A stretch of DNA of 64,000 bases from the IMG/VR virus record IMGVR_UViG_3300044259_000172; one strand, 5' to 3'. The translations under genes and the position numbers were made by a program. The notes beneath the pieces were generated by a model. That model had not been told where the DNA came from. It searched no databases and saw only the letters and a list, made by a program, of their open reading frames with translations. Below are positions 1 to 64,000 of this stretch, in pieces. Every line of letters starts with the position of its first letter. Within the stretch, counting starts at the first letter, position 1. The stretch comes from a virus (taxonomy: Duplodnaviria > Heunggongvirae > Uroviricota > Caudoviricetes).

Positions 1-99
1 TCATTTATTGAATAATTTGTATAAGATCTTTCAATAGTCTTTATTTCATGGTGACCATTGACGGAAAGAATGATAGAAACAACAGCAAGAATGTTCATA

Positions 100-408
100 T
101 TATAAACTCCTAATGAAAAACTCATATTCAAGATCGGAAATAAGTTTAGGATCAGAAATTAATTCCCACCCTTCTCCTCTAAAAATTCCTTTATCCCCTT
201 CTCCATTAATCATTAAAAATTGATTCTGATAACTCACTGCTTCAATACAGCAATAGATACCTGAATGGAATTTTGATACATCTTTATAGAAGTTTCGTGG
301 GAAAGGAATATCAATAAATTTTCCTAAATCATCATCACTTTCCATTTGAAACTTCCTCAATGACCCAATTACATCCATCAGGAATTGTAATTCGACGATC
401 ATGAACAA
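100..408 (-). CDS. hypothetical protein; true start probably at an internal Met near 345-378
   Basis: ORF in minus-strand gene series; N-terminal extension overlaps upstream ORF 335..655, so a shorter start is likely. Confidence 0.35.
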   Translation of the reverse strand: MFMIVELQFLMDVIGSLRKFQMESDDDLGKFIDIPFPRNFYKDVSKFHSGIYCCIEAVSYQNQFLMINGEGDKGIFRGEGWELISDPKLISDLEYEFFIRSL

Positions 409-655
409 AGAAATTATAAAGACCTCCTCTTATAATTGCAATATTGGTTGCAACCATAATATTGAATTTGGAAGCTTCTTCGATAGCAAAAGTAAAACAA
501 GGTTCACCATTATCGTTTGGAATGGTAACATATGCCTTTGTCTTATTTGCCAATTTAAGAATTACAAAATAGTTCTTACCCACTTTAATTTCCTTTTCAA
601 TTAGAACGAGGGATCTGAATTCCGCGAGAAACACATTCCCGGAGAACTTCACCAA
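335..655 (-). CDS. hypothetical protein (106 aa)
   Basis: ORF track; co-directional tight packing with neighbours. Confidence 0.4.
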   Translation of the reverse strand: MVKFSGNVFLAEFRSLVLIEKEIKVGKNYFVILKLANKTKAYVTIPNDNGEPCFTFAIEEASKFNIMVATNIAIIRGGLYNFFVHDRRITIPDGCNWVIEEVSNGK

Positions 656-826
656 GAATCAAAAGCTTATCTGCCAAAAGTTGACGGCAACCAAGTTTTT
701 CCATGAGATTAACAATTGCGTCATCATCACCAATAAAACGCCTTGAATAGGGTTTTTCTAGATTATCAGATGAGATGATCACATCAATTAATTGCTGATC
801 GGACATAAACTTTGCAAAATGTTTCA
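597..826 (-). CDS. hypothetical protein; ATG at 826 preceded by GGAG RBS (ORF-track start 839 is a TTG extension)
   Basis: minus-sense ttGGAGattaaaATG; upstream GTTTACA promoter-like motif at 874-884. Confidence 0.45.
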
Positions 827-884
827 TTTTAATCTCCAATTTCTATAAAAGAAGACTATCATGTTTAACATTGAATGTAAACAG

Positions 885-910
885 AAAAAGAGGGATTTTA
901 TCCCTCTTTT
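885..910 (-). terminator. rho-independent terminator (aagaggga-tttta-tccctctt) overlapping stop codon of 910..2226, followed by TTTTT on minus strand
   Basis: read directly. Confidence 0.6.
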
Positions 911-2226
911 CAAACCTTTATTGTATCTCTATCAAGAGTCATAGAATCTTTAACTATTTCTACAACAATCCAAAATTTATCCTTTTGGAACATTCTTCTC
1001 AATGAGGTTATCAAATAATTTCCAGAATAAGCAAGATCGGGGGTTACAGTTCTTCCTATGTCAATATTTTCAACGTTAGGCATATCGAACTTTAATATCA
1101 TTCCCACCTTCATTTCCAATTCTCCAGGAAGAATTCCTTCTATAACAAAATTATCTAATTGGAACATTTGAGAAAGTCTAGGTGAATACCAATCTTGTAC
1201 CTGATTTCCTCCTGGAACTTCATTTGTAAAAAGTCCTTGATGTTTTACAAAAACTCTGGTATCCATTGTCATGTCATATAGATTATTGAGTTGATTTGAA
1301 GAAGAAAGAGGATATGAATCTCCCAATTTTCCTTTTAGATGTTTTGATTTATAAAAATCTTCAAAATAGTTATATTCAAAATCTTCTGATCCTTTATGAA
1401 TTATGTCAATCAATTTAATTCTATTTTTATACATCCCAAAGGACATATTCTCTAAAACATCTGAAGATTTTTTGATGCTCATCTTTTCAAATCTCATCGT
1501 ATCTTTTTCTTGACGTTGAGAATATGCATGTTTATAATCTTCTACTTTTCTCATAGGATCATACGAAACCTCAGCAAATGGCTTATTTTTAGTTTCATCA
1601 ATCAAATTTTCAAGAGCCAAGAAATTAAATCTATCTTTGTCTTCAAAGAAAAGAAAATTTCCTCCTACATATTCTTCATCTTGAGCTCTTGAGGCTATCC
1701 ATGAACAAGCGTTCAAAGGATTCCAATTAGGTATAACAAAGCATTGCTTCAATTTTGTAGTTGAGGCTAATAATTCCTTCGAAGATTTTAAGTAATTTTC
1801 TTTGATATCCTTAATAGCATCCTGATAAAATACTGAATCATATGCTTTTGAAACTTTAGTGAATGCATTTAAATACATTTCAGCAGAACAAAAATTCAAA
1901 GTATATTTTAAAACACCAAAATTGATTTGTTCTCTATCAGAGATTTTGTAAATCATGAATGTTCCCTTTAAGGTACTATATCCATCAAATACTTCAATTT
2001 CTAAAGTTTCCTCTCCTATTATAGGAATATTTTTGATCATATTTTTCGTGTCAACTATGACCAATGAACCAGTCATTGTAGGAGATAAAAGATCCTCAAA
2101 AATATTAAGTTCAACAGCATTAGGAATGACATCAATATTGTTGATTTTTAATTTTCTATATTCATAATATCCTGGATACTGAGCAATATTTTTCGAATAT
2201 TCTTTTGAATTAAAAATTACACTCAT
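910..2226 (-). CDS. putative virion structural protein (baseplate/tail module, 438 aa)
   Basis: large ORF in block adjacent to tail fiber genes; terminator hairpin overlaps stop; product assignment is contextual only. Confidence 0.5.
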   Translation of the reverse strand: MSVIFNSKEYSKNIAQYPGYYEYRKLKINNIDVIPNAVELNIFEDLLSPTMTGSLVIVDTKNMIKNIPIIGEETLEIEVFDGYSTLKGTFMIYKISDREQINFGVLKYTLNFCSAEMYLNAFTKVSKAYDSVFYQDAIKDIKENYLKSSKELLASTTKLKQCFVIPNWNPLNACSWIASRAQDEEYVGGNFLFFEDKDRFNFLALENLIDETKNKPFAEVSYDPMRKVEDYKHAYSQRQEKDTMRFEKMSIKKSSDVLENMSFGMYKNRIKLIDIIHKGSEDFEYNYFEDFYKSKHLKGKLGDSYPLSSSNQLNNLYDMTMDTRVFVKHQGLFTNEVPGGNQVQDWYSPRLSQMFQLDNFVIEGILPGELEMKVGMILKFDMPNVENIDIGRTVTPDLAYSGNYLITSLRRMFQKDKFWIVVEIVKDSMTLDRDTIKV

Positions 2227-2774
2227 CTTAAAAGACTCTTCGCAAGATCAGTTATTTCAGGAAGATATCTCTTATCCAATATTTTGATATTTTTCTTTTT
2301 ATCATTTTCAATAACAAGAGAATCATATGTCGAAATAGGTTTTCCTAATCCATATACAATATTATTTTTAATTGCTCCAAGCCCATCCCCATTAAAATAA
2401 TAGCTTTGGGTATTTCCATCTTGATCTATAAATGATGCAGGAAATTTTTCTGAAACTATTATTCCAGATGAGTCTTCATATCTTTCAATAGTTTTAGGAG
2501 TGTCTCCATATTTCCAATCCATAAATTTTGACATGACTTTGTCAGATTTAGGCCAATCTTTTAAAGTCATTTTATTTGTGATAAGAATAACCCAATGATA
2601 GTATGGAACATTATAAAATTTATTTGAAACGGAATCAGGTCTTTCACCATCTTGGACATAATATTCATCATACATATATTTTGGATCATCAAGATCAATA
2701 GAAGTCAATGCTTTTGAAAGATCTGTGATGTATTGATCATCATATAAAATCGTATTAAAAAATGAAAAAAACAA
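2223..2774 (-). CDS. hypothetical protein, structural-module context (183 aa)
   Basis: ORF with 4-bp start/stop overlap to downstream gene (operon packing). Confidence 0.5.
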   Translation of the reverse strand: MFFSFFNTILYDDQYITDLSKALTSIDLDDPKYMYDEYYVQDGERPDSVSNKFYNVPYYHWVILITNKMTLKDWPKSDKVMSKFMDWKYGDTPKTIERYEDSSGIIVSEKFPASFIDQDGNTQSYYFNGDGLGAIKNNIVYGLGKPISTYDSLVIENDKKKNIKILDKRYLPEITDLAKSLLR

Positions 2775-2779
2775 TTTGA

Positions 2780-3658
2780 TTAACTTCCATACGTAAATAA
2801 GTCTGCAATAATACCTGATCTTGATTTTCTGATATCTTCTTTCGTAAGAGGATACAATTCCAGAAAGGTCAAATCTAAATTAGTAAATGCCATATTTTGA
2901 TCTTTAAGAATTTTAGGACCATATGGAGCATAATCAACATTCATATTAGTCAAAACTAATGTTTGTAATTTAGGAATTCTAGTTCCTACAAATTGTAATT
3001 CAAAAGAATCAGGAATAAAATATGATGAAAGATCTCCTCCTGACAATTCAGGATGAGATGATAATTCTAGATAATAAATTAGATTTTCTAAGGTTTTCGA
3101 TTCGGTAGAATTTCTAGGGGCAAATTCCCAAGAAAATGTAAATGTTCTAAACGACACCCCATTATAGTAAATTTCTTTGAATGGATTAGAAACTGCTCCA
3201 ACATTTTTTTGCATAAGTTTTCTTAAACCTAAGGTAGGAGCAATATCAATCAATTTATTCTTTGCAGCATCTCCAAAACTTCTACCGGCATCCGCTACTG
3301 AAGAAATATCTCCATTATTAACTCTTGCTATAGCTTGTTCAAGGAATCCTGTTTCTTGTTGAGACCAATCATTTGACCAAGAAAACGGAATATTTCTAGG
3401 AAGAGGTAAAGCAATCGAGGATGTAAGTCTACTAACAGCAGAAAATTTATTGCCTCCTGATGTATCTTCAACTGGAACGGTAGTTCCAGCAGAAGTTATA
3501 GTTGAAGATTTTGTATCATTATGCCTAGTGTTTTTAACAGTTATCTGAGTATAAGTTATATTATCAGGAACTTTTGTCCCTGATATTGTAGATGAGTTTG
3601 AATTATTTTCATCATCAGATGTTATTGTCGAACTAAGATCAAATACTTGAAGTGCCAT
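2780..3658 (-). CDS. putative virion structural protein (292 aa; S/T-rich N-terminus)
   Basis: ORF; context next to tail genes; product assignment contextual only. Confidence 0.5.
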   Translation of the reverse strand: MALQVFDLSSTITSDDENNSNSSTISGTKVPDNITYTQITVKNTRHNDTKSSTITSAGTTVPVEDTSGGNKFSAVSRLTSSIALPLPRNIPFSWSNDWSQQETGFLEQAIARVNNGDISSVADAGRSFGDAAKNKLIDIAPTLGLRKLMQKNVGAVSNPFKEIYYNGVSFRTFTFSWEFAPRNSTESKTLENLIYYLELSSHPELSGGDLSSYFIPDSFELQFVGTRIPKLQTLVLTNMNVDYAPYGPKILKDQNMAFTNLDLTFLELYPLTKEDIRKSRSGIIADLFTYGS

Positions 3659-3679
3659 TTACTATTTATAAGATTTATT

Positions 3680-3997
3680 TTAAATACCCTTTGAATTTAT
3701 AAGGTATTCATATTTTCCAATAATAGAAACTAGTTGATTTCTATATTTGAAAATCCTATCATTCAAGACCCATCTTTCATAAATTTCTTGTTCATAATCT
3801 TTTCCTTTTCTATTCAAAAGAAATGAGTCTTTTAAGAAGAGAGGAAAGTCATACTTATTGACTCCGCATCCAGTGATCATCTTTTTTCTGGAATTGATTT
3901 CTTCTTCAATCATAAGTGAATTAAAAAAATTAAAAGATTCCTTAAGAAAGGACAGAGCTAATTCCCTATTTCCTTTAATGATTTCAATTTTTTCCAT
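3680..3997 (-). CDS. hypothetical protein (105 aa)
   Basis: ORF track; overlaps upstream gene by 14 bp, typical operon packing. Confidence 0.45.
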   Translation of the reverse strand: MEKIEIIKGNRELALSFLKESFNFFNSLMIEEEINSRKKMITGCGVNKYDFPLFLKDSFLLNRKGKDYEQEIYERWVLNDRIFKYRNQLVSIIGKYEYLINSKGI

Positions 3998-4346
3998 CTA
4001 ACTTATCCTCAAAATGATCAGAAATAGCTCCAGATAAACCTAGATAAGGATATTGGAAACATTTTACTTCAATTGTATTATTCTTTTCAGAAAATCCATC
4101 GAAAATTTCCTTAAGTTGAAGACATGTTTCAATTCCTTTATAGGAAAGGACATCTGAAGACTTTACACCATCAATATTATAATTGATAAGAGCAATTACT
4201 TCGGGATGATAATTTTCAATTCTTTTTAGCTTTTCTAAGTAAAGAAGATAATAAAGTCCATTCCACAGAATGGCTAAAGTGACAATAACTATGATAAATC
4301 GATAGAATTTTTTGTTGCCTTCATTCATTTTAATTTTTAATCCCAT
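3984..4346 (-). CDS. hypothetical membrane protein (N-terminal TM helix FYRFIIVIVTLAILWNGLYYLLY)
   Basis: ORF; hydrophobic segment. Confidence 0.45.
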   Translation of the reverse strand: MGLKIKMNEGNKKFYRFIIVIVTLAILWNGLYYLLYLEKLKRIENYHPEVIALINYNIDGVKSSDVLSYKGIETCLQLKEIFDGFSEKNNTIEVKCFQYPYLGLSGAISDHFEDKLDGKN

Positions 4347-4387
4347 TTTGGTATTGATTGAAGATATCTAGTTTAGATAGGAAATAA

Positions 4388-4496
4388 TAAGAAACAAGCT
4401 TTAGCTTGATCGTGAAACGATAATCTAAAACAATTTAGATTGTTTTGTTTCATCACTTTCAGTGATCCTCAAGCTAAAGCTTGCGGTTTCTTTTAA
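4388..4496. repeat. composite palindromic element in divergent intergenic region: outer inverted repeat AAGAAACAAGCTTTAGCTTG ... CAAGCTAAAGCTTGcggTTTCTT enclosing palindromes ATCGTGAAACGAT, ATCTAAAACAATTTAGAT and ATCACTTTCAGTGAT
   Basis: read directly; first ~35 bp recur at 63560. Confidence 0.6.
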
Positions 4497-4724
4497 TATA
4501 GATTTTAAGATTTCCTTTAAAATATTATACACCGGTCCTAGAATGTTGTACACAAAATAATGACAATTATTTCATAATTTCATTCAATTTGTCTCTCAAT
4601 GTATCAATAATATCTTTCGATTCACCTTTTATAATTGCATCAAGTTTTTCATATCGAACTCTTTGACTTTGCTAAAATTATTATACAAAATAAATCTCCT
4701 AAAGTAAACACTAATAAATAAAGA

Positions 4725-5168
4725 ATGAGTGGAAGACGGACATATCAAGGACAATATTATCCAATAAATGAATCGAAATATATTGGAGATCCTACAAAAA
4801 TAGTTTATAGATCATCATGGGAACTTCTCTTTTCAAAGTTTTTGGATTTTAATTCAAATGTAAAATTTTGGTCTTCAGAAGAAATTGTAATTCCTTATTA
4901 TTTTCCTTTAGACGGAAAAATGCATAGATATTTTCCAGATTATTGGGTAGAATTTCATAATGGGAAAAAGGTCATTATTGAGATAAAGCCTTATAATGAA
5001 ACTATAGAACCTGTCCTTAAAAAGGGAGGAAACAAAAGAGTTTTTGCGGATAGAATGGCAACATATTTAAAAAATAAAGCAAAATGGGAAGCTGCGAAAG
5101 AATTCTGTAAAGACCGAGGATGGGAATTTCATGTTTTTGATGAGCATTATTTAAAAAGATTGAAATAA
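4725..5168 (+). CDS. hypothetical protein with PD-(D/E)xK-like motif (FPDYW...VIIEIKP)
   Basis: plus-strand ORF after strand switch; D...E-x-K spacing consistent with restriction-endonuclease-like fold (weak). Confidence 0.45.
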   Translation: MSGRRTYQGQYYPINESKYIGDPTKIVYRSSWELLFSKFLDFNSNVKFWSSEEIVIPYYFPLDGKMHRYFPDYWVEFHNGKKVIIEIKPYNETIEPVLKKGGNKRVFADRMATYLKNKAKWEAAKEFCKDRGWEFHVFDEHYLKRLK

Positions 5169-5195
5169 ATATCAAATAAGAATAAGGAATAGAAA

Positions 5196-8100
5196 TTGGC
5201 TTTGGATATTAAAAAGGTCTCAATTGGAGAAATATTTCCATTTGAAAATAAAGATGAAGGATTTTCAGGAGATTCTGTTAGAGAAGCATTTGACAAATAT
5301 AATCAAAATTTTGATGCAATAAGTTCTCAAATTGGTGGAGGTTCAGGAACTGGTACAAATATTTCTGATTCCTATATTGATGCAAATACGGATTATACAC
5401 AATTCTTTAATGGAGAATCTCTTCTAGATTGGTCAGTTTCTAATGGAACTTTGACCATTGATAATTCTACATCAGAAGCTATCTGGACAGCAAATTCAAA
5501 TTCATATATTTACAGAAAATCAACAGCAATTAATGGGAAAAGATTCACTCATTTTGTTATAGAAATTGTAAGGGTTTCAGGAGGAGCGGTTCCTAATCAA
5601 AGAGTAACTACATTTTCTCCTAATCACGATTTTAATTTTTCTGTAAATTATGCTCAACCTATTGGAAATCCAGTTTCAATTCTGGTAGGTGACACAACTA
5701 TTTTAGTCTTTCCTCTTTCTGATATTCAAGATTGGACTGCAGGAACTACAACAGGTTTAGCTTGTAAATTATCAAATTCAGCAGGATCATATAGAATTAA
5801 ATCTATTAGATTAGTAGGACCTGATTCTTCATTCGTTCAACAAGCTTCTATAGCAGCCGGCAATGCTGCTACTCAGGCAGAATTAGCACAGACTTTAGCT
5901 GAAGCATCTGCTCAACTTTCAGATATTAGAGCTACTGCTGCTAATGATGCTAAAAATTTAGCTGAACAATTTAAAGATCAATCCAATGATTTTGCAAATC
6001 AAGCCCAAGGTTTTGCAATTGATGCCTCAACATATTCTGAAAAATCAAATTTTTCAGAATTAATGTCTACAGCAGCATCAAGATTTGCTCTTTATCAGCA
6101 AATAAATCCTAATGCCAATTGGGATTTTTCTGATGGAGGAATTCATGGATGGACAGGAGTTAATGCGACTTTAACAAATTCAGGATCAACTCTTAAAGTA
6201 ACTCATACTGATCTTGATGGGCAGATTTTTTCCCCTGTTTCTCTTTCATCTTCTGGGGTGATTTATACAAAAGTTGTAATCAAAGTTCATGTGGAAACCG
6301 GAGTTGTTCCGGATTTTACCCAATGTAGATTATTTTATACAACCACATCAAGACAAGCATTTAATGCTGATTATTACATTTCTCCTATAGGGTTTGAAAA
6401 ATTAACTCTTAATGAGAATAATAATGTATATTTAATGTTTGATGCTGACACACCAGGAAGCCCTCAAAGTGATTGGGAAACGTCAACAATAAGGCAATTG
6501 AGATTTGATTTAGCGAATCAAAATCCATTAGTCTATGATATTGATTACATTTATCTTCTTGGAACAGATTCTGCATTTCCTTATAAACAAGCTCAAGCTG
6601 CTGCAACATCAGCCCAAAATGCTGGAACGTCTGAAACTGCTGCTCAGCAATTTGCTCAAGCTTCTCAGACATTTGCTACAGCGGCTCAAACTTCAGAATC
6701 AAATGCTTTGACTTCAGCAAATCAAGCTTCTGTATCTGAAACAAATGCTCAAGGAGCAGCTACAACTGCCACAACTGCTTCATTGGCAGCAGCTCAGTCT
6801 GAATCAAATGCCTCAAATTCATCAGGACAGGCACAATCATATGCAACCCAAGCAGCCTCTTCTGCTTCTTCTGCGGAAGGTTCTTCAGTTGCAGCTTCAC
6901 AATCAGCAACAGTTGCAGCTAGAGTTTCTCAAGGAATTCCGGTTTCTCTAAATCCTGTATTCAATAATTGGCCAACATCAGGACTTCCATACGGTGGGCA
7001 ACTTCTTCCTGGAACTAATTTAGTCAATATTGTCAAAAATACTGCCAATGCAATTTATTCGCCATATGCTTTGCAATTTAATATTCCTTCATCTTCAGAT
7101 TTTGGAGTAGAATTTAATAGTTCATCGACCCAGACTTCTGTTCAATTAGTTGATGTAGAATATTATGTAGCAGAAATTGATATGGCTTTGGTAGCAGGTG
7201 ATGGGGCAGCAACTGGAATTGAAATTGCTAAAATATTTTCTGACACTACTTCTGTTGTGACTACTATTCCATTTTCAAGTTTCACTAAATTCTCTTCAAA
7301 TCGCTATCAATATTCAGGATTAGTTCCGCTATCAACCCCTACTGGCAAAACTATTTCTACGATTAGAATTAGAATTTATGGAAATAATGCAACAATAGGA
7401 ACAGGAATAGCAAAAACTATAATTTGGCATAAAGTAAATATTAGAAGTGCTTCTTCATCAGAAATAGTTGCTAATAAAGTAAATGGAGAAGTTTATGCTT
7501 TAGTTCAACAAGAAGCTGATGCTAGAATTGCTGCGGATGGAAGTATCTCATCTAAGTATACTGTAAAAATTGATAATAATGGTTATATCTCTGGATATGG
7601 ACTGATTGCGACAGAAAATAATGGTGTTCCAACTTCAGAAATGAGTTTTCTAGTTGATAAGTTCAAGGTTGTTTCTCCTGGAGCAGGTGGAACAGCTGGA
7701 ACTCCTACTCAAATGTTCTCAGTGGGTTCTGTGAATGGAATTACTTCGATGGTTCTTAATGGAAACCTAATAGCTGATGGAGCTATTTCTTCTAGATCTC
7801 TTTTAGTTGGAATAGGCGGAAATTTAATTGATAATGCAGATTTCTCAGCAAGTCTGAATTATTATTCAATGTATCAACAAGGAACATCTCATACCCTTAC
7901 TCTCGACAATTCATCAGTGTATTCAATTCCTCAAGGATCTTTAAGACTTTATGGAAACACCGCTTCTACGACTGATTTTGCAAATTGCCTTATGATGGAT
8001 TCTTCTGGAAATTTTAAGTCATATTCGATTACTCCAGGAAAAAGATATGAATTTTCTGTTTATCTTTTTGGTTTGAGATGTAAAGGTGGCCCACGTATCC

Positions 8101-8633
8101 AATGGTTTGATTCTACAGGAACTTTGATTTCAGAGGCTACTTCGAATGATTATACTTTTGGATCTCCAGCCTCTCCTGCTAGATTAATTTCGGCTTATCA
8201 AAGAGTTGGAATTTTTGCCACAGCACCTGCAAATGCCACATCTGCAAAGATTTTTATCCAAAAAGGACCAACATTATCAGGAACGGATTCATATCTTTGG
8301 ATTGCAAGACCTCTATTTTCCGAAGCTTTGGCAAATCAGACAGAATTTTCAACATGGCAACCTGGAGGAGCAACATCTATTCAAGGTGGATCCATTGTCA
8401 CAGGATCAATTGCTGCTGATAGATTAAATGTAACTAATTTGTCTGCAATTTCAGCAAATTTGGGATCGATCACTGCTGGATCTATTAATGTAAATAATAA
8501 ATTCATAATGGGAACAGATGGATCTATCGTAATAAGATCATCGACAACTGGACAAAGATTAGAAATAACCTCATCACTCATTAGAGTTTTTGATGGAAAC
8601 AATGTAGAACGAGTAAGATTAGGGATTTGGTAA
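5196..8633 (+). CDS. tail fiber protein (1145 aa)
   Basis: very large ORF; long A/S/T/Q-rich low-complexity tract (aa ~450-590) and repetitive Gly/Ser/Thr/Asn-rich C-terminal region typical of phage fibers. Confidence 0.7.
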   Translation: MALDIKKVSIGEIFPFENKDEGFSGDSVREAFDKYNQNFDAISSQIGGGSGTGTNISDSYIDANTDYTQFFNGESLLDWSVSNGTLTIDNSTSEAIWTANSNSYIYRKSTAINGKRFTHFVIEIVRVSGGAVPNQRVTTFSPNHDFNFSVNYAQPIGNPVSILVGDTTILVFPLSDIQDWTAGTTTGLACKLSNSAGSYRIKSIRLVGPDSSFVQQASIAAGNAATQAELAQTLAEASAQLSDIRATAANDAKNLAEQFKDQSNDFANQAQGFAIDASTYSEKSNFSELMSTAASRFALYQQINPNANWDFSDGGIHGWTGVNATLTNSGSTLKVTHTDLDGQIFSPVSLSSSGVIYTKVVIKVHVETGVVPDFTQCRLFYTTTSRQAFNADYYISPIGFEKLTLNENNNVYLMFDADTPGSPQSDWETSTIRQLRFDLANQNPLVYDIDYIYLLGTDSAFPYKQAQAAATSAQNAGTSETAAQQFAQASQTFATAAQTSESNALTSANQASVSETNAQGAATTATTASLAAAQSESNASNSSGQAQSYATQAASSASSAEGSSVAASQSATVAARVSQGIPVSLNPVFNNWPTSGLPYGGQLLPGTNLVNIVKNTANAIYSPYALQFNIPSSSDFGVEFNSSSTQTSVQLVDVEYYVAEIDMALVAGDGAATGIEIAKIFSDTTSVVTTIPFSSFTKFSSNRYQYSGLVPLSTPTGKTISTIRIRIYGNNATIGTGIAKTIIWHKVNIRSASSSEIVANKVNGEVYALVQQEADARIAADGSISSKYTVKIDNNGYISGYGLIATENNGVPTSEMSFLVDKFKVVSPGAGGTAGTPTQMFSVGSVNGITSMVLNGNLIADGAISSRSLLVGIGGNLIDNADFSASLNYYSMYQQGTSHTLTLDNSSVYSIPQGSLRLYGNTASTTDFANCLMMDSSGNFKSYSITPGKRYEFSVYLFGLRCKGGPRIQWFDSTGTLISEATSNDYTFGSPASPARLISAYQRVGIFATAPANATSAKIFIQKGPTLSGTDSYLWIARPLFSEALANQTEFSTWQPGGATSIQGGSIVTGSIAADRLNVTNLSAISANLGSITAGSINVNNKFIMGTDGSIVIRSSTTGQRLEITSSLIRVFDGNNVERVRLGIW

Positions 8634-8636
8634 AAT

Positions 8637-8930
8637 ATGGCTCAAGGATTACAAATTAGGGATGGATCAGGAAATATCACATTCGATTTTACTGATAGAA
8701 CTACACTTATTTTGGGAGAATTATATAAACCTTCAGGAAGTGGAATGGTAGAAGTTTATGATGATAGACTTTATTTAGGAAATTCTTTCTATATTATATT
8801 TAATGCAAATTCTATTACATTTGATTTAATTCATATATCTGGAAATAGAGTTTGGGTTGATATTTATGATCCTTCAGGAGCGGGTCCATTTACAAATTTT
8901 TCCTGTAATATAATGTATGGAATTTATTAA
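8637..8930 (+). CDS. tail-fiber-associated small protein (97 aa)
   Basis: immediately downstream of fiber gene; N-terminus MAQGLQIRDGSGNITF paralogous to next gene. Confidence 0.5.
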   Translation: MAQGLQIRDGSGNITFDFTDRTTLILGELYKPSGSGMVEVYDDRLYLGNSFYIIFNANSITFDLIHISGNRVWVDIYDPSGAGPFTNFSCNIMYGIY

Positions 8931-9526
8931 TGACAGCTGGAATACAAATTATAAATAATTCCGGTCAATATCAAGTTATTCAAGATGGATTAAATTATTG
9001 TTTTAAATATAAAACTTCATTCATAGCAACTCCGACTACTACCTCTGGTAGCGATTTTAGAAATGCTAATGATGTAACAATAAGAATCTCTGGAAGCCAG
9101 AGATCAATTTTATCATATAAAACTAATGGAGTTTATATAGTAGGAAATTTTGATCCAACTTCTTATTCAGGAGGATCTATGAATTTAAATATTTCTTATA
9201 TAAATCTAACAGGAGGAAACCAAACTGTAGAAATTTTCATATTTGATAGAATTTTTGATAGAACAAATTTCGGAATGGAAATTTATGATTCTTCTGGAAA
9301 TGTGACAATGACTACCGCTTCTAGACCTTTAAGAATTGCAGGATATGCAAAACCGGGGTATTCGTTCATTGTAAATAATTTCGGAAGTTATCTTTATGAT
9401 ACTATGAACCCATTCTTTTTAAGAAATGGAGGTTCCGATGTTGAATTATCAAAACAATGGGTTTTTGATAATGTCCAGAGATTTGCTCCTACTCTTTATC
9501 TTTTTGTAGATAATGATGGAATATAA
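8930..9526 (+). CDS. tail-fiber-associated protein (198 aa), paralogous N-terminus
   Basis: start overlaps previous stop (ATGA); N-terminus MTAGIQIINNSGQYQ and internal MEIYDSSGNVTM repeat of same motif; bidirectional terminator follows. Confidence 0.5.
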   Translation: MTAGIQIINNSGQYQVIQDGLNYCFKYKTSFIATPTTTSGSDFRNANDVTIRISGSQRSILSYKTNGVYIVGNFDPTSYSGGSMNLNISYINLTGGNQTVEIFIFDRIFDRTNFGMEIYDSSGNVTMTTASRPLRIAGYAKPGYSFIVNNFGSYLYDTMNPFFLRNGGSDVELSKQWVFDNVQRFAPTLYLFVDNDGI

Positions 9527-9553
9527 AAAGGGAGGATTTTAATCCTCCCTTTT
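9527..9553. terminator. bidirectional rho-independent terminator hairpin (ggaggatt-tt-aatcctcc) flanked by T/A runs
   Basis: perfect 8-bp stem between convergent genes 8930..9526(+) and 9571..9831(-). Confidence 0.6.
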
Positions 9554-9570
9554 GACTTATTTAAAATTTA

Positions 9571-9831
9571 TTAGTGGAAAGACCCTGTACCACCAGACTG
9601 GACGGTAATAGTTTCGAAAGTTTTACCACCTCCGATACCAACATATGGAACATCACACTTAGTATCGAACTTTCCAATAGGACTCAGACGCTGACAATCC
9701 TTGACTGTTCGATATGGATGACCTGCAATTTGATATTCAGACGACTTCATAGAAGTAGTATATGTTCCAACAGTAGAACAACCTGATACCAAAACAATTA
9801 CAGCTACACTTGCAATAAGACTCTTGATCAT
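9571..9831 (-). CDS. small lipoprotein (86 aa; signal peptide plus lipobox LVSGC)
   Basis: N-terminus MIKSLIASVAVIVLVSGCST; convergent with tail fiber genes. Confidence 0.6.
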   Translation of the reverse strand: MIKSLIASVAVIVLVSGCSTVGTYTTSMKSSEYQIAGHPYRTVKDCQRLSPIGKFDTKCDVPYVGIGGGKTFETITVQSGGTGSFH

Positions 9832-9870
9832 TTTATATTCCTTTTTATCAGAGATTATTCTCTATGGATT

Positions 9871-9901
9871 ATTTATAGATCAATTCATAGAGAATGTAAA
9901 T
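9871..9901 (-). promoter_or_regulatory. T4-early-like sigma70 promoter (minus-sense TTTACA-17-TATAAA)
   Basis: read directly: tgtctaTTTACAttctctatgaattgatcTATAAAT about 40 bp upstream of ATG 9831. Confidence 0.5.
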
Positions 9902-9915
9902 AGACAAAATGAAAA

Positions 9916-11058
9916 TTATTCCATTCTTTTTCCAAAATGGAATTTCTTGATCACCCCAAATCTCAAAGCATCCGCAGACGTATATCCCTGAAATTTTACA
10001 GTGGCTTCTGTATTAATAATTTCATCTCTAGATTCAAAAATCTTTTTCAAGAAATCTTTTGTTCCTTTAATTCCAGATTTTGAAATAGTTCCTTTAGGGG
10101 TTCTAACTTTTGCAGATTTCGCAATTCCTTCCCAATTTCCTTTTCCTTCATTGATTTCCAAAATTTTCATTTCAGCATCAATAAAGGTTTTATGCTTTAG
10201 AAGATTATCAGATCTTCCGAAGGTATAAGGAGCAAAAGGATTTCTGAACATCATTCCTTCATAACCGGCTTCAAGATATCTCTCATGAATAATCTCTGGA
10301 TCTTCAATATCGATAGAGATAGTTTCTGATTTTACCAATCTTACGGTCTTCATTGGAATATTGTATTTAGTAAATACCTCAATGAGATATGATTCTCTTT
10401 CATCGAAAGACATATCTGGATGATCATGAACAATTACGTCATAAATATGGAACTGAACTTTTTCGCGAATTTCTTCAAGTGTAGGCTCAGGAATAGAACT
10501 AATTTTCTGCTTTTTAATAAAAGAAGAAAGTTGCTCAAAATCATCCTTAAATTCATGATTGTAGAGTTCCCCATCAAGAGTGATGTTTTCTTTTTCCGTA
10601 AGATCTCTGATTTCTTCAATAATATGGTCCGCTGTATAGAAGGGTTTACCTGCCCTGGATAAAGCTGAATTATGGTCAATAACTGATCTAATTCCGTCAA
10701 GCTTAGGTTGAGTTTTCCAGAAGAACATTTTTCGTTTAATAAATTTAGCTTTATCAAACTTATTAGCCAATTGGGGTTCTTGAAAATTACGTCTTCCAGC
10801 TGATTCTGGAGTTTCTGAGTATTTTTGCTCAAGTTTTTGTCGATATATGGATTTAATTTCCCGATCGGCTTGCTCTTCAGCAGTAGTGGAATTCGACTTA
10901 CCTTCGTTCTTGGCATAAGATGTTTTCCAATCAGATTGTACAATTGCCCCACCTAGGACACCTGAGTTTGCCCGAGTCTTGAAACCTTCACGTTCCATCC
11001 ACCAAACTCTTGTATTCCCATTCGAATCAATATTATAAAGCTTCTTATAAACTTCCAA
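9916..11058 (-). CDS. gp30: ATP-dependent DNA ligase (T4 gp30-type)
   Basis: KxDGxR motif (KLDGIR) and adenylation-domain pattern. Confidence 0.85.
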   Translation of the reverse strand: MEVYKKLYNIDSNGNTRVWWMEREGFKTRANSGVLGGAIVQSDWKTSYAKNEGKSNSTTAEEQADREIKSIYRQKLEQKYSETPESAGRRNFQEPQLANKFDKAKFIKRKMFFWKTQPKLDGIRSVIDHNSALSRAGKPFYTADHIIEEIRDLTEKENITLDGELYNHEFKDDFEQLSSFIKKQKISSIPEPTLEEIREKVQFHIYDVIVHDHPDMSFDERESYLIEVFTKYNIPMKTVRLVKSETISIDIEDPEIIHERYLEAGYEGMMFRNPFAPYTFGRSDNLLKHKTFIDAEMKILEINEGKGNWEGIAKSAKVRTPKGTISKSGIKGTKDFLKKIFESRDEIINTEATVKFQGYTSADALRFGVIKKFHFGKRME

Positions 11059-11083
11059 TTAATTTTATCCTTTTATTTCTATT

Positions 11084-11269
11084 TTAATTTTTTATATTGA
11101 ATTCTTCATTATAAAATTTTACAAGTTCAGATAAACATTGTAAAGCGGAAATATTATCAATTTGATTTGATGATCCACCATCTTCACTGAATTTAATAAT
11201 TTCATCCAAATCCCAACCATAATCAGAGAGAATTTTGTTCATCATTTCATAAAAATTTTCATTCATCAT
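11084..11269 (-). CDS. hypothetical acidic protein (61 aa)
   Basis: ORF; promoter-like motif TTTACA-17-TATAAG just upstream (11276-11304). Confidence 0.4.
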   Translation of the reverse strand: MMNENFYEMMNKILSDYGWDLDEIIKFSEDGGSSNQIDNISALQCLSELVKFYNEEFNIKN

Positions 11270-11275
11270 TATTTC

Positions 11276-11304
11276 CTTATATCATATCAATTTTAGAATG
11301 TAAA
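11276..11304 (-). promoter_or_regulatory. T4-early-like promoter (TTTACA-17-TATAAG)
   Basis: minus-sense aatTTACAttctaaaattgatatgaTATAAGgaaataATG. Confidence 0.45.
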
Positions 11305-11759
11305 TTACCATATTTTAAATTTGCTCTTAATTTTGTCAAAATTGAACAAAATTCTCTTTCGGTTAGAACTGTTTCAGATTCTTTTGAACTTCCTATGGAA
11401 TGAGTTAAAACTGAATCTTCTGAAGCTAATAGTGCTTTCTTGAACCCAGGATTGTCGCTGAGTGCAACATAAGCTCCGATCAATAGTTCTCTATATGCAG
11501 GAGAAGAACGTTTCATAGGAACCCCTTTCCACCAAAGAGTCTGAATCTTTTTCCAGGCTTTGTTTCTCTTTTTGCCTTTAAATTTTGCGGCTTTCCCTAC
11601 AAGTTTACAAACTTCAATTTGAATATGTTCTTTGTCATATTTGAGCGATTGTAAAAATCCTTCCATAGAAGCACATTCTACCCCATCAAACACAAAGGAG
11701 TGTGGGGCAAAATTTGACAAAGCATTTGAAGGATAAGAATTACCTGAACCTATATTCAT
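11277..11759 (-). CDS. NADAR/YbiA-family protein (DUF1768; ADP-ribose-processing N-glycosidase family)
   Basis: motifs LSNFAPHSFVFDGVECASMEGFLQSLKY and ALLASEDSVLTHS align to YbiA FSNFA...DG...SEHYFQAQKF ... ALLLAT...LVEH. Confidence 0.65.
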   Translation of the reverse strand: MNIGSGNSYPSNALSNFAPHSFVFDGVECASMEGFLQSLKYDKEHIQIEVCKLVGKAAKFKGKKRNKAWKKIQTLWWKGVPMKRSSPAYRELLIGAYVALSDNPGFKKALLASEDSVLTHSIGSSKESETVLTEREFCSILTKLRANLKYGNLHSKIDMI

Positions 11760-11768
11760 TTGAGGGAA

Positions 11769-12257
11769 TTATCTCCGCTTAAGATTTTCGATCAATTCAG
11801 AAGTAGTCTGATCCCAATCTTTAAATAGAATTCCAATACCACCAGCTTCTCTCCATGGATTGATATTTTTAATGAAATCGTCAATCAAAATATCAAAAGG
11901 ATTTTGCATAAAATTTTTCTTACACTTCCCACTATTCATAGGAAGAACAAGATAATCCTTTTCAGAAAATTCTCTACGAATTGCCTTAATTTTTTGCTTT
12001 GCGATATAATCATAATTTTGGATTGGACAAGCGGTCAAGAAGATTGGTTCAAACCCAGAATTTTCAATAAATTGAATTCCTTCAATGGCACCTTTAATCA
12101 AAGGAAGATCATAGAAAAATTCATTCTCATGAGAATGAATATAATTCCAAAGTTCAGAATCTGTCACTTTTGTAGGATGAGATCCAAAACATTCTTCGAA
12201 ATGTTTATCGAAATCAAACATTACTCCATCAAGATCTACAAAAATTCTTTTCGCCAT
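11769..12257 (-). CDS. HAD-superfamily 5'(3')-deoxyribonucleotidase
   Basis: N-terminal VDLDGVMFDF (DxDGV) motif and size typical of NT5C-like deoxynucleotidases. Confidence 0.65.
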   Translation of the reverse strand: MAKRIFVDLDGVMFDFDKHFEECFGSHPTKVTDSELWNYIHSHENEFFYDLPLIKGAIEGIQFIENSGFEPIFLTACPIQNYDYIAKQKIKAIRREFSEKDYLVLPMNSGKCKKNFMQNPFDILIDDFIKNINPWREAGGIGILFKDWDQTTSELIENLKRR

Positions 12258-12700
12258 TATTCAATATATCCTTTGATCTTTTCTATAAATTTTTGAGCCT
12301 GATCAGAACTAACTGAAAATTCTTCTTTAATAATATTCATTATTTCAGAAATATTGTCATTGTATTTTCCTTCAATCCTGATAGATTTAGATGACTTAAC
12401 TGTAACGATCAAATCCCCATCATCATTTCCAATTTCTACAGAAATATCATCTTGATCAAAAATATCATCATCAATAATTCTAATAAGAGTTTGCCATCCA
12501 TCCACGGAATCGAAAAATACTTTTATCCTAAGACAATCATTAATTCTAAATGTCTCATTTGTATAAAATTCATCTTCAAACAAATATGCTGATGATGAAT
12601 TTTTAACTTCCTTCAGGCGTGTTTCAATAATATCATCAGATCTTGTGCGAATATTTAAAACATATGTTGTCATTTTTCTTCTTTCTAATTTATAAACCAT
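12257..12700 (-). CDS. hypothetical protein (147 aa)
   Basis: ORF track, operon packing. Confidence 0.45.
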   Translation of the reverse strand: MVYKLERRKMTTYVLNIRTRSDDIIETRLKEVKNSSSAYLFEDEFYTNETFRINDCLRIKVFFDSVDGWQTLIRIIDDDIFDQDDISVEIGNDDGDLIVTVKSSKSIRIEGKYNDNISEIMNIIKEEFSVSSDQAQKFIEKIKGYIE

Positions 12701-12957
12701 TCGAAAAAACTAATAAATTGTTCATCAATCTTTTCGAATAAAGTAAGTTCAATAAAATCAAAATATGAACTATTTCCTTTTAAACAAAATCCTTCTAAAG
12801 TAAATACCCCATTTTCAAGAAATTCAATTTCAAAACTAAATCTCATTGAGGAAAAATGGACAACAAAAGAATTTTCACTTTCCTGTATTTTATGAAATGG
12901 AATTAAGAATGGAAATAATCTTAGTATTTCATTTAATTCCTGATTTTTTTGATTCAT
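12685..12957 (-). CDS. hypothetical protein (90 aa)
   Basis: ORF track. Confidence 0.4.
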   Translation of the reverse strand: MNQKNQELNEILRLFPFLIPFHKIQESENSFVVHFSSMRFSFEIEFLENGVFTLEGFCLKGNSSYFDFIELTLFEKIDEQFISFFEWFIN

Positions 12958-13195
12958 TATTTGAATTGATGATTGAGGTTACATTAATTTTTAGAGAACA
13001 ATTGCAACAATAAATTGAGGCAATTGTATCAGGATCTTGGATTGACGTTTCATTATAAATTACATCGGCATGAGTAAATTCAAGCCCTGCTGAACATCTA
13101 GAACATTCCACAAAATAGTTAGTAGGAGGAGATATAATTTTCATTTTAATTAAAATCCTTTTTATTTTTAGAATACTTTGATGCAATTGGATCAC
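12929..13195 (-). CDS. hypothetical protein with CxxC...CCxC zinc-ribbon-like cysteines
   Basis: ECSRCSAGLEF ... CCNCSLK. Confidence 0.4.
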   Translation of the reverse strand: MIQLHQSILKIKRILIKMKIISPPTNYFVECSRCSAGLEFTHADVIYNETSIQDPDTIASIYCCNCSLKINVTSIINSNNESKKSGIK

Positions 13196-13355
13196 CTACA
13201 GTATTGAGATCAAATTCTGGCCATTCTTTTGCCAAAACTTCCCATTCTCCATGTGTCCAACATCTAAGAAAGGTAGAAGCTTCAACTCCTTGAGAAATGG
13301 CAAATTCAATCGCAGAATTAAAAGCTGTCCGCATCGATTCAATATTTTTATTCAT
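13146..13355 (-). CDS. hypothetical protein (69 aa)
   Basis: ORF track. Confidence 0.4.
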   Translation of the reverse strand: MNKNIESMRTAFNSAIEFAISQGVEASTFLRCWTHGEWEVLAKEWPEFDLNTVGDPIASKYSKNKKDFN

Positions 13356-13369
13356 TGAAACCTCTTATT

Positions 13370-13573
13370 TTAAGAAATTGAAGAAGAGATCTGGATAACT
13401 TTTTCAGGAGGATTTTTAAAAACCAACATCGATTCAACATAAAGATTATATTGAATACCTGCTTCTGACATATGTTTCATATATCCATGAATATCTCCAA
13501 TGGCAATAGCTAGCTCTGCCAAAGAGCAATAATACATATATTTTTCCCAAAGAGTTTCTGATTCTTTATTCAT
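13370..13573 (-). CDS. hypothetical protein (67 aa)
   Basis: ORF track. Confidence 0.4.
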   Translation of the reverse strand: MNKESETLWEKYMYYCSLAELAIAIGDIHGYMKHMSEAGIQYNLYVESMLVFKNPPEKVIQISSSIS

Positions 13574-13881
13574 CCTACAATAATCTCCTTGATAATTTCC
13601 TTGAAATATTTAGAAACTTTTTTAGGATTTGTTTCAGAAAAAATTACTTCACGAAATCCATCAACTGTAAAAATTTTAATAGTAATAATAGAGAGCGTAA
13701 TATCCCAAAGCTCTTCTGCCAATTTTTTAGAAAATGAATTCAATTCCTTAATTTCAAATTCATCAATATCCCTAATAGATGTTTCTCCATCTTCATATTT
13801 TTCAATAATAACAAGACGAAGATAATTTGGATCATCCATTACTTTTTCAAAAAGAATTTCGATATTAACCTTAGTGACCAT
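13570..13881 (-). CDS. hypothetical protein (103 aa)
   Basis: ORF track; 4-bp overlap with downstream gene. Confidence 0.45.
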   Translation of the reverse strand: MVTKVNIEILFEKVMDDPNYLRLVIIEKYEDGETSIRDIDEFEIKELNSFSKKLAEELWDITLSIITIKIFTVDGFREVIFSETNPKKVSKYFKEIIKEIIVG

Positions 13882-14032
13882 GGCGATAATCTTTCCTTTT
13901 ATAAGACCCTTTCCCCTTTTTAGGGGAAATGATTTTATTTTTGAAAATCTTCATATTAAGAGCTTTAGCATGAAGATTATGATTTTGTTTATGTTTTACT
14001 TTTAACACAATCTTCATTTGATGTACACCCTT

Positions 14033-14392
14033 TTATTTGAATCTATCTAAAATAATATTCTTCGTATTTGATTTACCCGTTTTAATAAAAACTTCATATT
14101 TTTCGTCAATAAATTTTTGAAGTTTTTTCCAATATTTTCCTTTGAAGAAAATAAAATTTCTATCAGGTCTAATTTCAATAGATTCATATCCACTCAGGTC
14201 ATAGCAATAAAATGAAGAAATTTTAAACTTTTTCATTATAGCCCAATTAGTAAAAATTGAAATCTTTGAATTTTTAATTTCTGCTTGTAAACAATTTCGA
14301 TATTCACAGAAATCTTTATATGAACAAGTTATTTTAAAATCCGAAATTATATTTTCATAAATCTTTTTATCTATGATAACCGATCTTGACAT
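14033..14392 (-). CDS. hypothetical protein (119 aa)
   Basis: ORF track. Confidence 0.45.
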   Translation of the reverse strand: MSRSVIIDKKIYENIISDFKITCSYKDFCEYRNCLQAEIKNSKISIFTNWAIMKKFKISSFYCYDLSGYESIEIRPDRNFIFFKGKYWKKLQKFIDEKYEVFIKTGKSNTKNIILDRFK

Positions 14393-14398
14393 AAAATA

Positions 14399-14788
14399 TC
14401 ATTCCTTCTTCAAATTTTCTACGATGAATTTGTCGATGATTTCAGGGGATTCTTTTACTTTAAGAATATTTGAAATATTTTTCTTCAATTCCTTTTCAAT
14501 TCTCATAAAATTGAAAGATTTGAAACCTCGATAAAATGGAATAATCTTAAAAGAAATTCTTTCCATTTTATCATAAATTTTAATTTCTTTCAATTTATTC
14601 TTTTTCCAACAATAATATAATCTTAGAAAGAATCGATTTGTATCGGGCAAATCGATTGAAATATCATTACTTCTTGAATGTACATCGTAATCTCTCAATT
14701 TATCCATATAAGAAATAATGGTCGAAGTTAGATCATTAGAAGGAAAGGGAATATCCCTATTTGGATATCTTGAAATCTTAAAAGTCAT
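14399..14788 (-). CDS. hypothetical protein (start revised to ATG at 14788; ORF-track 14950 start overlaps neighbour by 172 bp)
   Basis: internal Met gives 11-nt overlap with upstream stop, consistent with packing. Confidence 0.4.
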   Translation of the reverse strand: MTFKISRYPNRDIPFPSNDLTSTIISYMDKLRDYDVHSRSNDISIDLPDTNRFFLRLYYCWKKNKLKEIKIYDKMERISFKIIPFYRGFKSFNFMRIEKELKKNISNILKVKESPEIIDKFIVENLKKE

Positions 14789-15026
14789 TATTGCTAAATT
14801 CCTTATAAAGTTTCTGAATGGCCTGATCCTTTGTAGTGGCTCGGCCTCGCTTACTATTTTTAAAATGTCTATATCGAGTTTCATATCCCCATTTATTTTT
14901 GGAAATTTGCCAAATTTTTCCAATATCATCAGGATTTTTATAACTTCCATATCTCAAAAATTTATAAGGATAATAAATGAGAGTTTCAAACTTGCGATCG
15001 AATTTCACTCTGAATGTATTATTCAT
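14778..15026 (-). CDS. hypothetical basic protein (start revised to ATG at 15026, MNNTFRVKF)
   Basis: 8-bp overlap with stop of 15019..15492. Confidence 0.4.
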   Translation of the reverse strand: MNNTFRVKFDRKFETLIYYPYKFLRYGSYKNPDDIGKIWQISKNKWGYETRYRHFKNSKRGRATTKDQAIQKLYKEFSNNDF

Positions 15027-15492
15027 ATTCAATTTCCTCTGAATCAAAATCCCCATCTGCATCATCAAATGAGTCATCTTCATTAATGAAAGTATTACAG
15101 ATTATAGCTCCATCCCAATTTCCATCTTTAATATAAACTGGAACTTTAGAATAAACTTCAAATGAAGATCCTTCGATACCAAAATCAAACATTTCAACCA
15201 ATTCAAAAGGAATAATTGAAAGAGTCCCAGAATCGACATCTACATTTTTATATTTTCCGTCAATAGAAATTGATAGATATGAACCATCTCCAAAAGCCGT
15301 ACTTGAATAGATTAAAGGATATTCTTTTCCGGAGAAAGCTAAAACAATTTTTCCTGATGTCTCAAGGGCTGAACATAAAATATCCCAATTATCGCCAGAG
15401 AAAATATAACAAGGATCTACAAATATATACTTTCCTGGTTCAATAAAAAATTCATTACCATTATCATTACTTACGATTACAATTTCCGACAT
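15019..15492 (-). CDS. hypothetical acidic protein (157 aa)
   Basis: ORF; promoter-like motif upstream. Confidence 0.45.
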   Translation of the reverse strand: MSEIVIVSNDNGNEFFIEPGKYIFVDPCYIFSGDNWDILCSALETSGKIVLAFSGKEYPLIYSSTAFGDGSYLSISIDGKYKNVDVDSGTLSIIPFELVEMFDFGIEGSSFEVYSKVPVYIKDGNWDGAIICNTFINEDDSFDDADGDFDSEEIEYE

Positions 15493-15518
15493 TTCAATTC
15501 TCCACTATTCTAGAATAT

Positions 15519-15547
15519 TTTATACATTAAAATTATTAGAATGTAAA
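15519..15547 (-). promoter_or_regulatory. T4-early-like promoter (ATTTACA-17-TATAAA)
   Basis: minus-sense gaATTTACAttctaataattttaatgTATAAAatattctagaatagtggagaattgaaATG. Confidence 0.45.
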
Positions 15548-15886
15548 TTCATATTCAGAACAAAAATGTTTTCCCTTTGAACCAATATGTTGATTTAATT
15601 CATCTATAAATTGTTTCATAAACTTTTTGGCTTGAGCATCTGAATTGAATTCAAATTTGTCCCAATCCCGATCATACCAAATATAAACTCGAGCAAGATA
15701 ATACCCATATTCACGCTTTGGCTTCAATGTAGGCTTTCCGAGAAGTTTCCTGAAAAAATTTCTAATAGGATATTTCAGAATTCCTTTTCCTCGGCTTCCA
15801 GGTTTCCAATTAATAGATCGAATTTTGGAAATATTTACAAACTCATTTGAATTTGCAATTCTACAAAAAGGATTATAATCAGTCAT
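15536..15886 (-). CDS. hypothetical protein (116 aa)
   Basis: ORF track; start overlaps stop of small upstream ORF (ATGACTGA). Confidence 0.45.
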   Translation of the reverse strand: MTDYNPFCRIANSNEFVNISKIRSINWKPGSRGKGILKYPIRNFFRKLLGKPTLKPKREYGYYLARVYIWYDRDWDKFEFNSDAQAKKFMKQFIDELNQHIGSKGKHFCSEYEFTF

Positions 15887-16040
15887 CTTCTACTTCACCT
15901 AACAATTCTCTGGCAAAATCGATACCTTCCCAATTATCAACTCCTGCATTTTCAAGAGCATCCAACCAATCAAGTTGTTCCTTGATATCATCCCACTCTT
16001 CTTTTGTTAGAGTTCTTGATTTATCTTCATGTATAATCAT
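15883..16040 (-). CDS. small hypothetical protein (52 aa, MIIHEDKSRTLTKEEWDDIKEQLDWLDALENAGVDNWEGIDFARELLGEVEDD), missed by ORF track
   Basis: hand translation; stop overlaps next start in ATGA fashion. Confidence 0.45.
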
Positions 16041-16068
16041 TTCAAAATCCTCTTAATTGATAAAATAT

Positions 16069-16100
16069 TAGGGGTGATTCAATTTAAAGAATCACCCCTA
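16069..16100 (-). terminator. rho-independent terminator (12-bp stem taggggtgattc/gaatcaccccta)
   Basis: perfect inverted repeat directly after stop of RNA ligase gene, followed by T-rich run on minus strand. Confidence 0.6.
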
Positions 16101-16106
16101 AATGAG

Positions 16107-17162
16107 TTATATGCTCAATTCCAAAACTTCAGTCTGAATTCTCTTTTGAAAATAAGAGACTGCAATATTGTTTACATATTTTGCAATAGTTTTCCAATCC
16201 TTGCCATTATCTTCCATTTCAGCCAAACATTCTTTTTGGACATCTCCTGCTACCCATTTCAAGAAGCTAGAAACTTCCTTCATGGTAAGAGGAATAGTTC
16301 CATTTTCAGAAACTACATCATATCCTTGGGACAACCTGGCATCAGTAACAAGACTCTGAGCAAATTCAGCATTTTCGGACATCTTTTCAGTATTCACATT
16401 AACTGCCTTGGCAGATTTTGTCGTACGATGAGCTTCACACTTTGCCTTAAAAATATAATGCTCTGAATAGGAAAGTCGATCATAAAATACCAGACCTTCG
16501 CCAGGACCTTCAATACCAAATTTATCCTTGATATAAGGATCAACATCTCCAATTTCTTCAATCAAAGGATTAACTAGATTGAGGAAATCTTCAACATTCT
16601 TTATATTGAACAAATCAATATCGAAATCATTTTCAAAGAACCATGGAAGAATGTGAATTCGATTCTTTGAACGTTCATCGATATATTTGAACAATTCTTC
16701 CAAATTGTCACTGATTTCATTTGGTTCAATAATATAAGATCGCGTATAAGAATCTGGATACAAACTATCCTCAATAGAGAAGATAAAGAAAGACTTTTGC
16801 TCAATCATTGAACACCCAGCATTCTTTTGAATTCCAGGACCTGCCCATTCTCCATGAACAACATGACCTTCGAGGAAATGTTTTGCGTATGGGTTCAACA
16901 TTTCCCATGCAGGCTTAATTACAACTTCTACCCATTGAGCAAATCCAAAATTATCAGATTCGACACTCAAAAGTCGAGTTCGTCCCTGGGCAACAGGCCC
17001 ATTAGATGTAAAGAGAATTCCAGCATTAGTTCCATGCAATTTGATTTTTGCATTATAACTCACATTATGAGTATGAGTCTCAGGCTTAAAGATATCAAAA
17101 TGCTTCTTTACGGAACGATACATGTTCGTAAAATTGTCGATGTCCATCCATTTTTTATGCAT
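16107..17162 (-). CDS. rnl2: RNA ligase, T4 Rnl2 family
   Basis: motif I KLHGTN (KxHGxN) and HGEWAGPGIQKN matching T4 Rnl2 FGEFAGPGIQKN. Confidence 0.8.
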   Translation of the reverse strand: MHKKWMDIDNFTNMYRSVKKHFDIFKPETHTHNVSYNAKIKLHGTNAGILFTSNGPVAQGRTRLLSVESDNFGFAQWVEVVIKPAWEMLNPYAKHFLEGHVVHGEWAGPGIQKNAGCSMIEQKSFFIFSIEDSLYPDSYTRSYIIEPNEISDNLEELFKYIDERSKNRIHILPWFFENDFDIDLFNIKNVEDFLNLVNPLIEEIGDVDPYIKDKFGIEGPGEGLVFYDRLSYSEHYIFKAKCEAHRTTKSAKAVNVNTEKMSENAEFAQSLVTDARLSQGYDVVSENGTIPLTMKEVSSFLKWVAGDVQKECLAEMEDNGKDWKTIAKYVNNIAVSYFQKRIQTEVLELSI

Positions 17163-17184
17163 AAATTTTTCCTATATGTTAGAG

Positions 17185-17370
17185 TTAAATCAGCTTCTTA
17201 ATTTCAAAATTGAGATTTTCATTCAGACGAGACTTCTGATCTGAAGCTTCAAGAGCTTCATCAAAATATCCTTTATTCACCAAAAATTCACGAGAATCAT
17301 CAAGTTGAATGATGATGTCCTTTACTTTAAGAATTTCTTCCTGAAAAACAATTTCTGTATTTGCGAACAT
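17185..17370 (-). CDS. hypothetical protein (61 aa)
   Basis: ORF track. Confidence 0.4.
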   Translation of the reverse strand: MFANTEIVFQEEILKVKDIIIQLDDSREFLVNKGYFDEALEASDQKSRLNENLNFEIKKLI

Positions 17371-17423
17371 TTTAGAGACTTTCTATTTTCTCGTTGTTGA
17401 TGTATTTTTTATAAACTAGAATA

Positions 17424-18566
17424 TCAATGATGTACATACGTAGGATTTAAAAATTCAAAATAATTCTTTATATCCTCATAATTTAATTCATAATCAAATT
17501 TACACCACAATTGTTCCATTGCTTTAATCACTTCCCCTAATTCCTTTGAAGGTTTCAGATTGAAATCTTCCATAACCCTCTCAGCCTTCACAGGAGACGG
17601 ATTTTTAGGAAGATGAAAGTAACCAAACATCCTAAAATCGATAGTCCTGGCAATGTCATACATGATAGGACCATATTTAAATAAGATATAATTTGGATGC
17701 TCAGTTGTAGTTTCCAAAATATCAATCAATTCCAAAGTTTTATTTTCTACTTTAGACAATTTGAGATTTCGAATTTGATTCTTCGAAAGCCCCATAGAAT
17801 AAAGAGTCAGAACTGGATGATCTGGAAAATGAATCATTTTTTCATAATTCAACTCTTTCCCAAAAATTTCTTTAGAAACTCCTGTATAATTCATATGATG
17901 AAAAATCAATTTGTTTAATTTATTCAATTTCATCGAATTCATTTTCCAAATTTCTGAATGGATTCTTTCTTTGGAAATCATAGACAAAGATTTTGAATGT
18001 TTTGAAATGATATCCAAAACATCTTGGTCGATTTTAAAATCTTGATATTTCACACAAAATCTGAAAAATCTAAGAATGCGAAGATAATCTTCCTGGATAC
18101 GGTCTTCTGGATTTCCAATAAAGACTACCTTTTTATTCTGAAGATCTTGAATTCCTCCAAAATAATCATAGATATTTCCTTCAGAATCCATAGAAAGAGC
18201 ATTAAATGTAAAATCTCTACGAGAAGCATCAACCTCCCAATCTTCAACAAATCTCACTTCTGCGTGGCGGCCATCTGTTTCAACATCCGCTCGAAGAGTA
18301 GTGATTTCAAATGATTCATCATTAAAGGTAACAGTAACTGTTCCATGTTGAAGCCCTGTAGGAGCAAAGGACAATCCCACTGCTTCCGCAATATCCTTAA
18401 TATTGTCAGGAAAGGCTGTCGTGGCAATATCAATATCATTTACAATTGTTCCGGAAATTGCATCCCTTACACAACCTCCTACCAATCTGGCTTGATAACC
18501 AAAATGATTAATCAATTTTAAAATTGAGATCGCATTTTTGAAATTTTCAGGAATTTCGATTTTCAT
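17424..18566 (-). CDS. cca: tRNA nucleotidyltransferase (CCA-adding enzyme / poly(A) polymerase head-domain family); start revised to ATG 18566
   Basis: LVGGCVRDAISG...DIDIATTA motif (GGxVRD...DxD); RBS AGGA before ATG 18566; a hairpin lies inside the ORF-track N-terminal extension. Confidence 0.75.
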   Translation of the reverse strand: MKIEIPENFKNAISILKLINHFGYQARLVGGCVRDAISGTIVNDIDIATTAFPDNIKDIAEAVGLSFAPTGLQHGTVTVTFNDESFEITTLRADVETDGRHAEVRFVEDWEVDASRRDFTFNALSMDSEGNIYDYFGGIQDLQNKKVVFIGNPEDRIQEDYLRILRFFRFCVKYQDFKIDQDVLDIISKHSKSLSMISKERIHSEIWKMNSMKLNKLNKLIFHHMNYTGVSKEIFGKELNYEKMIHFPDHPVLTLYSMGLSKNQIRNLKLSKVENKTLELIDILETTTEHPNYILFKYGPIMYDIARTIDFRMFGYFHLPKNPSPVKAERVMEDFNLKPSKELGEVIKAMEQLWCKFDYELNYEDIKNYFEFLNPTYVHH

Positions 18567-18634
18567 GGGATATTTTCCTATTTTAGAAATGATTATGGGT
18601 TCAGTATATACTGAACCCATTTCTCTGTACATAT

Positions 18635-18853
18635 TTAAATCAAAAAATTTATGAAAGCTAATGATGTAATATATGATTGGATAATACACATTATAAAGAT
18701 TAATACGTAAATTACTTGCACTATTAGATTTTTTTCATCTAATTCAATTTGTTTCGAAACGTATTTTGACACAACATTTGCAATAGCACAGGAATAACAA
18801 ATTATATAGACGACTAAAAGGATACTTATTATATAATGAGCCGCTGTGATCAT
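18635..18853 (-). CDS. possible small hydrophobic membrane protein (72 aa)
   Basis: ORF track; two hydrophobic stretches; could be artefact. Confidence 0.3.
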   Translation of the reverse strand: MITAAHYIISILLVVYIICYSCAIANVVSKYVSKQIELDEKNLIVQVIYVLIFIMCIIQSYITSLAFINFLI

Positions 18854-18871
18854 AATTTAGTTTCCAATCTA

Positions 18872-19384
18872 TTAATAGACGTTGATCAGAGGAGTTTCGT
18901 AAGACTTGAAAAAATTCCGGATTGTAATATCCTCAATCTTTTCGAGAGTGATATATTGACCATCAAACTCTGTCATTTCATAACGAGAATTACGTTCGAA
19001 TTTAACTTCAGAATTTTTCTTCGGAATTGGAAGAAAAACTGTTCCCTTTGAATCTCGTCCAATTTTCTGATCCTTAACAGAAGTATCCAAAATGATCTTT
19101 CCATCAATTGTTTCATATTTCAAAAACTTGATTTCATCAAAATATGGGTGAGCAGCAATATTTGCATGAATGAAGAAGGATTTTTTAGAAGATTGATCCT
19201 CTTTGTTTGCGGGATCCATCAATTCGAAAAACTGATGAAGCTTTTTCATATTCGAGGCATTATGATCCATCTTAATGAATTCATCTTCACCTTGAATTGT
19301 GATAGAACCACCATCAAAAATCTTTACTTCATAACCATGAGACTCATAAACCCGAAGTTTGCCATTTTCGCGAACCAAATTCAT
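18872..19384 (-). CDS. hypothetical protein (170 aa)
   Basis: ORF; good promoter upstream. Confidence 0.5.
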   Translation of the reverse strand: MNLVRENGKLRVYESHGYEVKIFDGGSITIQGEDEFIKMDHNASNMKKLHQFFELMDPANKEDQSSKKSFFIHANIAAHPYFDEIKFLKYETIDGKIILDTSVKDQKIGRDSKGTVFLPIPKKNSEVKFERNSRYEMTEFDGQYITLEKIEDITIRNFFKSYETPLINVY

Positions 19385-19430
19385 TTTATATTCTCCTAAT
19401 TTAGAGATGTTTGATTTGTTTTGATAAATT

Positions 19431-19460
19431 CAATATAATCAAATCTACGAGAATGTAAAC
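19431..19460 (-). promoter_or_regulatory. T4-early-like promoter (GTTTACA-17-TATATT)
   Basis: minus-sense gatGTTTACAttctcgtagatttgatTATATTgaatttatc ... aggagaatataaaATG. Confidence 0.5.
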
Positions 19461-19467
19461 ATCAAAA

Positions 19468-19929
19468 TTAGATTATTTCCCAATTTCCTGTAGATTCATT
19501 TTTAGAAATTTTCTGAGTATAAATGTCGCTAAAACAAAATTGTTCGAAAATTTTTGGGTATTGAGAATCGAATGGATTTGTTTTTATATTTTCAATTTCG
19601 ATTTCAATTTGCTTTTTGGAATGTAAAAGATTTTTCAATTGAGTTTTTCTAGATGAAATATTAACTCCAATTAAATTCAATTGGTCTTTATCCATTTGGG
19701 ATAAGATATTAATAATATCCTCAGTCTGAGAAATTTCTTTAGAAGTAGAATTTAATCTTTCAATTAAATTCGCAATAGTATTATCAATGAATTTTTGATT
19801 TTCTTGATTTACGAATGCTTCAACTTCTTCAATAGAAGCATTCGTAAAAACTGTGGAATAATCATTATCAATGTCCCAACAAGGATATCTTAAAGATTCA
19901 TTCCAGTATTCTTTCCAAATTTGATACAT
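19468..19929 (-). CDS. hypothetical protein (153 aa)
   Basis: ORF track. Confidence 0.5.
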   Translation of the reverse strand: MYQIWKEYWNESLRYPCWDIDNDYSTVFTNASIEEVEAFVNQENQKFIDNTIANLIERLNSTSKEISQTEDIINILSQMDKDQLNLIGVNISSRKTQLKNLLHSKKQIEIEIENIKTNPFDSQYPKIFEQFCFSDIYTQKISKNESTGNWEII

Positions 19930-19931
19930 TA

Positions 19932-20330
19932 TTAAAATGTCTCAAATTTTACAGGAGGTAATTCAATTGAGGCCGTCCCAATAGCTCCAAAAATCTGGAA
20001 TTTCTTTGTAGGAGACTTTGAAAGATTTTCCTTAAGAAAAGTATCCATTTCATCCTTGTGCATAACTTTCAAAAATTTTCCATCAAGAAAAATTGCTACA
20101 CTATCCTTAAAACTTGGCTGAGGCCCTGCTGATTCTACTACCACGAAGTTTTCTCCTTTAACTTTTACCTTAAACCCTACTGAATAAAATCTAGACGGAT
20201 TTGAGACGACCTTCAAATCCAAAATTCTTCCGTCCAAAGAAACATTCTCAATCTCAAGAATTGTATCTCTATTGATTGAACTATAAGAACTGAAATTCTT
20301 TTGGAGTTTTACCCTATCACCAACATACAT
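19932..20330 (-). CDS. hypothetical protein (132 aa)
   Basis: ORF track. Confidence 0.5.
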   Translation of the reverse strand: MYVGDRVKLQKNFSSYSSINRDTILEIENVSLDGRILDLKVVSNPSRFYSVGFKVKVKGENFVVVESAGPQPSFKDSVAIFLDGKFLKVMHKDEMDTFLKENLSKSPTKKFQIFGAIGTASIELPPVKFETF

Positions 20331-20334
20331 TTTT

Positions 20335-20592
20335 CTAAACCTTTATCTTTTCATATATTTCTATGAGTTCATTTTTGCCAATTCTATCTGAAATTTCACT
20401 ATATTCAAGATAAGAAGCAATTTGAATTTTAATATCTCTCAAAAGATTATTTGCTTCAATTAATTGATCTTCTAAATCTCTAGCCTGAACTGACTTTCCA
20501 TCCCTATTAATATACAGATAATTATTTCGAAATTTTAATTTTTCAATTTCATTTTTATAATATTCTATATCATTAGGATTCAAATTTGACAT
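20335..20592 (-). CDS. hypothetical coiled-coil protein (85 aa)
   Basis: ORF track. Confidence 0.45.
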   Translation of the reverse strand: MSNLNPNDIEYYKNEIEKLKFRNNYLYINRDGKSVQARDLEDQLIEANNLLRDIKIQIASYLEYSEISDRIGKNELIEIYEKIKV

Positions 20593-20620
20593 TTAAAAAT
20601 CTTTCAAAAATGGAGCCTTA

Positions 20621-20926
20621 TTAGGCTCCTTGCTTTTGACCTCGATTATTCGAGAAATTGTAACCTTCTCGACCATTGGATACAAAAAATCCATTTGCCC
20701 AACGAGCATTTGAATTATACTGTAGATGATCGACAAACTTCATAAAGTCGATCCAATCCAATTGGTTGTCATCTTCATCATAGATGACAAGCTTATTATC
20801 CTGAATAAACTTCTTCCATGTTTCCACCTCATAAATCTTTCCATGGGTATAGAATACAAAGCGATAATTCTTTGCATAAAAACCGATGTAGATCTTTGTT
20901 TCATTGAAGTTAACGTGAAAACGCAT
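20621..20926 (-). CDS. hypothetical protein (101 aa)
   Basis: ORF track. Confidence 0.45.
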   Translation of the reverse strand: MRFHVNFNETKIYIGFYAKNYRFVFYTHGKIYEVETWKKFIQDNKLVIYDEDDNQLDWIDFMKFVDHLQYNSNARWANGFFVSNGREGYNFSNNRGQKQGA

Positions 20927-20974
20927 ATTTTTAATCCTTATATTTATGTGAAAAACTATTTTAGGGGGTAAATT

Positions 20975-21250
20975 TTACTTAGAAAGCTTACGATTTTCTG
21001 CGGTATTAATAGCCCGCTTATAAGCATCCTTGATTGTTTCTTTTTCTTCAATTTCTGATTCAGGTTTAGCTCGGTCCTTGATAATCTGGCGAATAATTCC
21101 AGTATCATATCCCTTATTCTTAATTTCCTGATAAACTTCCTTGATATCATCAGAAAAGGTCTTCATCTCTTCAGTAAGAGATTCAATCCTTTGTACAAAT
21201 CCAAAAAGATCTGAATCATCAATAGAGGTTACTGTAACATTAGAGTTCAT
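20975..21250 (-). CDS. gapR: GapR-like DUF2312/UPF0335 nucleoid-associated DNA-binding protein
   Basis: LFGFVQRIESLTEEMKTFSDDIKEVYQEIKNKGYDTGIIRQIIKDRAK closely matches DUF2312 consensus (IERIERLeEEkk..sdDIKeVYaEAKgnGfD.k.lR.ii..RK). Confidence 0.65.
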   Translation of the reverse strand: MNSNVTVTSIDDSDLFGFVQRIESLTEEMKTFSDDIKEVYQEIKNKGYDTGIIRQIIKDRAKPESEIEEKETIKDAYKRAINTAENRKLSK

Positions 21251-21767
21251 GTACTTTATTTTCCTTTTTTACAAGATTTGAAATGTATCCAGAAACTTCT
21301 GGAATTTGGTTATACATTTTTTGGATTACATCGAATGGAATAGGAGGACCCATTCCGGCTTTAAATCTTTCCTCTACCCTACGATTAAGTTCATCAATAG
21401 GAGTATTAAAGAAAGTTTTGACAAAAATATCCAAATTTTTATTTTGGAGAAATTTATCAATTTGAGATTTCAAAATCTTAAGATTAAGATTTGTATCAGA
21501 AATGACCAAAATATGGTCATAATCATTTTTAATGAAATCATCAATGGCTTCGTCACAAATTTTTGTGACGACTTTTTCTTTATCAAACTTATAAAATCCT
21601 GCATTATATTGATTGTTTGTCAAAAGATTTCGAACATCATCTCGGTTCACATTAATAAGAAGTGAACCTTTTGAGCAAAGTTTATTGACCCAGGTCGTCT
21701 TACCAGAAGCAGGAGGGCCAATAGTAAAAATAATGCTCTTTTTCATTTTCTTAACCTTTTTAATCAT
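21240..21767 (-). CDS. pnk: polynucleotide 5'-kinase, T4 Pnk kinase domain only (no phosphatase domain)
   Basis: SIIFTIGPPASGKTTW...INVNRDDVR...VISDTNLN aligns with T4 Pnk ILTIGCPGSGKSTW...NINRDDYR...VIISDTNLN; 175 aa only. Confidence 0.75.
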   Translation of the reverse strand: MIKKVKKMKKSIIFTIGPPASGKTTWVNKLCSKGSLLINVNRDDVRNLLTNNQYNAGFYKFDKEKVVTKICDEAIDDFIKNDYDHILVISDTNLNLKILKSQIDKFLQNKNLDIFVKTFFNTPIDELNRRVEERFKAGMGPPIPFDVIQKMYNQIPEVSGYISNLVKKENKVHEL

Positions 21768-22020
21768 TATCTACCATATGATTGAACACCATAATTGCTG
21801 CCTTCAAATTAGGAGCGGTCGAAATAGTAATAATAGGTTCGAATGAACCAGGAGATTTCTTATAATCAAAATGTTTGATAAAATATTCAATTTTAGAAGT
21901 TTGAAAAATTGCCTTCGAATAAAGACGAATTGCATTATGCTTATTTGTCACTGATTCTGCAATATTTGTAATTTCAACCTTATCAGCAAAGTCATCGAAA
22001 TAAATCTTAGACATTTTCAA
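21760..22020 (-). CDS. hypothetical protein (86 aa)
   Basis: ORF track. Confidence 0.45.
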   Translation of the reverse strand: MKMSKIYFDDFADKVEITNIAESVTNKHNAIRLYSKAIFQTSKIEYFIKHFDYKKSPGSFEPIITISTAPNLKAAIMVFNHMVDND

Positions 22021-22051
22021 ATTTCCTTCAGTTAGGTTGTTTATTAAATAT

Positions 22052-22081
22052 TTTATATCCTATTCTGAAGGAAATGTAAAC
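22052..22081 (-). promoter_or_regulatory. T4-early-like promoter (GTTTACA-17-TATAAA)
   Basis: minus-sense aatGTTTACAtttccttcagaataggaTATAAAatatt. Confidence 0.5.
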
Positions 22082-22082
22082 A

Positions 22083-23123
22083 TTAATTTTTCAAAAATTC
22101 TTTCATTTTGAGATCTGCTGATAATCCTGAAGAAACAAAGGAATATCTATTATCGATTAAATTTTTAAAATATTCTGGAGAATTTCCTCTAATTTCATTC
22201 AAATCTTTTCCAAATTCTTTAGAATTCTTCGGCCAAAAGAAAACTCTATACCCCATAGAAATTCCTTTTTTCATAGATTTCATAACGTCAGAATTTCTAT
22301 TTTCATTATCAAAAACAAGAATAAATTTTTCTTTGGGAAGTTTCGTTTTTTCAGAAACGGAATAAAGAGCCGCATCCAAATTTGCTAAATTATTGTCAAA
22401 CATTTTAGCATCAAAAATACCTTCAGTGACCCAAATATCTTTATTGATATCTACCTCATGAAGTCCATAAACTTTTGCAAATCTACGATCAATCATAATA
22501 GTCAAATATCTAAAATCTCCTTCAAGAAATCTTAATTGAACCCCATAAACATGTTTCTCAATTGTCATCAAAGGAAAAACAATAGCAGCTTTATCCTTAA
22601 AGAGTTCAAGCTTCTTTGTCTCAGGTCTAAATTTTTCTATGATTTCTAAAGTGTTTTTGGTAAAATAGATATCATCCATTTTTTCAATGAATCTTCCTTT
22701 AAGATAATTCATTGAGGTAGAAGAAAGTGAAACAGGAAACACTTGACCAAGTCCTAAAAGATTAGGAAGATCATTTTCAATTTCTGGTTCAACTATTGGA
22801 TCAACCAGAGATTCAAATTCATCAGTTCTAATTTTTCCTTTAAATCTTTTGATTCTGTATTCTTTAGCCAAAGAATTATCTTGATCTTCTAAAAATTTCA
22901 GAAGATTAATTTTTGGCATATTACAATTGAAACAACCAATGATAAGACTATTACCATTAGGAGAAGGAAATGCTGAACCACGAGCTGCAAATTGATTTTT
23001 TCTAGAGTCACCACAATATGGACATCTAAATCCAAAATGATTTTTTCCTCTATCTTTAAACATTTTAAGCTGAGGAGATAATCTTCGCAAAAAGAATACA
23101 TCCTCAGCAATTGTATGAGTCAA
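22083..23123 (-). CDS. gp61: DNA primase (T4 gp61-type: zinc ribbon plus TOPRIM); TTG start
   Basis: CPYCGDSRKN...CFNC zinc finger; TOPRIM WVTEGIFDA; ORF begins with TTG preceded by AAGGA. Confidence 0.8.
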   Translation of the reverse strand: MTHTIAEDVFFLRRLSPQLKMFKDRGKNHFGFRCPYCGDSRKNQFAARGSAFPSPNGNSLIIGCFNCNMPKINLLKFLEDQDNSLAKEYRIKRFKGKIRTDEFESLVDPIVEPEIENDLPNLLGLGQVFPVSLSSTSMNYLKGRFIEKMDDIYFTKNTLEIIEKFRPETKKLELFKDKAAIVFPLMTIEKHVYGVQLRFLEGDFRYLTIMIDRRFAKVYGLHEVDINKDIWVTEGIFDAKMFDNNLANLDAALYSVSEKTKLPKEKFILVFDNENRNSDVMKSMKKGISMGYRVFFWPKNSKEFGKDLNEIRGNSPEYFKNLIDNRYSFVSSGLSADLKMKEFLKN

Positions 23124-23133
23124 TTATTCTTAT

Positions 23134-23320
23134 CCTTTCTTAAAGAGAAAGAAATTCTGCAAGTTCAAATGTGTACATAAAACCGAAAAATGCTAATGAA
23201 TTTTCAATTTCTTCTTCAGTCAATTCTTTGATATCCAAAATAGGTTTATTGTCCTTTAAAAGGGCTCCGGTTTTAGAATTATAAGTTACTCTGTCGAAGA
23301 TAAGAACTAAAGACATTGTA
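23134..23320 (-). CDS. small hypothetical protein (58 aa, MSLVLIFDRVTYNSKTGALLKDNKPILDIKELTEEEIENSLAFFGFMYTFELAEFLSL)
   Basis: hand translation; GAGGA RBS upstream; below ORF-track size cutoff. Confidence 0.4.
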
Positions 23321-23392
23321 TCACATTCCTCTATTGAATTTCTTTGTTAATTAGATACTAACAAATTTCAAAAGACTTGTAAACAACTAAAT

Positions 23393-23731
23393 TTAAAGCA
23401 TTGCATAAAGTTCTTTATAATATGGGCTCAAATTTTTATCATAAGAATTTGTAGCCAAACCTTCTTCAATTAGCAATTTAATATATCTCAGAATTTGAGA
23501 TTCTTCCTTAAAAAGATATTCAGCTTCTGCAAGAAGATCATATCCCTGATTTGCAAAAACTGCACCAGCAGATAGAATTAAGAAATCTTCATCTCGAATT
23601 GAGATGAATTTATAAACCTTCTCATAACCTTTTGAATTTTCTAAGGCGTATTCCCTTTTGAATTTTTCCCAAGAATCATGATGTTGGGAAAGATATTGTT
23701 CCAATGAAGTTACATTTGAAATCTTTGTCAT
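23393..23731 (-). CDS. hypothetical protein (start revised to ATG 23731, 1 nt after upstream stop)
   Basis: TGAaATG junction. Confidence 0.45.
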   Translation of the reverse strand: MTKISNVTSLEQYLSQHHDSWEKFKREYALENSKGYEKVYKFISIRDEDFLILSAGAVFANQGYDLLAEAEYLFKEESQILRYIKLLIEEGLATNSYDKNLSPYYKELYAML

Positions 23732-23732
23732 T

Positions 23733-24080
23733 TCACTTACCCAATTCTTCAAGAGCAATTTCAAGCTCTGTCTTTGTTTCCAATTTTGCTTGTTCTTCTT
23801 TGACATTCATTTTATTCAAAATGTCAAAAATGATAGTGTCAAAATTATCATGAATATAATCAATAAGAAGAGAATTAAGAACCTTCGAGCTGTGTCGATA
23901 ATTTTCACTACCTTGATGATATTGTCCCGAAATGACCAATTTAACTGAAGCATGAACAGGAGAAAGTTTAAGAACTTCTCCATTATAGCCTGAGTTTCCA
24001 ATATGAGAAACCCATTCTCGAATTTCATCATATTCAGATTTCAATTTATGATAAGATTCGTATTTTGGACCAATATTCAT
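23733..24080 (-). CDS. hypothetical protein (115 aa)
   Basis: ORF track. Confidence 0.5.
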   Translation of the reverse strand: MNIGPKYESYHKLKSEYDEIREWVSHIGNSGYNGEVLKLSPVHASVKLVISGQYHQGSENYRHSSKVLNSLLIDYIHDNFDTIIFDILNKMNVKEEQAKLETKTELEIALEELGK

Positions 24081-24263
24081 TTTCTAATCCTTTAAACCTG
24101 AGACATATGAGCAATTTTTGAGAGTCGAACTTCTTCAAAAGCCAAAGAGCCTCCGATGGCTCCAATAATAGCAATCACAAAAAGGAAACCGATAGCAAAA
24201 GCTTTCACTGACATTTTAAATTCTCCATTTGATTTTGTAATTATAGATTACATAAAGAATTCA

Positions 24264-24929
24264 TTAATGTACATAACCAAAAATGCCTTTTTTCAAGAAA
24301 GTTTTAATTTCTGCCAATGTCAAATATTTCATAGCATCTTTGACGGAAATGTAAAAATCTGGATTAAATGCATTACTATTACCTGGATCAGATGAAACGA
24401 TATCTCTATAAATTCTAAGAACCTTTTTTCTCATTTCTGATTTAGGTTTAGTATATAGATCCATAGGACACCTCATGTAAATCAAAGTGTCTAGATTGAT
24501 CTCAGGGTGCTCATAATAAAGATTGCTATTGGTTATTTCATAGAATTCTATAATCCTTCTACGAAGCCCTAGATTTCCTTCCGCTGGATCAAAGATAATC
24601 CCATCAATCATAGTGCAAACATGTTCTTCGAAGAAGATTAAAAATGTTCCTTTTTCATACTTCTTTTGGACCTTTTTAAGTGTATCCTCATTATAAAAGA
24701 GAGGAATTCTTTGATAATCCAAATTTAATTTGCTGAGGCATTTGAAAATATCAGTATCAAACATACCAATAGATTCATCAAATCCATACTTTTTTGCAAG
24801 ATTATAAATTTCAGTTTCTGTTTTATCTGGACACAAATTCCAAAATGCTACCAAAGAACATTTATTTTTTAGATTATGGAGTACATCAAAAAATTGAAAT
24901 TCTACTTTTCTCATTTGATTAGAAGACAT
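24264..24929 (-). CDS. hypothetical protein (221 aa)
   Basis: ORF track; promoter-like GTTTACA motif upstream at 24988-24994 (weak -10). Confidence 0.5.
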   Translation of the reverse strand: MSSNQMRKVEFQFFDVLHNLKNKCSLVAFWNLCPDKTETEIYNLAKKYGFDESIGMFDTDIFKCLSKLNLDYQRIPLFYNEDTLKKVQKKYEKGTFLIFFEEHVCTMIDGIIFDPAEGNLGLRRRIIEFYEITNSNLYYEHPEINLDTLIYMRCPMDLYTKPKSEMRKKVLRIYRDIVSSDPGNSNAFNPDFYISVKDAMKYLTLAEIKTFLKKGIFGYVH

Positions 24930-24984
24930 ATCTTACATTTCATCCAAATTTGATAATGAAATATTCTCTATCACAAAATTACGT

Positions 24985-25557
24985 TTATGTAAACAGTTTA
25001 TAGATTGCAATTTCATCAATTTTATCAATAAATCTTGAACCAATTCCTGTCCATTTTCCCGAAGGCATTAGAGGTTTCTCATCCATCAAATGAAATCTAT
25101 TCTGAATAGGAATCCATGTTAACCAATTTTTAGAAATGATATCAAAGAGATAAAGATCTCCATAAGGATTTCGATCCAAAAACATTTGACATGCCCAAGC
25201 CGTTCCACCTTTCACAAAACCAGTTTCTGAGTCCAAAGGAGCAACTGCATAAACAGAATTTGAATCTTTAATTTGATAAAAATTTCTTCGAAGAAGATTA
25301 TTTGTATGAATGCTAGAAGAAGGAAATTTTCTCTTGATTTTCTTATTTGCTCTTTTTACAAAAGGATCAGCTAATGTTAAAAGTTCATCACTCAATATAT
25401 TAAAGAAAAGTCTATTTGAATATTTTTCTTCAAAATGATAATGAATTACTTTATGATTTACAGATTGTGCAATTGCTCCAAATGCAAGATCAGCACCTTG
25501 GGCTCCACCAGAAAAACAAATATTTTCACCTTTATTTCCATCAGCATAGATATTCAT
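24985..25557 (-). CDS. SLOG/DprA-LOG-like Rossmann-fold protein (SGGAQGAD motif)
   Basis: N-terminal ICFSGGAQGADLAFGAIA resembles the TGGAxGxD nucleotide-binding signature of the SLOG superfamily; weak. Confidence 0.4.
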   Translation of the reverse strand: MNIYADGNKGENICFSGGAQGADLAFGAIAQSVNHKVIHYHFEEKYSNRLFFNILSDELLTLADPFVKRANKKIKRKFPSSSIHTNNLLRRNFYQIKDSNSVYAVAPLDSETGFVKGGTAWACQMFLDRNPYGDLYLFDIISKNWLTWIPIQNRFHLMDEKPLMPSGKWTGIGSRFIDKIDEIAIYKLFT

Positions 25558-25626
25558 TAGAATGATTTCCGTTTTAAATTAGTATTAAAATTCAATATGT
25601 TAAAAATGTAAATTTCATTAAAATGC

Positions 25627-25658
25627 AAAAGGTGGATAATTATACACTATCCACCTTA
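25627..25658 (-). terminator. rho-independent terminator-like hairpin (aaggtggata / tatccacctt) followed by TTTTGCATTTT on minus strand
   Basis: 10-bp perfect stem read directly. Confidence 0.5.
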
Positions 25659-25889
25659 ATTGCATTCTAAACGCATATTCCGGAAAAATTTAAAATCTCA
25701 TACAAAGTCACAAAGTCATAAAGTGACAAAGAACAAAGTCATTAATAATCTAAACCCGCTTTACAAAGTCACAAACAGGAAGTGAGTTTAAAACTCCTTC
25801 ATTTTGAACGGAACAAAGATTAATATTTTGCCAATGTTTTCCTAAAATGGAAAACGTGATATTTGATTTTAAATTAATTCCGGAACAAA
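25659..25889. repeat. iteron-like repeat region: at least 5 copies of ACAAAGTCA(C/T), several short palindromes (TTCCGGAA x2, ttttcc-taaaat-ggaaaa, gaagtgagttt/aaactccttc); no ORF
   Basis: read directly from 25690-25790; bracketed by two terminator hairpins. Confidence 0.5.
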
Positions 25890-25912
25890 GACCTTAAATA
25901 ATATTTAAGGTC
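25890..25912 (-). terminator. rho-independent terminator (11-bp perfect palindrome gaccttaaata-a-tatttaaggtc) overlapping stop codon of 25894..26559
   Basis: read directly. Confidence 0.6.
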
Positions 25913-26559
25913 TTAAGAACATCAACTATCTCTTTACTCAGATGAATAGTAGTAGTATAGTTGAGTTCATTGCGTTTTTCTTCCAAAGCTCTAATTTCCT
26001 TTTCAAGATTTCGAATAGAATCATCGTTCTTTTCTTTTGCATCAGAAGGAAAGGCGAAAAAATTTCCTGATCGATATGGAATATTTTGAACAGAAACATC
26101 CAATGGAGCAAGAGACTTCTGTTCAGCAATAGCAGAATTTTGCCTAATAATCTTCAATGCATCAGATTCAGAGAATGTCCTAATCTGATTCAAAATTTGA
26201 ATAGGTCGAATTCCAAGCTTAATTTGTTCAATTCCGGTGATAATCTCATTAAGTCCAGATCGATCATTTGCCGTAGCAATAGTTACTCGCAAACGAGAAT
26301 TAATAGAATTCAGAGTTCCAAAGATATTGAAAAGATTCTGAGTCTTTTCAATAATTTCTTCTCTCTTCATCTTAAGAGTCTCGGCCGTATCAGTTTCATC
26401 AATAATGAAAGCTTTATTAGCCGATTCTGCAATTTTCATTTCATAAATCTTCAAGTGTTCCTTGACAAGGTTACGAATCTTATTTGCCTTAGAAAGGGAA
26501 ATCAATTCACCTTCTTTTTCTTCAACTGCTGTCTGAATTTCACTGTTCTTCTTTGCCAT
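25894..26559 (-). CDS. hypothetical coiled-coil protein (221 aa)
   Basis: ORF track. Confidence 0.5.
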   Translation of the reverse strand: MAKKNSEIQTAVEEKEGELISLSKANKIRNLVKEHLKIYEMKIAESANKAFIIDETDTAETLKMKREEIIEKTQNLFNIFGTLNSINSRLRVTIATANDRSGLNEIITGIEQIKLGIRPIQILNQIRTFSESDALKIIRQNSAIAEQKSLAPLDVSVQNIPYRSGNFFAFPSDAKEKNDDSIRNLEKEIRALEEKRNELNYTTTIHLSKEIVDVLKTLNII

Positions 26560-26570
26560 ATCATTTATCC

Positions 26571-27005
26571 TTAAAAAATAGTTTCTAAAACTCTTCGTGT
26601 TTCTTGATCTATATTATCTAATCCAAATTCTAATGCATATGAAGCCATCGATTTAATGACTGCATTTTTACAATTTTCAATCATAGATTCTAGCCCACAT
26701 CCTCCTGATACAGAGGTATTTGTATGAAAATCTTGTCCATTAATTTTATATTTTATAAGAATTTTAATATCATTTTCAAAGCCAGAATATTCTTTAAATG
26801 CAAAAACCTTTGCGTCAAAAATATTATTTTTCAAAGGAAATGAACCTAAAAATCTCTGTTCAATTTTATCCTGCATCTCCTGCAAAATCTTAATAGATTC
26901 ATCAGTAGGAGCTCTGATTTCAGTAATATGACGGTCTACGTATTTTGTGGTATTCGTATGAAATGAATTAAAATGAATAGATTTATTCAACATAAAATTT
27001 TTCAA
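26571..27005 (-). CDS. hypothetical protein (144 aa)
   Basis: ORF track. Confidence 0.5.
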   Translation of the reverse strand: MKNFMLNKSIHFNSFHTNTTKYVDRHITEIRAPTDESIKILQEMQDKIEQRFLGSFPLKNNIFDAKVFAFKEYSGFENDIKILIKYKINGQDFHTNTSVSGGCGLESMIENCKNAVIKSMASYALEFGLDNIDQETRRVLETIF

Positions 27006-27219
27006 TTTCCTTATTTTTAAAATTCTTCCAATAATTACGAGCAGCTCTTGAGGAATGTCTCTTCATAAATTTATGTCCTTCCGCCCCATAATAGCCATGA
27101 TCATCATCATGTGTATTATAACCTTTTGGATGAGAACTATCCGGTCCACAACGACTATCTTTTGGACTATCATCACGACCTTTATTAAGGCCATTATCAT
27201 ACCGGGTTGTTCTAGACAT
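26983..27219 (-). CDS. hypothetical basic His/Asp/Gly-rich protein (78 aa)
   Basis: ORF track. Confidence 0.4.
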   Translation of the reverse strand: MSRTTRYDNGLNKGRDDSPKDSRCGPDSSHPKGYNTHDDDHGYYGAEGHKFMKRHSSRAARNYWKNFKNKEIEKFYVE

Positions 27220-27512
27220 TGCTTCCTCGCAATTATGTTATCTTACATAAATTATACGAAAATGGTGAGTAAAATATTCATCTACCGTATTATAGTGTTT
27301 ATCCTCTACCGTTCTCCATTTCCATTCAATCCAATCAAATGAAGTATTAAATCTAATCATAATTATTCTTTCTTATCATATTATGAAAATATTAGAAACA
27401 AAAATTATTCCAACTTAACACCTATATTTCATAGTTTCGTCTCGAGCATCCACTATGATCATTCAAGCTAAATAATTCCACGTATGGGTTTCTAATATTT
27501 TCCTAATAAGAT

Positions 27513-27607
27513 TTGGCTGAAGAGGATGGGCTTGAACCATCAATCGAGGTTAACAGCAACGACTTGTCTCTTGTATCGTATCTAGAATAATACAATTACA
27601 CTCTTCA
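27513..27607 (-). ncRNA. tRNA-like element (94 nt) with a ~20-nt insertion; perfect 7-bp acceptor stem (tgaagag/ctcttca), discriminator G, encoded CCA and canonical T-arm (gatgg-TTCAAGC-ccatc); possible tRNA pseudogene or atypical tRNA
   Basis: minus-sense TGAAGAGtgtaattgtattattctagatacgatacaagagacaagtcgttgctgttaacctcgattGATGGTTCAAGCCCATCCTCTTCAgCCA; D and anticodon arms not resolvable. Confidence 0.3.
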
Positions 27608-27613
27608 AATATT

Positions 27614-27689
27614 GGTGTGCCCTGTCAGGCTTGAACTGACGACCCTCTGCTTAAAAGGCAGATGCTCTAACCAACTGAGCTAAGGGCAC
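27614..27689 (-). tRNA. tRNA-Lys (anticodon UUU), CCA encoded
   Basis: minus-sense GTGCCCTtaGCTCAGTTGGTTAGAGCatCTGCCTTTTAAGCAGAgggtcGTCAGTTCAAGCCTGACAGGGCACaCCA: 7-bp acceptor, D-arm, anticodon loop CUUUUAA, T-arm all canonical. Confidence 0.8.
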
Positions 27690-27698
27690 AAATTTAAA

Positions 27699-27938
27699 TT
27701 AAACTTCAAAATCATACATAGTTAATGAACCGTTTTGAAACTTATTCTTTAACCGAAGAATTTCTTCTCTCATAATCTTATAACAAGTTTCTATGCCGGC
27801 ATTTTTTCCTTCTGCGTAACCAAGATTTTCAGAAGAAACCAATGTTTTGAATTCTTTATGCAATTTTCTTCTTTTTTCAGCTCGGTCGGCAGAATCTAAA
27901 AGAATATTTTCCAAATTTTCAAGAGCCAGATTTTTCAT
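27699..27938 (-). CDS. hypothetical protein (79 aa)
   Basis: ORF; promoter upstream. Confidence 0.45.
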   Translation of the reverse strand: MKNLALENLENILLDSADRAEKRRKLHKEFKTLVSSENLGYAEGKNAGIETCYKIMREEILRLKNKFQNGSLTMYDFEV

Positions 27939-27971
27939 CGATCGAATTCCTCTTAAATTTGATTATGATTT

Positions 27972-28001
27972 AATATAGTCTATTTAAGAGGAATTGTAAA
28001 C
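27972..28001 (-). promoter_or_regulatory. T4-early-like promoter (GTTTACA-17-TATATT)
   Basis: minus-sense gttGTTTACAattcctcttaaatagacTATATTaaatc. Confidence 0.5.
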
Positions 28002-28009
28002 AACAGAAT

Positions 28010-28192
28010 TCAATCTTTTTCATTATTTTCTGGAAAATGAATATCAAATGGAGAAAATTCTAATTCCATACTTTTCATCTTAGAACTCACTTTATCAGCA
28101 AATTCTTGTAATTTTGGCAAATCGGATTTCTTTGATTTGCCAAAAAGATTCATCATATGAATTCTATCTCTATAAGATAAATTATCAGACAT
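28010..28192 (-). CDS. hypothetical protein (start revised to ATG 28192, 8-bp overlap with upstream stop)
   Basis: ORF-track start 28258 overlaps HD-domain gene by 74 bp. Confidence 0.4.
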   Translation of the reverse strand: MSDNLSYRDRIHMMNLFGKSKKSDLPKLQEFADKVSSKMKSMELEFSPFDIHFPENNEKD

Positions 28193-28844
28193 TTTTAAAT
28201 CTCTCCTGGTAATATCGATTGATATTCTTAATTGCCTTTTCAGACAATTCTTTTCCATTCTTAAAAGACTTAAATGGAACTAATTCAGGACGATTAACTA
28301 ATTGACCGATAAACTTTTTTCGAACTTTGTCAATAGCTTCCTGAGAAAATTGAGTCTTCCATTCTTTTTCAATGTTTTCATTTGTACGAAGAAACTTTTC
28401 ATAAGGATCTGCGAATGATAACAAATCAAGATCTAACAAAACTTGGCATGCAAATTTTTGATCTTCATTTTCCATTTTTTCCATAATAGGATTTTCAACA
28501 AGAAAATGATATTGAGTTGCTAAAATGAGATTAGACACGAAAAATGAATCAGAGGTAAGAGCCCAAATATAATCTTCTCCATGTTTATGAAGTTCATAAA
28601 ATTGAGCAGATTTTTCTTCATTTGTTCTGTGCATATTAGGCATCACATCATAAATAATATCATGATATAAAATTGCCTCGATCAAGAGCTTTTGCTCTTT
28701 CATAAAGATATCTTTTACAAAATTTCCCGAATGTAAATTAGATTTGAAATCAGACAACATCCTTAGAATGTGATCTTTGTTATGATAAAACCTATGAGGT
28801 TCTTCATATCTTTGAAAAATTTCGGTAATATTAATTTGTGTCAT
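28185..28844 (-). CDS. HD-domain metal-dependent phosphohydrolase-like protein
   Basis: YHNKDHILRM ... LYHDIIYD (H...HD motifs of HD superfamily). Confidence 0.5.
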   Translation of the reverse strand: MTQINITEIFQRYEEPHRFYHNKDHILRMLSDFKSNLHSGNFVKDIFMKEQKLLIEAILYHDIIYDVMPNMHRTNEEKSAQFYELHKHGEDYIWALTSDSFFVSNLILATQYHFLVENPIMEKMENEDQKFACQVLLDLDLLSFADPYEKFLRTNENIEKEWKTQFSQEAIDKVRKKFIGQLVNRPELVPFKSFKNGKELSEKAIKNINRYYQERFKNV

Positions 28845-29145
28845 TTTCTTCCTTTTCCAAAAATTTAAATTGAGAATAATCTCTATACATTCTAGTTTCA
28901 GTATCAGAATTTAGAAAATATTTCCCATTCTTGGAATAAACCATACAAAGAAATAGAATATTATAAGAAGAACTCATATCTTTATGGATATCAATTGATT
29001 CAATTTTAGCTTGATATCCCGAATATTTTCCCTTTGTAATTTCTACAATTTTGTGGAGATATTTCTTATTAAGCTCATTCTGTCTATTTGACAAATAAAC
29101 CTGAAGCTTTTTCCTATAATCTAAAAATTCTTCAATTTCATTCAA
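28831..29145 (-). CDS. hypothetical protein (104 aa)
   Basis: ORF track. Confidence 0.45.
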   Translation of the reverse strand: MNEIEEFLDYRKKLQVYLSNRQNELNKKYLHKIVEITKGKYSGYQAKIESIDIHKDMSSSYNILFLCMVYSKNGKYFLNSDTETRMYRDYSQFKFLEKEENDTN

Positions 29146-29524
29146 AATCTTTATTCCTTTTCATCAACAAATATTGACTAAGATATTTTTCAATATTTTC
29201 TTTTCCTACAGGATTCTGAGAATGAACATAAAATTTAAAATCATCTGCCAAGATATTAAAATCAATATCAACATCTACCAAAGATTTTGCAATAGATAAT
29301 CCATTTTCAGAATCTTGTCCTAAATCATGATCAAAAGAAATATAAGAAATCTTTTCAAAATCTCCTATAAGATCGAAATATGATTTCCATAGTGTCTTGA
29401 TTATTGGATTTTGAGACTTAATAAATGTATTGAACAAATAAAGGGCATCAGAAGAATTTCTAATTATAACATCAAATTTATCATTTTCAGATGGATCACG
29501 TTCATCATCAATAAAAATTTTCAT
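29138..29524 (-). CDS. hypothetical protein (128 aa)
   Basis: ORF track. Confidence 0.45.
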   Translation of the reverse strand: MKIFIDDERDPSENDKFDVIIRNSSDALYLFNTFIKSQNPIIKTLWKSYFDLIGDFEKISYISFDHDLGQDSENGLSIAKSLVDVDIDFNILADDFKFYVHSQNPVGKENIEKYLSQYLLMKRNKDFE

Positions 29525-29760
29525 TACACAAATTCTCCTTTACAAATTTTCAAGATTTCTCTAGAAGAAACTACATTAACTCTAGAATCTTCAAGGATTT
29601 CCTTGAGTCTTCTTTTAGGAATATCATAATGATTATATACAGATTTATGAAACCAACATTTCTTGATTTCTAAATCTTTAGCCATTTCATGTAGATTTTC
29701 TTCCGAATATGGAATACAAACCAAATGTCTTGAAACATCAGCAAAATATCTCATACCCAT
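29524..29760 (-). CDS. DUF4031-like protein
   Basis: HLVCIPYSEENLHEMAKDLEIKKCWFHKSVYNHYDIPKRRLKEI matches the CHL..D...ELH.FA..LG....WF......HYD...KR pattern of DUF4031. Confidence 0.5.
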   Translation of the reverse strand: MGMRYFADVSRHLVCIPYSEENLHEMAKDLEIKKCWFHKSVYNHYDIPKRRLKEILEDSRVNVVSSREILKICKGEFV

Positions 29761-29936
29761 TCTCCAATCTCTACAAGAGTATCAGAATTATGTTGAAAAT
29801 TTACTTTTGTTCTAGGGAGTTTTTTCCCATCAGAAAGAGTAATAGATTTTGTATTCTCAGAAACCACTTCTAAATGGGTTTCATTGAGCATCCAAACTTT
29901 TTTACCTAAGAGTGAACTTCCGTGAATCTTTTTCAT
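29751..29936 (-). CDS. hypothetical protein (61 aa)
   Basis: ORF track. Confidence 0.4.
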   Translation of the reverse strand: MKKIHGSSLLGKKVWMLNETHLEVVSENTKSITLSDGKKLPRTKVNFQHNSDTLVEIGEWV

Positions 29937-29975
29937 ATAATTTTTATATCAAAATAATTCGCGGAAGTAAATAGA

Positions 29976-30129
29976 TTAAATCTTAATTTTGTAAATTATT
30001 TCATAATATGGAGAGTTTTCAAAATTATAACGATTGACTGCAATAATTACGGCCCCAGAATCTTCAAGTTCTTCTAGATAGCTCAACATATCCTTCAATT
30101 TCAATTGACCAATTCGATCATATTTCATA
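29976..30129 (-). CDS. small hypothetical protein (50 aa, MKYDRIGQLKLKDMLSYLEELEDSGAVIIAVNRYNFENSPYYEIIYKIKI)
   Basis: hand translation; fills gap between neighbouring genes. Confidence 0.35.
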
Positions 30130-30140
30130 GATTTAAATCC

Positions 30141-30662
30141 TTAAAGGTATGAGAAATCTGATGTCAATTCTTTTGCATCGGGACCAAATGCAAACATTCC
30201 TGTTGTAACATCATAAGCCTTGAAAATCAAGGATCCATCCTTTAGATGGTATTCAGGATCAATGACTTCTTTTGCGATACAAGCCAATTGATCAGAAAGA
30301 GCTATCGCTTCTTTAATCTTTGCATAAGATGCCTTTTTGACATAAACTGTACCGAAACCTTGAGGAGTTTCTTTTTTCCACTTGAGATATTCGGAAGAAA
30401 GAAATTGATTAATCCCCGAAGAAATGAATTTTTCAAATGTTTCATGAAAAACAGAAGTTGCGTGTGAAGCCTGGGCAGCTGCCCTGCCTTTAGTCATAGA
30501 CAAAGGCAAATCGTCTCGAACAACAATGTATAGACGACTCAATTTTTCATCTGAAGATACCAACATTTCATTTAATTGAAACTTTTCAGATGATTTTTGG
30601 GGAGGAATTCCTCCCCAAAAACTTTTTTCGATAAATGTATTTGCTTTCATATTCATATTCAT
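30141..30662 (-). CDS. peptidyl-tRNA hydrolase PTH2-family protein
   Basis: YIVVRDDLPLSMTKGRAAAQASHATS matches the PTH2 core (vvRtDL.M.kGKiaAQcsHAa). Confidence 0.55.
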   Translation of the reverse strand: MNMNMKANTFIEKSFWGGIPPQKSSEKFQLNEMLVSSDEKLSRLYIVVRDDLPLSMTKGRAAAQASHATSVFHETFEKFISSGINQFLSSEYLKWKKETPQGFGTVYVKKASYAKIKEAIALSDQLACIAKEVIDPEYHLKDGSLIFKAYDVTTGMFAFGPDAKELTSDFSYL

Positions 30663-30880
30663 TCAGAATCTTCTTCCACTAGGATAATTTCTTCATTGAG
30701 CGCTCCTGCAATTTTTGCAAAAGCAATTCGATAGGCTGCAACTTCATAAAAATCTTCTGCTTCTTCTGTAAGAAAGCGAGCAACCTCTTTTCCATTTACA
30801 ATGAAAAAGGTTTTATAATTTGCTGTAGAGATAATCTTAAACATTTTATATTTCCCTTTTATTTTAAAAATCCATATCAC
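30659..30880 (-). CDS. hypothetical protein (73 aa)
   Basis: ORF track. Confidence 0.45.
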   Translation of the reverse strand: MIWIFKIKGKYKMFKIISTANYKTFFIVNGKEVARFLTEEAEDFYEVAAYRIAFAKIAGALNEEIILVEEDSE

Positions 30881-30904
30881 TGAATTTTAAGATATAGATT
30901 TTTA

Positions 30905-31165
30905 AAATGTCGGTGAGAGGAACACCTCCCTAACGCTGCCGACCCAACATCATTGTTTTATATCTAGTTGTATATCTTATCTAGCTGTATATGTCTTAAA
31001 ATTTCAAGAACTTAGAGCATGATAAAATCTCCTTTTGATAGAGTTTGTTCATGTATATTAAATTTTATTCGTCGTATATCATCTATGTAAAATAATTAGA
31101 AAAAGAAATTAGAGCATGATAAAATCTCCTTTTAATTTATTTAAGCTTTTACTCTCTATCAGAGC
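30905..31165 (-). ncRNA. candidate non-coding or leader RNA: from T4-early-like promoter (~31166-31200) to GC-rich terminator hairpin (30908-30946); contains two copies of a 25-nt SD+AUG-CUC-UAA minigene
   Basis: promoter-like GTTTACA-18-TATATT on minus strand; hairpin gucgg...ggagg-uguu-ccucuc-a-ccgac followed by UUUU; no ORF longer than 2 codons behind the SD. Confidence 0.3.
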
Positions 31166-31217
31166 TTGTTTACATTTTGAATATACGCTATTCAACACAA
31201 AATGTAAACAACAAAAT

Positions 31218-31487
31218 TCACTTTTTTGAAATTTTTTTCAGATTGAATTTTGAAGGAATTCCAATCACTTGATTTGGATAATTGTTGGCTTTCAAAAATG
31301 TCTTTAATTTAATCAAAATTTGTTCAGGATTTTTTTCTGTATCTGGATATTCTAAAACTAAAATGGTATCAGGATTAAGATCTAAAAATAATATCTTAAA
31401 CGGATGAGGTTCATTCTCAGGTGCAATCGTTTCCCTTTTAATAGGGGTATTGATGAATTTAAAAAATGCTCCTATAAATTCTTTCAT
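31218..31487 (-). CDS. hypothetical protein (89 aa)
   Basis: ORF track. Confidence 0.45.
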   Translation of the reverse strand: MKEFIGAFFKFINTPIKRETIAPENEPHPFKILFLDLNPDTILVLEYPDTEKNPEQILIKLKTFLKANNYPNQVIGIPSKFNLKKISKK

Positions 31488-31552
31488 GATATAATCTCCA
31501 AATACAAAGAAGGGCCAATGGCCCTTCTAATTTATATGAAGCTATATATTAT

Positions 31553-32443
31553 TTACTTCTTTAGAGAATCATTTTCTTTCAAAAGATCATCAGAATTTAG
31601 AAGCATTCCATTGCTTGTTCCTTGAACTTTTGGCATCTTACCATCCCAACGTTCAATTGCCTTATATTTTACAAGCTCAGGGGTAATAGATTCTGACAAA
31701 ATCTTATTTGCCTTTGCTTGGGCTTCTGCTTCAAGAAGAACAGATTCAGCTCGACCTCGCGCATCTTCAATTGCCTTTTGAGCATCAGCCTTTGCAGATT
31801 CTACTTCTTGAGTCTTTTGCAAAGTTTTCTGGGATGCATTGATCTTTGCATTAATCATATTAACAACTTCATCAGGAAGTCTAAATGCTCCTGTCCAATA
31901 AAGTCGTTCTACCTTGATGCCAATAGGATCAAATTGAGACCTAACTCGAGCTTCTACATTCTTAATGAGTTGTTCCTTGCCAGGACCATAAATTTCATCT
32001 ACTCTCATTTTAGAAGCTTCAGAAACGAGAGCATCCCGAACTGCATTTCGAATTACAATCTGATTGAGTTCTTCCGTTCCCTTACGATATCGCTGGAAGA
32101 TATTGGAAATCTTTGAAGGATCAAAAGAATATGCAATACCAATATCAGAATTTACCTTCAGTCCATCTCGGTCTTGGAACGTAATAGACTCATCTTCTGG
32201 ACTCGAAGAATCCTTGATATTATCCCAGGTATAATTTTGGGTGAATGTAGGAAATAGGAACAAATCTTCATTCCACCCGATAAAATATCGACCTGGACCT
32301 AGAATTTGATTATCAACCCCCTTAGAATCTCCTAGCAAATATACTTTTACCCCAACTTGACCAGCTGGAACCTTTGAGCAAGAAGCCATAGATAGGCAAC
32401 CAAGAAGCAGAGCTCCAATAGTAATAATTTTCTTAATACTCAT
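31553..32443 (-). CDS. SPFH/band-7 (prohibitin/HflKC-like) domain lipoprotein
   Basis: signal peptide and lipobox MSIKKIITIGALLLGCLSMASC; band-7 core with C-terminal EAQAKA-type coiled coil. Confidence 0.75.
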   Translation of the reverse strand: MSIKKIITIGALLLGCLSMASCSKVPAGQVGVKVYLLGDSKGVDNQILGPGRYFIGWNEDLFLFPTFTQNYTWDNIKDSSSPEDESITFQDRDGLKVNSDIGIAYSFDPSKISNIFQRYRKGTEELNQIVIRNAVRDALVSEASKMRVDEIYGPGKEQLIKNVEARVRSQFDPIGIKVERLYWTGAFRLPDEVVNMINAKINASQKTLQKTQEVESAKADAQKAIEDARGRAESVLLEAEAQAKANKILSESITPELVKYKAIERWDGKMPKVQGTSNGMLLNSDDLLKENDSLKK

Positions 32444-32449
32444 TTTTTA

Positions 32450-32740
32450 TTAATCCTTTTTGTTAAACATAATTTTTGCGGTTGAATTGATAGCTTTAAT
32501 TACCAATGTAAAACATACTGCAAAAGTTGCGAAAAATCCAGCAAATCCTAATAGGACAGAAATATCAGAAGATTGCGAAATTGCAAAAGGGCCAATTACC
32601 CCAAAATATGAAATTGCAATAATTACAGCCAACATCATATAACCAAGAGGTTTCCAATAGGTTATTAAAGGATTTTCAATTTCTTTGAATTCTTCAATTT
32701 TTTCGAGATTTTCGAATGCTTGTTTTTCATCGTCATTCAT
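32450..32740 (-). CDS. two-TM membrane protein (possible SPFH partner)
   Basis: hydrophobic helices LGYMMLAVIIAISYFGVIGPFAI and LLGFAGFFATFAVCFTLVI; 6-bp gap to SPFH gene. Confidence 0.5.
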   Translation of the reverse strand: MNDDEKQAFENLEKIEEFKEIENPLITYWKPLGYMMLAVIIAISYFGVIGPFAISQSSDISVLLGFAGFFATFAVCFTLVIKAINSTAKIMFNKKD

Positions 32741-32741
32741 G

Positions 32742-33005
32742 TTATTTTCTTTCGCTTTCTTCTTTCAGAATTGAAATTTCAGATTTCAATTCTGAAATTT
32801 CTTTTTCATATTTTGCTAAATTATGATTATATGACTTTTCATACATTTGCAAATTTTCTGAATTGTGCATTAATCTTCTAACTTCTGCAATAGACTGTTC
32901 ATTTCCGAGAAGATTAAAACCATTCCAAGAAATACCAGACAAAACCCCTTCTTTTGGAATGTATAATATCTTCTTAATTTCTTCCCAAATATCAGATCTA
33001 TTCAT
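32742..33005 (-). CDS. hypothetical coiled-coil protein (87 aa)
   Basis: ORF track. Confidence 0.45.
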   Translation of the reverse strand: MNRSDIWEEIKKILYIPKEGVLSGISWNGFNLLGNEQSIAEVRRLMHNSENLQMYEKSYNHNLAKYEKEISELKSEISILKEESERK

Positions 33006-33010
33006 ATATT

Positions 33011-33226
33011 TTATTCTCTATAGATCTTATAATAAGTAAAAATTTCGTCAATATCCTTAATAGATTTAGTCATCTTTGATTGATGAGAATACAGAGAATC
33101 TACCCAATTTCCTTCATGAGGATTAAACCCTTCAAGAGCAGCCTCAGAAACGATACTTCTTGATTTTAATAGGGCAATTTCAATTTTTTTAAGAATTTCT
33201 ACATCAATTTCAATCATATTAGACAT
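33011..33226 (-). CDS. hypothetical protein (71 aa)
   Basis: ORF track. Confidence 0.4.
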   Translation of the reverse strand: MSNMIEIDVEILKKIEIALLKSRSIVSEAALEGFNPHEGNWVDSLYSHQSKMTKSIKDIDEIFTYYKIYRE

Positions 33227-33641
33227 ATGGAACCCCAGGTCTAGAAATCAAAGATTCTCTCCAATGCATATTTCCAACTTTTAAAGAAGAAAAATGAGAA
33301 GCCTCTATCCACTTATCATTACCAATTACCCAATAATCATTTTCAATCTTAGGTTTTAAAGTAACGAGCAAATTGCTTCCCGTCTTTCTTCTCATCATAA
33401 ATTTGAAATCTGAATGGACATGATCCCAATTGATATAATCAGGAACTTTAAGAATCTCATAATCATATCTAAAGAAATCCCAACCTAAGTGTTCTGTGTG
33501 TCGGGACATTTTATCAAATGTCCCAAAACTTTTCGGATACTCTTTTGGAAAATATTTAATAGTTTCTCCACGCATATAGGCCTGGATAATATCCAAAATA
33601 TATTCTTCTTGAGGAAAATCAATCAATTTATTTTTCTCCAT
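33219..33641 (-). CDS. hypothetical protein (140 aa)
   Basis: ORF track. Confidence 0.5.
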   Translation of the reverse strand: MEKNKLIDFPQEEYILDIIQAYMRGETIKYFPKEYPKSFGTFDKMSRHTEHLGWDFFRYDYEILKVPDYINWDHVHSDFKFMMRRKTGSNLLVTLKPKIENDYWVIGNDKWIEASHFSSLKVGNMHWRESLISRPGVPYV

Positions 33642-33891
33642 TCCAAGGTTTATAGGTCACTACAACAAATTCTGTATAATCTAAAGGATCATAACGATCA
33701 TAAGTCAAACAATCAGTATGAATATATTCCGAGGAAATGATCACATCATTTAAATCCGCATCGGGCCATTTTTCTTTAATATCTTCCAATAGTTCAAAAA
33801 CTGAAGGTTCATTACTTTTGTAGATAGTATTTTCAGTATCATCAGGCCAAAAAGATTTTATTTGCCCATTATTTCTATAAGAATATCCCAC
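33628..33891 (-). CDS. hypothetical protein (87 aa)
   Basis: ORF track. Confidence 0.45.
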   Translation of the reverse strand: MGYSYRNNGQIKSFWPDDTENTIYKSNEPSVFELLEDIKEKWPDADLNDVIISSEYIHTDCLTYDRYDPLDYTEFVVVTYKPWNGEK

Positions 33892-33905
33892 CTTAAAAAT
33901 TCTTT

Positions 33906-34187
33906 CTAAATATAATTAGCCTTGACATTATGTCCTTCAAACCTTGAAACTAAAATGACTTCAACTCCTTGAAGTTCGGGATGATTTCGGAGAAAACGCT
34001 TGAATGCTTTTACAGATCTAATTGGCCAAAAATGATTTGATCCACCTTTAGGTAAAGGATCATGAACACTAACAAATTTCCTTTTGTCATTACACCACCA
34101 CAATGAAGCAAATGTAGTAACTGAACGATAACGCTTCATTAAACGTTCTCCAACAGGAGCTTCAAATTCAAGAACCCAATTAGCCAT
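33906..34187 (-). CDS. hypothetical protein (93 aa)
   Basis: ORF track. Confidence 0.45.
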   Translation of the reverse strand: MANWVLEFEAPVGERLMKRYRSVTTFASLWWCNDKRKFVSVHDPLPKGGSNHFWPIRSVKAFKRFLRNHPELQGVEVILVSRFEGHNVKANYI

Positions 34188-34374
34188 CCTTGTAATTTCT
34201 CCATTTATCCACGGCTGAACAAGTCGTATCTCCAGGAGTAATTAATAGAATTCGTCCATTAAATTCAAATTCAACATCGCATTGATATTTTCGAGTCAAT
34301 GCGAGAGAATTATCCAAACAATCATGAATAAAAGCTGTAGATCCAACATCAAGAATGATTTTAGAAATTTTCAT
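34180..34374 (-). CDS. hypothetical protein (64 aa)
   Basis: ORF track. Confidence 0.4.
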   Translation of the reverse strand: MKISKIILDVGSTAFIHDCLDNSLALTRKYQCDVEFEFNGRILLITPGDTTCSAVDKWRNYKDG

Positions 34375-34610
34375 TTTGAAAGCCTTTCAAATTCTTGTTT
34401 AATACGATTTTCTCGTTTGATAAGATCAGTAATAGATTCAATCCATTGATCAAGAGAAAGTTGATTGAGACTATAAACATAGATAGAAGATGTATACCAA
34501 AGTTCTACTTCAGGCCCACATACATAAAAATATCCTTCTCCCTTGACGAGTTCATATTGACCAAAACCAAGTTCTTTGAGCTTTTTATTTACTGTACGAA
34601 GTTGGATCAT
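34371..34610 (-). CDS. hypothetical protein (start revised to ATG 34610, MIQLRTV..., with GGAG RBS)
   Basis: ORF-track start is non-ATG; ctGGAGcaaattaaaATG. Confidence 0.45.
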   Translation of the reverse strand: MIQLRTVNKKLKELGFGQYELVKGEGYFYVCGPEVELWYTSSIYVYSLNQLSLDQWIESITDLIKRENRIKQEFERLSK

Positions 34611-34635
34611 TTTAATTTGCTCCAGTTGATATTTA

Positions 34636-34665
34636 GATACTATCACAAATAGAGTAAATGTAAAC
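34636..34665 (-). promoter_or_regulatory. T4-early-like promoter (GTTTACA-17-TAGTAT)
   Basis: minus-sense ttattGTTTACAtttactctatttgtgaTAGTATctaaat. Confidence 0.4.
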
Positions 34666-34670
34666 AATAA

Positions 34671-35057
34671 TTATTCTTTTATAGTCCAAAGAATTTGCTT
34701 AATTTCGAAAAATGGATCTCCATTACATTTAACCATATCAACTTTCCATACAGAAATACAATCAACGCTTAAATCAAGAAGATCTATTTCAATATGTTTG
34801 ATTTCAAAATGTTTTTCTTTTTCATCATGAATTTTAGAAATTTGGCGTAGATTGTCAGGAAATCGTTTATATTTTTTACCAGTTTTGAATTCAATCATAT
34901 TGACCATAGGTTCATTAGGCAAAATTGCCATAATATGATCAATAGTTTTTCGTTGTAAAGGTTTTACACCTTTTGAAGTTTCAAGTCCGAAATCCCCATC
35001 AAAAATATAATCAATTTCATCATTTTCTTGTTTGATGAGCAAATTAATTTTGGACAT
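34671..35057 (-). CDS. hypothetical protein (128 aa)
   Basis: ORF track. Confidence 0.5.
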   Translation of the reverse strand: MSKINLLIKQENDEIDYIFDGDFGLETSKGVKPLQRKTIDHIMAILPNEPMVNMIEFKTGKKYKRFPDNLRQISKIHDEKEKHFEIKHIEIDLLDLSVDCISVWKVDMVKCNGDPFFEIKQILWTIKE

Positions 35058-35104
35058 TTTAATTTTCCAATTTATTTTTATAAAATCAATTTATTAAAAA
35101 TAGT

Positions 35105-35258
35105 TTATTCTTCATTATAGAAGCGAGAAGTAGCAGCTGCTGCACAAAGCTTATCAATATCTCGAGCCAATTGCCCTTTCAATTTTCCACTCATAATGAG
35201 TAATTGAAGAGAATCAATAATATCTCTGATCGGGCGATCTTTTGTTTCTTTTGTCATT
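35105..35258 (-). CDS. small hypothetical protein (50 aa, MTKETKDRPIRDIIDSLQLLIMSGKLKGQLARDIDKLCAAAATSRFYNEE)
   Basis: hand translation of gap region. Confidence 0.35.
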
Positions 35259-35269
35259 TTAATTTTTCC

Positions 35270-35464
35270 TTATAAATCAAAATCTTCGGGATGAATAAAT
35301 GCTTGTCTATATCCATCAGGATGCTTAATAAGTTTTATTCTAGCACCCTTTAGTTTCTTTTCAACAACTCTTTCATTATGATAATCTTCAGTGACATCGC
35401 AAAAATTTATCCATTTAATGCCTTGAAACGTTCTATAACAAAGAGTTTGATCTTTATAAGGCAT
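35270..35464 (-). CDS. hypothetical protein (64 aa)
   Basis: ORF track. Confidence 0.4.
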   Translation of the reverse strand: MPYKDQTLCYRTFQGIKWINFCDVTEDYHNERVVEKKLKGARIKLIKHPDGYRQAFIHPEDFDL

Positions 35465-35480
35465 TATATTTCACCTCAAT

Positions 35481-35738
35481 TTATTTGTTAAAAACATTAG
35501 AAGAATAAAATGGGTTTACGCTATTTCTACGACGAATGAAACCTTCTTTAGCTGCATTAAAGGACTTATAATTATCGGAATTATCGGAATTATTAGAATA
35601 CCACATTTCTCGTCCATCTTCATCCGTACCTTCTTGTGTGAGATATGTGACCATAAATTCATTTGGATTATATTCCATCATTTCAAGACGAGAATCTTTG
35701 GAAAATCTATGGGTAAAATGAACTTTAATCTTTGCCAT
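35481..35738 (-). CDS. hypothetical protein (85 aa)
   Basis: ORF; promoter upstream. Confidence 0.45.
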   Translation of the reverse strand: MAKIKVHFTHRFSKDSRLEMMEYNPNEFMVTYLTQEGTDEDGREMWYSNNSDNSDNYKSFNAAKEGFIRRRNSVNPFYSSNVFNK

Positions 35739-35776
35739 TTTGTTATCCTATCTTTGATGATTTCTATTTGTTAAAA

Positions 35777-35806
35777 TTAATCTATCACAGTAGGAGAGAA
35801 TGTAAA
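35777..35806 (-). promoter_or_regulatory. T4-early-like promoter (GTTTACA-17-TAGATT)
   Basis: minus-sense atatGTTTACAttctctcctactgtgaTAGATTaatttt. Confidence 0.4.
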
Positions 35807-35810
35807 CATA

Positions 35811-36239
35811 TTATTTTGAAAAATTTATGAATTCTGATAAAGTTTTTCTCTTTAAAGGCTTTTTTAAAAGAGGAACTTGAGGATAAGCTACTGCTCCTCC
35901 GCCTGAGGTATTCACTGGGGCATCTTCTTCTATTTCAGCAATAAGAATATCAACCATTTCATCCGTCATTTCCTCTTCTTTAAGAAGAGCTAGAGCTGAT
36001 GACATTCTTATAAATGGGTTCAAAGAACCTGGAACTTTTGAAACAACTCTTTTTAGATTATAAGCAACTCGATCAAATGGGCCATAATATTTCTTTTGAT
36101 CTGGAGTTAAATTAGAGACAATCATGTTACCATTTTCATCTACAATACCAGCTTTAAATGCTGGAGTATATTCCCATTTTTGGGCAATTATTTTAATAAG
36201 TCTGTACGTAAAATAGGAATCTACAAAATTGCGAATCAT
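35811..36239 (-). CDS. hypothetical protein (142 aa)
   Basis: ORF track. Confidence 0.45.
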   Translation of the reverse strand: MIRNFVDSYFTYRLIKIIAQKWEYTPAFKAGIVDENGNMIVSNLTPDQKKYYGPFDRVAYNLKRVVSKVPGSLNPFIRMSSALALLKEEEMTDEMVDILIAEIEEDAPVNTSGGGAVAYPQVPLLKKPLKRKTLSEFINFSK

Positions 36240-36580
36240 TTTTGAATTTCTTTCTTGAGTTCTAATAGAAGATTTCTATCTATATTTACCATATCCAAAG
36301 ATCTATCTAATAGAACTAAAAATGTATTGATAATAAACCAATCCTCTTCCTTTGTGGATGCTTTTATAAGTCTTATGACATAAAGAGGATGGAATACATT
36401 AAATAAAATAATGAGATGATTTATTATCAATCTAAAATTGGGAGGCTTTTTCCCGTTTTTTAATTTTGAAATCAATTTCTTTAAATGGGTTATTCTGACC
36501 AGATCTTCTTCCAAATCATCTACATGGAATTCATTGTTCAGAAACATTTTTGCTGAAGAATACACTTCTTGTTTTGTCAT
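36236..36580 (-). CDS. hypothetical protein (about 103-114 aa; start probably the internal Met at 36547)
   Basis: ORF track. Confidence 0.4.
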   Translation of the reverse strand: MTKQEVYSSAKMFLNNEFHVDDLEEDLVRITHLKKLISKLKNGKKPPNFRLIINHLIILFNVFHPLYVIRLIKASTKEEDWFIINTFLVLLDRSLDMVNIDRNLLLELKKEIQK

Positions 36581-37112
36581 GCGGAGGTCTTACGTGTCCT
36601 TGTAAAGCTACTGAGACCTTGCGATAAACCTCTAATGCCTGATTAGGAGAAAATCTAGAAGAAAAATTCTTCAAAAATGATTGATAATCTCCAATTTTAC
36701 AAAAGTCTCGCATTTCAGTAGCACTGATATTATATTTATCGCGCATAGCAAAATTCAAAACTCCTAATTTGGATTTATAATCCTTTTGATATTTCTTAAA
36801 CAGTGAAGAAAATTCCTCACATCTATCACCACCTACAATAAAATTGATTTCATCATATTCATCAGAATTAAAAGAATCAATAATTCCAAAAATTCCGGTT
36901 TTTCCAAGATTTGAAAGATAATCTCCAAACCCCATCTGATAAATGATATCATATTTTTCATCAAATGAAAGAGGATCGGTTTTGTTATTTTTAGTAAAAG
37001 TAGGGCAAATGAAAAATTCACCCTCTAAATGTTTTCCAAAGTTAAATAATTTCTCATGACCGATATGAGGAGGGTTAAATCTCCCATATGCTATATTTGC
37101 TATCATTTTCAT
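36531..37112 (-). CDS. HxGH nucleotidyltransferase, NMN adenylyltransferase (NadM)-like
   Basis: GRFNPPHIGH (G.F.P.H.GH) near N-terminus and ISATEMR (ISGT.IR-like) near C-terminus. Confidence 0.5.
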   Translation of the reverse strand: MKMIANIAYGRFNPPHIGHEKLFNFGKHLEGEFFICPTFTKNNKTDPLSFDEKYDIIYQMGFGDYLSNLGKTGIFGIIDSFNSDEYDEINFIVGGDRCEEFSSLFKKYQKDYKSKLGVLNFAMRDKYNISATEMRDFCKIGDYQSFLKNFSSRFSPNQALEVYRKVSVALQGHVRPPHDKTRSVFFSKNVSEQ

Positions 37113-37909
37113 TGTGATTTAAATTCTTCATATTTTGTATAAAAGATATTTGGAATTTGGACATTCTTTCGTTCCAATCCTTTGATGGTTTCTTCCAAAA
37201 CGAATGCACAAGATTTTAAAGAAAATCTCTTATCCATATTCTTCAAAATATCAATAGAATCCATCCTATATCCATTTTCTTGAGAATATCTTTCTGGAAT
37301 AATAGAATCTCTAAAATTTTTAAATGAATGACCTAGAATAAAAGGTTCATCTAAGATTTTTACAGGATTTACCAAATATTTTCCAGTAGCTTCGGACTTA
37401 TATGTATAGGTAGATTTAATCAGTCCTTCAAATAGAGTATAACGGACCCTTTGAAAAGTATTAACCTTTGTTCGATCCATAGAAAGAATTACAGGATTAT
37501 GGACAATATTTACAAGATGAAATAATAGTTCATTTCTATAAAGTGCTTTAAATGGATCATTCGAAGAAACAGTGGTAGCTTCCTTAACCCAATCATCATA
37601 AATATTCTTTTGTGAAATGATATTAATATCAACTTGGACATCCTGGAAACACAAGAAAATTGTATTTCCATGCGTTTCGATTTTATATCCAGACTTTACA
37701 AATAGACCTAGTAGTTGAGAGATTTCATGGTCACTATAAAGAGCTACATCAATATCTCCAAATTTAGCATTAGGATTTGCCGAATTTGATGATCCTATAA
37801 ATTTAAAATCACTGCCTCTAAATCCTAGATTAAGAATAAATTGATTCACTTTCTTCTTGTCATCTTGATTTGCATCTCGAGTTAAGCCCTTAAAAATCTT
37901 ACCACCCAT
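37109..37909 (-). CDS. putative Pol-beta-superfamily nucleotidyltransferase-fold protein
   Basis: IGSSNSANPNAKFGDIDVALYSDHE fits the GS-x(9-13)-DxD nucleotidyltransferase signature. Confidence 0.45.
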   Translation of the reverse strand: MGGKIFKGLTRDANQDDKKKVNQFILNLGFRGSDFKFIGSSNSANPNAKFGDIDVALYSDHEISQLLGLFVKSGYKIETHGNTIFLCFQDVQVDINIISQKNIYDDWVKEATTVSSNDPFKALYRNELLFHLVNIVHNPVILSMDRTKVNTFQRVRYTLFEGLIKSTYTYKSEATGKYLVNPVKILDEPFILGHSFKNFRDSIIPERYSQENGYRMDSIDILKNMDKRFSLKSCAFVLEETIKGLERKNVQIPNIFYTKYEEFKSQ

Positions 37910-37910
37910 A

Positions 37911-38702
37911 TTAATTCACTTCTCCAAAAATTTTGTCATTAAGAGGAAAATCATCCTTATTAAGATCTAAACATAATTTTACTAGTTTATCATCTATTTT
38001 CATTATAATTCCTTCATAGATTTCGCCATTCCTTGGTTTAATAGATTTAAAATATTCCACAAGTTTATTCTTGATTTTGTATCTAAGTTCCCTATATTGC
38101 TTTTTGAAGGAAAAGATGTCAGGGTGAGAATCAGCCAATTCCTTTATTTCTTGCCCTAAATTTTTATCAAATTCTACCACAATTCCACCAGGAAGCTTAA
38201 AATTAACCCCTTCTACTTCAGGCCATTTTCCATACATAGAAAATTTAACATCATGAAGAATAAAAGTGTCGGCTACAAATGTATCATGAGGAAATCTAAT
38301 AGTAAAGGATCGATATTCATCAATAACCTTTGAATATTTCAATGGAAAATATTCAAAAGAAATATCTTGCCCCTTCTCAGGATATTGATTTGCAATATTA
38401 ACCCTAATAAACCTTTGAAAAGATTCAGAATCAATTAGAGTTTGTCCAATCAATCCAATATCTTTGGAGAAATCTGTTTCTTTTGCCCAGTAAACATATT
38501 GGTAATAGGAATAGCATTCAGGAGAATTTGCTGTCTGAAAATACATATCCCCTTCACTATCAATTCCAAATGAGAAGAAAATTCCATCTTCCTTTTTTGT
38601 TTCAAAGATCAAATTACCCATATGATTATGGATATAATCCCACATAGAAATTTGATCTCTAAAAGAGCAATTATAGATATGAGGAATAGATTTCCGTTTC
38701 AT
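37911..38702 (-). CDS. hypothetical protein (263 aa)
   Basis: ORF track; in same tightly packed operon as the ThyA-like gene. Confidence 0.5.
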   Translation of the reverse strand: MKRKSIPHIYNCSFRDQISMWDYIHNHMGNLIFETKKEDGIFFSFGIDSEGDMYFQTANSPECYSYYQYVYWAKETDFSKDIGLIGQTLIDSESFQRFIRVNIANQYPEKGQDISFEYFPLKYSKVIDEYRSFTIRFPHDTFVADTFILHDVKFSMYGKWPEVEGVNFKLPGGIVVEFDKNLGQEIKELADSHPDIFSFKKQYRELRYKIKNKLVEYFKSIKPRNGEIYEGIIMKIDDKLVKLCLDLNKDDFPLNDKIFGEVN

Positions 38703-39706
38703 TATTTAAGACTCCAATAATTGGTTTGAACTCTCTCACCTTTAAAAGAGAACGATCTTGTCAATTTAAAATTTTTCAATAATGAATGATCCACTGAATC
38801 TGTATTCAGAATAGATGGGCAGTGATCATTCACATTTACAAATAATATTTTGTCAAACTTATCACACTTTTTATAATAAGTAAATTCAAATAATGCTAAT
38901 TTTTCTAAAAAAATGAAATAATCAAAATGTCCATTCTGATCAATTAAAGACATATTAATCCAATCAATCTCTCCTTCATCAAGATTAATCATAGTCTTTG
39001 AAAAGACAAATTTAAGAAAATCTATAAGATCACTCCATCTATTTTCAAAGACTTCAACAAAATAAAAATTGTTTATATTAATTCCAGTAAGATTAAAAAT
39101 TTCTTTAAATTCTTTTCCTGTTCTATTTTTTATCCATTCAATGCAATCTTTCTTTATAGAAGATAAAGGAATATGACTAGATTGAGAAGCCATTTTAGCC
39201 CCATTAGCCTTCACTTCAATATCTTCTCCATTTGATAATTGCATATCTCCAGAATTTTTAGCCTTTTTCGACCCCTCAGTTAGAAGAATAAACCCGTATT
39301 CACCTTTTCCTACAGAATTCTTTGAAAATGAAGTAGGAACATAATTTAATAATTTGGTAAGATTATAATTTGTTAATTTTGGATTAATAATATCATTCAA
39401 AGAAATTTGAGTTTTATAAGAAAGATTCAAATAATCTTGATCAAGAATTTTACCGCCGGTAATATCTTTAACCAATGATAAGATTTCTGTTGATGATTTT
39501 CCAGTATCTGGATCAAATAAAACTTCATTCATAAAATAACTAAAATCAGGGGAATTAAAGGAAATTCCCCTGGTTTCAAAGAGTTCTTTAGAAGCCATTT
39601 CTATTTTATCGGAAGTCATAATATAATAGGACTTATAAAGATATTGATAATCATTACACTGATCGATCCTCTTGGACAATTCAGTTTTTAGATCAGAAAT
39701 TTCCAC
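38702..39706 (-). CDS. hypothetical protein (334 aa)
   Basis: ORF track; 1-bp overlaps with neighbours. Confidence 0.5.
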   Translation of the reverse strand: MEISDLKTELSKRIDQCNDYQYLYKSYYIMTSDKIEMASKELFETRGISFNSPDFSYFMNEVLFDPDTGKSSTEILSLVKDITGGKILDQDYLNLSYKTQISLNDIINPKLTNYNLTKLLNYVPTSFSKNSVGKGEYGFILLTEGSKKAKNSGDMQLSNGEDIEVKANGAKMASQSSHIPLSSIKKDCIEWIKNRTGKEFKEIFNLTGININNFYFVEVFENRWSDLIDFLKFVFSKTMINLDEGEIDWINMSLIDQNGHFDYFIFLEKLALFEFTYYKKCDKFDKILFVNVNDHCPSILNTDSVDHSLLKNFKLTRSFSFKGERVQTNYWSLK

Positions 39707-39708
39707 AT

Positions 39709-40503
39709 TTATGCCTTAAATTTATCTGCTGCATATTTTAGATGTTCGATGAAATAATCATATGAAGTAAGTTTGGAATGAACAGTCATATCAATAAAAT
39801 CAATGATCTCACCATCTACAAAATTATGATTTGCATTATCCAATTTAGCCCACTGAATTGCATCTTCCCAATGCTTTTCATAAATATGAGCAGAACCTTG
39901 ATTGATTGTCAAAATTCCGAGATTAACATCAATTCCTCTTTGAAGCAAAAGGATTTGAACAACTTTTGACATCATTGTGAATGTGAATGAATCATACCCA
40001 AATCCCCAAATCATATCCTGAGAACGCATATTGACAACAGTACATAGCTTATTGTTTCTAATAAAGAATTGCATAGAGGTTGTACAAGGAACATCCTTGG
40101 ATCCTCTCGGATTTTCTCTCCAAATATTAAGAAATGCTTGACGAGAATCATTGTCAGCAATCAAAGAATCTACAACATAAGAAACTTGATCAATGAATTT
40201 TGGACCATAAGCTCCATTCAAAAATACTCCATTATCGGAATAATTTACATAAGATTTCATATATTGAGTAATATCAGATACTTTATTAGATCCTGAACAA
40301 ATCCACCACGCTTCACCAAAAGCAAAGGAATAATTAAGCTTTCTATCCTTTAGTGTGATAATTGGATCAAGCATATCAAATTTAATTTGGTATCCTACAA
40401 ATTCTTTGATGAGTTGACCTCTAGGTGAGACTTCATCCCCAAATGAAATAATATCATTAATACAATTTTGCCATTTTAAATTAATATCAAACAATTTAAT
40501 CAA
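39709..40503 (-). CDS. gp42: ThyA-fold pyrimidine hydroxymethylase, most consistent with deoxycytidylate (dCMP) hydroxymethylase (T4 gp42-like)
   Basis: VPCTTSMQFFIRNNKLCTVVNMRSQDMIWGFGYDSFTF aligns to ThyA [38 protein letters not shown] with catalytic Cys conserved and the pyrimidine-recognising Asn replaced by Asp (GYDSF), as in dCMP hydroxymethylases. Confidence 0.55.
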   Translation of the reverse strand: MIKLFDINLKWQNCINDIISFGDEVSPRGQLIKEFVGYQIKFDMLDPIITLKDRKLNYSFAFGEAWWICSGSNKVSDITQYMKSYVNYSDNGVFLNGAYGPKFIDQVSYVVDSLIADNDSRQAFLNIWRENPRGSKDVPCTTSMQFFIRNNKLCTVVNMRSQDMIWGFGYDSFTFTMMSKVVQILLLQRGIDVNLGILTINQGSAHIYEKHWEDAIQWAKLDNANHNFVDGEIIDFIDMTVHSKLTSYDYFIEHLKYAADKFKA

Positions 40504-41000
40504 ACCTTTTCTTTATCAATAACAAATGAATAATAGAATGCTAAATAAGCAGCGCAATCAATAAGACTATCAGCTTTTCCTTCAAAATTTGGAGAAGATT
40601 TAGAATTAAAAAGAGATTCAATTCTTTGGATCTTTGTCATAATCATATGAATATATGAAAAATCTTCAAATGGAAAATAATTAATTCTTGGATCATCAAG
40701 TCTAAATGTTTCATCATTAGCCTTGTTAGAATTATAATCTAAAGTCTTTTTTCTTAAAATAGAAAAAGTATCTTCGGAAATATTTTTATCCGTCAAAAAA
40801 TTATAATAATCTTTTACTACTCCAAAGATATAAATGAGTTCTTCTTTTGGAATTCCTGAATGATCAATTTTTTGAGTAGAAACCCAATCATCAATAAAGT
40901 AAACTAATTCATTAACATAGGTACATTCTTCTGCATATTGAGGACCTGAAAATGGAAAATTACCTTCATAATCCTCAAATAGTCTAATACTTTCAATCAT
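40500..41000 (-). CDS. hypothetical protein (166 aa)
   Basis: ORF track. Confidence 0.5.
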   Translation of the reverse strand: MIESIRLFEDYEGNFPFSGPQYAEECTYVNELVYFIDDWVSTQKIDHSGIPKEELIYIFGVVKDYYNFLTDKNISEDTFSILRKKTLDYNSNKANDETFRLDDPRINYFPFEDFSYIHMIMTKIQRIESLFNSKSSPNFEGKADSLIDCAAYLAFYYSFVIDKEKV

Positions 41001-41042
41001 AAATAACCTTTAATTTTCTAAGTATAGTTGAATATACATCAT

Positions 41043-41261
41043 TTATTCTGGAAAATACACCGGAATAAAAATGTAATTTTCAGAATTTACTTCAAAATCT
41101 CTAGACTTAGAAGATTGCTTAAGAGCAGCTCTAGCTTTTCCCTCCGTAGCATAAATTTTAGAAGTGAGAGAAGAATATCCTCCTCCAGTCTTTACTCGAG
41201 TTCCATCCTTTTTAGCGATAACAACACCTAGAAGTTTAGCCATTTTTAACATTCTCCACAA
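41043..41261 (-). CDS. small protein, paralog A of a duplicated pair (72 aa)
   Basis: GGYSSLTSKIYATEGKARAALKQSSKSRDFEV...IPVYF, similar to 41745..41948. Confidence 0.45.
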   Translation of the reverse strand: MWRMLKMAKLLGVVIAKKDGTRVKTGGGYSSLTSKIYATEGKARAALKQSSKSRDFEVNSENYIFIPVYFPE

Positions 41262-41745
41262 TTTGATCCCAATGAATAGGATAATAATTAGTCATTTCCA
41301 ATGAAATATTCATATGGTTGTCTGAAATTTCTTTTCTCATTCTATGGACATGTCCATGAACATTTAATTTAACTCTATCTGTATTCACCAAAACTGGTCG
41401 ATGAGTGAATAAAATTTCTCTTTGAGGTTGCCAGGATTCCATAATCTTTTCGAAATATTTTAAATATTCCTTCATTGGAAATTTGTCATGATTACCAAGA
41501 ATAAGACGCTTATGGCCATTAAGCCTAGGCATAATCCTATGGAAAGATTCAATATCAAATGAAATATCACCCAAACAATACCATTTATCGGTTGGCTTGA
41601 CGAATTCATTATGCCTTTCAATGATAGTTTCATCCATATCTTTAATCGAATCAAACCCTGGCCTAACTTGATCACCTTCATAATTAATGAATTTGAGAAT
41701 ATTAGAATGTCCGAAATGGTGATCTGAACTAAACCAAACATTCAT
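41236..41745 (-). CDS. calcineurin-like metallophosphoesterase
   Basis: DHHFGH, LGDISFD, GNHD, GHVH motifs. Confidence 0.65.
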   Translation of the reverse strand: MNVWFSSDHHFGHSNILKFINYEGDQVRPGFDSIKDMDETIIERHNEFVKPTDKWYCLGDISFDIESFHRIMPRLNGHKRLILGNHDKFPMKEYLKYFEKIMESWQPQREILFTHRPVLVNTDRVKLNVHGHVHRMRKEISDNHMNISLEMTNYYPIHWDQIVENVKNG

Positions 41746-41948
41746 TATAGATATACCGGGACGATTTCAATTTCACCAGCCTCCCACTGTCTAAACTTAC
41801 TAGAACCAGCCATAGCTGTTCTAGCTGAATTTTCAGAAGCATAAGTCTTTCCAATTTCTGAATATCCTCCATTTTGAGTTTTTACGATATCTCTTGTATT
41901 CTTATAAAGAGCAATCCATGCGATAGGTAGATCAACTTCTTGAACCAT
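41745..41948 (-). CDS. small protein, paralog B of duplicated pair (67 aa)
   Basis: GGYSEIGKTYASENSARTAMAGSSKFRQWEA...VPVYL. Confidence 0.45.
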   Translation of the reverse strand: MVQEVDLPIAWIALYKNTRDIVKTQNGGYSEIGKTYASENSARTAMAGSSKFRQWEAGEIEIVPVYL

Positions 41949-41959
41949 TATTTTCTCCT

Positions 41960-42382
41960 TTAAATTTTTAAAACAACTTCTTGGATAAGCATTTTACAAA
42001 GACCATCAATTGGATAATCCTCATTTTCGTCTGTTCCATTCCATAGAAAAATCTTTTCTCCAACATCAGTCTTTTGAGGAATAAGTGATTCCCTAAGAGT
42101 AATACCTGAAAGAAGGAATACATGAAGAGTATAAGATGGATATCGAATAGTTGCTATAGGAAACCAATCAGACTCGGATGTCGTATAACCGAGTTCTTCC
42201 TTAAATTCTCGAGCATTAGCTTCATATGCCCCTTCATTTTCTTCAACTTTTCCACCTACAAAAATTGACTTTCCAGACATAGGTCCATGATCCTTTTGAA
42301 CAAAGACAAATTTTCCAGACTTAGTCATTGCAATAGAAAGAGTATAGGCTGGGCGAAATGCGAATGGAATATCTTCTGTCAT
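41960..42382 (-). CDS. NUDIX hydrolase
   Basis: Nudix box GGKVEENEGAYEANAREFKEELG. Confidence 0.7.
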   Translation of the reverse strand: MTEDIPFAFRPAYTLSIAMTKSGKFVFVQKDHGPMSGKSIFVGGKVEENEGAYEANAREFKEELGYTTSESDWFPIATIRYPSYTLHVFLLSGITLRESLIPQKTDVGEKIFLWNGTDENEDYPIDGLCKMLIQEVVLKI

Positions 42383-42567
42383 TCTGAAATCTTTTCTTCA
42401 GAATTAAATGGATTGATTACAAAATCATGATTATCTACATCATAATCAGTAAATACATTTCCCATAGTATCTGTGTCCAAAAATACGATCAATTCTTGAA
42501 CAACTTTCCTTTGAAGACCACGATTGAAAATTGTAATTCTTACTTGCTTACCTTTATATTCGTTCAT
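42379..42567 (-). CDS. hypothetical protein (62 aa)
   Basis: ORF track. Confidence 0.4.
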   Translation of the reverse strand: MNEYKGKQVRITIFNRGLQRKVVQELIVFLDTDTMGNVFTDYDVDNHDFVINPFNSEEKISE

Positions 42568-42578
42568 ATATTTTTCCT

Positions 42579-42770
42579 TTAATCTAAATCTACAGTTGGA
42601 TTAATACCAACTCTATTAAAATCCCATTTATTATAAGCTAAATACGTTCTGCCTAAAGTATCCTCATATAAATTTACTGTTTTCCCATTCACAATATCAA
42701 TAAATCTATTATCTTCTATAAGTTTCATAGGAAAACCAAAGGTTAAAAACTTTAACATAGATGTTCTCAT
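42579..42770 (-). CDS. hypothetical protein (63 aa)
   Basis: ORF track. Confidence 0.4.
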   Translation of the reverse strand: MRTSMLKFLTFGFPMKLIEDNRFIDIVNGKTVNLYEDTLGRTYLAYNKWDFNRVGINPTVDLD

Positions 42771-43246
42771 AACTCAAACACTGTCAATTCTATATTGGGG
42801 TATTTTTTTAGGTTTTCTTTGATGATTTCTTCTATCTTTGACCAATCACCTCCGCCGAGTCCTGCTCCAATTTTAGGAATTGCAATTAGAACTGGTCGAT
42901 CCAAAAGCTCATAATATGAGAAGAATTTATCAAAACATGAATTGATAGCATCGTATGAAATTCTCATTCCAGGACCATATGTTTCTTGGGTGAAGAGATT
43001 CCAGACATCAGTTCCCGAATAATTACAAGCTAATTGATTAGTTCCTACTAAATCATTTGAATATCTCGATAAGCACAATTTTCTATAAGCAGTGAAAGAT
43101 AAAGGGAACTTTGCTTTAAATTGTTTTGCAAATCCAGCACTCATAACTCCTAAACAATTCACTCCATGAGCAATAGCATCATATTCAGAAATAAATTCAA
43201 AAAGATTTCCCCTTTTATAATTAATCTTGGATTGGGACAAGTTCAT
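42767..43246 (-). CDS. macro-domain protein (ADP-ribose binding/hydrolase family)
   Basis: YKRGNLFEFISEYDAIAHGVNCLGVMSAGFAKQF and PKIGAGLGGGDW match macro-domain GDI..DAIVNAAN..GGGV and P..G.G..G motifs. Confidence 0.65.
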   Translation of the reverse strand: MNLSQSKINYKRGNLFEFISEYDAIAHGVNCLGVMSAGFAKQFKAKFPLSFTAYRKLCLSRYSNDLVGTNQLACNYSGTDVWNLFTQETYGPGMRISYDAINSCFDKFFSYYELLDRPVLIAIPKIGAGLGGGDWSKIEEIIKENLKKYPNIELTVFEL

Positions 43247-43529
43247 ATGCCTTTACAATTTTTTCAATTTGACGAACCTCAAAAATTTCTCGTTCTTTGA
43301 AATATTCGAATTCATATGGACCTTCATATTGAGATTCTGTTGAGCCTACAGCATATTCAGTTTCGTAAAATTTTCCTGTAGATTTATCTCTAAAAATTTG
43401 ATTATGAATCGTTGACCATCTAGTCTGATCTATAATTTTGTTTTCAATAGTTTCAAAATTTTCATCATCATCAAATGCAATATCAATTAATTGCTGCTTT
43501 GTAAACTTTTTCGAAATATATTTTCTCAT
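43221..43529 (-). CDS. hypothetical protein (102 aa)
   Basis: ORF track. Confidence 0.45.
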   Translation of the reverse strand: MRKYISKKFTKQQLIDIAFDDDENFETIENKIIDQTRWSTIHNQIFRDKSTGKFYETEYAVGSTESQYEGPYEFEYFKEREIFEVRQIEKIVKAYELVPIQD

Positions 43530-44014
43530 AGTTTAAATCCTCTATGTTCTACTAAATCATTAAAATATTCAAGTTCTACAGGAACCATTTCAACATTACA
43601 CAATTCGAACATTTTCTTTACAGGTTCAGAATTCCATCTAGATTCAAATTCAGGATTTTCAATGTAAACAAATTTTTTAATTCCGGCCTGAATTGTATGC
43701 TTACAACAATCGATACAAGAGAAATGAGTAGAATAAATTGTACAATCTACAACTGACCTTCCAGATCTTCCAGCAGAAAGGATTGCATTAATTTCCGCAT
43801 GTTCAGTATACAAAAGTTTCACTTCTCTAGCATTATACCAAGCTAACAAATCCGGCATCTTTCTAGGAAATCCATTATACCCCGATGAAATAATTTCTTG
43901 ATCCTTTGTTATTACTGCCCCAACTTTAGTAGAAGGATCTTTTGATAATTTTGATGTCAAAAGGGCAGTTTGAAGAAAAAATATATCCCAACGAGTATCA
44001 ATTTTACTTGTCAT
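43526..44014 (-). CDS. cd: dCMP deaminase (T4 cd-like)
   Basis: HAEINAI and SCIDCCKHTIQAGI (H-A-E and PCxxC zinc-binding motifs). Confidence 0.8.
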   Translation of the reverse strand: MTSKIDTRWDIFFLQTALLTSKLSKDPSTKVGAVITKDQEIISSGYNGFPRKMPDLLAWYNAREVKLLYTEHAEINAILSAGRSGRSVVDCTIYSTHFSCIDCCKHTIQAGIKKFVYIENPEFESRWNSEPVKKMFELCNVEMVPVELEYFNDLVEHRGFKL

Positions 44015-44168
44015 TATTTGTTATAATCTCCGTTTGTTTGATATTTTTAGGAGTTAGGAAATGAATAATTTCATTTCCTTTTAAATGCCCTATAGAAAAT
44101 CCAAGAATTACCCCACCTATATAAATTGCAGCAATCGTATTGATAAAACAAAACTTTGAAATTTTCAT
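44004..44168 (-). CDS. small membrane protein (54 aa, MKISKFCFINTIAAIYIGGVILGFSIGHLKGNE...), missed by ORF track
   Basis: hand translation; ATGA overlaps with both neighbours. Confidence 0.4.
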   Translation of the reverse strand: MKISKFCFINTIAAIYIGGVILGFSIGHLKGNEIIHFLTPKNIKQTEIITNNDK

Positions 44169-44983
44169 ATAAATCTCCTAGTAATTGGAATTTCTACTTC
44201 TTCAACATCCGGATTTCCACATTTTTCTTTCAGAAAATACAAAATTCTATTCTTTTCTTCCTCATCTTTAGGTTTGAAGAACCATCTTTTAGATTTTCCA
44301 TCCCAATAAAATCCATTTGATTTTACAATATCTTTATAATTAAATCCTACATTGGCATAAAGAACAATTTCAGGAGTATAAGCCTTTTCTAAAAGGGATT
44401 GAAATGCAGTTTTACCATCTTTGAGTGGAAATGAAAGAGCGTGCAATGTAGCTCTACAATCATTTTCAGCTCTATGATGTTCAAACCAAAATCCTAGACG
44501 AAACGCAATATAATCTAAAACTTTTGAAGAAATATTCAAAGAACCCCAATCAGGATCATTAGCTGAACATCCCCAAACAATTTTCTTTAGAGAAGGAAAT
44601 CTTTTTTCCATCTTTGATCTATCAAATTTAGCATTATGAGCAATTGCGACATCAGCTTTATTAAATAGGGAAGTAACTGAATGATCTTCAAAATGTTTGC
44701 CTTCAAGCATTTCATCATTCATCCCAGTCAAAGATTTAATCTTCTCAGATAAAGGCTTTGAAGGTTGCTCAAACCCTACATAAGGCTTATAAACTTTTGT
44801 GATTTTAAAATCATCTGTAAATGCAAATGGCAAAATACAAATTTCTGTAATTTCCGAATCATCTTCAAGCCCTGTTGTTTCTGTATCAACAACAATCCCC
44901 AAATTTGTTCCTTCTGCATCAGTTGAATAAATGTTCTGACGATCGAAGAACTTAATGATTTTGTCTTTATTTTCTAATGTCAT
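44165..44983 (-). CDS. DnaQ-like DEDDh 3'-5' exonuclease
   Basis: Exo I VVDTETTGL and Exo II IAHNAKFD motifs. Confidence 0.7.
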   Translation of the reverse strand: MTLENKDKIIKFFDRQNIYSTDAEGTNLGIVVDTETTGLEDDSEITEICILPFAFTDDFKITKVYKPYVGFEQPSKPLSEKIKSLTGMNDEMLEGKHFEDHSVTSLFNKADVAIAHNAKFDRSKMEKRFPSLKKIVWGCSANDPDWGSLNISSKVLDYIAFRLGFWFEHHRAENDCRATLHALSFPLKDGKTAFQSLLEKAYTPEIVLYANVGFNYKDIVKSNGFYWDGKSKRWFFKPKDEEEKNRILYFLKEKCGNPDVEEVEIPITRRFI

Positions 44984-45687
44984 TTAACCTGTATAAACCT
45001 ATGATTGCCAAATTTGGCCTTAGTGTCGATAATGCAACATGTCAAGGCTCCGCCAAAAACTGCTCCTGTATCGATATTAATTTGAGATGAAAGGACTGAT
45101 GGTTTATTATCAAGAGGAGTGTGACCATGTACCACAAAATACCCTCCTTCAAATTCTCCATCATAAGCATTTGATCGCCTGGACCAAATCAAAGTTTGCT
45201 CAGATTGTTCTTCAAGAGTAAGAGAAGGATCGAGACCTGCATGAACAAAAACTACATGATCAACTTGATAATAAAGTTTTGTATTCAAATAAAATTCTTC
45301 ATGTTCTTTAGAGAACAAATCTTGAAATTTGAGAGTATCCTTTGTATAGCCATAGGATTCAAGACACTGCCATCCTCCATTATATACCCAATTTTCCTGT
45401 GCAGACCTATTTCCCCGGAAAGCTTCAATCAAAAAATCCTCATGATTGCCTCGAAGAGTAGTCACTTTATTAATAGGACTATCATGATCTAGAATATTTT
45501 TCTGTAAATCAATGATATAATCTACTACACCTTTAGAATCAGGGCCTCGATCAATATAATCTCCCAGAAAAATAATTTCAGCCCCATCTTCAGGGTTCTT
45601 AATATCAGCATCTTCGAAAATCAATGGAATAATTTTCTCGAGAAGATCAAGGCGACCATGAATGTCGCCAATTGAATAAGTTAACAT
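44980..45687 (-). CDS. Ser/Thr protein phosphatase-type metallophosphatase (lambda PPase/ApaH-like)
   Basis: GDIHG, GDYIDRGP, GNHE motifs. Confidence 0.7.
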   Translation of the reverse strand: MLTYSIGDIHGRLDLLEKIIPLIFEDADIKNPEDGAEIIFLGDYIDRGPDSKGVVDYIIDLQKNILDHDSPINKVTTLRGNHEDFLIEAFRGNRSAQENWVYNGGWQCLESYGYTKDTLKFQDLFSKEHEEFYLNTKLYYQVDHVVFVHAGLDPSLTLEEQSEQTLIWSRRSNAYDGEFEGGYFVVHGHTPLDNKPSVLSSQINIDTGAVFGGALTCCIIDTKAKFGNHRFIQVK

Positions 45688-45735
45688 ATTTGTAATCCTC
45701 TATTTAATTTAGATTGATCTTAACACATAAATTGA

Positions 45736-46653
45736 TTAATGTACAATCCTTTGTTCAAGTTCTTTTCTAAATTGTACGACCCCCGATCCCAAATTTCCTC
45801 CTAAATTATCAACTTCATTATCTAGAAGACTTCTAACTTGGTGTTCAACTGGAGAAGCATGCATCGGTTTTGAAACAATTAATCTATCAAATAGCTTGAG
45901 ATCATCCTGAATAGTAGGTCTATTTCCATCATGAGTTAAATATGAAACTCTTGCACATCTAGCCGCAGAAATTCTTTTTACCATTTCAATCAAATGATAA
46001 CTATTTCTTTTCACAATTTCTAAATTATTAGAATTATTTGAATTTTCAGCTTCCCAAATACCAGTTGCCACTAGATGATCTGTTACCGCATAATAATCAT
46101 ATTCTCTAATAAAAGGTAAATGCCATTCATCGGCATATAGTTGTCTAGGTTCACTAGAAATGACGATATCATTCATTTTATATGCTAATTCTTGAAATTC
46201 AGGTTGAGCATCTGGATGGGCTCTAAGTTCAAAGAAATTATCCATATCAGTTGCTGTCATAATTACAGTAATATGAGACCAAGGTTCAATTACTCTATTG
46301 ACAATTTGCTTATGAACCCCAGTCCAATAAAGCAGATATGCTAGTCCAATTGCAGTATATCCTGAAAGTTTCCAAACTGATTGAGCCAAGAATTTCTTGA
46401 AAGGCGACAATTCAACCTTTGCTTGCATCCCAGATTGATTTGCTCCCCAATGAACAGGAGAAGCCATATCATTCATAATATTTGACACAATTTTCTTAAA
46501 TGGAATAGCTCTTGAAGAAGCAGCATTTCTAGAAAATACTCGATGAGTCATGAATTCAGAATGAATAAATCGAGGATATTTCAGTTCCCATGTAGTTATT
46601 CTCTTTCCTGTAGTAGTAACAGAATCAAGCAAAAGTTTAGCAGAAATAGTCAT
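45736..46653 (-). CDS. thyX: flavin-dependent thymidylate synthase ThyX
   Basis: MTHRVFSRNAASSRAIP fits ThyX RHRx7-8S signature (RHRIASYNELSGRY). Confidence 0.6.
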   Translation of the reverse strand: MTISAKLLLDSVTTTGKRITTWELKYPRFIHSEFMTHRVFSRNAASSRAIPFKKIVSNIMNDMASPVHWGANQSGMQAKVELSPFKKFLAQSVWKLSGYTAIGLAYLLYWTGVHKQIVNRVIEPWSHITVIMTATDMDNFFELRAHPDAQPEFQELAYKMNDIVISSEPRQLYADEWHLPFIREYDYYAVTDHLVATGIWEAENSNNSNNLEIVKRNSYHLIEMVKRISAARCARVSYLTHDGNRPTIQDDLKLFDRLIVSKPMHASPVEHQVRSLLDNEVDNLGGNLGSGVVQFRKELEQRIVH

Positions 46654-46655
46654 AT

Positions 46656-47039
46656 TTAAATTGTTACCTTATCTAAAAGTTGAATAATTATGTCAGAAAG
46701 ATCATCTACTCCTAAAGCTTCGGAATATGAAATTCCAGTTTTAGATAAAATATTCTGTAAATGTTCTTTTAAAAGATCTTCCAAAATTTCATTCTGATAA
46801 TTATCAGATTCCGAAATAACAGCAGAAGAGAAATAATTAGGTTTTGAAAGTCTACCTCCAGTTACATGATAATAAACCTTTGGAACTTCATTCATAATAA
46901 AATAAAAATCAGTTAACTCTTTCCAAATTTCATCAGGAATTTTCAAGTTTGGATAGAGTTCTTTCCAGAACTCTTCCGACGAAAGTTTTAGAGTTTCCTC
47001 ATGATTATCCTTTAAGGAGTTTTGAATTTCGTTTTTCAT
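46656..47039 (-). CDS. hypothetical protein (127 aa)
   Basis: ORF track. Confidence 0.5.
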   Translation of the reverse strand: MKNEIQNSLKDNHEETLKLSSEEFWKELYPNLKIPDEIWKELTDFYFIMNEVPKVYYHVTGGRLSKPNYFSSAVISESDNYQNEILEDLLKEHLQNILSKTGISYSEALGVDDLSDIIIQLLDKVTI

Positions 47040-47190
47040 CTAAGGTTTTTTCTAAAATTTGCAGTGTTTGATTATCATGATCCTTAGATCCATCAATCAA
47101 ATAACCCTTTTGTTTTTCAGTTTTATAAGCCATTGACATTTTTAATTCTTTGATTTTCTCTTGGAGAGAAATTACGGTTTCACAAGTCAT
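47005..47190 (-). CDS. hypothetical protein (61 aa)
   Basis: ORF track. Confidence 0.4.
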   Translation of the reverse strand: MTCETVISLQEKIKELKMSMAYKTEKQKGYLIDGSKDHDNQTLQILEKTLDEKRNSKLLKG

Positions 47191-47192
47191 TT

Positions 47193-47645
47193 TTAATCCT
47201 TAAATTCAAATGGAGTAGTTTCCAAAATTTTACGATGTCTAGGCTCAGGAGCTACCCATCCTTCAGGTTTAATAACATCCAACCCATTTGTATTCGGTCT
47301 AGAAGCCTTTGAACCTCTCACTTTTTCCATATTTGCAGATTGAACTGCATCCCAGTGGGCATCCCCATTTACCTTCATGAGATCAAGAGTTCCTACAGCA
47401 AAATAAATCAAATCGATCAAAGCATCAATAAGACCTACAGTATCTCGCTCTTCAATTGCAATAAGACCTTCATCCAATTCTTCTCGAATCATAACATCCA
47501 AACGTTGGCGAAGATTATGGACTGTAGGTTCCCAGTCTTTATTGAATTCAAATTTTTCATGAAATGCTTGAAGATCAGAAAAAAGTTTTGTTTTCATTGT
47601 ATTAATGTATTGATTATTTTGAGCATAATTTGTGGTAATATTCAT
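47193..47645 (-). CDS. MazG-like all-alpha NTP pyrophosphohydrolase (possible dCTPase/dUTPase analogue of T4 gp56)
   Basis: IREELDEGLIAIEERDTVGLIDALIDLIYFAVG matches the MazG/HisE EE.GE...A......EL.DvL motif. Confidence 0.55.
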   Translation of the reverse strand: MNITTNYAQNNQYINTMKTKLFSDLQAFHEKFEFNKDWEPTVHNLRQRLDVMIREELDEGLIAIEERDTVGLIDALIDLIYFAVGTLDLMKVNGDAHWDAVQSANMEKVRGSKASRPNTNGLDVIKPEGWVAPEPRHRKILETTPFEFKD

Positions 47646-48508
47646 AAAAATTCTTTCATATTGTATGATTTAGTAAAGTCTCCATAGAGAACATAAATGG
47701 AACTTTTAGTATTAATTCGCTTGACGTCATTTAAATTTAAAGATCTTACTCCGTCAAAAGATCTTATTTCTGATGAACCTTTATAAATTTCATCATCATT
47801 ACTAGTTTTATAATTACAGATTATACTACAAATATTCTTCCTTTTAAACAGAAATGTACAGTAATCATCTATAAATTTTAAATCTTCATGGTTAAATACT
47901 CCACCTTTTACAGAATAATCATCATAAGAAGCTGTAATATAAGGAGGATCAAAGAAATATAAATCTACTGAAGTTGAAGATTGTTCAAGAAATACTTTAT
48001 AATCTAATTCTTTAATATTTTGAAATCTAGAAGAAATAAATTTTATTGATTTCAATCTTGCATCAAATTGAGCAGATTTCGTAAAGAAATGCCAAGTTGA
48101 AGTATATTTTCCATATTTGTTAAGTCTATAAAGACCAAAGTGGGCACAATTTTGAAGATACCAAAATAGAACCGCTCTATTTAAAGTATTGATTTCGGTC
48201 TCATTGAATTCATCTCTCTTTTGATAAAAGAAATCATGACTATTCATATTTTTATCTGTTAATATAATTCTTGATAAATCTTCAAATTCTTGAGAATTAC
48301 ACCATCTATAAAGATTGATGATATCGAAATTCAGATCATTGCCAAAACAAGAACCTTCTTTTCCAAAAAATCCTGAAATTAATCCTGTCCCCATAAATGG
48401 TTCTACTATAGAAATTTTAGAAGATCCGAGGATTTCCCGGATCTTCTTTTTCTCCTTCAATTTAGAACCAGCCCATTTAAATGGGCTTAGTTTAAGTTGG
48501 TCATTCAT
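47642..48508 (-). CDS. dam: DNA N6-adenine methyltransferase (Dam); start revised to ATG 48508
   Basis: FKWAGSK near N-terminus and DPPY catalytic motif; ORF-track extension overlaps helicase gene. Confidence 0.8.
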   Translation of the reverse strand: MNDQLKLSPFKWAGSKLKEKKKIREILGSSKISIVEPFMGTGLISGFFGKEGSCFGNDLNFDIINLYRWCNSQEFEDLSRIILTDKNMNSHDFFYQKRDEFNETEINTLNRAVLFWYLQNCAHFGLYRLNKYGKYTSTWHFFTKSAQFDARLKSIKFISSRFQNIKELDYKVFLEQSSTSVDLYFFDPPYITASYDDYSVKGGVFNHEDLKFIDDYCTFLFKRKNICSIICNYKTSNDDEIYKGSSEIRSFDGVRSLNLNDVKRINTKSSIYVLYGDFTKSYNMKEFL

Positions 48509-49919
48509 TAAATTTAAATCCTCCTGATTTCGTCTTATCAAAAATAGGAGAATCATTTATTTGAGATTTCGGAGTAGCTTTTTTATTTCCTTCGTAAAGT
48601 TTATCTTCAGGATTTAAATCTGTTCCTTCAATGATATTATCATCTACCTCAAAAACTGTCATTCTTGCCTTATCTACTCCTAGCATAATTCTTCGATATT
48701 TTGATTTATCATCATATCTAGATTTCAATTGTTTAATCATAATCAAACCCTTGGATTCATATTCTTCTGTATTAATGATCCCCCAAATAAGGTCGGCAGT
48801 CATAGGAACACCATGAGATTCGGAAGTATTTTCAAGAGACAAGTCGGAGGCATCTTGTCCTGAACGATTTGTCTGCATACCTGTCCAGATTACTAGATCA
48901 TTTTCCTGAGATAATCCTCTCAATTCTTCTGCAATTGCTTTATTGTAAGAATATAGATTTGATGGATCCTTCACTCTAACAGAAGCGCAGATAGAAAGAT
49001 AATCTACAATTACAATTTTAGGTTTAAATCCCTTTTTAATCTGAAGATCTTTTAAAAGAGCTCTAAAATGATTTGCATTTGCTGAAGTCATAGGATATTC
49101 TTTGATGAATAACCTTCCTTCAGTATGAGATTTAATATCGGATATCTTTTGAAGATAATGAGGCTTTAGAATTGATCTAACTTCAGAAATTTTAAGATGA
49201 GTTAGATTTGCATCAATTCTTTCACGAATTTTAAATTCGGACATTTCCAAAGTGATATAAAGAACATCATATCCTTGATGAAGATATGAAGCTGCAAAAT
49301 CACATAAAAATCCGGTTTTAAATGTATTTGTTCCACCCATAAAAATATTCAAGGATTTTGTTGGAACTCCACCTTGAGTAATTTTATTGAAAATAGGAAG
49401 TTTAAATGGAATTAGATGTTCTTTTGAATTATAAGCATCATGGGCCTTTTCAGCATCTTCAAAATAATCATGACCTACTGTATTATCAAATGAAATTGCA
49501 AGAGCATCTTTAACGAGATCAGGAATTGCATCTCGAGGAGTATTTTTATCTCCGCCATCATAAATTTGAATGGCGGAAGAAATTGCTAAATAAAGAGCTC
49601 TATCTTGGCAAAATTTTTCTGCCAAAGATTTAATCCATTCATCTTTCATCTTATAACGATTCATAAGATGAGTTTCATTTAGATTTTTGAACTCTTCGAT
49701 ATCATGATCATTAAGATCATTTCTTTTTCTTACTTCAATATTCAATTCTTCAGGTGAAGGAATTGACCCATAGTTATTAGCATAACTCTGAATCTCTTCA
49801 TAAACAGCCTTTTCAACTTTTTCTTCAAAGTATTCAGGCTTTATATAAGGAAGTACTTCTCTTGAAAAATTATCATTATGAATTAATGCATTAAGAATTG
49901 CCTGAGATTTTGATGTCAC
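48501..49919 (-). CDS. gp41: replicative DNA helicase (T4 gp41, DnaB family)
   Basis: Walker A GGTNTFKTGF, DnaB-like H3/H4 motifs, size 472 aa, position next to uvsX. Confidence 0.85.
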   Translation of the reverse strand: MTSKSQAILNALIHNDNFSREVLPYIKPEYFEEKVEKAVYEEIQSYANNYGSIPSPEELNIEVRKRNDLNDHDIEEFKNLNETHLMNRYKMKDEWIKSLAEKFCQDRALYLAISSAIQIYDGGDKNTPRDAIPDLVKDALAISFDNTVGHDYFEDAEKAHDAYNSKEHLIPFKLPIFNKITQGGVPTKSLNIFMGGTNTFKTGFLCDFAASYLHQGYDVLYITLEMSEFKIRERIDANLTHLKISEVRSILKPHYLQKISDIKSHTEGRLFIKEYPMTSANANHFRALLKDLQIKKGFKPKIVIVDYLSICASVRVKDPSNLYSYNKAIAEELRGLSQENDLVIWTGMQTNRSGQDASDLSLENTSESHGVPMTADLIWGIINTEEYESKGLIMIKQLKSRYDDKSKYRRIMLGVDKARMTVFEVDDNIIEGTDLNPEDKLYEGNKKATPKSQINDSPIFDKTKSGGFKFNE

Positions 49920-49930
49920 TGTAAAATAAA

Positions 49931-50263
49931 TTATTTCTTTTGTAGAAGTTTTTCACATTCAAGTTTGAATATAAATGATATTACATTAAAAAGAATAGAA
50001 AGTAAATCTCTATTTTCTCTAGAAATATTCTTTGGATTTTCTATAATATCAAAAGCAAAAGATAAATTATTCGACATTTCATCAAAATAAGCACTCCCAA
50101 ATTTAATTACGGTTCCTTGAAAAGGAGGAAAAGATGAATTAAATTTAAATAGACCTCTACTATTTTCTTTATCAATAATAACATCTATTGGATAAAGAGA
50201 TTCTACATGTTCTTTGATGATTTCATCAAGATCTTCATTTATCAAAGAATTGTTTTTATTCAT
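49931..50263 (-). CDS. hypothetical protein (110 aa)
   Basis: ORF track. Confidence 0.45.
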   Translation of the reverse strand: MNKNNSLINEDLDEIIKEHVESLYPIDVIIDKENSRGLFKFNSSFPPFQGTVIKFGSAYFDEMSNNLSFAFDIIENPKNISRENRDLLSILFNVISFIFKLECEKLLQKK

Positions 50264-50312
50264 AATTTATTAACCTTTCATTATCAAAGGAAGTCTGAGA
50301 TTTAACTCAGAC

Positions 50313-51449
50313 TTATTCTACTTCATCATCAGATTCTTCAGATATAGAAGTAAGCAACTCATCATCAGATATAATATCAGATTCAGGAAGTTTATACTTT
50401 TCAATTAACTTTTCTCGGAAATTTGAATTTGCAAATAATTCATCGAACCAAGAATTTGTAATTTCCCTTTTAAACCATGACTTCGAATCTTCAATTATTT
50501 CGCCAGTAGTTTTATCAAACATAAGCCTCTTATATCTACCATTCGAAGGTTTTTCAATAACCCCAAGTTCAAGACCAATATCCAAAAGACCAGTATATTT
50601 ATTGATCCCGCCTTTAAAATTAACAGTAATAGGAATAATTGATCCCTCTTTTACATATCTAGATTTTTCAATTTTAATTTTGAATGTAAATCCAGAAAGA
50701 GCATCTTTCTTTGTATTTTCATCCTTTTCCGTTTCTTTAGATTTGGAAATAAAGAAAATATTTGTTGCTGAATAAGTTCCACCTGTTCCACCACCCATAA
50801 TAGTTTTTGGGAACATTCCGATTTCAGAATAAACGTGATTGATAGCAATACAAGGAATATCTTGAAGAGTGAAGTAAGGGGTTACCATGCGGAACAATCC
50901 TTTTAGGGCCTTCGCTCTAGACATATCAGCTACTGATTTTTCGTCAATAGCATCCTGAAGTTCTTTCTTAGAAGCCAAATTACCAATAGAGTCAATTAGA
51001 ATGCATACCTTTTCTTTAGGAAGCTTCTTTTTGATATTTTCTATATTTTGTTCTTTGATAGCTTCAAGCTTATTTACGATATCAAATTTAAATTCTTCGA
51101 CATTCGCAATGGGAACATGGATTACTCTAGACATATCAATTCCAGCTCCTCTCCAATAGGACAGGGTAGTACCAAATTCAGAATCGTAAAATATGCAATA
51201 TCCATCTGGATGTTTTTTCAAATAAGCCGAAACTGCAATCAATCCAAAAATAGTTTTGAAGTGTTTTGATGGAGCAGCAAAGAAATGAAGACCTGATCCC
51301 ATTCCACCAAATGGATCTCCTGAAAATGCAACATTAATACCAAGAACTGATATCTCAGTAAGTTCTTTTTCATTAAAAAGAACACTTTCATCAAGAGGAG
51401 CTGAAGCAGTATTTTGTTTAACTAGTTTTTTAAAAAATTCTTTAGACAA
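50313..51449 (-). CDS. uvsX: UvsX RecA-like recombinase
   Basis: extended identity to T4 UvsX: CIFYDSEFG, DSIGNLASKKE...MSRAKALKGLFRMVTPYF, IPCIAINHVY. Confidence 0.9.
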   Translation of the reverse strand: MSKEFFKKLVKQNTASAPLDESVLFNEKELTEISVLGINVAFSGDPFGGMGSGLHFFAAPSKHFKTIFGLIAVSAYLKKHPDGYCIFYDSEFGTTLSYWRGAGIDMSRVIHVPIANVEEFKFDIVNKLEAIKEQNIENIKKKLPKEKVCILIDSIGNLASKKELQDAIDEKSVADMSRAKALKGLFRMVTPYFTLQDIPCIAINHVYSEIGMFPKTIMGGGTGGTYSATNIFFISKSKETEKDENTKKDALSGFTFKIKIEKSRYVKEGSIIPITVNFKGGINKYTGLLDIGLELGVIEKPSNGRYKRLMFDKTTGEIIEDSKSWFKREITNSWFDELFANSNFREKLIEKYKLPESDIISDDELLTSISEESDDEVE

Positions 51450-51475
51450 TTTATTCTTTCAATTTACAATAAAAG

Positions 51476-51682
51476 TTATGATGATTTTAAACTAATCAGT
51501 GGAATAGAATCTACAGTCCATTCCACTGATTCTTCCATTGATAACCAATCGTGATTATCAACATATTCTTGAATTTCCATATCAGAAGGAAGATCATCAA
51601 AGGCAACGCTTAACACATCATTATCTTGGGTAATAAATTCAATCAACCAAATCATATTATACTTTACCTTTATATTGTACAT
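51476..51682 (-). CDS. hypothetical protein (68 aa)
   Basis: ORF track. Confidence 0.4.
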   Translation of the reverse strand: MYNIKVKYNMIWLIEFITQDNDVLSVAFDDLPSDMEIQEYVDNHDWLSMEESVEWTVDSIPLISLKSS

Positions 51683-51690
51683 TGGAAATT

Positions 51691-51834
51691 TTAGATTGTA
51701 TCTCGAGCTACACTCTTAATATCACATCTAATAATTCCAATGTCACTCAATTCTCTGTCAGAAAGAGATCTTAATTCCTTGACAGTTCTATTATACTTTT
51801 TACTCTGTCTAATAAAATCTAATATATTTTTCAT
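51691..51834 (-). CDS. DUF1127-family small protein (47 aa, MKNILDFIRQSKKYNRTVKELRSLSDRELSDIGIIRCDIKSVARDTI), missed by ORF track
   Basis: hand translation; RTVxELxxLSDRELxDIGIxRxDI is the DUF1127 signature; GGAG RBS 8 nt upstream. Confidence 0.55.
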   Translation of the reverse strand: MKNILDFIRQSKKYNRTVKELRSLSDRELSDIGIIRCDIKSVARDTI

Positions 51835-51891
51835 AATATAAACTCCTTTTATTTCAATCATGAGTTTATATTATATCATGAAAATAAGACT

Positions 51892-51918
51892 AGAGCTATG
51901 TTGAAATGGTATAGCTCT
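51892..51918 (-). terminator. rho-independent terminator (8-bp stem agagctat/atagctct) followed by TTATTTT
   Basis: abuts stop codon of small ORF 51919..52064. Confidence 0.5.
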
Positions 51919-52064
51919 TATACCACATCAATCATTTTACGAAGACTATAAATTTTTCGATCCAATCTCATAATTTCCTGAATATTTCCGGTAAAATATT
52001 CATGAAATGCCTTATCAAGGTAAGACATATAAAGATCTACATACAATTCAAGTTTAAATTTCAT
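51919..52064 (-). CDS. small hypothetical protein (48 aa, MKFKLELYVDLYMSYLDKAFHEYFTGNIQEIMRLDRKIYSLRKMIDVV)
   Basis: hand translation; AGGA RBS; terminator directly after stop. Confidence 0.35.
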
Positions 52065-52069
52065 GTGAT

Positions 52070-52645
52070 TTAATCCTTAATTAGTGTTTCGTATGGAAAT
52101 GGTAGACGCTGAGGTTGCCACAATGGATGATTAGGATAATATTCGTAAGGGACGTTTGATTCTTCTTTAGTAATTTTCTTAAGAATTTCGTTCCAAATCT
52201 TATCATTGGAATTTTTAGATTGTTTAAATTCTTCAGGAGGTTCTTCAGGACCTTCATCATAATCAGAAACTTTTCCATATTCATCTGAAGGAGGTTCTGC
52301 CTTTTCTACCTTTGGTTTATCAATAATATGAAGAGACATCCAAGATTCAATAGGAAGATTTTCTAGCCATTTTTCTAGAGTAGGAATAAATCCTAGATCT
52401 TCAATTACATGTTGTTCGGCAATATCTCGTACTGAGACTTGATCTCCAAAAGAATTTGTAATAGTATAACCAAAAACTTGTTCTACCACAAAAATACCGA
52501 ATGTAGAATGAAAAACTGCTCGGTGGCGAGGATCAGCTAGACCGATTTTTGATTGATCCATAAATTGATGAATTTCGATATAGTCATCAACTTCACCACC
52601 AAATTTTTTTACTGAATTTACTGCATGCACATAAGGTTTTGACAT
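52070..52645 (-). CDS. hypothetical protein (191 aa; acidic P/E-rich C-terminal half)
   Basis: ORF; good promoter and RBS (AAGGA) upstream. Confidence 0.5.
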   Translation of the reverse strand: MSKPYVHAVNSVKKFGGEVDDYIEIHQFMDQSKIGLADPRHRAVFHSTFGIFVVEQVFGYTITNSFGDQVSVRDIAEQHVIEDLGFIPTLEKWLENLPIESWMSLHIIDKPKVEKAEPPSDEYGKVSDYDEGPEEPPEEFKQSKNSNDKIWNEILKKITKEESNVPYEYYPNHPLWQPQRLPFPYETLIKD

Positions 52646-52670
52646 ATTTTTCCTTTTTAAATTATAATTG

Positions 52671-52699
52671 ATAATACATTAAAATTTATTGGTTGTACA
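52671..52699 (-). promoter_or_regulatory. sigma70-like promoter with TGTACA -35 (TGTACA-17-TATTAT); -35 sits in one arm of the hairpin that terminates the polymerase gene
   Basis: minus-sense TGTACAaccaataaattttaatgTATTATcaattataatttaaaaaggaaaaatATG. Confidence 0.45.
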
Positions 52700-52713
52700 T
52701 ATAAATTACAACC
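52691..52713 (-). terminator. hairpin (ggttgta-catataaat-tacaacc) overlapping stop codon of DNA polymerase gene
   Basis: 7-bp inverted repeat read directly; followed by A/T-rich tract. Confidence 0.45.
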
Positions 52714-55213
52714 ATGGATTTTCTTCTACATTACTTTCGGGTTTGATTCCGCAAATAGCAGCTACTTTATCCATAGGATTTTTAAAAGAATCTGCCCAAA
52801 TAAGATCATAATTCATGTCTTTTCTTAAGATTTCTTCTAATTCCAAAGGAATTTCATTTTTCCATCCAATGCAATTAGACATCGCAATATTTGGAGTTTT
52901 CAGTTTCATTAATTTAATTTTATCTCCTTCTACAATGTCTGAATATTTCTCTGTTAATTTAAGGTCTTTTATCATTTTATTATAAGCAATAGCACCTTTA
53001 GAATTGAATGGTGTTCCTTTGATAGGTCTTCCGTTTCCATCCAAATATTGAGAAATACCATTAACAGAAGAATTTGTAGCAATTTCATTAGGAGAAAATT
53101 TATAAAATAAAGATTCGAAAGAATTAATCTTTGAATAATAACCATCTCTTCCTTCAAAAAGAAGAGTTTTGAATACTTCAGTCATTTCATTTCTTAAAAC
53201 TTCAGGAGTAGAAGATTTGATAGCTTCCATTCCTGTAATTTTAATTTCTTCTCCTCTATCATAGAGGGCTCCTTCTTTATTCCGGATAGACATAATATAT
53301 CTTTTCTTGGCTACAAAAATAGCAGAGTCAGAGACTGCTTCTCTTTTCATATCAAGAGCACCTCTATCGATACAATTTAAATATTCAGCAAAATTTGCAA
53401 TTGATTTTGCAATTAATTTGTTAATATTTTCATCAGAAAATTTAGTGACAAATTCTAAAGCCTTTTCATTATCATAAATTTTTCCGAATTTCTTTTCTAC
53501 AATATCTCCAAGATCTACATAGATCGAATCTGTGTCAGAAGCAATAATTCTATCCTTTTTATCTCCCATCAATTTTTGAAGAGAAGCATTTACATCTCTA
53601 ATTACCCAACCGATCATAGATTGTCCACCCAAAGTGATTGCTTCTGCAATATCAATATCATAAAATCTAAAGAAACGAGCTCCTGTTACTCCATAAATAG
53701 AATTCAAAAGAACCTTCATAGCATTTTGATAAGTATCATATTCTTCGGAAAGTTCTTTATTATGATCTTTATCAGCTTGAACCTTCAAAGCCTTATATTT
53801 AGCTCTTTCTTTAAAAAGATATCTGATAACATCAGGCATAAATCCATCTTTATTTCTGATAAAGACTTGTCCATTTCCTGCGACAGTCCAATCATTTTCT
53901 AAGATTTCATCATTAACAAATGTCTTTCCTATAATAGAAGCAGGAGAAATTGGAAACTTCTTTTTAACCTTTGTTTCCGGAGAAATATTCATAGCTCTGA
54001 TAAGAGAAGGATATTCAGAAGTTACATCGAAAGAAACTACCCATCTATATTTTCCCGGAATTGTTTCTTTTACAGCAGCTCCTTCAAATTGAGCCATAGG
54101 AGGAGCTTCATATTTCCATTCAAAATACTTTCCTCTTTCCTTTAGAAAAGTATAAAACATCATGTCAATAATTCTCATATTCGTAAGAATATCTTCAAAA
54201 TTCGTATAAGAAATATAAGAAATTACCTGAGTGAGATAAATTAGCTTAAGTTTAGCTTCAAGTTGGACCAAAAGCCTAACGTCTTGAATATTATAAAGAA
54301 GAGCATCACTAAAATACTTTCTATAAAGCAGATGCCCCGGAATACCAGAATGATGCTTTAATTTTTCAGATTTTAATTCTACTTTAGCAATATAATCCAG
54401 AGTATATTGTTCTCTAGGTTTCTTGATAAACTTTTTATAAACTTCCTTATAATCAAGGATAGTAATACCTTTAAGAAGGATTTCTAGGGCAGGATTTCCA
54501 TAATCATCTTCCCCATCTCTAGTCTGAATGATTCCATAAGGAGAAAGTTTTTTAAATAAATCTTCATCTAAAAGTTTAAATGCTCTCTGATGAATATAGA
54601 CGATGTCGAAAAATTTAAAATTCCATCCGGTCATGATATCAGGATAATCCGAAGAATGAAATCTAATATATTTAGTCAAAAGTTCTTTTTCATCTTTACA
54701 TTTTACATAACCAACTTCATCTTCTTGTTCATCAAATTTATGAACAGGCTTATTATGCACATAAAAGCACGTATAAGATTTAGATCTAGTTGAAAATGTT
54801 GTGATAATGTTAATTTCTTCTCTTGCCCCGATAGGATCAATTTTACCGTGCTCAACGGTAGTTTCGATGTCTACATAATGAGTATGGACTAAAGAATAAT
54901 CTACCTTTTGATTTTTGAAATTTTCATAAATATAAGAATTGGCTACTTTTGAATAACCATAAACCGGAAAATTAGAAGAATCGTATTGTTCTATTAAGGC
55001 TTTTAATTCATATGGATTTTCATTTGAAGAAATCTTCACAAGAGGTTTACCAAAAATATCTTGAGCGTCAGGTTTTACCTGACTATCCCTAGATGTCATT
55101 TTAATAAAAATGTCCGGAGTATAATTCTTCACAATAGAATAAGAAACTCTATTATTTGAATCAATATATTTTACATGGATTTTGTTCTTGAAAGAAAAAT
55201 AATTTAAATACAA
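52706..55213 (-). CDS. gp43: family B DNA polymerase (T4 gp43)
   Basis: 835 aa; exonuclease and polymerase motifs including IIASDTDSIYV (DTDS) and K-x3-NSxYG-like SIYGVTG. Confidence 0.9.
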   Translation of the reverse strand: MYLNYFSFKNKIHVKYIDSNNRVSYSIVKNYTPDIFIKMTSRDSQVKPDAQDIFGKPLVKISSNENPYELKALIEQYDSSNFPVYGYSKVANSYIYENFKNQKVDYSLVHTHYVDIETTVEHGKIDPIGAREEINIITTFSTRSKSYTCFYVHNKPVHKFDEQEDEVGYVKCKDEKELLTKYIRFHSSDYPDIMTGWNFKFFDIVYIHQRAFKLLDEDLFKKLSPYGIIQTRDGEDDYGNPALEILLKGITILDYKEVYKKFIKKPREQYTLDYIAKVELKSEKLKHHSGIPGHLLYRKYFSDALLYNIQDVRLLVQLEAKLKLIYLTQVISYISYTNFEDILTNMRIIDMMFYTFLKERGKYFEWKYEAPPMAQFEGAAVKETIPGKYRWVVSFDVTSEYPSLIRAMNISPETKVKKKFPISPASIIGKTFVNDEILENDWTVAGNGQVFIRNKDGFMPDVIRYLFKERAKYKALKVQADKDHNKELSEEYDTYQNAMKVLLNSIYGVTGARFFRFYDIDIAEAITLGGQSMIGWVIRDVNASLQKLMGDKKDRIIASDTDSIYVDLGDIVEKKFGKIYDNEKALEFVTKFSDENINKLIAKSIANFAEYLNCIDRGALDMKREAVSDSAIFVAKKRYIMSIRNKEGALYDRGEEIKITGMEAIKSSTPEVLRNEMTEVFKTLLFEGRDGYYSKINSFESLFYKFSPNEIATNSSVNGISQYLDGNGRPIKGTPFNSKGAIAYNKMIKDLKLTEKYSDIVEGDKIKLMKLKTPNIAMSNCIGWKNEIPLELEEILRKDMNYDLIWADSFKNPMDKVAAICGIKPESNVEENPWL

Positions 55214-55247
55214 TTGATCTTGATTTCCTTTATTTTATAAATAGTTT

Positions 55248-56150
55248 ATGATCAATAAAATTTTTGAAGTGGAACATAATCCACATTATATCAATCGTTA
55301 CTTGAAGTTTATTAATTCTATCAAAGAATTAGGTGAAAGAACACATTTAATTACAGAAAAACATCATATATTACCAAGTAAATTATGGCCAGAATTTAAA
55401 AATCTTAGACAAAATAAATGGAATATGGTTAAACTTACTTATAGAGAACATTTTATCGCTCATCTTATTTTATTTAAGTGTTTTTGTGGAAATAGAAAAA
55501 TTAAAATGCTTCAAGCTCTAAATTTTATGATGAAGCATTCCAAAAAATCAAGTGTTTATCAAATCAAAAGAACTGAGTGGTTTCTCAAATTCGGTAAAGG
55601 AGAAAATCATCCTAATTTTGGAAATACTCATTCTCCTGAAACTCGGAATAAAATATCTGAATTTAGAAAAAATTTTACAGGTTGGAAACATTCCAAGGAA
55701 ACAAAATCTAAAATATCAAATACTAAAACTGGTAAACTTCGCTCAGAAGAAACTAAAAAGAAAATATCGGAATCACATATAGGTAAAATACTTTCAAGTG
55801 AAACAAAAGAAAAAATATCGAAAACTACAACAGGGAAAATTGTTTCTGAAGAAACAAAAGCCAAAATGTCAGAATCTCGAAAAGGAGAAAAACATCCTCT
55901 TTTCGGAAAAACTCATTCTGATGAAACCAGAAAGAAAATGTCAGAATCCCATAAAGGAGAAACCTCGCCAATGCGCGGAAAAACTCATTCTGATGAAACC
56001 AGAAAGAAAATGTCAGAAGCCCATAAAGGAGAAAAACATCCAATGTTTGGAAAGCCTCGATCTGAGGAAACAAAGGCCAAAATATCAGAATCCAAAAAAG
56101 GAAAGCTTCGCGGGCCTTATAAAAAGAAAAATCCGCGAATCCTGATTTAA
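55248..56150 (+). CDS. free-standing HNH homing endonuclease with about 8 tandem NUMOD3 DNA-binding repeats
   Basis: N-terminal HNH_3-like EKHHILPSKLW...NMVKLTYREHFIAH; repeats GKTHSDETRKKMSESHKGE...; only plus-strand gene in the replication module. Confidence 0.75.
   Translation: MINKIFEVEHNPHYINRYLKFINSIKELGERTHLITEKHHILPSKLWPEFKNLRQNKWNMVKLTYREHFIAHLILFKCFCGNRKIKMLQALNFMMKHSKKSSVYQIKRTEWFLKFGKGENHPNFGNTHSPETRNKISEFRKNFTGWKHSKETKSKISNTKTGKLRSEETKKKISESHIGKILSSETKEKISKTTTGKIVSEETKAKMSESRKGEKHPLFGKTHSDETRKKMSESHKGETSPMRGKTHSDETRKKMSEAHKGEKHPMFGKPRSEETKAKISESKKGKLRGPYKKKNPRILI
55860..56050 (+). repeat. near-perfect ~60-bp tandem nucleotide repeat inside the endonuclease gene (NUMOD3 units)
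   Basis: ggaaaaactcattctgatgaaaccagaaagaaaatgtcagaa(t/g)cccataaaggagaaa occurs twice. Confidence 0.7.
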
Positions 56151-56231
56151 TAAACCGCTGACTATAAACAAAATTATAACTAGGACCCTTAGGTTGTTCG
56201 CCAGGATGTTTCTTAAATGATCGTTAATGTT

Positions 56232-56639
56232 TTATTTTCTCTTCTTTGAATTTACAGGAATTTCAAATTCTTTGATAATTTCTTTTTTTTGATCTTCAGA
56301 AAGAAATTTAATCATTTCCAAAGATTTATCAAGAGATAATTTATGATATTTTTGAAGAGTATTTAATACTTCTTGATCATTTTTACCTGAAAGCTTTTTA
56401 GGCCATTTTGACCATCTCTTTCTTTTTGAAACTAAAGTATGAAGAAAATGATATTGGCATGATGGAGGAATAGAAGGCCTCATATTCATTTCATCAGCCA
56501 ATAAAATTGTATCCATATGGAGTGATAAACCTCTATTTACCATAAAGGCATTATATTCATTTGGATCCAATTCTCCAGTCAGAATTTGATTATCAGAAGA
56601 TTCAGAAACAGAATTTATGAAATCAAAAGGAGTGCTCAT
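56232..56639 (-). CDS. gp62: clamp loader small subunit (T4 gp62)
   Basis: FMVNRGLS and RKRWSKWPKK align to T4 gp62 FMVENALS / GKRYGKWAKL; 4-bp overlap with gp44 gene. Confidence 0.7.
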   Translation of the reverse strand: MSTPFDFINSVSESSDNQILTGELDPNEYNAFMVNRGLSLHMDTILLADEMNMRPSIPPSCQYHFLHTLVSKRKRWSKWPKKLSGKNDQEVLNTLQKYHKLSLDKSLEMIKFLSEDQKKEIIKEFEIPVNSKKRK

Positions 56640-57592
56640 TGAAATTCCGCTTCTGACATAATCTTAGTTAAAGTAGCTACCAATTTCAATTCCTTATCAA
56701 CTGCTGAAGCCATAGTAGTTTGAGCTTCATCTAGAAAAATGACAGCCTGAGGAAAAGTACTCATGACAAAATATTTATGCCCATTGTGATACAAATCAAG
56801 AATAATTTCCATTGCATCATCTACATTTTCTCCTACCCACTTTCGCATCTTATTCCACTCTTTATCCTTAAGATACTTGATAAGTTCAGTAGAATCAGAT
56901 TTTTTAATATAATCCAAAATTCCAGAATCGATAGACCCTACAGCAGAATAATGCTGAATTGCATTAATAATGCGCCGCATATCAGGAAAATACTTCACAA
57001 CAAGAGTTTTAAGGACTTCTGTGTCATATTCATTAATTCCTTCAGATTTTAGAATGAAAATTAGACGACGAATAAAATCCATAGCCAAAGGTTTCATTTC
57101 ATTCTTAGGAATTTTAAGGTCAATAACATGACACCTAGAAATCAAAGCATCGAGCAATCTACCTGGAAAATTGCATGTTAGAATAAATCCACAATTATCA
57201 GAATTTGCTTCAATAACAGATCTGAGAGCCAATTGAGCATCTCCTGTTAGATTATCAGCCTCGTCATAAATGACCATTTTTCGCTTATTACCACCATCCC
57301 AAGAAACGGATGTAGCAAATTTACCTACCTTATTTTTTACTGTATCAATTCCTCGATCTTCTCCAGATCCTTGAAGGAACAAATAATCAATTCCCAATTC
57401 ATTACAAATAGCCTTAGCAAGGGTAGTTTTACCTACTCCGGCATTTCCGGCTAAAATCAAATCAGGAATATTTCCTTTATCACGAAATGCAATAAATTGC
57501 TCTTTAATTTTAATTGGAAGAATTGCATCTTCTACAGTCTGGGGCCTGTATTTTTGGGTCCAAACAAATTCATCTACTTTAGTTTTCATCAT
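56636..57592 (-). CDS. gp44: clamp loader large subunit (T4 gp44, AAA+)
   Basis: Walker A GNAGVGKTT, Walker B VIYDEAD, SRC-like motif; T4 gene order. Confidence 0.85.
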   Translation of the reverse strand: MMKTKVDEFVWTQKYRPQTVEDAILPIKIKEQFIAFRDKGNIPDLILAGNAGVGKTTLAKAICNELGIDYLFLQGSGEDRGIDTVKNKVGKFATSVSWDGGNKRKMVIYDEADNLTGDAQLALRSVIEANSDNCGFILTCNFPGRLLDALISRCHVIDLKIPKNEMKPLAMDFIRRLIFILKSEGINEYDTEVLKTLVVKYFPDMRRIINAIQHYSAVGSIDSGILDYIKKSDSTELIKYLKDKEWNKMRKWVGENVDDAMEIILDLYHNGHKYFVMSTFPQAVIFLDEAQTTMASAVDKELKLVATLTKIMSEAEFQ

Positions 57593-57654
57593 ACTAAATA
57601 TCCTTAAATTTTAACTCTATAGAGGCAAAAGGAACCTAAAAGGTTCCTTTATTT

Positions 57655-58350
57655 TTAACTTTCAAATCTTGAGAACTTTTGAATTGAAATCCAGTAGTCG
57701 ATACGTTCATTGAAAAAGTGAATAATCTTAGCCTGATCATTGAAGAAAATTCCAACTTCATAATTATCAACAAGCATAACTAGATCTGAAGCTGCAACAA
57801 CAATATTAAAATCTTGATCTGTTTCTACATCTACATCAATTGTATAAAGATTCGCTGAAGGATCAAAATCCTTTGTTTCTTTATGAAGTTCTCCTGCAAT
57901 GACACTCAACTTTCCTCCCTTTGAATAGAATGCAATATATTCAAATCCATTCGCAGAGATGGCAGAAAGAAGTCTAGACAAAAGCTCATTTGACAGAGAA
58001 AATTGATAATTATAATCTAGGGCAGGTGGAATCTTGTCTGCCCAAGTCATAGTATTCTTATTGGAATAAGCAATCTTTTGCTTTCCATACTTATCTGAAA
58101 TAGTAAGAGAAGTATCTCCTAATTCAAGATCTGGACCACCTTCAGCCTTAAAGATTGAATAAATTGAAAGAAATTCTTGCAAAGAATAAAGAGAAATTTC
58201 TTTATTAAAGGTTTCATCTGCTCTATATCGAGCACCAATAGTTTTGCCTTCATTTCTAGTTCGAATTTCATTTCCAGGCTGAATTACAATATTCGGCTCA
58301 ATAACGGAAAAATTCTTTAGTACCTTTAGTGTCTTATCAGATAGTTTCAT
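57655..58350 (-). CDS. gp45: sliding clamp (T4 gp45)
   Basis: 231 aa; N-terminus MKLSDKTLKVLKNF matches T4 gp45 MKLSKDTTALLKNF; position. Confidence 0.8.
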   Translation of the reverse strand: MKLSDKTLKVLKNFSVIEPNIVIQPGNEIRTRNEGKTIGARYRADETFNKEISLYSLQEFLSIYSIFKAEGGPDLELGDTSLTISDKYGKQKIAYSNKNTMTWADKIPPALDYNYQFSLSNELLSRLLSAISANGFEYIAFYSKGGKLSVIAGELHKETKDFDPSANLYTIDVDVETDQDFNIVVAASDLVMLVDNYEVGIFFNDQAKIIHFFNERIDYWISIQKFSRFES

Positions 58351-58374
58351 TTTTACCTCTTTTAATATTTTGTG

Positions 58375-58403
58375 ATTTTAACATACATAATTCAATATGT
58401 ACA
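58375..58403 (-). promoter_or_regulatory. sigma70-like promoter with TGTACA -35 (TGTACA-17-TAAAAT) upstream of the gp45 gene
   Basis: minus-sense gTGTACAtattgaattatgtatgtTAAAATcacaaaatattaaaagaggtaaaaATG. Confidence 0.45.
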
Positions 58404-58407
58404 CAGA

Positions 58408-60111
58408 TTAAAGTTCTTTTAAGACTGAAAAATTTGAAACTTTTTCCGCTATAAGAGTCCTTGAAAATTTGTCTTGCATTCTAGCATTATGACTAATAAT
58501 GAAAACATTCATATTAGATTCCTTTAAAAGTTTTGTAAGGAAGTCTACCCCTTCTGCATCCATAGATGAATCGAAAATTTCATCCATACATAAGATATTC
58601 GCAGAAATAGAATTTTTGATTTTTGCAATTTCTATGAAAGCAAAAAGAATGGCAAGATTAATTCTTGATTTTTCTCCTTCAGAAAATGAAGAATATGAAA
58701 ATTTATCTCTAAATCTAGATTTAATTGTTTCATCAAAATTTTCATCTAAATAGAATGAAATATAAAAATCCATCATAGACAAATACTTATTGATTAGATT
58801 ATTAAGCATAGGAAGATAAGTCGATATAATTTTAGATTTTATACCAGAATCTGACGAAAGTTTCAAACAAATATCATAATATTTGAGTTTTGAGATACCT
58901 TTCTTATACTTTTCAATTGATTCGTTTAAAGTATTTACTAAATTATCAAGTTTTTCTTGGTATTCTTTATATGATACATCTTCAGTATTTTCCAAAGATA
59001 AAATTTTATCTTTAATCTTTATCATATAATTATTCTGACTTTGTAATTCGGAGAAAGCCTTTGATCTCTTCTCTTTCATTGAAATAGAAAATTCTAATTC
59101 ATTTTGATATTCATTAGTTCTTTCCTCTAATTCCGCTTCAAGAATAGAAATTTCTTCCTTCATTCTAACGGTTTCAGAATCAATTTCTTCGCACGAATGA
59201 GCCTTAAATTCTGAATCAATTGATTGACTACATGTAGGACAAATATCATTTGATTTAAAAAAATTTAATTCTTTTAGAGATTTATTTAAATCATTCTTTG
59301 ATTCTCGTATTTTTGATTTAATGTTTTCGATATAGGATTTTTTATTAGATAAGATTTCGTCAGATACGACTTTTGCTGAGAAGATTCCATCAATTTCTTT
59401 AATATTTTTGCTGAAACTTCTGAGTTTATCTTCGATTGATTCGAGTTCATTCTTAAATTCCTTGATTTGATTTTCTTTATTATTCTCTATATGAGAGATA
59501 AATTCTTCATTTTCGGAAATAGATCTCTTAAGTTGAGAAACCTCTGAATTAAGTTCTGTCAATTGAGATTTATGTTGGCCTATAGTTTCTTTTATAGTAT
59601 CCGCCATAATGGAAAATACAGATAAGTCTAAAAGTTCTTCTGTAATTTCTCTTCTTGCGAATGTAGGCAATTCCATAAAGGGTTGATATTTCGCAGAACC
59701 TAGAATTTCAATCTGGGTAAATGATCTATATGATTGTTTTAAGATTTGGGTTTCTAGAATTTTTTGATAATCTCTGTTTTTATTATCTTGATTTAATAAT
59801 TCTCCATTAAAATAGACCTCAAAAATAGTAGGTTTGATCCCACGTCTAACTTTATAATGTCCATTATTCGCCGTGAATTCAAGTTCGACCAGACAATCCT
59901 TTTCATTCATTGAATTGATCAATTGGTCCTTTTTAATTTTTCTAAAAGCCTTGCCATACAAAGCAAATGTAATGGCATCAAGGAAGGTAGATTTACCTTC
60001 CCCATTTTTACCTATAATAAGAGTAGATTCACTTCTAGAAAGATCTAATTCCGTAAATACATTTCCATATGAAATGAAATTTTTAAATCTTAAAGTTTTA
60101 AATGTTAGCAT
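58408..60111 (-). CDS. gp46: recombination endonuclease subunit gp46 (SbcC/Rad50-like ATPase)
   Basis: N-terminal Walker A GKNGEGKST, coiled coil, C-terminal signature/D-loop region. Confidence 0.85.
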   Translation of the reverse strand: MLTFKTLRFKNFISYGNVFTELDLSRSESTLIIGKNGEGKSTFLDAITFALYGKAFRKIKKDQLINSMNEKDCLVELEFTANNGHYKVRRGIKPTIFEVYFNGELLNQDNKNRDYQKILETQILKQSYRSFTQIEILGSAKYQPFMELPTFARREITEELLDLSVFSIMADTIKETIGQHKSQLTELNSEVSQLKRSISENEEFISHIENNKENQIKEFKNELESIEDKLRSFSKNIKEIDGIFSAKVVSDEILSNKKSYIENIKSKIRESKNDLNKSLKELNFFKSNDICPTCSQSIDSEFKAHSCEEIDSETVRMKEEISILEAELEERTNEYQNELEFSISMKEKRSKAFSELQSQNNYMIKIKDKILSLENTEDVSYKEYQEKLDNLVNTLNESIEKYKKGISKLKYYDICLKLSSDSGIKSKIISTYLPMLNNLINKYLSMMDFYISFYLDENFDETIKSRFRDKFSYSSFSEGEKSRINLAILFAFIEIAKIKNSISANILCMDEIFDSSMDAEGVDFLTKLLKESNMNVFIISHNARMQDKFSRTLIAEKVSNFSVLKEL

Positions 60112-61205
60112 TATTCAGAAAAACTTCCTTTATTTATGGCTTCCGTATAAAATTTAGACATCAATGATTTTATGATATCTTTATTGATATTTTTTTCCAT
60201 ATTCATGTCATCAATCATATCATGAATAATATGAATCGTAGATTTTGATTCAACGATTTCATCTGAAATCGTATCAGAAAACATATTTTGTATGTCTTCA
60301 ATAATCTTTATATCATAAGTCTTTATATCATTGTTCAAAATATTAATGAATTTGTCAAAAATAAATCTATCAATATCACCTGTGACGATTACCTTAATAA
60401 ATTTGTTTGTTAATCTTTCTAATTGAGTCGATAACCATTTTAGAGATTCAACTCCGGAGATTAAATTGTTTTCATAAAAAATCTTTACATACAAATCATC
60501 TCTTTTATTAGGAATAAAAGTCAAAGAAGCATTAGATGTATCAAAAATATGAAATCCCTTTTTCTGCCCATAATCTGACCAATTGAATTGGTATTGAGTT
60601 CCAAGATTATGAATATTTGCTCCAATTTGAGATTTTGTATGAATGTGACCATTTAATACAAAATCATATTTGAAAAATGTATCAAGAGAAAATCCATGTT
60701 CTAGAAAAATTCCAGGAACATTTTGGGACCCCATTATATCAGTATGTGTTATGATAGTTTTTGCTAAATTTGATTCGATCGCCTCTAGACATTCTTCTTC
60801 ATTCTCAGCACAAATCCAAGGAATAAACTGAATAGGATAATTATCAAAATTTACTATAGTAGGTTTATCATAAAACTTAATATTTTCATATTTATGAATA
60901 ACAGGGCTGATACAATTAGGATGTATTACATTTTTATAATACACATCATGATTTCCGGGTATGATGTGTATATTTTTGTTAGAAAATGGTTCTAAAAAAG
61001 AACCATGAATTAAATTTAAAGTTTTAATATTGATAGATTTTCTATCATCAAAAACATCTCCTGCTACTATAATATCAGTGATATTCTCTTCTTCTATTTT
61101 AGGGGAAAAATCATTTTCCAAAAATGATTTTAATTCATTCTCAAAAATAGAATTTCCATTTCTTACTCCAAAATGGAGATCATTCAGAATCGCCAAACGT
61201 GTCAA
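60111..61205 (-). CDS. gp47: recombination endonuclease subunit gp47 (SbcD/Mre11-like)
   Basis: IPGNHDVYYKNVIHPN...KFYDKPTIVNFD...FIPWICAENEEE aligns to T4 gp47. Confidence 0.85.
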   Translation of the reverse strand: MTRLAILNDLHFGVRNGNSIFENELKSFLENDFSPKIEEENITDIIVAGDVFDDRKSINIKTLNLIHGSFLEPFSNKNIHIIPGNHDVYYKNVIHPNCISPVIHKYENIKFYDKPTIVNFDNYPIQFIPWICAENEEECLEAIESNLAKTIITHTDIMGSQNVPGIFLEHGFSLDTFFKYDFVLNGHIHTKSQIGANIHNLGTQYQFNWSDYGQKKGFHIFDTSNASLTFIPNKRDDLYVKIFYENNLISGVESLKWLSTQLERLTNKFIKVIVTGDIDRFIFDKFINILNNDIKTYDIKIIEDIQNMFSDTISDEIVESKSTIHIIHDMIDDMNMEKNINKDIIKSLMSKFYTEAINKGSFSE

Positions 61206-61716
61206 TATTATTCTTTTCTATATGTTCTCTTAAGTTATCATCAAATTTCTTGTCTTCAAAAGCATCGCTTTCGATTTTATCTAAGACTAGATTTGAATAT
61301 CCTTCGCCATTATTTTCAGCCATAATATGGTCAAAATAATTTTCTTCTTGAGCTCTCGTTTTTGCTTTATTATTTTTTGTTTCTTTTTTAATAAAATTCA
61401 AAAAGGCATTATTTACTATAAAAGTAATATACGCAAACGGATTTTTATATTTGATAGGATCAAAATTATGAATGTATTTTATCACAGTTAGACATGCATA
61501 TCCTATCATATCTTCATGAATATGACGAAGATGTCTAAATTTATAATACCTAGTAAAATTTGTTGAAATCATATATATGGCGGTTCCCATATATTCTGTT
61601 GCAGGAGGAGGATCTCCAATTGACCCTCCTTCTTTCCATTTTAAAATTGCAGGATACCAATTCTCAAGCATATCCTTATAAAGTGCTTTGTTATCTACAT
61701 AATTCTTATTTGCCAT
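61180..61716 (-). CDS. gp55: late-transcription sigma factor gp55
   Basis: HNFDPIKYKNPFAYITFIVNNAFLNFIKKE matches T4 gp55 [30 protein letters not shown]. Confidence 0.8.
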   Translation of the reverse strand: MANKNYVDNKALYKDMLENWYPAILKWKEGGSIGDPPPATEYMGTAIYMISTNFTRYYKFRHLRHIHEDMIGYACLTVIKYIHNFDPIKYKNPFAYITFIVNNAFLNFIKKETKNNKAKTRAQEENYFDHIMAENNGEGYSNLVLDKIESDAFEDKKFDDNLREHIEKNNIDTFGDSE

Positions 61717-61752
61717 TAAGAATAATATATAACAAAATACTCTAAAAGTACA

Positions 61753-62208
61753 CTATTTTATGTTTGTAATAGGTGAAGATGATACTGAAACAGGAATTTC
61801 AAACGGGCCTATTTGCTCATCAGTCATTCTTCCGGCACATTCATATTTAAGGGCAATAAGGACTGAACTAGCCTTTGATTCTTCTTGATTGAAATTCCAA
61901 TCCCACTTTCCAAAATCTATTTTATAAATGAATGATTTTGGCTTGTTTTCTATTGAACTTTTTAAGGTAATAGGAACTTCATATACTACTTTATTCTTTA
62001 CAATATAACCTATTGCTGCTCCTTTTACAGGTTTACAAGATCTAATTTTATAACCTTCAATTTCAGCTGAAACTTTACTTTCCTCTATACTCCAATTAGA
62101 AGCTTGAGCAAATACAATCACAGGTAAAGAATATTGATATATTAGGAGTGAGATAATTCCTATAATCACCCCTAATAATAGTTGAATAATTTTTGTAATT
62201 TTTGTCAT
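61753..62208 (-). CDS. membrane protein with N-terminal signal-anchor (possible lysis accessory/spanin-like)
   Basis: MTKITKIIQLLLGVIIGIISLLIYQY; upstream of endolysin. Confidence 0.45.
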   Translation of the reverse strand: MTKITKIIQLLLGVIIGIISLLIYQYSLPVIVFAQASNWSIEESKVSAEIEGYKIRSCKPVKGAAIGYIVKNKVVYEVPITLKSSIENKPKSFIYKIDFGKWDWNFNQEESKASSVLIALKYECAGRMTDEQIGPFEIPVSVSSSPITNIK

Positions 62209-62211
62209 TTA

Positions 62212-62478
62212 TTAAATCCCTAATAATCCTTTTAATATTCCTACTCCCCAAGTTTGTAAAGCGTAATAAGCTCCAACACAAGAAGCAAACCCAACCAAAA
62301 GATTCTTAGCAAGAGTTCCAATTTTTCCAAATGCGATAAATGATTGATATACACTTATCATATTTTTGACTACTCTTATTTCTTCATTAGAAAGAACTAA
62401 TATATCATCCTTTTCCAATAAATTTTTAATATGTTCGATAATGATTTTTTCATCATCATTTAAATTATCTTCTACCAT
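62212..62478 (-). CDS. small membrane protein (C-terminal TM region), holin candidate
   Basis: hydrophobic C-terminus LLVGFASCVGAYYALQTWGVGILKGLLGI; immediately upstream of endolysin. Confidence 0.45.
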   Translation of the reverse strand: MVEDNLNDDEKIIIEHIKNLLEKDDILVLSNEEIRVVKNMISVYQSFIAFGKIGTLAKNLLVGFASCVGAYYALQTWGVGILKGLLGI

Positions 62479-62492
62479 TTTACAAATTTTCC

Positions 62493-63341
62493 TTAAGATT
62501 GAAGATACTTAGATGAGACAAATCCTATTGAATCTCCAGTTTTAATTTGTGTCCATGTAGAATCTACATCTCTAATCTTTGAAACCTTTGTTCCTTTAGA
62601 TAGTGTTTTGATGATAGAACTATTAGTGGATGGGTCAAATCTTAAATTTAAATTTGCAGTTGTAGTCAATACATTTTCCTCATTAGAATAATCATTCTGA
62701 GAAGCTTTTGTTCCATTTACATTTGAATAGAAATCATCTGGAAGACAAGGACCTGGATCACATTTTCTTAATGGAGCAATCATATCATGTCCAACTACTT
62801 CTTTAATTGGATATGCTTCTTTGAGAGCTTTAACTATTCCATAGAGAGCTTCCATTTGGGCCTTTGAAAACTCTACCCAATATTTTTTTGGACCACCATT
62901 TTTATGAGCAACAAAATTAATCTTATCATCCCTATCATTCCATTTTACTGTAGAAGAACCTGGATATTTGTAATAAGAAATTCCATCTTTTTCATATGCA
63001 AAATCAACAAATCCAGGATTTGTGACTTCTATACCAATTGAATATGAGTTTAGACCTTCAATTCCATTCCAACTAGATTTTCCTGCATGCCAAAGAATTT
63101 CTGAAAAATCTGAAATTTGAACCACCTCACCTTCTTTAGAAACAACTAGTTGGCAAGATGATTGGACATTTTGATCAGAAGATAATGTTCTAATATCAGA
63201 TTCAAATGTAATTCCTGCCGTATAGTGGATCACAATATAAGAAATTGGAAATTTTCTTTTACCGGAGGTTTTTGTTGTATTAAAGTGTTTAACCTGGTTT
63301 CCATCCCTGAAAAGAAGATTATTTTTTACTGTAAATGCCAT
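62493..63341 (-). CDS. endolysin: N-acetylmuramoyl-L-alanine amidase (Amidase_2/PGRP) with C-terminal SH3b-like binding domain
   Basis: IVIHYTAG, LWHAGKSSWNG, NSYSIGIEV, VGHDMIAPLRKCDPGP amidase_2 motifs; C-terminal ~70 aa SH3-like. Confidence 0.8.
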   Translation of the reverse strand: MAFTVKNNLLFRDGNQVKHFNTTKTSGKRKFPISYIVIHYTAGITFESDIRTLSSDQNVQSSCQLVVSKEGEVVQISDFSEILWHAGKSSWNGIEGLNSYSIGIEVTNPGFVDFAYEKDGISYYKYPGSSTVKWNDRDDKINFVAHKNGGPKKYWVEFSKAQMEALYGIVKALKEAYPIKEVVGHDMIAPLRKCDPGPCLPDDFYSNVNGTKASQNDYSNEENVLTTTANLNLRFDPSTNSSIIKTLSKGTKVSKIRDVDSTWTQIKTGDSIGFVSSKYLQS

Positions 63342-63556
63342 TTTATTATTATTTACTCCTGTAGGACTTTGTAATATTATTTATCTTTTGTGGCGAGATA
63401 AAGTATATGATATTAACAATTGTTAATTTTACAAAAATAACATACTACTGGATTAAATTTCATAATTTATTAAATTTCGTGCATTATTTTGTGTACAACA
63501 TTCTAGGACCGGTGTATAATATTTTAAAGGAAATCTTAAAATCTATATTAAAAGAA

Positions 63557-63625
63557 ACAAGCTTTAGCTTGTATCGTGAAACGATTAATCTAGATTATAT
63601 CTAGATAATAAAACTAATCATCATT
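63557..63625. repeat. second copy of the three-palindrome element (CAAGCTTTAGCTTG, ATCGTGAAACGAT, AATCTAGAT-tat-ATCTAGAT)
   Basis: about 35 bp near-identical to 4388-4425. Confidence 0.6.
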
Positions 63626-63648
63626 TCATGATGATGCTAAAGCAATCT

Positions 63649-63990
63649 TTAAGATTTAATTTTAGCTAGACCTTTAAATTTAGGTAAAGGCTTTAATTCG
63701 GAAAATGTCTTCTTAGATTTATTAACAAAAATGTCATCCAAAGATATTTTTTGTGTACAAATATCTCTGAGTATGATATTTATAGCAATAGAGTCAATAA
63801 TATCACAGGATGTTCCTTCAATTTTACATCCTAACTTCTCATGAAGGTAATAACCATATTTTGAATGAAAACTATCAGCCATTAATTCCTTATTAGCTGT
63901 TCCTTTACCAGAAAATAACTTCTTGATGGAAGTAGGAGGTAATTGGATCATTTCCTTTTTGGATAAACTCCATATCATATATTTGATCAT
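63649..63990 (-). CDS. hypothetical protein (113 aa); weak resemblance to RuvC/A22-like resolvases
   Basis: ORF track; assignment speculative. Confidence 0.3.
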   Translation of the reverse strand: MIKYMIWSLSKKEMIQLPPTSIKKLFSGKGTANKELMADSFHSKYGYYLHEKLGCKIEGTSCDIIDSIAINIILRDICTQKISLDDIFVNKSKKTFSELKPLPKFKGLAKIKS

Positions 63991-64000
63991 TTGAGTATTT

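What the first reader, a model, noticed from the sequence alone, without database searches (positions are those of the whole stretch)
36531..40503. Operon joining a dCMP-hydroxymethylase-like ThyA homologue to an NMNAT-like HxGH nucleotidyltransferase, a Pol-beta-fold nucleotidyltransferase and two large unknown proteins: candidate DNA hypermodification pathway
The ThyA-fold gene (39709..40503) keeps the catalytic Cys but carries Asp where thymidylate synthases have the pyrimidine-recognising Asn. That is the hallmark of dCMP hydroxymethylases. Elsewhere in the window are a dCMP deaminase, ThyX, a MazG-like NTP pyrophosphatase (a gp56 dCTPase analogue) and Dam. These fit a phage making 5-hydroxymethyl-dC DNA. 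Downstream in the same tight operon are two nucleotidyltransferase-type enzymes and two unannotatable proteins of 263 and 334 aa. T4 glucosylates hmC, and other phages graft amino acids or sugars on via nucleotide-activated intermediates. These genes are therefore candidates for a non-glucose hypermodification of hmC. I cannot tell a real modification pathway from co-located NAD-metabolism genes by sequence alone.
Basis: partly seen in the sequence, partly recalled or inferred. Interest (0 to 1): 0.7.

Follow-up and report, generated by a model that had tools for sequence, protein, structure and literature searches.

The report
dCMP hydroxymethylase beside unrelated PolX-like cassette
A divergent T4-like phage carries a gene that most likely makes 5-hydroxymethyl-dCMP, but the four genes behind it form a separate, poorly understood cassette that also occurs in related phages lacking that gene, so a hypermodification pathway is not supported.

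Summary
Six tightly packed minus-strand genes lie at 36531-41000, and the ThyA-fold gene (39709-40503) keeps the catalytic Cys and has Asp at the Asn177 position. It also has Asp at Leu143 and keeps Asp169. By published criteria that is the 5-hydroxymethyl-dCMP synthase signature (T4 gp42 type), not a thymidylate synthase, a methylase or a 5-hydroxy-dCMP synthase.

The pathway reading is not supported.
- The downstream cassette (334 aa, 263 aa, 266 aa, HxGH enzyme, DUF7207) recurs in about eight rare T4-like metagenomic lineages. A ThyA-like gene sits directly upstream in only two of them.
- None of the 80 closest ThyA-like loci in IMG/VR carries any cassette gene. In 65 of the 80 the gene travels with a MazG-type pyrophosphatase, and in 65 with a dNMP-kinase-like gene.
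- The 263-aa protein has ligase-type motifs only.
- The 334-aa protein is an orphan.
- The HxGH enzyme is the "cytidylyltransferase" of hundreds of cyanomyoviruses.
- No glycosyltransferase or sugar-activation gene was found.

Best reading: a horizontally acquired hmC-precursor gene inserted next to an independent cassette, probably for nucleic-acid end processing, whose function is unresolved.

The parts
39709..40503 (-). ThyA-fold enzyme, predicted dCMP 5-hydroxymethylase (5hm-dCMP synthase). A lineage-specific insertion between the 166-aa gene and the cassette.
   Evidence: Pfam PF00303 1.5e-21. Best PDB match MilA 3.3e-20; T4 dCMP hydroxymethylase 1.6e-9. Cys146, Glu58, Tyr94, Arg166, Ser167, His207 and Tyr209 equivalents conserved; H147T and Q165M as in gp42. 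D/D/D at positions 143/169/177. 58% identical orthologue in the same position in L013.
38702..39706 (-). A334: orphan protein, mostly helical, with an invariant SVGKGE...GD...D-x-E-x-K...ASQ..H block (a possible PD-(D/E)xK-like core).
37911..38702 (-). B263: protein with ligase/capping-enzyme-like motif order (K37-x-D39-G40, E117, R207, E230-G231, K242). Probably a divergent relative of the gene that precedes the cytidylyltransferase in cyanomyoviruses.
   Evidence: Invariant columns in 8 sequences of 16-35% identity. Pfam RNA_ligase E 0.072 on the motif I stretch of the L001 member. No significant profile hit. hhalign against the cyanophage family gives P 0.004, with controls at 0.2-0.6.
37109..37909 (-). 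C266: minimal family-X (Pol beta / ASFV Pol X)-like nucleotidyltransferase; catalytic triad D52, D54, D94.
36531..37112 (-). D193: HIGH-motif (HxGH + ISxTxxR) nucleotidyltransferase, homologue of the cyanomyovirus 'cytidylyltransferase'. NMNAT-like, substrate unknown.
   Evidence: Pfam CTP_transf_like above cut-off. phrog_3041 1e-23. NMNAT NCBIfam models match only far below their cut-offs. tblastn hits in 511 phage records, mostly Synechococcus and Prochlorococcus phages, best E 6e-19.
36236..36580 (-). DUF7207 protein, conserved partner gene downstream of D193 in all lineages where that region is visible.
   Evidence: Pfam PF23837 7.4e-16. Same position in L001, L002, L004 and L013.
40500..41000 (-). 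up166: conserved 166-aa protein that directly precedes A334 in relatives lacking the ThyA-like gene. Its C-terminus resembles the second half of a two-domain MazG-type family.
   Evidence: Orthologues lie directly upstream of the A homologue in L001, L002, L003, L005 and L006, and upstream of the ThyA-like gene in L013. phrog_18404 7.5e-8 on residues 104-160; weak DUF1599 match at 0.044.
43526..44014 (-). dCMP deaminase (context; also conserved in relatives).
   Evidence: Pfam 9.2e-23; present in L001, L002, L004 and L006.
47193..47645 (-). MazG-type NTP pyrophosphohydrolase (context; possible dCTPase analogue, also conserved in relatives).
   Evidence: phrog_671 1.1e-25; PRA-PH genes at the same position in L001, L002 and L004.
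45736..46653 (-). ThyX-type thymidylate synthase (context).
   Evidence: phrog_85 8.7e-77; Thy1 at the syntenic position in L002 and L004.

Best explanation
Two independent modules lie side by side.

(1) Gene 39709-40503 is a folate-dependent, ThyA-fold dCMP 5-hydroxymethylase. Its catalytic Cys attacks C6 of dCMP. Asp at the Asn177 position selects cytosine. Asp at the Leu143 position lets water add to the exocyclic methylene, giving 5hm-dCMP, which kinases and the phage polymerase would carry into DNA. The gene belongs to a clade common in small marine and soil phages. It was inserted between two backbone genes in this phage lineage.

(2) The genes behind it (A334, B263, C266, D193, DUF7207) are a cassette of the phage backbone. 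The B-like plus 'cytidylyltransferase' pair is shared with cyanomyoviruses. The PolX-like C266 and the orphan A334 are additions specific to a rare T4-like clade. This cassette most likely works on nucleic-acid ends or gaps, with PolX-like nucleotide addition, possibly lysyl-NMP-type sealing by B263, and perhaps cleavage by A334. It probably does not act on the hydroxymethyl group of hmC.

Shown: sequence signatures, the fold of C266, gene distribution. Inferred: the hmC product, any activity of A, B, C or D, and the repair-type role.
For: ThyA-like gene:
- D/D/D at positions 143/169/177, identical to T4 gp42 and to all 80 closest IMG/VR relatives.
- These positions are the published diagnostics for substrate and product (PMC13326640).
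- MilA is the best PDB hit.
- DNA of phage AXL3, which carries a homologue, resists all tested enzymes with G/C-containing sites.
- TS homologues co-occur with PRA-PH and dCMP deaminase genes on cytosine-modified contigs (PMC8670742).

Independence of the two modules:
- The cassette is present in L001, L002/L007, L004/L005, L006, L003, L012 and L013.
- A ThyA HMM hits only the window, L013 and a different-type gene in L001.
- 0 of 80 ThyA-clade loci contain A, B, C, D or up166 homologues. Of the 80, 65 have a MazG-type gene, 65 a dNMP-kinase-like gene and 34 a dCMP deaminase.
- D193 has homologues in 511 phage records, mostly cyanomyoviruses, in the synteny gp41-MazG-...-X-(KxDG protein)-cytidylyltransferase.

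Cassette biochemistry:
- Best sequence-profile hit is Thermus PolX across all three carboxylates.
- B263 motif set.
- A distant T4-like contig, L100, again places a C-like gene, a KLDG/EGIVI protein and a D-like gene together.
- No glycosyltransferase or sugar-activation genes in the scanned window ORFs.
Against: - The ThyA-like gene sits directly upstream of the cassette in two lineages (window and L013). ThyA(Asp) genes also lie within 2-4 kb of cassette genes in L001 and L100. A functional link cannot be excluded, because only about 8-21 kb of each relative is visible.
- B263 has no statistically significant similarity to any ligase, and no structure could be predicted for it.
- A334 has no fold match.
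- A distant C-like gene sits among NAD-salvage genes in a jumbo-phage contig.
- No AXL3-type dNMP kinase was found in the 64-kb window, and the rest of the roughly 154-kb genome was not seen.
- The hydroxymethyl product is inferred from three residues, not measured.
Confidence: 0.6

Rival explanations
1. hmC made by the ThyA-like enzyme is further decorated after replication by the cassette. One or more of the nucleotidyltransferases (D193, C266, B263) would activate a donor, or nucleotidylate the hydroxymethyl group as a leaving group. This would be analogous to pyrophosphorylation of 5hmU by 5-HMUDK. A334 would complete the transfer.
For: Direct adjacency of ThyA-like gene and cassette, conserved in two lineages that differ by 40-70% in protein sequence. 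ThyA(Asp) genes lie near cassette genes in L001 and L100. Three nucleotidyl-transfer-type proteins sit in a row and A334 has no known function.
Against: The cassette is present without any ThyA-like gene in the visible 7-21 kb of L002/L007, L004/L005 and L006, and directly after up166 in L003. 0 of 80 ThyA-clade loci have cassette genes. D193, and probably B263, belong to families carried by hundreds of cyanomyoviruses. C266 resembles DNA polymerases, not group transferases. Known hmC/hoC pathways use GT-B glycosyltransferases, NTP_transferase-fold pyrophosphorylases, kinases and HAD phosphatases, and none of these is here.
Confidence: 0.08
2. The neighbours are NAD+/ADP-ribose metabolism genes co-located with nucleotide metabolism. 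D193 would be an NMN adenylyltransferase. The upstream macro-domain and Nudix proteins would process ADP-ribose derivatives. The C-like and B-like proteins would act in an NAD-linked process such as counter-defence against NAD-depleting immunity.
For: D193 has HxGH and ISxTxxR motifs and weak NMNAT model hits. One cyanophage record annotates the homologue as nicotinate-nucleotide adenylyltransferase. Macro and Nudix genes lie at 42767-43246 and 41960-42382. In jumbo-phage contigs L014/L015 a distant C-like gene lies 1.5-6 kb from NMNAT-Nudix, NAMPT and NAD kinase genes.
Against: NMNAT equivalog models score 13-21 bits against cut-offs of 112-341. No NAMPT is in the window. The C-like match in L014 is remote (E 4.5e-4). 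The Pol X-like fold has no known role in NAD chemistry. The cyanophage enzyme's function is stated to be unclear.
Confidence: 0.15
3. The cassette is an RNA end-healing or tailing system. C266 would be a template-independent RNA or tRNA 3' nucleotidyltransferase, B263 an RNA-ligase-type sealing enzyme and A334 an RNA-processing factor, complementing the phage's tRNA-repair genes.
Confidence: 0.15
4. The ThyA-like protein is not a hydroxymethylase. It would be an ordinary or back-up thymidylate synthase, a dCMP methylase (5mC DNA as in XP12) or a 5-hydroxy-dCMP synthase.
For: It matches thymidylate synthase models. Product chemistry is inferred from three positions only. RB69-type enzymes were long mis-assigned as hydroxymethylases.
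Against: Asn177 is replaced by Asp. All TS equivalog scores are far below cut-off, for example 59.6 against 174.55. ThyX is already present. Leu143 is Asp, which correlates with non-methyl products. Asp169 is retained, whereas all tested 5hodCMP synthases have Asn.
Confidence: 0.12

Closest known systems
T4 gp42 dCMP hydroxymethylase (and MilA CMP hydroxymethylase)
   Same: ThyA fold, catalytic Cys, Asp at 177, Asp at 143, Asp at 169, Thr at 147 and Met at 165 as in gp42. MilA is the best solved relative. The genome is T4-like, with dCMP deaminase and a MazG-type pyrophosphatase.
   Different: Only about 27% identical to gp42. No adjacent glucosyltransferase. No gp56-type dCTPase or gp1-type kinase identified in the window. 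Product not measured.
The 'pyrimidine hmase' clade of small phages (Stenotrophomonas phage AXL3 gp28, Pelagibacter phages HTVC119P/HTVC200P, MW202621)
   Same: Closest sequence relatives, 35-53% identical, with the same D/D/D signature. AXL3 DNA resists all tested enzymes with G/C-containing sites.
   Different: In 65 of 80 loci each, those phages keep the gene with a MazG-type pyrophosphatase and with a dNMP-kinase-like gene. Here it sits in a T4-like backbone without that kinase nearby.
RB69 gp48 / DLP3 gp80 5-hydroxy-dCMP synthases and their arabinosylation clusters
   Same: ThyA homologues of T4-like phages with N177D and L143E. Clustered hypermodification genes include a nucleotidyltransferase.
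   Different: The diagnostic D169N is absent here. Their clusters hold GT-B glycosyltransferases, an NTP_transferase/kinase fusion, a HAD phosphatase and a sugar isomerase. None of these is in this cassette.
Viral minimal family-X polymerases with repair partners (ASFV Pol X; Phaeocystis globosa virus PolX-ligase fusion)
   Different: About 100 extra residues. No Pfam-level membership. Partner B263 is not demonstrably a ligase. No AP endonuclease or glycosylase identified next to it. No activity data.
Cyanomyovirus (Kyanoviridae) 'cytidylyltransferase' and the hypothetical gene preceding it
   Same: D193 is a clear homologue (E 6e-19, 511 records). The preceding cyanophage gene has K-x-D-G at the same position 37, an EGFV...KLV tail like B263, and the same order downstream of gp41-MazG.
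   Different: The cyanophage proteins are longer (about 300-420 and 360-390 aa). The B relationship is weak (hhalign P 0.004). Cyanophages lack C266 and A334 homologues. Function is unknown there too, although the enzyme was detected in the S-SZBM1 virion proteome.

Membership tests
dCMP hydroxymethylase (ThyA-fold 5hm-dCMP synthase) | Catalytic Cys (E. coli ThyA C146) plus the conserved dNMP-binding residues | tested here: met
   C146, E58, Y94, R126, R166, S167, D169, H207 and Y209 equivalents present.
dCMP hydroxymethylase (ThyA-fold 5hm-dCMP synthase) | Asp instead of Asn177 (cytosine specificity) | tested here: met
   Asp in HMMER alignments to PDB TS chains and in MAFFT.
dCMP hydroxymethylase (ThyA-fold 5hm-dCMP synthase) | Acidic residue instead of Leu143 (water access; hydroxymethyl rather than methyl product) | tested here: met
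   'KDVPC': Asp three residues before the Cys, as in gp42 'SDFMC'. Criterion from PMC13326640.
dCMP hydroxymethylase (ThyA-fold 5hm-dCMP synthase) | Product is 5hm-dCMP and is incorporated into DNA | not testable with these tools
   Needs an enzyme assay or nucleoside LC-MS.
dCMP hydroxymethylase (ThyA-fold 5hm-dCMP synthase) | Companion dCTPase and dNMP kinase able to handle the modified nucleotide | tested here: inconclusive
   MazG-type gene at 47193-47645, but it is conserved in relatives without the ThyA-like gene. No AXL3-gp29-type kinase in the window. The rest of the genome was not seen.
Thymidylate synthase ThyA | Asn177 and equivalog-level similarity | tested here: not met
   Asp at 177. 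NCBIfam TS equivalogs score 41-60 bits against cut-offs of 108-405.
5-hydroxy-dCMP synthase (RB69 gp48 type) | D169N substitution | tested here: not met
   Asp169 retained ('MRSQDM'). Criterion.
hmC/hoC hypermodification gene cluster (T4, RB69, DLP3, RL38J1, carbamoyl-hmC types) | A group transferase acting on the hydroxyl (GT-B glycosyltransferase, carbamoyltransferase) next to the ThyA homologue | tested here: not met
   No such family among window ORFs of 120 aa or more scanned with PHROGs or Pfam. A334 has no GT-like fold match. C266 is PolX-like.
hmC/hoC hypermodification gene cluster (T4, RB69, DLP3, RL38J1, carbamoyl-hmC types) | Donor-activation enzymes (NTP_transferase-fold pyrophosphorylase, sugar kinase, HAD phosphatase, isomerase) | tested here: not met
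   D193 is a HIGH-motif CTP_transf_like enzyme, not NTP_transferase fold. No kinase, HAD or isomerase genes in the cassette.
hmC/hoC hypermodification gene cluster (T4, RB69, DLP3, RL38J1, carbamoyl-hmC types) | Co-inheritance of the tailoring genes with the ThyA homologue across genomes | tested here: not met
   Cassette without the ThyA-like gene in at least 4 lineages. 0 of 80 ThyA-clade loci have cassette genes. Limited by partial contigs.
Family X DNA polymerase (C266) | Pol-beta nucleotidyltransferase motif hG[GS]x9-13Dh[DE]h plus a third carboxylate | tested here: met
   G39-S40, D52, D54 and Q92-x-D94 invariant in 14 sequences. They align to GS..GDLD..QVD of Thermus PolX.
Family X DNA polymerase (C266) | Palm plus adjoining C-terminal subdomain superimposable on Pol X enzymes | tested here: met
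Family X DNA polymerase (C266) | Significant sequence-family membership (Pfam DNA_pol_B_palm gathering score) | tested here: not met
   Only sub-threshold hits: best E 0.027 in 2 of 5 members; PDB profile E 0.012.
Family X DNA polymerase (C266) | Template-directed dNTP addition | not testable with these tools
   Needs a primer-extension or gap-filling assay.
ATP/NAD-dependent ligase / capping-enzyme nucleotidyltransferase superfamily (B263) | Motif I K-x-D-G with the active-site lysine | tested here: met
   K37, D39 and G40 invariant in 8 sequences. The HMM places this stretch on motif I of the window's DNA ligase and of T4 Rnl2, with non-significant scores.
ATP/NAD-dependent ligase / capping-enzyme nucleotidyltransferase superfamily (B263) | Motifs III, IV (EG) and V (K) in order with family-like spacing | tested here: inconclusive
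   E117, E230-G231 and K242 are invariant and in the right order, but they were assigned by eye.
ATP/NAD-dependent ligase / capping-enzyme nucleotidyltransferase superfamily (B263) | Significant profile or fold similarity to a known member | tested here: not met
   No ligase among PDB profile hits. hhalign to the window's RNA and DNA ligases gives probability below 1%.
PD-(D/E)xK nuclease (A334) | E ... D ... (D/E)-x-K catalytic motif on an alpha-beta-beta-beta-alpha-beta core | tested here: inconclusive
HIGH-motif nucleotidyltransferase / NMNAT (D193) | (H/T)xGH and ISxTxxR motifs; CTP_transf_like domain | tested here: met
   'HIGH' at residues 16-19 and 'ISATEMR'. Pfam 25.3 bits against 21.
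HIGH-motif nucleotidyltransferase / NMNAT (D193) | Equivalog-level similarity to NMN/NaMN adenylyltransferases | tested here: not met
   13-21 bits against cut-offs of 112-341.

The most novel reading that the evidence does not exclude
The A334/B263/C266/D193 cassette is a previously undescribed DNA-directed enzyme system of a rare T4-like clade that acts on the phage's own modified DNA. It would do one of two things:
- add a nucleotide-linked group to 5hmC, which would be a new route of hypermodification;
- act as a phage-borne PolX/ligase-type patch-repair system that restores hmC-DNA after host glycosylase or nickase attack.

The evidence does not exclude either, because the ThyA-like gene abuts the cassette in two lineages and ThyA(Asp) genes lie near cassette genes in two more.
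Probability: 0.12. Interest if true: 0.8.

Novelty: new variant of a known kind. Interest (0 to 1): 0.42.

Why it matters
- The ThyA-like gene adds a T4-like marine or freshwater phage lineage to the list of likely 5hmC producers. It also shows the gene moving between small phages and a T4-like backbone as a single-gene insertion.
- The exercise shows that adjacency in a densely packed phage genome is weak evidence for a pathway. Comparative distribution separated the two modules.
- The cassette itself is the more interesting leftover. A confidently modelled family-X-polymerase-like enzyme is unusual in a T4-like phage. It sits between an orphan protein and two genes whose relatives are conserved in hundreds of cyanomyoviruses, and none of them has a known function.
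- Working out what the KxDG protein and the 'cytidylyltransferase' do would annotate a widespread cyanophage gene pair.

Tried and rejected
- Near-identical DNA in GenBank phages: none. tblastn of A334, C266 and B263 against phages: nothing significant.
- A fused B+C alignment was used for the last homologous-protein search, to recover both families at once. It returned nothing and the search was wasted.
The two jobs went to A334 and C266.
- The afdb50 fold library was unavailable.
- A334 against AXL3 gp29 (similar size, next to the ThyA homologue): unrelated; gp29 is a P-loop kinase.
- The 'capping protein' near the MW202621 hmase as a B relative: it is a methyltransferase.
- B family against the window's own RNA and DNA ligases, T4 Rnl2 and PDB profiles: no significant similarity. 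The cyanophage B-like family against PDB: none. The L100 317-aa KLDG protein against PDB: none.
- Metagenome scans for more ThyA-like or cassette loci gave nothing new: only the 163-kb contig already in hand. The IMG/VR scan for A334 found the same contig.
- P0024, a 1026-aa protein with a C-like stretch, was uninformative.
- GC and GC3 of the ThyA-like gene do not differ from its neighbours, so there is no compositional trace of recent transfer.
- Promoter and terminator scan: not above chance.
- The DUF1599 ('nucleotide modification associated domain 1') hint for up166 is too weak (E 0.044) to use, and the literature search on it was unhelpful.

Full report
**What is there.** The window is part of a highly divergent T4-like myovirus.
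- It encodes gp43 polymerase, the gp44/62 clamp loader, the gp45 clamp, gp46/47, UvsX, gp41, gp61, DNA and RNA ligases, late sigma factor gp55 and baseplate proteins.
- The polymerase is only about 35% identical to those of cyanomyoviruses and Rhizobium phages. No GenBank phage shares DNA with the region.
- The flagged genes are real, co-directional on the minus strand and almost abutting. In order: up166 (40500-41000), ThyA-like (39709-40503), A334 (38702-39706), B263 (37911-38702), C266 (37109-37909), D193 (36531-37112) and a DUF7207 gene (36236-36580).
- Such packing is general in this genome. Promoter-like and terminator-like sites are not above chance.

**The ThyA-like gene.**
- It matches Pfam Thymidylat_synt (1.5e-21), but every curated TS equivalog scores far below its cut-off.
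- Its best solved relative is the CMP hydroxymethylase MilA (3.3e-20), ahead of thymidylate synthases (about 1e-12) and T4 dCMP hydroxymethylase (1.6e-9).
- The catalytic Cys and the phosphate- and ribose-binding residues are conserved. Asn177 is Asp. His147 and Gln165 are Thr and Met, as in gp42.
- A 2026 study gives three diagnostic positions (PMC13326640). N177D marks the dCMP substrate. L143D/E marks non-methyl products. D169N marks the flavin-dependent 5-hydroxy-dCMP synthases of RB69 and DLP3.
- The window protein reads D143/D169/D177. That is the same as T4 gp42, as its 58%-identical orthologue in contig L013, and as all 80 closest IMG/VR relatives. It is therefore of the 5hm-dCMP synthase type.
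- Its nearest relatives (35-53% identical) are in small phages: pelagiphages HTVC119P/200P, Stenotrophomonas phage AXL3 and 'pyrimidine hmase' phages. Only two of 37 restriction enzymes cut AXL3 DNA, and those two recognise A/T-only sites (PMC7504290).
- In metagenomes, TS homologues co-occur with PRA-PH/MazG and dCMP deaminase genes on cytosine-modified contigs (PMC8670742).

**Is the cassette tied to it?** Homologues of A334 are extremely rare: seven in 5.8 billion proteins. Their contigs are all T4-like.
- In L001, L002 (= L007, L017), L004/L005, L006 and L003, the order is up166, A, B, C, then zero to three small genes, D, DUF7207. No ThyA-like gene lies between up166 and A.
- Only L013 repeats the window's order: up166, ThyA-like, A, B, C, D.
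- A ThyA HMM finds nothing else in up to 21 kb of those loci, except a different ThyA (22% identical, N143/D169/D177) that occupies the ThyX position in L001.
- Conversely, among 80 IMG/VR loci with the closest ThyA-like genes, none has an A, B, C, D or up166 homologue within 6 kb. Of the 80, 65 have a MazG-type pyrophosphatase, 65 an AXL3-gp29-like kinase and 34 a dCMP deaminase.
- The MazG, Dam, ThyX and dCMP deaminase genes of the window are also present in the relatives without the ThyA-like gene.
- The simplest history is a single-gene insertion of a hydroxymethylase between two backbone genes. The caveat is that only parts of the relatives' genomes are visible. ThyA(Asp) genes do lie within a few kb of cassette genes in L001 and L100.

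**What the cassette proteins look like.**
- *C266.* An exhaustive HMMER search found 16 relatives. With 14 of them AlphaFold gave pLDDT 90.2 and pTM 0.84.
  - Other Pol-beta-fold transferases align over only 113-133 residues.
  - The family profile's best PDB sequence hit is Thermus PolX (E 0.012), aligning G-S, GDxD and QVD. Pfam DNA_pol_B_palm appears weakly in two members.
  - C266 is thus a minimal PolX-like enzyme by fold, not by family threshold.
- *B263.* In eight sequences of 16-35% identity the invariant residues are K37-x-D39-G40, Y69, F78, E117, R207, E230-G231 and K242. That is the order of motifs I, III, IV and V of ligases and capping enzymes.
  - The only database hint is Pfam RNA_ligase (E 0.072) on the motif I stretch of one member.
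  - No profile comparison is significant.
- *D193.* It has HxGH and ISxTxxR motifs and passes the Pfam CTP_transf_like cut-off. NMNAT models do not reach theirs.

**Wider context.**
- D193 is homologous (E 6e-19) to the 'cytidylyltransferase' found in 511 phage records, mostly Synechococcus and Prochlorococcus myoviruses. Synechococcus phages were not among the leading genera in the ThyA search.
- In those genomes the order is gp41, MazG, small genes, a variable protein, a 300-420-aa protein, then the cytidylyltransferase.
- That 300-420-aa protein has K-[WY]-D-G at position 37 and an EGFV...KLVDR tail. Its family aligns to the B family at hhalign P 0.004, against 0.2-0.6 for control pairs. 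The link is suggestive rather than established.
- The cyanophage enzyme's function is described as unclear, and it was detected in a virion proteome (PMC9146016).
- A distant T4-like contig (L100) again places a C-like gene, a protein with KLDG and EGIVI...KYK motifs and a D-like gene together. It lies next to a convergent cluster of ThyA (D/D/D), dCMP deaminase, NT5C and an NTP_transferase/APH fusion, which resembles the RB69 sugar-activation enzyme.
- In jumbo-phage contigs a remote C-like gene lies near NMNAT-Nudix, NAMPT and NAD kinase genes.

**Interpretation.**
- The hmC-precursor assignment is well supported by sequence, though not measured.
- The cassette has none of the enzyme types used by known hmC, hoC or hmU tailoring pathways. 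Part of it is shared with phages that have no pyrimidine hydroxymethylase. It is inherited independently of the ThyA-like gene.
- Its best-characterised member is polymerase-like. With a ligase-motif neighbour it recalls the PolX-plus-ligase repair modules of ASFV and Phaeocystis globosa virus (abstract).
- I therefore favour a nucleic-acid end or gap processing role. I hold this loosely, at about one in three. NAD-linked and RNA-repair roles remain live alternatives, and a link to modified DNA is not excluded.

Noticed in passing
window 27613-27689 (-), with 16107-17162, 17424-18689, 21240-21767, 44980-45687: A tRNA-Lys(UUU) gene lies in the same window as an RNA ligase, a CCA-adding tRNA nucleotidyltransferase, a PNK-like P-loop kinase and a NinI/PNK-type phosphoesterase. 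Together these look like a tRNA-repair kit against anticodon nucleases, as in T4.
   Followed up: partly
window 55248-56150 (+): A homing endonuclease gene on the opposite strand is inserted between the gp43 DNA polymerase (52706-55213) and the clamp-loader genes (56232-57592).
   Followed up: no
window 40500-41000 and 47193-47645: The MazG-like protein matches the first half of phrog_18404 (positions 5-137) and up166 matches its second half (positions 189-248). The two window genes may correspond to the two domains of a fused enzyme in other phages.
   Followed up: partly
L001 2959-3792: This cassette-bearing relative has, in place of ThyX, a second kind of ThyA homologue with N143/D169/D177. 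That combination is not covered by the published product rules.
   Followed up: partly
L100 6001-8268 and 10236-12828: A 54-kb T4-like JGI contig places a C-like gene, a KLDG/EGIVI protein and a D-like gene next to a convergent cluster of ThyA(D/D/D), dCMP deaminase, NT5C and an NTP_transferase/APH fusion. That cluster looks like a genuine candidate for cytosine glycosylation.
   Followed up: partly
L014 8001-15579 (and L015): In a 370-kb jumbo-phage contig a remote C-like gene sits among a radical-SAM gene, an NMNAT-Nudix fusion, NAMPT and NAD kinase, with a CCA-type nucleotidyltransferase nearby.
   Followed up: partly
window 41236-43246 (-): A macro-domain protein, a Nudix hydrolase and a metallophosphoesterase lie just upstream of up166. 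This is a possible ADP-ribose/NAD-related trio.
   Followed up: no
window 38702-39706 and 37911-38702: The public gene calls for A334 and B263 (P0001, 305 aa; P0008, 236 aa) are N-terminally truncated. The longer ORFs, one with a GTG start, include residues conserved in all homologues, among them the K37-x-D-G motif region of B263.
   Followed up: yes
window 24985-25557 and 11769-12257 (-): A DprA-like protein and a 5'-3' deoxyribonucleotidase are encoded in the early region.
   Followed up: no
cyanophage S-SZBM1 (PMC9146016): The cyanophage homologue of D193 (S-SZBM1_140) and the hypothetical protein numbered just before it (S-SZBM1_139) were both detected by LC-MS in purified virions. This hints that the conserved pair may be packaged.
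   Followed up: no

Follow-up and report, generated by a model that had tools for sequence, protein, structure and literature searches.

The window, meaning the whole 64-kb stretch of DNA analyzed here, encodes T4-type replication genes, for example a gp43 homolog, and its DNA polymerase is at most 36% identical to that of any cultured phage. The source phage is a deep-branching, T4-like member of an uncultured, low-GC lineage. On the minus strand, a macrodomain gene with its start codon at position 43246 precedes a Nudix hydrolase gene whose low end is at position 41960 (table 1). Both genes named in the preliminary description of the locus are real and lie exactly where it placed them, but they are not adjacent as it had stated, because two small open reading frames (ORFs) of 63 and 62 aa lie between them. 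All four genes are co-directional, with overlaps or gaps of at most 11 nt, and a scan between the macrodomain and Nudix genes for promoters and terminators found no signal above chance. The 63-aa ORF has no detectable counterpart in related contigs, and a nucleotide search of positions 41000–45000 against 50,697 phage records returned no match. The macrodomain and the Nudix protein are two separate enzymes within a tightly packed, co-directional, early-type gene block.

Table 1. Features of the window, with positions counted from its first nucleotide.
Feature	Position	Strand	Evidence or remark
Calcineurin-like metallophosphoesterase, phrog_547	41236..41745	-	52–71% identity to counterparts downstream of Nudix in the lineage
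67-aa ORF, paralog of 41043-41261	41745..41948	-	Counterpart after the Nudix gene in contig L082
Minimal Nudix hydrolase, 140 aa, canonical Nudix box G44...Y66	41960..42382	-	Closest to MutT, NudG, MTH1, and RppH in profile and fold searches
62-aa ORF immediately preceding the Nudix gene	42379..42567	-	Same position in related contig L082, 39% identity
63-aa ORF between macrodomain and Nudix genes	42579..42770	-	No Pfam or PHROG family match
Tk.4/AdfM-family protein of 159 aa, a stand-alone macrodomain with a Gln-type active site	42767..43246	-	Profiles, alignments, AF2 model
102-aa protein, phrog_6343, no assigned function	43221..43529	-	Upstream neighbor of the macrodomain gene; adjoins it in L082 too
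dCMP deaminase, head of syntenic block	43526..44014	-	Counterpart in contig L165
MazG-like pyrophosphohydrolase	47193-47645		Near the Nudix gene
NADAR protein, gp30.3/AdfN-type, 160 aa	11277..11759	-	Pfam Phage_30_3

The macrodomain ORF matches phrog_335, the family of T4 Tk.4, with an E value of 1.6e-42, and the Pfam Macro model (PF01661) marginally (E = 1.4e-4; 22.2 bits, just above the cutoff of 22). Its match to the NCBIfam model antitoxin_DarG (NF048014; E = 6.4e-21) covers the macrodomain part only, spanning profile positions 1–147 of 338 at 75 bits, below the cutoff of 250. Among solved structures, those closest in sequence are the DarG macrodomains of Mtb and Thermus, with DarG matches in phmmer at E = 1e-12 to 4e-11, and SCO6735 of Streptomyces coelicolor (PDB 5E3B; E = 3e-10, about 27% identity). 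The AF2 model (pLDDT 90.9) recovers Poa1p, DarG, BT1257, TARG1, and SCO6735 in Foldseek at TM scores of 0.73–0.82, with yeast Poa1p, an ADP-ribose-1''-phosphate phosphatase, marginally ahead of DarG. The top 19 Foldseek and top 15 phmmer matches in the PDB are all of the TARG1/DarG/SCO6735/Poa1p class; MacroD2 and macroH2A are confined to Foldseek ranks 31–50 (TM 0.57–0.61). As judged from sequence and modeled fold, the protein belongs to this ALC1-like class and not to those of MacroD, PARG, or macroH2A.

Homologs of the macrodomain occur in 2148 phage records, mostly of T4-like and jumbo phages. Its match to Tk.4 of phage T2 has a blastp E value of 2e-17, and tk.4 of Acinetobacter phage 133 ranks second among viral models (BFVD) recovered with the AF2 model. 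The likeness to T4 Tk.4 extends beyond the shared family: both are stand-alone macrodomains of ∼155–160 aa encoded by T4-like phages, both have the invariant His, Asn, and Gln residues and the Gly-rich loops, and both genomes also encode a NADAR protein of the gp30.3/AdfN type. However, the window protein, from its uncultured lineage, is very divergent in sequence and its function is predicted. Gene context differs as well, as the window gene lies between those for dCMP deaminase and Nudix, whereas T4 tk.4 lies between vs and tk.

Residues of the predicted active site are strongly conserved. Both Gly-rich loops are kept (33-GVMSAGFA-40 and 126-IGAGLGGGDW-135), N30 is present in 202 of 202 homologs, H27 in 197 of 202, and Q87 in 200 of 203, with Lys at this last position in none. 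A conserved Asn is likewise found in DarG of DarTG2 systems (PDB 5M3I and 5M31; N22 in Thermus DarG) and in PhiKZ AdfM (gp104; N23; PMC13309987), which have the same fold and likely share with the window protein the substrate ADP-ribosyl-thymidine in ssDNA. They differ at the position of the catalytic Lys (K80 in DarG, K78 in PhiKZ AdfM; the TARG1 equivalent is Lys84): in both alignments with DarG, the first Lys of the TKKHW motif, at the Lys80 position, is matched by Gln87 of the window protein. Tk.4 of T2 also has Gln there, and H27, N30, and Q87 align with H24, N27, and Q85 of SCO6735, a protein of the same class that also has no DarT-binding domain. SCO6735 cannot hydrolyze thymidine-ADPr without Gln85, its residue at the Lys80 position (PMC9411070). 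Since the Gln of the Tk.4 family matches that of SCO6735 while DarG and PhiKZ AdfM have a catalytic Lys, phage AdfM proteins, as read from these alignments, come in two catalytic flavors, one with Gln (the Tk.4 family, almost always) and one with Lys (PhiKZ AdfM). The window protein differs from SCO6735, which is a bacterial chromosomal protein, in that K34 and K89, two residues implicated in activity on DNA substrates, are replaced by A37 and E88 in the alignment.

The preliminary description had mentioned DarG-type removal of ADP-ribose from thymidine in DNA as an activity of macrodomains. This is borne out insofar as the protein is of the DarG/TARG1 type, has an intact signature for ADP-ribose binding and catalysis, and belongs to a phage family that counters DarTG2. 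A true DarG antitoxin was, however, ruled out. The window protein lacks three features of DarG, namely the DarT-binding domain at the C terminus, a neighboring darT gene, and Lys80, and the flanking ORFs (those of 102, 63, and 62 aa, dCMP deaminase, and Nudix) have no Pfam or PHROG match to DarT or DUF4433.

Studies of cultured phages suggest a role for the macrodomain. Knockout of tk.4 renders T4 sensitive to DarTG2, the single significant result for this gene, and Tk.4 was renamed AdfM, for anti-DarT factor macrodomain (bioRxiv 10.1101/2025.11.20.689424). PhiKZ AdfM strips T-ADPr in vitro (PMC13309987), and the T4 NADAR protein gp30.3/AdfN is an anti-DarTG1 factor (PMC11825919). The NADAR ORF of the window, already recognized as such in the preliminary description, matches Pfam Phage_30_3 at E = 2.9e-56 (189.6 bits, far above the cutoff of 36); its sequence makes it a true gp30.3/AdfN homolog and, by homology, the predicted anti-DarTG1 counterpart of the macrodomain. 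We suggest that this Tk.4/AdfM-family macrodomain acts as an ADP-ribosyl glycohydrolase, an antitoxin-like orphan. The two Gly-rich loops would bind the ADP-ribose moiety, and His27, Asn30, and Gln87 would form a water-activating site of the SCO6735 type rather than one built on the Lys80 of DarG. The enzyme most likely cleaves ADP-ribose off thymidine bases in phage ssDNA that DarT2-type toxins have modified, which would restore replication. The NADAR protein is predicted to reverse the guanine modification made by DarT1, so that together the two would constitute the two-pronged anti-DarT equipment of T4.

Alternatively, the macrodomain may act on something other than DarT2-modified DNA, such as proteins or RNA ADP-ribosylated by host defence transferases or by phage enzymes of the Alt/Mod type, or on ADP-ribose-1''-phosphate or O-acetyl-ADP-ribose. 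The leading Foldseek match to Poa1p, an Appr-1''-p phosphatase, and the replacement of the DNA-contact lysines of SCO6735 are consistent with this, as are the JGI and PHROG labels for the family ("O-acetyl-ADP-ribose deacetylase" and "phosphatase") and the ability of SCO6735 and TARG1 to strip protein-linked ADP-ribose as well. Yet the only genetic data for the phage family, those for T4 tk.4, show a phenotype specific to DarTG2, DarG and SCO6735, which act on DNA, match the protein best in sequence, and an anti-DarT1 NADAR is encoded in the same genome. We regard a different substrate as unlikely and favor activity on DarT2-modified DNA.

The Nudix ORF matches the Pfam NUDIX model (PF00293) at E = 7.3e-9. 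Residues 44–66 form a Nudix box, G44-x5-E50-x7-R58-E59-F-x-E62-E63-x-G65-Y, that fits the consensus GX5EX7REUXEEXGU perfectly and is the only one in a six-frame translation of the window. Its AF2 model (pLDDT 90.1) has Nudix-fold matches, led in Foldseek by MutT, MTH1, MutT2, and RppH. Profile searches of the PDB likewise place MutT (E = 9e-15), NudG (1.7e-13), and RppH (2.8e-13) ahead of ADPRase (2.9e-11), and the best NCBIfam matches are MutT-like. With these small Nudix enzymes the window protein shares a length of about 130–150 aa, a single Nudix fold, and the GGK motif at the start of the box, but identity to them is only about 20–25%. Among its homologs, a word-indexed search of 5.8 billion proteins recovered only the query itself, an exhaustive HMMER search of 1.84 billion representatives found four relatives with 36–56% identity, and tblastn found three phage records, none from a T-even phage. 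By sequence, the protein is a member of a small, almost unsampled phage clade.

The preliminary description had assigned the Nudix protein to the enzymes that act on ADP-ribose or NAD, a view at odds with its grouping first with NTP pyrophosphohydrolases of the MutT, NudG, MTH1, and RppH type. Single-sequence phmmer does rank a Bacillus-type ADP-ribose pyrophosphatase first among single-domain matches (E = 2.8e-5). A tandem-repeat protein outscores it in this search without having any significant stretch. In the ADPRase subfamily, a Pro is conserved ∼15 residues past the Nudix box. The window protein has Pro82 at +16 after the box, but this residue is not conserved among its relatives, and because only ∼10 residues precede the first core strand, the protein has no N-terminal ADPRase dimerization domain. 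Two specific identities were ruled out. T4 NudE.1, which acts on ADP-ribose, FAD, Ap3A, and NAD-RNA, is also encoded by a phage with a T4-like genome, but the two have no detectable similarity in sequence outside the Nudix box (blastp E = 8.5 against the nudE product of T2), and a NadM-type enzyme is excluded by the lack of a fused NMNAT domain. In T2, nudE lies ∼4 kb from tk.4; in T4-like phages, nudE usually belongs to a late gene cluster, next to the lysozyme gene (PMC9503650).

Neighbors of the Nudix gene are involved in nucleotide metabolism and include genes for MazG-like, ThyX, dCMP deaminase, pyrimidine hydroxymethylase-like, and metallophosphoesterase proteins. The Nudix protein is predicted to be a catalytically intact minimal hydrolase of the MutT/NudG/MTH1/RppH type that most likely acts on (d)NTPs or on another nucleotide of this cluster. 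One specific version makes it a pyrophosphatase of dCTP, or of another canonical dNTP, with a role like that of gp56 in T4: its dCMP product would supply the deaminase and the pyrimidine hydroxymethylase-like enzyme, and an unmodified base would be kept out of phage DNA. NudG, a CTP/5-methyl-dCTP pyrophosphohydrolase, and MutT2, which acts on dCTP and 5-methyl-dCTP, rank near the top in profile and fold searches, and the neighboring dCMP deaminase, ThyX, MazG-like protein, and thymidylate-synthase homolog point in the same direction. The closest phage relatives of this last protein bear the annotation pyrimidine or dUMP hydroxymethylase, and by its sequence it appears to have Asp at the position of ThyA Asn177. 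Nevertheless, the MazG-like pyrophosphohydrolase could already fill the role, and we consider this exact substrate doubtful within the broader assignment to nucleotide metabolism.

The remaining question is whether the macrodomain and the Nudix protein work together. In the window, as in three related metagenomic contigs (L082, L165, and L166), the macrodomain gene is the upstream one of the two; this order is kept despite different genes in between and protein identities of only 30–56%. Elsewhere the linkage is rare: any Nudix gene is found within 4 kb in 5 of 80 viral macrodomain loci, and a macrodomain gene within 5 kb in 1 of 80 viral Nudix loci. Linkage persists inside this phage lineage but is not general among viruses. 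The metallophosphoesterase gene is a constant downstream neighbor of the Nudix gene in the lineage, and it and the dCMP deaminase gene are part of the same conserved block, as plain vertical synteny of T4-like genomes would give. A search of the PDB with the metallophosphoesterase found one relative, the uncharacterized aq_1665, and no functional lead.

If the two formed a single ADP-ribose-processing module, the macrodomain would release ADP-ribose carried by DNA, a protein, or a signal molecule. The Nudix protein, perhaps helped by the metallophosphoesterase, would then yield AMP and ribose-5-phosphate by splitting ADP-ribose, immune signals based on ADPR, or NAD derivatives. The shared strand, tight packing, and lack of promoter or terminator signals between the genes are compatible with such a module, as are the gene order retained in the related contigs, the phmmer match to the Bacillus enzyme, the Pro past the Nudix box, and the hydrolysis of ADP-ribose and NAD by T4 NudE.1. 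Against it are the precedence of MutT, NudG, RppH, and MTH1 over ADPRases in profile and fold searches, the missing ADPRase domain, the variable Pro82, the position outside the NudE.1 clade, the lack of an NMNAT fusion, the rarity of co-location, and the synteny of the block as a whole. On the evidence of sequence and model, the Nudix protein probably does not serve the macrodomain as a dedicated ADP-ribose partner, and we judge a joint module improbable. A version extended to the metallophosphoesterase seems more improbable still. In this scenario, one repair-and-disposal pathway of the uncultured T4-like lineage would have the Gln-type macrodomain strip ADP-ribose from phage DNA, and a novel, MutT-shaped Nudix enzyme and the phosphoesterase destroy the freed ADP-ribose or ADPR-derived immune signals. 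If so, the Nudix protein would represent an ADP-ribose-specific clade that could not be predicted from known ADPRase signatures.

We therefore lean toward a Tk.4/AdfM-type anti-DarT2 macrodomain and a separate Nudix enzyme of the MutT/NudG/MTH1/RppH type that is probably not its ADP-ribose partner. Homology, fold, conserved residues, and gene order underlie this reading, and from them we infer the substrates and the anti-DarT role. Several observations run counter to it. Identity to Tk.4 is only ∼32%, the slight lead of Poa1p over DarG in Foldseek makes a small-molecule substrate possible, and K34 and K89 of SCO6735 are not kept. Matches of the Nudix protein to characterized enzymes are all weak, with TM scores of 0.6–0.7 at the identities given above, and the consistent order of the two genes in all three informative related contigs could mean functional coupling. 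Because the Nudix protein looks MutT-like, a macrodomain–Nudix ADP-ribose module derived from domain co-occurrence over-interprets the Nudix protein. The macrodomain is a further member of a known phage counter-defence family and probably not part of a new module.

Of the other genes that had been grouped with the pair, the NADAR is borne out, whereas the NMNAT, HD, and SLOG assignments are weakly supported. The NMNAT-like ORF at 36531-37112 has only generic matches of the cytidylyltransferase-fold kind (CTP_transf_like, E = 1.9e-5, and cytidyltransferase PHROGs), and no NadD, NadR, or NadM model scores above its cutoff (19–21 bits for NadD models with cutoffs of 112–164), and a sequence search of the PDB found no match. 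The putative HD-domain ORF matches a PHROG annotated "phosphohydrolase" but no Pfam, NCBIfam, or PDB entry, and the putative SLOG-like ORF matches only a "DprA-like" PHROG but no PDB sequence. Nothing found points to Thoeris or DSR as targets, or to NAD reconstitution. What does recur is the pairing known from T4, in which both members are anti-DarTG factors. A Tk.4/AdfM macrodomain and a gp30.3/AdfN NADAR co-occur here, far from the enterobacterial T-even phages, and their co-occurrence in so distant a lineage supports DNA ADP-ribosylation as a widespread pressure on large phages.

The interval 41960-43246, which the preliminary description presented as a macro-domain protein next to a NUDIX hydrolase, corresponds exactly to the outermost coordinates of a pair of minus-strand ORFs. 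Adjacency does not hold, however, as ORFs of 63 and 62 aa intervene. Co-transcription of all four genes is likely because they face one direction, are tightly packed (overlaps or gaps ≤11 nt), and a promoter and terminator scan of the macro-Nudix interval gave signals no better than chance.

The 159-aa ORF is securely a macrodomain. Pfam Macro barely passes its cutoff (22.2 bits vs. 22), and the assignment is made by matches to phrog_335 (E 1.6e-42), NCBIfam antitoxin_DarG (E 6.4e-21), and solved DarG macrodomains (E 1e-12 to 4e-11), together with an AF2 model (pLDDT 90.9) that superposes on Poa1p, DarG, BT1257, TARG1, and SCO6735 (TM 0.73-0.82). By tblastn, homologues are present in 2148 phage records, chiefly of T4-like and jumbo phages, and include gene tk.4 of T2, the product of which is 32% identical to the window protein in a direct comparison (E 2e-17). 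The second-best viral structural match is tk.4 of Acinetobacter phage 133. The window macrodomain is a very divergent addition to the known, recently characterised Tk.4/AdfM counter-defence family (AdfM, anti-DarT factor, macrodomain).

Active-site residues place the protein relative to characterised enzymes. Gln87 aligns with Lys80, the earlier of the two Lys in the TKKHW motif, in both DarG alignments (numbering is corrected for an offset from the 10-residue tag on the PDB chains), whereas His24, Asn27, and Gln85 of SCO6735 are matched by His27, Asn30, and Gln87. Of 203 homologues compared (120 proteins from databases, the other 83 being ORFs of viral loci), 200 share Gln87 and not one has Lys there. 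Conservation is complete for Asn30 (202/202) and high for His27 (197/202). Little variation is seen in the second loop (P-K-I-G-A-G-L-G-G-G-D-W), and the position of Ser36 is Gly in 88% of members and variable in the rest. Because Gln87 is near-universal, is shared by T2 Tk.4, and aligns with Gln85 of SCO6735, macrodomains of the Tk.4 type, that of the window included, are classed by residue identity as Gln-type (SCO6735-like). The variant itself is already known: SCO6735 hydrolyses thymidine-ADPr without a Lys, by a proposed water-activation mechanism, and cannot do without Gln85 (PMC9411070). What is added is the distinction between a Gln-type site in the Tk.4 family and the Lys-type site of DarG and of PhiKZ AdfM, which keeps the Lys as K78 (PMC13309987). 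The window protein is not a DarG in the strict sense, as it lacks the Lys, the C-terminal DarT-binding domain, and a darT partner; the antitoxin_DarG match spans positions 1-147 of 338 (75 bits vs. a cutoff of 250), and none of the genes flanking the macro gene is a darT. The Gly-rich loop and the Asn/Asp, the loss of which would speak against activity, are both retained, and the domain looks catalytically competent. Very probably, it is a functional Tk.4-family ADP-ribosyl hydrolase.

Experiments in other phages point to a role. In a transposon screen of T4 on a DarTG2 host, tk.4 was the single gene required, and its clean knockout sensitised T4, leading to the name adfM (bioRxiv 10.1101/2025.11.20.689424). 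PhiKZ AdfM, named independently, strips thymidine-linked ADP-ribose in vitro (PMC13309987), and T4 gp30.3 (AdfN, NADAR) is the equivalent factor against DarTG1 (PMC11825919). The NADAR gene reported for the window is borne out as a clear gp30.3 homologue; with the macro gene also present, this distant phage therefore has the macro-plus-NADAR pair of T4. Most likely, the macrodomain would act as an orphan antitoxin, binding ADP-ribosyl-thymidine placed on single-stranded phage DNA by DarT2-type toxins. The N-glycosidic link would be hydrolysed through the His27/Asn30/Gln87 site and an activated water, releasing free ADP-ribose and restoring replication. On balance, we favor DarT2-type DNA modification as the main target.

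The Nudix gene is uncharacterised and ordinary-looking. Its product matches Pfam NUDIX (E 7.3e-9), and its Nudix box, a perfect fit to the consensus (G44-x5-E50-x7-R58-E59-F-x-E62-E63-x-G65-Y) that opens with GGK as in MutT, is the only one in a six-frame translation of the window. A word-indexed search through 5.8 billion proteins recovered nothing but the query, and exhaustive HMMER against 1.84 billion representatives found four relatives (36-56% identity), with generic small Nudix proteins below; the clade is very sparsely sampled. The preliminary description proposed cleavage of ADP-ribose or NAD derivatives, and a Bacillus-type ADP-ribose pyrophosphatase (ADPRase) does top the single-domain matches in single-sequence phmmer (E 2.8e-5; a higher-scoring tandem-repeat protein contains no stretch that is significant). 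By the measure of clustering with MutT-like enzymes, however, that proposal is unsupported, as MutT (9e-15), NudG CTP pyrophosphohydrolase (1.7e-13), BdRppH (2.8e-13), and MTH1 all precede ADPRases (2.9e-11) in matches to the clade profile. The closest structural neighbors of the Nudix AF2 model (pLDDT 90.1) are MutT, a Rhodospirillum Nudix, RppH, MTH1, and MutT2, and none of the 50 listed structural matches is described as an ADPRase. The top NCBIfam matches are MutT-like, all far under cutoffs; the N-terminal ADPRase domain is absent, and Pro82, at +16 from the box, is unconserved among relatives. Hydrolysis of ADP-ribose or NAD coupled to the macrodomain is possible, if improbable. With moderate confidence, the most likely substrate is a (d)NTP or related nucleotide of the adjoining nucleotide-metabolism pathway; the specific version, a dCTPase by analogy with T4 gp56, is doubtful. 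Kinship to T4/T2 NudE.1 was rejected, as nothing past the shared fold was detected (E 8.5).

Features of the window; rows from the MazG-like gene to the thymidylate-synthase homologue run in transcription order
Feature	Coordinates	Strand	Remark
Putative Dam-type N6-adenine DNA methyltransferase	47642-48556	-	304 aa; motifs FKWAGSK and FFDPPY
MazG-like pyrophosphohydrolase	47193-47645	-	
ThyX	45736-46653	-	
PrpE/ApaH-like metallophosphatase	44980-45687		
DnaQ-like exonuclease	44165-44983		
dCMP deaminase	43526-44014	-	
phrog_6343 protein	43221-43529		just before macro gene
Macrodomain ORF	42767-43246	-	159 aa
Two small ORFs			63 and 62 aa
Nudix ORF	41960-42382	-	140 aa
67-aa ORF	41745-41948	-	after Nudix gene
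phrog_547 metallophosphoesterase	41236-41745		
72-aa ORF	41043-41261	-	
DUF1599-like protein	40500-41000		
Thymidylate-synthase homologue	39709-40503	-	closest phage relatives annotated pyrimidine or dUMP hydroxymethylases
Three consecutive ORFs	37109-39619	-	266, 263, and 305 aa
Cytidylyltransferase-fold protein	36531-37112		Pfam E 1.9e-5; phrog_3041 E 1.1e-23
HD-domain candidate	28185-28844		PHROG 'phosphohydrolase'
tRNA-Lys (anticodon UUU)	27613-27689	-	
SLOG-like candidate	24985-25557		PHROG 'DprA-like'
Putative RNA ligase (Rnl2-like)	16107-17162	-	351 aa; KLHGTN resembles motif I
gp30.3 homologue (NADAR)	11277-11759		Pfam Phage_30_3, E 2.9e-56

The surroundings of the macro and Nudix genes are a nucleotide-metabolism block. 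Linkage of the two is rare among viral loci: a Nudix of any kind lies within 4 kb of a macro homologue in five of 80, and a macro gene within 5 kb of a Nudix relative in one of 80. Yet in related metagenomic contigs L082, L165, and L166, which carry the Nudix's own small clade, the macro gene is 0.4-1.9 kb upstream, and linkage is therefore a property of a conserved block in the lineage of this phage. Strong vertical synteny of T4-like genomes explains it equally well. The interval varies: two small ORFs separate the genes in one contig, and the others have a 435-aa protein, either alone or joined by two additional ORFs. The Nudix is tied most closely to the phosphoesterase, which directly follows it in L164, L165, and L166, and not to the macrodomain; the dCMP deaminase is also retained in L165. 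The 435-aa protein (L165 3382-4689 and L166 502-1809; 68% identity; no Pfam match) is downstream of macro and upstream of Nudix, roughly where the window has its two small ORFs, and in L166 the two further ORFs precede the Nudix. The 67- and 72-aa ORFs that flank the metallophosphoesterase gene are paralogues (40% identity, E 1e-8) with no family match, and L082 and L164 have counterparts in equivalent places.

Other parts of the proposed anti-defence toolkit fared less well. The ORF described as NMNAT-like scores far below cutoff with NadD models and has no PDB match. The HD-domain and SLOG-like proteins each have a PHROG match ('phosphohydrolase' and 'DprA-like', respectively) and no other. 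No Nampt/Adps/Namat-type genes were found among the window ORFs scanned, and nothing bears on Thoeris or DSR as targets.

The hydroxymethylase-like gene, ThyX, dCMP deaminase, and MazG-like enzyme suggest T4-style modified-cytosine DNA. The thymidylate-synthase homologue has Asp at what we take to be the Asn177 position of ThyA (RSQDMIWGFGYDSF), hinting at dCMP specificity. The three consecutive ORFs between it and the cytidylyltransferase-fold gene have no significant Pfam match and no PHROG match, and are candidate base-hypermodification enzymes; L164 carries a partial homologue of the 305-aa one (48% identity). Because L165 has a 580-aa NTP_transferase protein (719-2461; faint fructosamine-kinase match) between the dCMP deaminase and macro genes and a C5 DNA methylase downstream (6009-7229), relatives are suggested to interleave DNA or nucleotide modification genes with the macro/Nudix block. 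In T2, nudE is only ∼4 kb from tk.4, and the 'nudE' CDS (NC_054931.1 63001-63972; 1002-1973 of the extracted region, L163) encodes one 323-aa product, overlaps lysozyme gene e with a stop in common, and looks like an annotation artefact.

The phage represents a new T4-like lineage. Nucleotide-level search with positions 41000-45000 of the window against 50,697 phage records gave no match; T4-type replication genes are encoded, and identity of the DNA polymerase to its counterparts in cultured phages does not exceed 36%, cyanomyoviruses being the nearest. GC content is ∼30% and almost all genes are on the minus strand. The tRNA-Lys is the sole tRNA and sole Rfam match, and an Rnl2-like RNA ligase may also be encoded.

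Follow-up and report, generated by a model that had tools for sequence, protein, structure and literature searches.

The open reading frame (ORF) that separates the DNA polymerase (gp43) and clamp-loader small subunit (gp62) genes in a deeply divergent, uncultivated T4-like virus (30% GC) holds up as a free-standing Mob-like HNH/NUMOD3 homing-endonuclease gene, lying antisense in the slot of regA. The regA gene encodes a translational repressor. T4-like phages commonly carry free-standing homing endonucleases, with twelve in T4 itself. As phage elements go, the nuclease is of an ordinary kind; the displacement of a near-universal gene is unusual. The reading that we consider likely is that a free-standing Mob-type homing endonuclease has come to occupy the regA slot, its cassette having replaced regA in this genome, and that the enzyme homes into the 62/regA/43 region of relatives that do not carry it. 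The locus would then illustrate concretely how a gene that is conserved yet dispensable can be lost to a selfish nuclease. All positions refer to the analyzed window, a stretch of 64,000 nucleotides that is part of a 154,347-bp JGI contig.

An antisense endonuclease gene within the replication module

The endonuclease gene is embedded in a module whose genes on either side are all encoded on the minus strand, as follows.

50313-51449, minus strand: uvsX
52706-55213, minus strand: gp43 DNA polymerase (Pfam DNA_pol_B plus exonuclease domain), neighbour of the endonuclease gene and its possible target or homology arm
55248-56150, plus strand: free-standing homing endonuclease gene (300 aa, ATG start), identified by NUMOD3, PHROG 655, Mob homology and BFVD fold matches
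56232-56639, minus strand: gp62 clamp-loader small subunit (Pfam Phage_clamp_A), neighbour on the other side and likewise a possible target or homology arm
56636-57592, minus strand: gp44
57655-58350, minus strand: gp45
58408-60111, minus strand: gp46-like SMC/Rad50 ATPase

The coordinates, strand and flanking genes proposed in a first-pass annotation of this DNA were borne out, as was its description of the gene as the only plus-strand member of the module: between approximately 9.9 and 64 kb it is the sole credible one, the other plus-strand ORFs of at least 90 aa overlapping longer minus-strand ORFs. A possible exception is a 95-aa ORF with an ATG start at 27055-27342 (plus strand), which is free of any longer minus-strand overlap and may represent a second antisense gene.

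The endonuclease is encoded by its own ORF between intact gp43 and gp62 genes, and not within an intron or intein, and its product matches PHROG 655 (homing endonuclease) with an E-value of 1.7e-36. A chance ORF was ruled out by the length of 300 aa in DNA of 30% GC together with a profile match at E 9e-56. The GC content (0.303) and GC3 (0.199) of the gene equal the phage average, indicating that it is compositionally at home, and no second copy was found within the 64-kb window.

The nuclease domain is of the T4 Mob type

The N-terminal portion of the protein comprises the nuclease domain and, within it, the predicted catalytic core.

55248-55595, plus strand: N-terminal nuclease domain (aa 1-116), from conserved residues, an AF2 model and Pfam matches of the family
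55350-55481, plus strand: beta-beta-alpha HNH core (aa 35-78) with E37, H39, H40, N59, H68 and H72

In an alignment of 16 database proteins sharing the N-terminal domain, residues E37, H39, H40, P43, H68 and H72 are invariant and N59 is conserved in at least 90% of the sequences, defining the family pattern ExHHIxP...NxVxLTxxEHxxxH. The AF2 (AlphaFold) model of the domain (pLDDT 82) is predicted to place these conserved residues on a strand-strand-helix unit (strands 37-40 and 60-63, helix 65-78), such that the beta-beta-alpha topology around the HNH residues is present in the model.

The nuclease had initially been classified as HNH_3-type, an assignment that we dropped: neither the protein nor any of the 16 family members matches Pfam HNH_3 (PF13392), and no Pfam HNH family whatsoever matches the whole protein or its first 125 residues, even at E<=10. 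Among the family members, seven match PF01844 HNH (best E 2.8e-5), three HNH_5 and three HNH_4. Over the core, the protein is 38-50% identical to T4 MobE, MobD and MobB and 32% identical to MobC (blastp against a small database, E 1e-6 to 1e-9). The BFVD set of predicted viral structures returned 46 fold matches at E<=1e-3, and all named matches are phage HNH, NUMOD or Mob-like homing endonucleases, including T4 MobB and MobE/MobD-like proteins. PDB chains yielded no match by phmmer, and PDB fold searches no significant one. We conclude that the nuclease domain is a T4 Mob-type HNH (PF01844-like) rather than HNH_3.

Where T4 Mob proteins carry a 'CxGGxDD' loop between the two strands, this protein has a longer 'SKLWPEFKNLRQNKW' loop, a variant that it has in common with four other database proteins (P0128, P0148, P0139 and P0164) and with a protein of Aeromonas phage Aes508. 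A Seg-type (GIY-YIG) identity was rejected, as the protein has no Pfam match to the GIY-YIG catalytic domain (PF01541) and its similarity to SegA and SegF is absent or limited to the NUMOD3 repeats. The original designation as a Seg/Mob-like free-standing homing endonuclease was therefore retained in its Mob-like part and abandoned in its Seg-like part, the similarity to SegA lying only in those repeats.

An array of eight NUMOD3 repeats

Downstream of the nuclease domain, most of the remaining ORF encodes minor-groove-binding repeats, and the underlying DNA is itself repetitive.

55596-56117, plus strand: array of 8 NUMOD3 minor-groove-binding repeats (aa 117-290), from Pfam, motif scan, TIGR01453 and the full-length model
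55698-55867, plus strand: 51-nt tandem repeat, 3.3 copies (TRF, 69% matches), corresponding to older NUMOD3 units with 17-aa spacing
55863-56102, plus strand: 72-nt tandem repeat, 3.3 copies (TRF, 78% match)

The match to NUMOD3 (PF07460) has an E-value of 9.1e-56 (185.9 bits against a cut-off of 20.4) and comprises six significant stretches, and the C-terminal half of the protein also matches TIGR01453 (E 1e-19). An early estimate of about eight repeats proved accurate: eight were counted by motif, seven by regular expression and the eighth (approximately aa 200-209) by eye, and the full-length model contains eight short helices, one per repeat, with low-confidence linkers between them. The repeats are spaced by 17-20 aa in the first part of the array and by 24 aa in the last. 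An offset scan located a near-perfect duplicate of 59 nt (55904-55962 versus 55976-56034), with a single mismatch and an offset of 72 nt. The near-perfect tandem nucleotide repeat noticed in the first-pass annotation is thus real, with a period of 72 nt instead of the 60 bp originally given and a near-perfect stretch of 59 nt. This 72-nt pattern suggests that NUMOD3 units were recently duplicated or converted by one another.

regA is missing from a locus where it is otherwise constant

In the T4 record the canonical gene order is 43-regA-62-44-45, and the earlier observation that the order 43-regA-62 is interrupted here, with regA missing between gp43 and gp62, was confirmed. Neither regA nor a remnant of it was detected within the 64-kb window by tblastn and HMM searches. 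A regA profile search of a large protein database returned all regA genes of the clade and none on a 154,347-bp contig, indicating that regA is probably absent from the whole genome. Two spacers delimit the segment that appears to have been replaced.

55214-55247: divergent spacer of 34 nt, from the gp43 start (TTG at 55213) to the endonuclease ATG, one boundary of the putatively replaced segment
56151-56231: convergent spacer of 81 nt, from the endonuclease stop to the gp62 stop, the other boundary of the putatively replaced segment

In relatives, regA starts within the end of gp62 or a few nucleotides beyond it. A structured RNA element at the junctions was considered and dropped, as folding z-scores were near 0 at both junctions on both strands.

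The relatives available for comparison are distant. The gp43 of this phage is at most 36% identical to that of any isolated phage, and in a search of 5.8 billion proteins its nearest relatives were 48-58% identical. A blastn search of the 6.4-kb region against GenBank phages produced only short cyanophage matches, and a gp43-based scan of IMG/VR produced no match. In five lineages of the clade, represented by six loci, gp62, a regA-family gene (PF01818, 148-159 aa) and gp43 lie on one strand without an endonuclease, and these relatives remain syntenic with the window to either side of the slot, in the stretch from uvsX and small ORFs to 43 and in that from 62 across 44 and 45 to 46. Using a profile of the clade gp62, we recovered 80 further T4-like loci from IMG/VR (L014-L093). 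In the resulting HMM survey regA lies directly downstream of gp62 in all 84 informative T4-like loci (78 of 78 among L014-L093), two surveyed loci that end at gp62 having been excluded, and a Mob-type or NUMOD3 ORF is present in 0 of the 84. The first-pass annotation had proposed presence or absence at this junction as a check, with universal carriage by relatives as the outcome that would refute it, and its reading survives this comparison. Because the nearest gp43 relatives are so divergent, this presence/absence pattern is a deep one and not a within-population polymorphism.

Several side observations emerged from the same loci. In L014-L093 the distance from regA to gp43 varies from about 0 to about 4 kb, and the usual variable spot of the module is downstream of regA, not between 62 and regA. 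In one clade locus (L006, 4605-6031) three extra genes, encoding a RyR-domain protein, a DUF1353 protein and a SpoU-type methylase, lie between gp44 and gp62 and break the 44/62 overlap. On a 10,495-bp Logan contig that carries regA, the gp43 of a clade relative is recorded as a protein of only 505 aa (P0009 / P0247; 52% identity over 58% of the query), which may reflect either a truncated call or a split polymerase gene.

The loss of regA coincides exactly with the presence of an endonuclease cassette in the vacated slot, which suggests a mechanism for that loss, and control of polymerase translation may have changed along with it. Petrov et al. counted regA in the T4 core (PMC2993671), yet T4 can do without the gene, and PhiM9 and P10VF lack it (PMC4621102, PMC2993671), an absence that was later described as unusual (PMC4621102). 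Loss of regA thus has precedent, and what sets the present case apart is its coincidence with an endonuclease in the regA slot. The same precedent makes it conceivable that two independent events took place here: an initial deletion of regA, of the kind known from PhiM9 and P10VF, and a later arrival of the endonuclease in the spacer left behind. Under such a sequence of events the enzyme would have its target in gp43 or gp62 of relatives without regA and not in regA itself, in line with the tendency of free-standing endonucleases to target a neighbouring conserved gene (Table 1, PMC2988022). We regard this course of events as unlikely, since a relative devoid of both regA and the endonuclease was found at 0 of 84 loci and a single replacement is more parsimonious.

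The N-terminus of gp43 (MYLNFF) aligns with the starts of its relatives (MYLN[F/Y]F). Its start codon is TTG (55211-55213, minus strand), and the homologous position in L004 and L006 is ATG. The motif TGATAT(A/T)AT, which is conserved upstream of gp43 in three clade loci (L001, L002 and L004), is absent in the window.

Homologues occupy other sites in other genomes

The closest homologue (P0128), with 51% identity in the nuclease domain, lies on a 170-kb T4-like contig, where it adjoins the RNase H gene (rnh) and is alone in running antisense to an early module otherwise encoded on the minus strand. The homologue in phage Aes508 is likewise antisense and adjoins tk, and a Tequatrovirus homologue adjoins gene 39, which corresponds to the mobA position. 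Different sites in different genomes, combined with an occupancy of 0 in 84 at the locus studied here, constitute the distribution expected of a mobile endonuclease. The altered loop in the HNH domain, a NUMOD3 array that is long and still expanding, and the antisense insertions seen in two further T4-like genomes together define a Mob subfamily. When gp43 was compared with six relatives in sliding windows, the nearest relative did not change towards the end that faces the endonuclease, and hence there was no signal of co-conversion.

The gene of the closest homologue (L007, 8001-8813) overlaps the convergent gene downstream of it by approximately 55 nt at its 3' end. An independent Logan contig (L008) shows this arrangement again, indicating that the antisense insertion is stable in that lineage.

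Comparison with known homing endonucleases

Mob proteins combine a conserved N-terminal HNH domain with a protein-specific C-terminal DNA-binding domain, and MobE introduces a strand-specific nick in nrdB, beside its own gene, in phages without MobE, and is itself inherited at high frequency, the DNA that flanks it being co-converted (PMC2790892, PMC2988022). The mob genes are difficult to clone (PMC2790892). The protein described here resembles T4 MobA, MobB, MobC, MobD and MobE in its N-terminal HNH signature (YxExHHIxP...NxVxLTxxEHxxAHxLL) and in the matching predicted fold, as well as in being free-standing, intergenic between conserved nucleotide or replication genes and sporadically distributed. 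By analogy, the enzyme would be expected to nick one specific strand of a neighbouring gene in genomes without it, with gene conversion as the next step (PMC2790892). Besides the loop noted above, it differs from the T4 Mob proteins in having eight NUMOD3 repeats, as compared with one or two weak NUMOD3-like matches. Furthermore, the T4 mob genes are co-oriented with their neighbours and sit between genes, whereas the present gene is antisense and appears to have displaced a conserved gene.

In I-TevI, I-HmuI and I-BmoI, the last of which has three of them, NUMOD3 units form helices that bind the minor groove (PMC3664794). I-HmuI of Bacillus phage SPO1 joins an HNH nuclease to an extended C-terminal arm with a NUMOD3 minor-groove helix and nicks one strand of a long target (PMC3664794), a behaviour that may extend by analogy to the enzyme studied here. 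In contrast with this enzyme, I-HmuI is intron-encoded, carries many fewer NUMOD3 units and has at its end a helix-turn-helix that is absent from our protein, and the two were not linked by sequence (phmmer, PDB chains) or by a significant PDB fold match. Seg-type GIY-YIG enzymes and I-TevI/I-BmoI have NUMOD3 DNA-binding modules in common with the protein but a different catalytic domain. Finally, the replacement of mobC/mobE by SegH/Hef in T4 relatives (Sandegren et al.) also involves endonuclease cassettes that exchange the occupant of a slot or associate with the polymerase gene. In those cases, however, one endonuclease gene is swapped for another or the polymerase gene is split, while here the gene apparently replaced, regA, is not selfish and gp43 is intact.

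Proposed mechanism and alternative explanations

On the reading that we favour, co-infection with a relative lacking the endonuclease would allow the eight-unit NUMOD3 arm to bind a long site (tens of bp), near which the HNH domain would probably nick one strand, by analogy with MobE, MobA and I-HmuI. The likeliest target would be the 62/regA/43 region of regA-plus relatives. Recombinational repair with this genome as template would then bring the endonuclease gene, along with the markers beside it, into the recipient, whose regA would be deleted, and the phage's own genome would be immune if the insertion or replacement had removed or altered the site. The first-pass annotation had placed the target in gp43 or gp62 of a relative and had predicted marker exclusion; both may hold by analogy with MobE, SegF and SegG, and the missing regA segment with its junctions is at least as likely a target as those two genes. 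If the target were mapped, an AT-rich phage lineage that has no cultured member would yield a nicking enzyme with a long recognition site.

A more specific and tentative version, to which we assign a low probability, is that the homing site lies in regA or right beside it, so that each homing event would convert a regA-plus, endonuclease-free genome into a regA-minus, endonuclease-plus one, and that this drive has been fixed in the present lineage. The TTG start of gp43 could in that event compensate for lost translational control. If true, the locus would represent a natural gene drive deleting a near-universal regulator of the T4 core.

The gene might instead be a stranded or domesticated former homing endonuclease, an old arrival by homing or illegitimate insertion with no target population left, kept neutrally or co-opted as a DNA-binding regulator, as a nuclease for competing with, or excluding, co-infecting phages that are unrelated or as a recombination initiator. 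Its full match to the phage in GC and GC3 is consistent with a long residence, and no close relatives without the endonuclease are known, the nearest gp43 being 58% identical. The loss of RegA also means that some rewiring of early-gene control must have happened, and in I-TevI there is already an endonuclease known to repress its own gene as a second function (reviewed in PMC2988022). Against this, all catalytic residues are intact in a full-length ORF, the near-identical 59-nt duplicate points to ongoing turnover of the DNA-binding array and not to decay, and nothing connects the protein with RNA binding or RegA targets, leading us to judge a stranded or co-opted enzyme quite improbable. Although the source is a metagenome assembly, a chimeric contig joining two phages at this point is extremely improbable, given that synteny with relatives continues on both sides (uvsX-43 and 62-44-45-46), that composition is uniform and that an identical gp43 and an identical endonuclease protein are each recorded on two contigs.

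Expression of the endonuclease gene

A match to the T4 late-promoter consensus lies immediately upstream of the endonuclease gene, and comparable layouts precede two late structural genes elsewhere in the window.

55236-55243, plus strand: TATAAATA box, matching the consensus of T4 late promoters and ending 4 nt before the endonuclease ATG, putative late promoter
2780-3658, minus strand: gp48-like baseplate gene with a TATAAATA box at 3663-3670, in the same TATAAATA-GTWW-ATG layout as the endonuclease
4725-5168, plus strand: gp4-like head-closure gene with a box at 4710-4724, in the layout ATAAATA-AAGA-ATG (ATAAATA-N4-ATG)

The TATAAATA box is depleted in the 64-kb window, with 5 copies compared to an expectation of 11.7 +/- 3.2. 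A sigma-70 promoter scan returned 13 sites, near the expectation from shuffled sequence (8.1 +/- 2.9), and no intrinsic terminator was found in a scan. Inside the 3' end of the endonuclease ORF, at 56107-56139, lies a 7-bp GC-rich inverted repeat (TTCGCGG ... CCGCGAA) with a 19-nt loop, which is followed on the minus strand by a T-rich run and could act as a weak terminator for transcripts exiting gp62; its fold is no better than that of shuffled sequence. The consensus matches suggest that the endonuclease is expressed late, with a very short or absent leader. At the spacing seen in T4, a layout of box, four nucleotides and ATG would mean that near-leaderless late mRNAs occur in this phage lineage.
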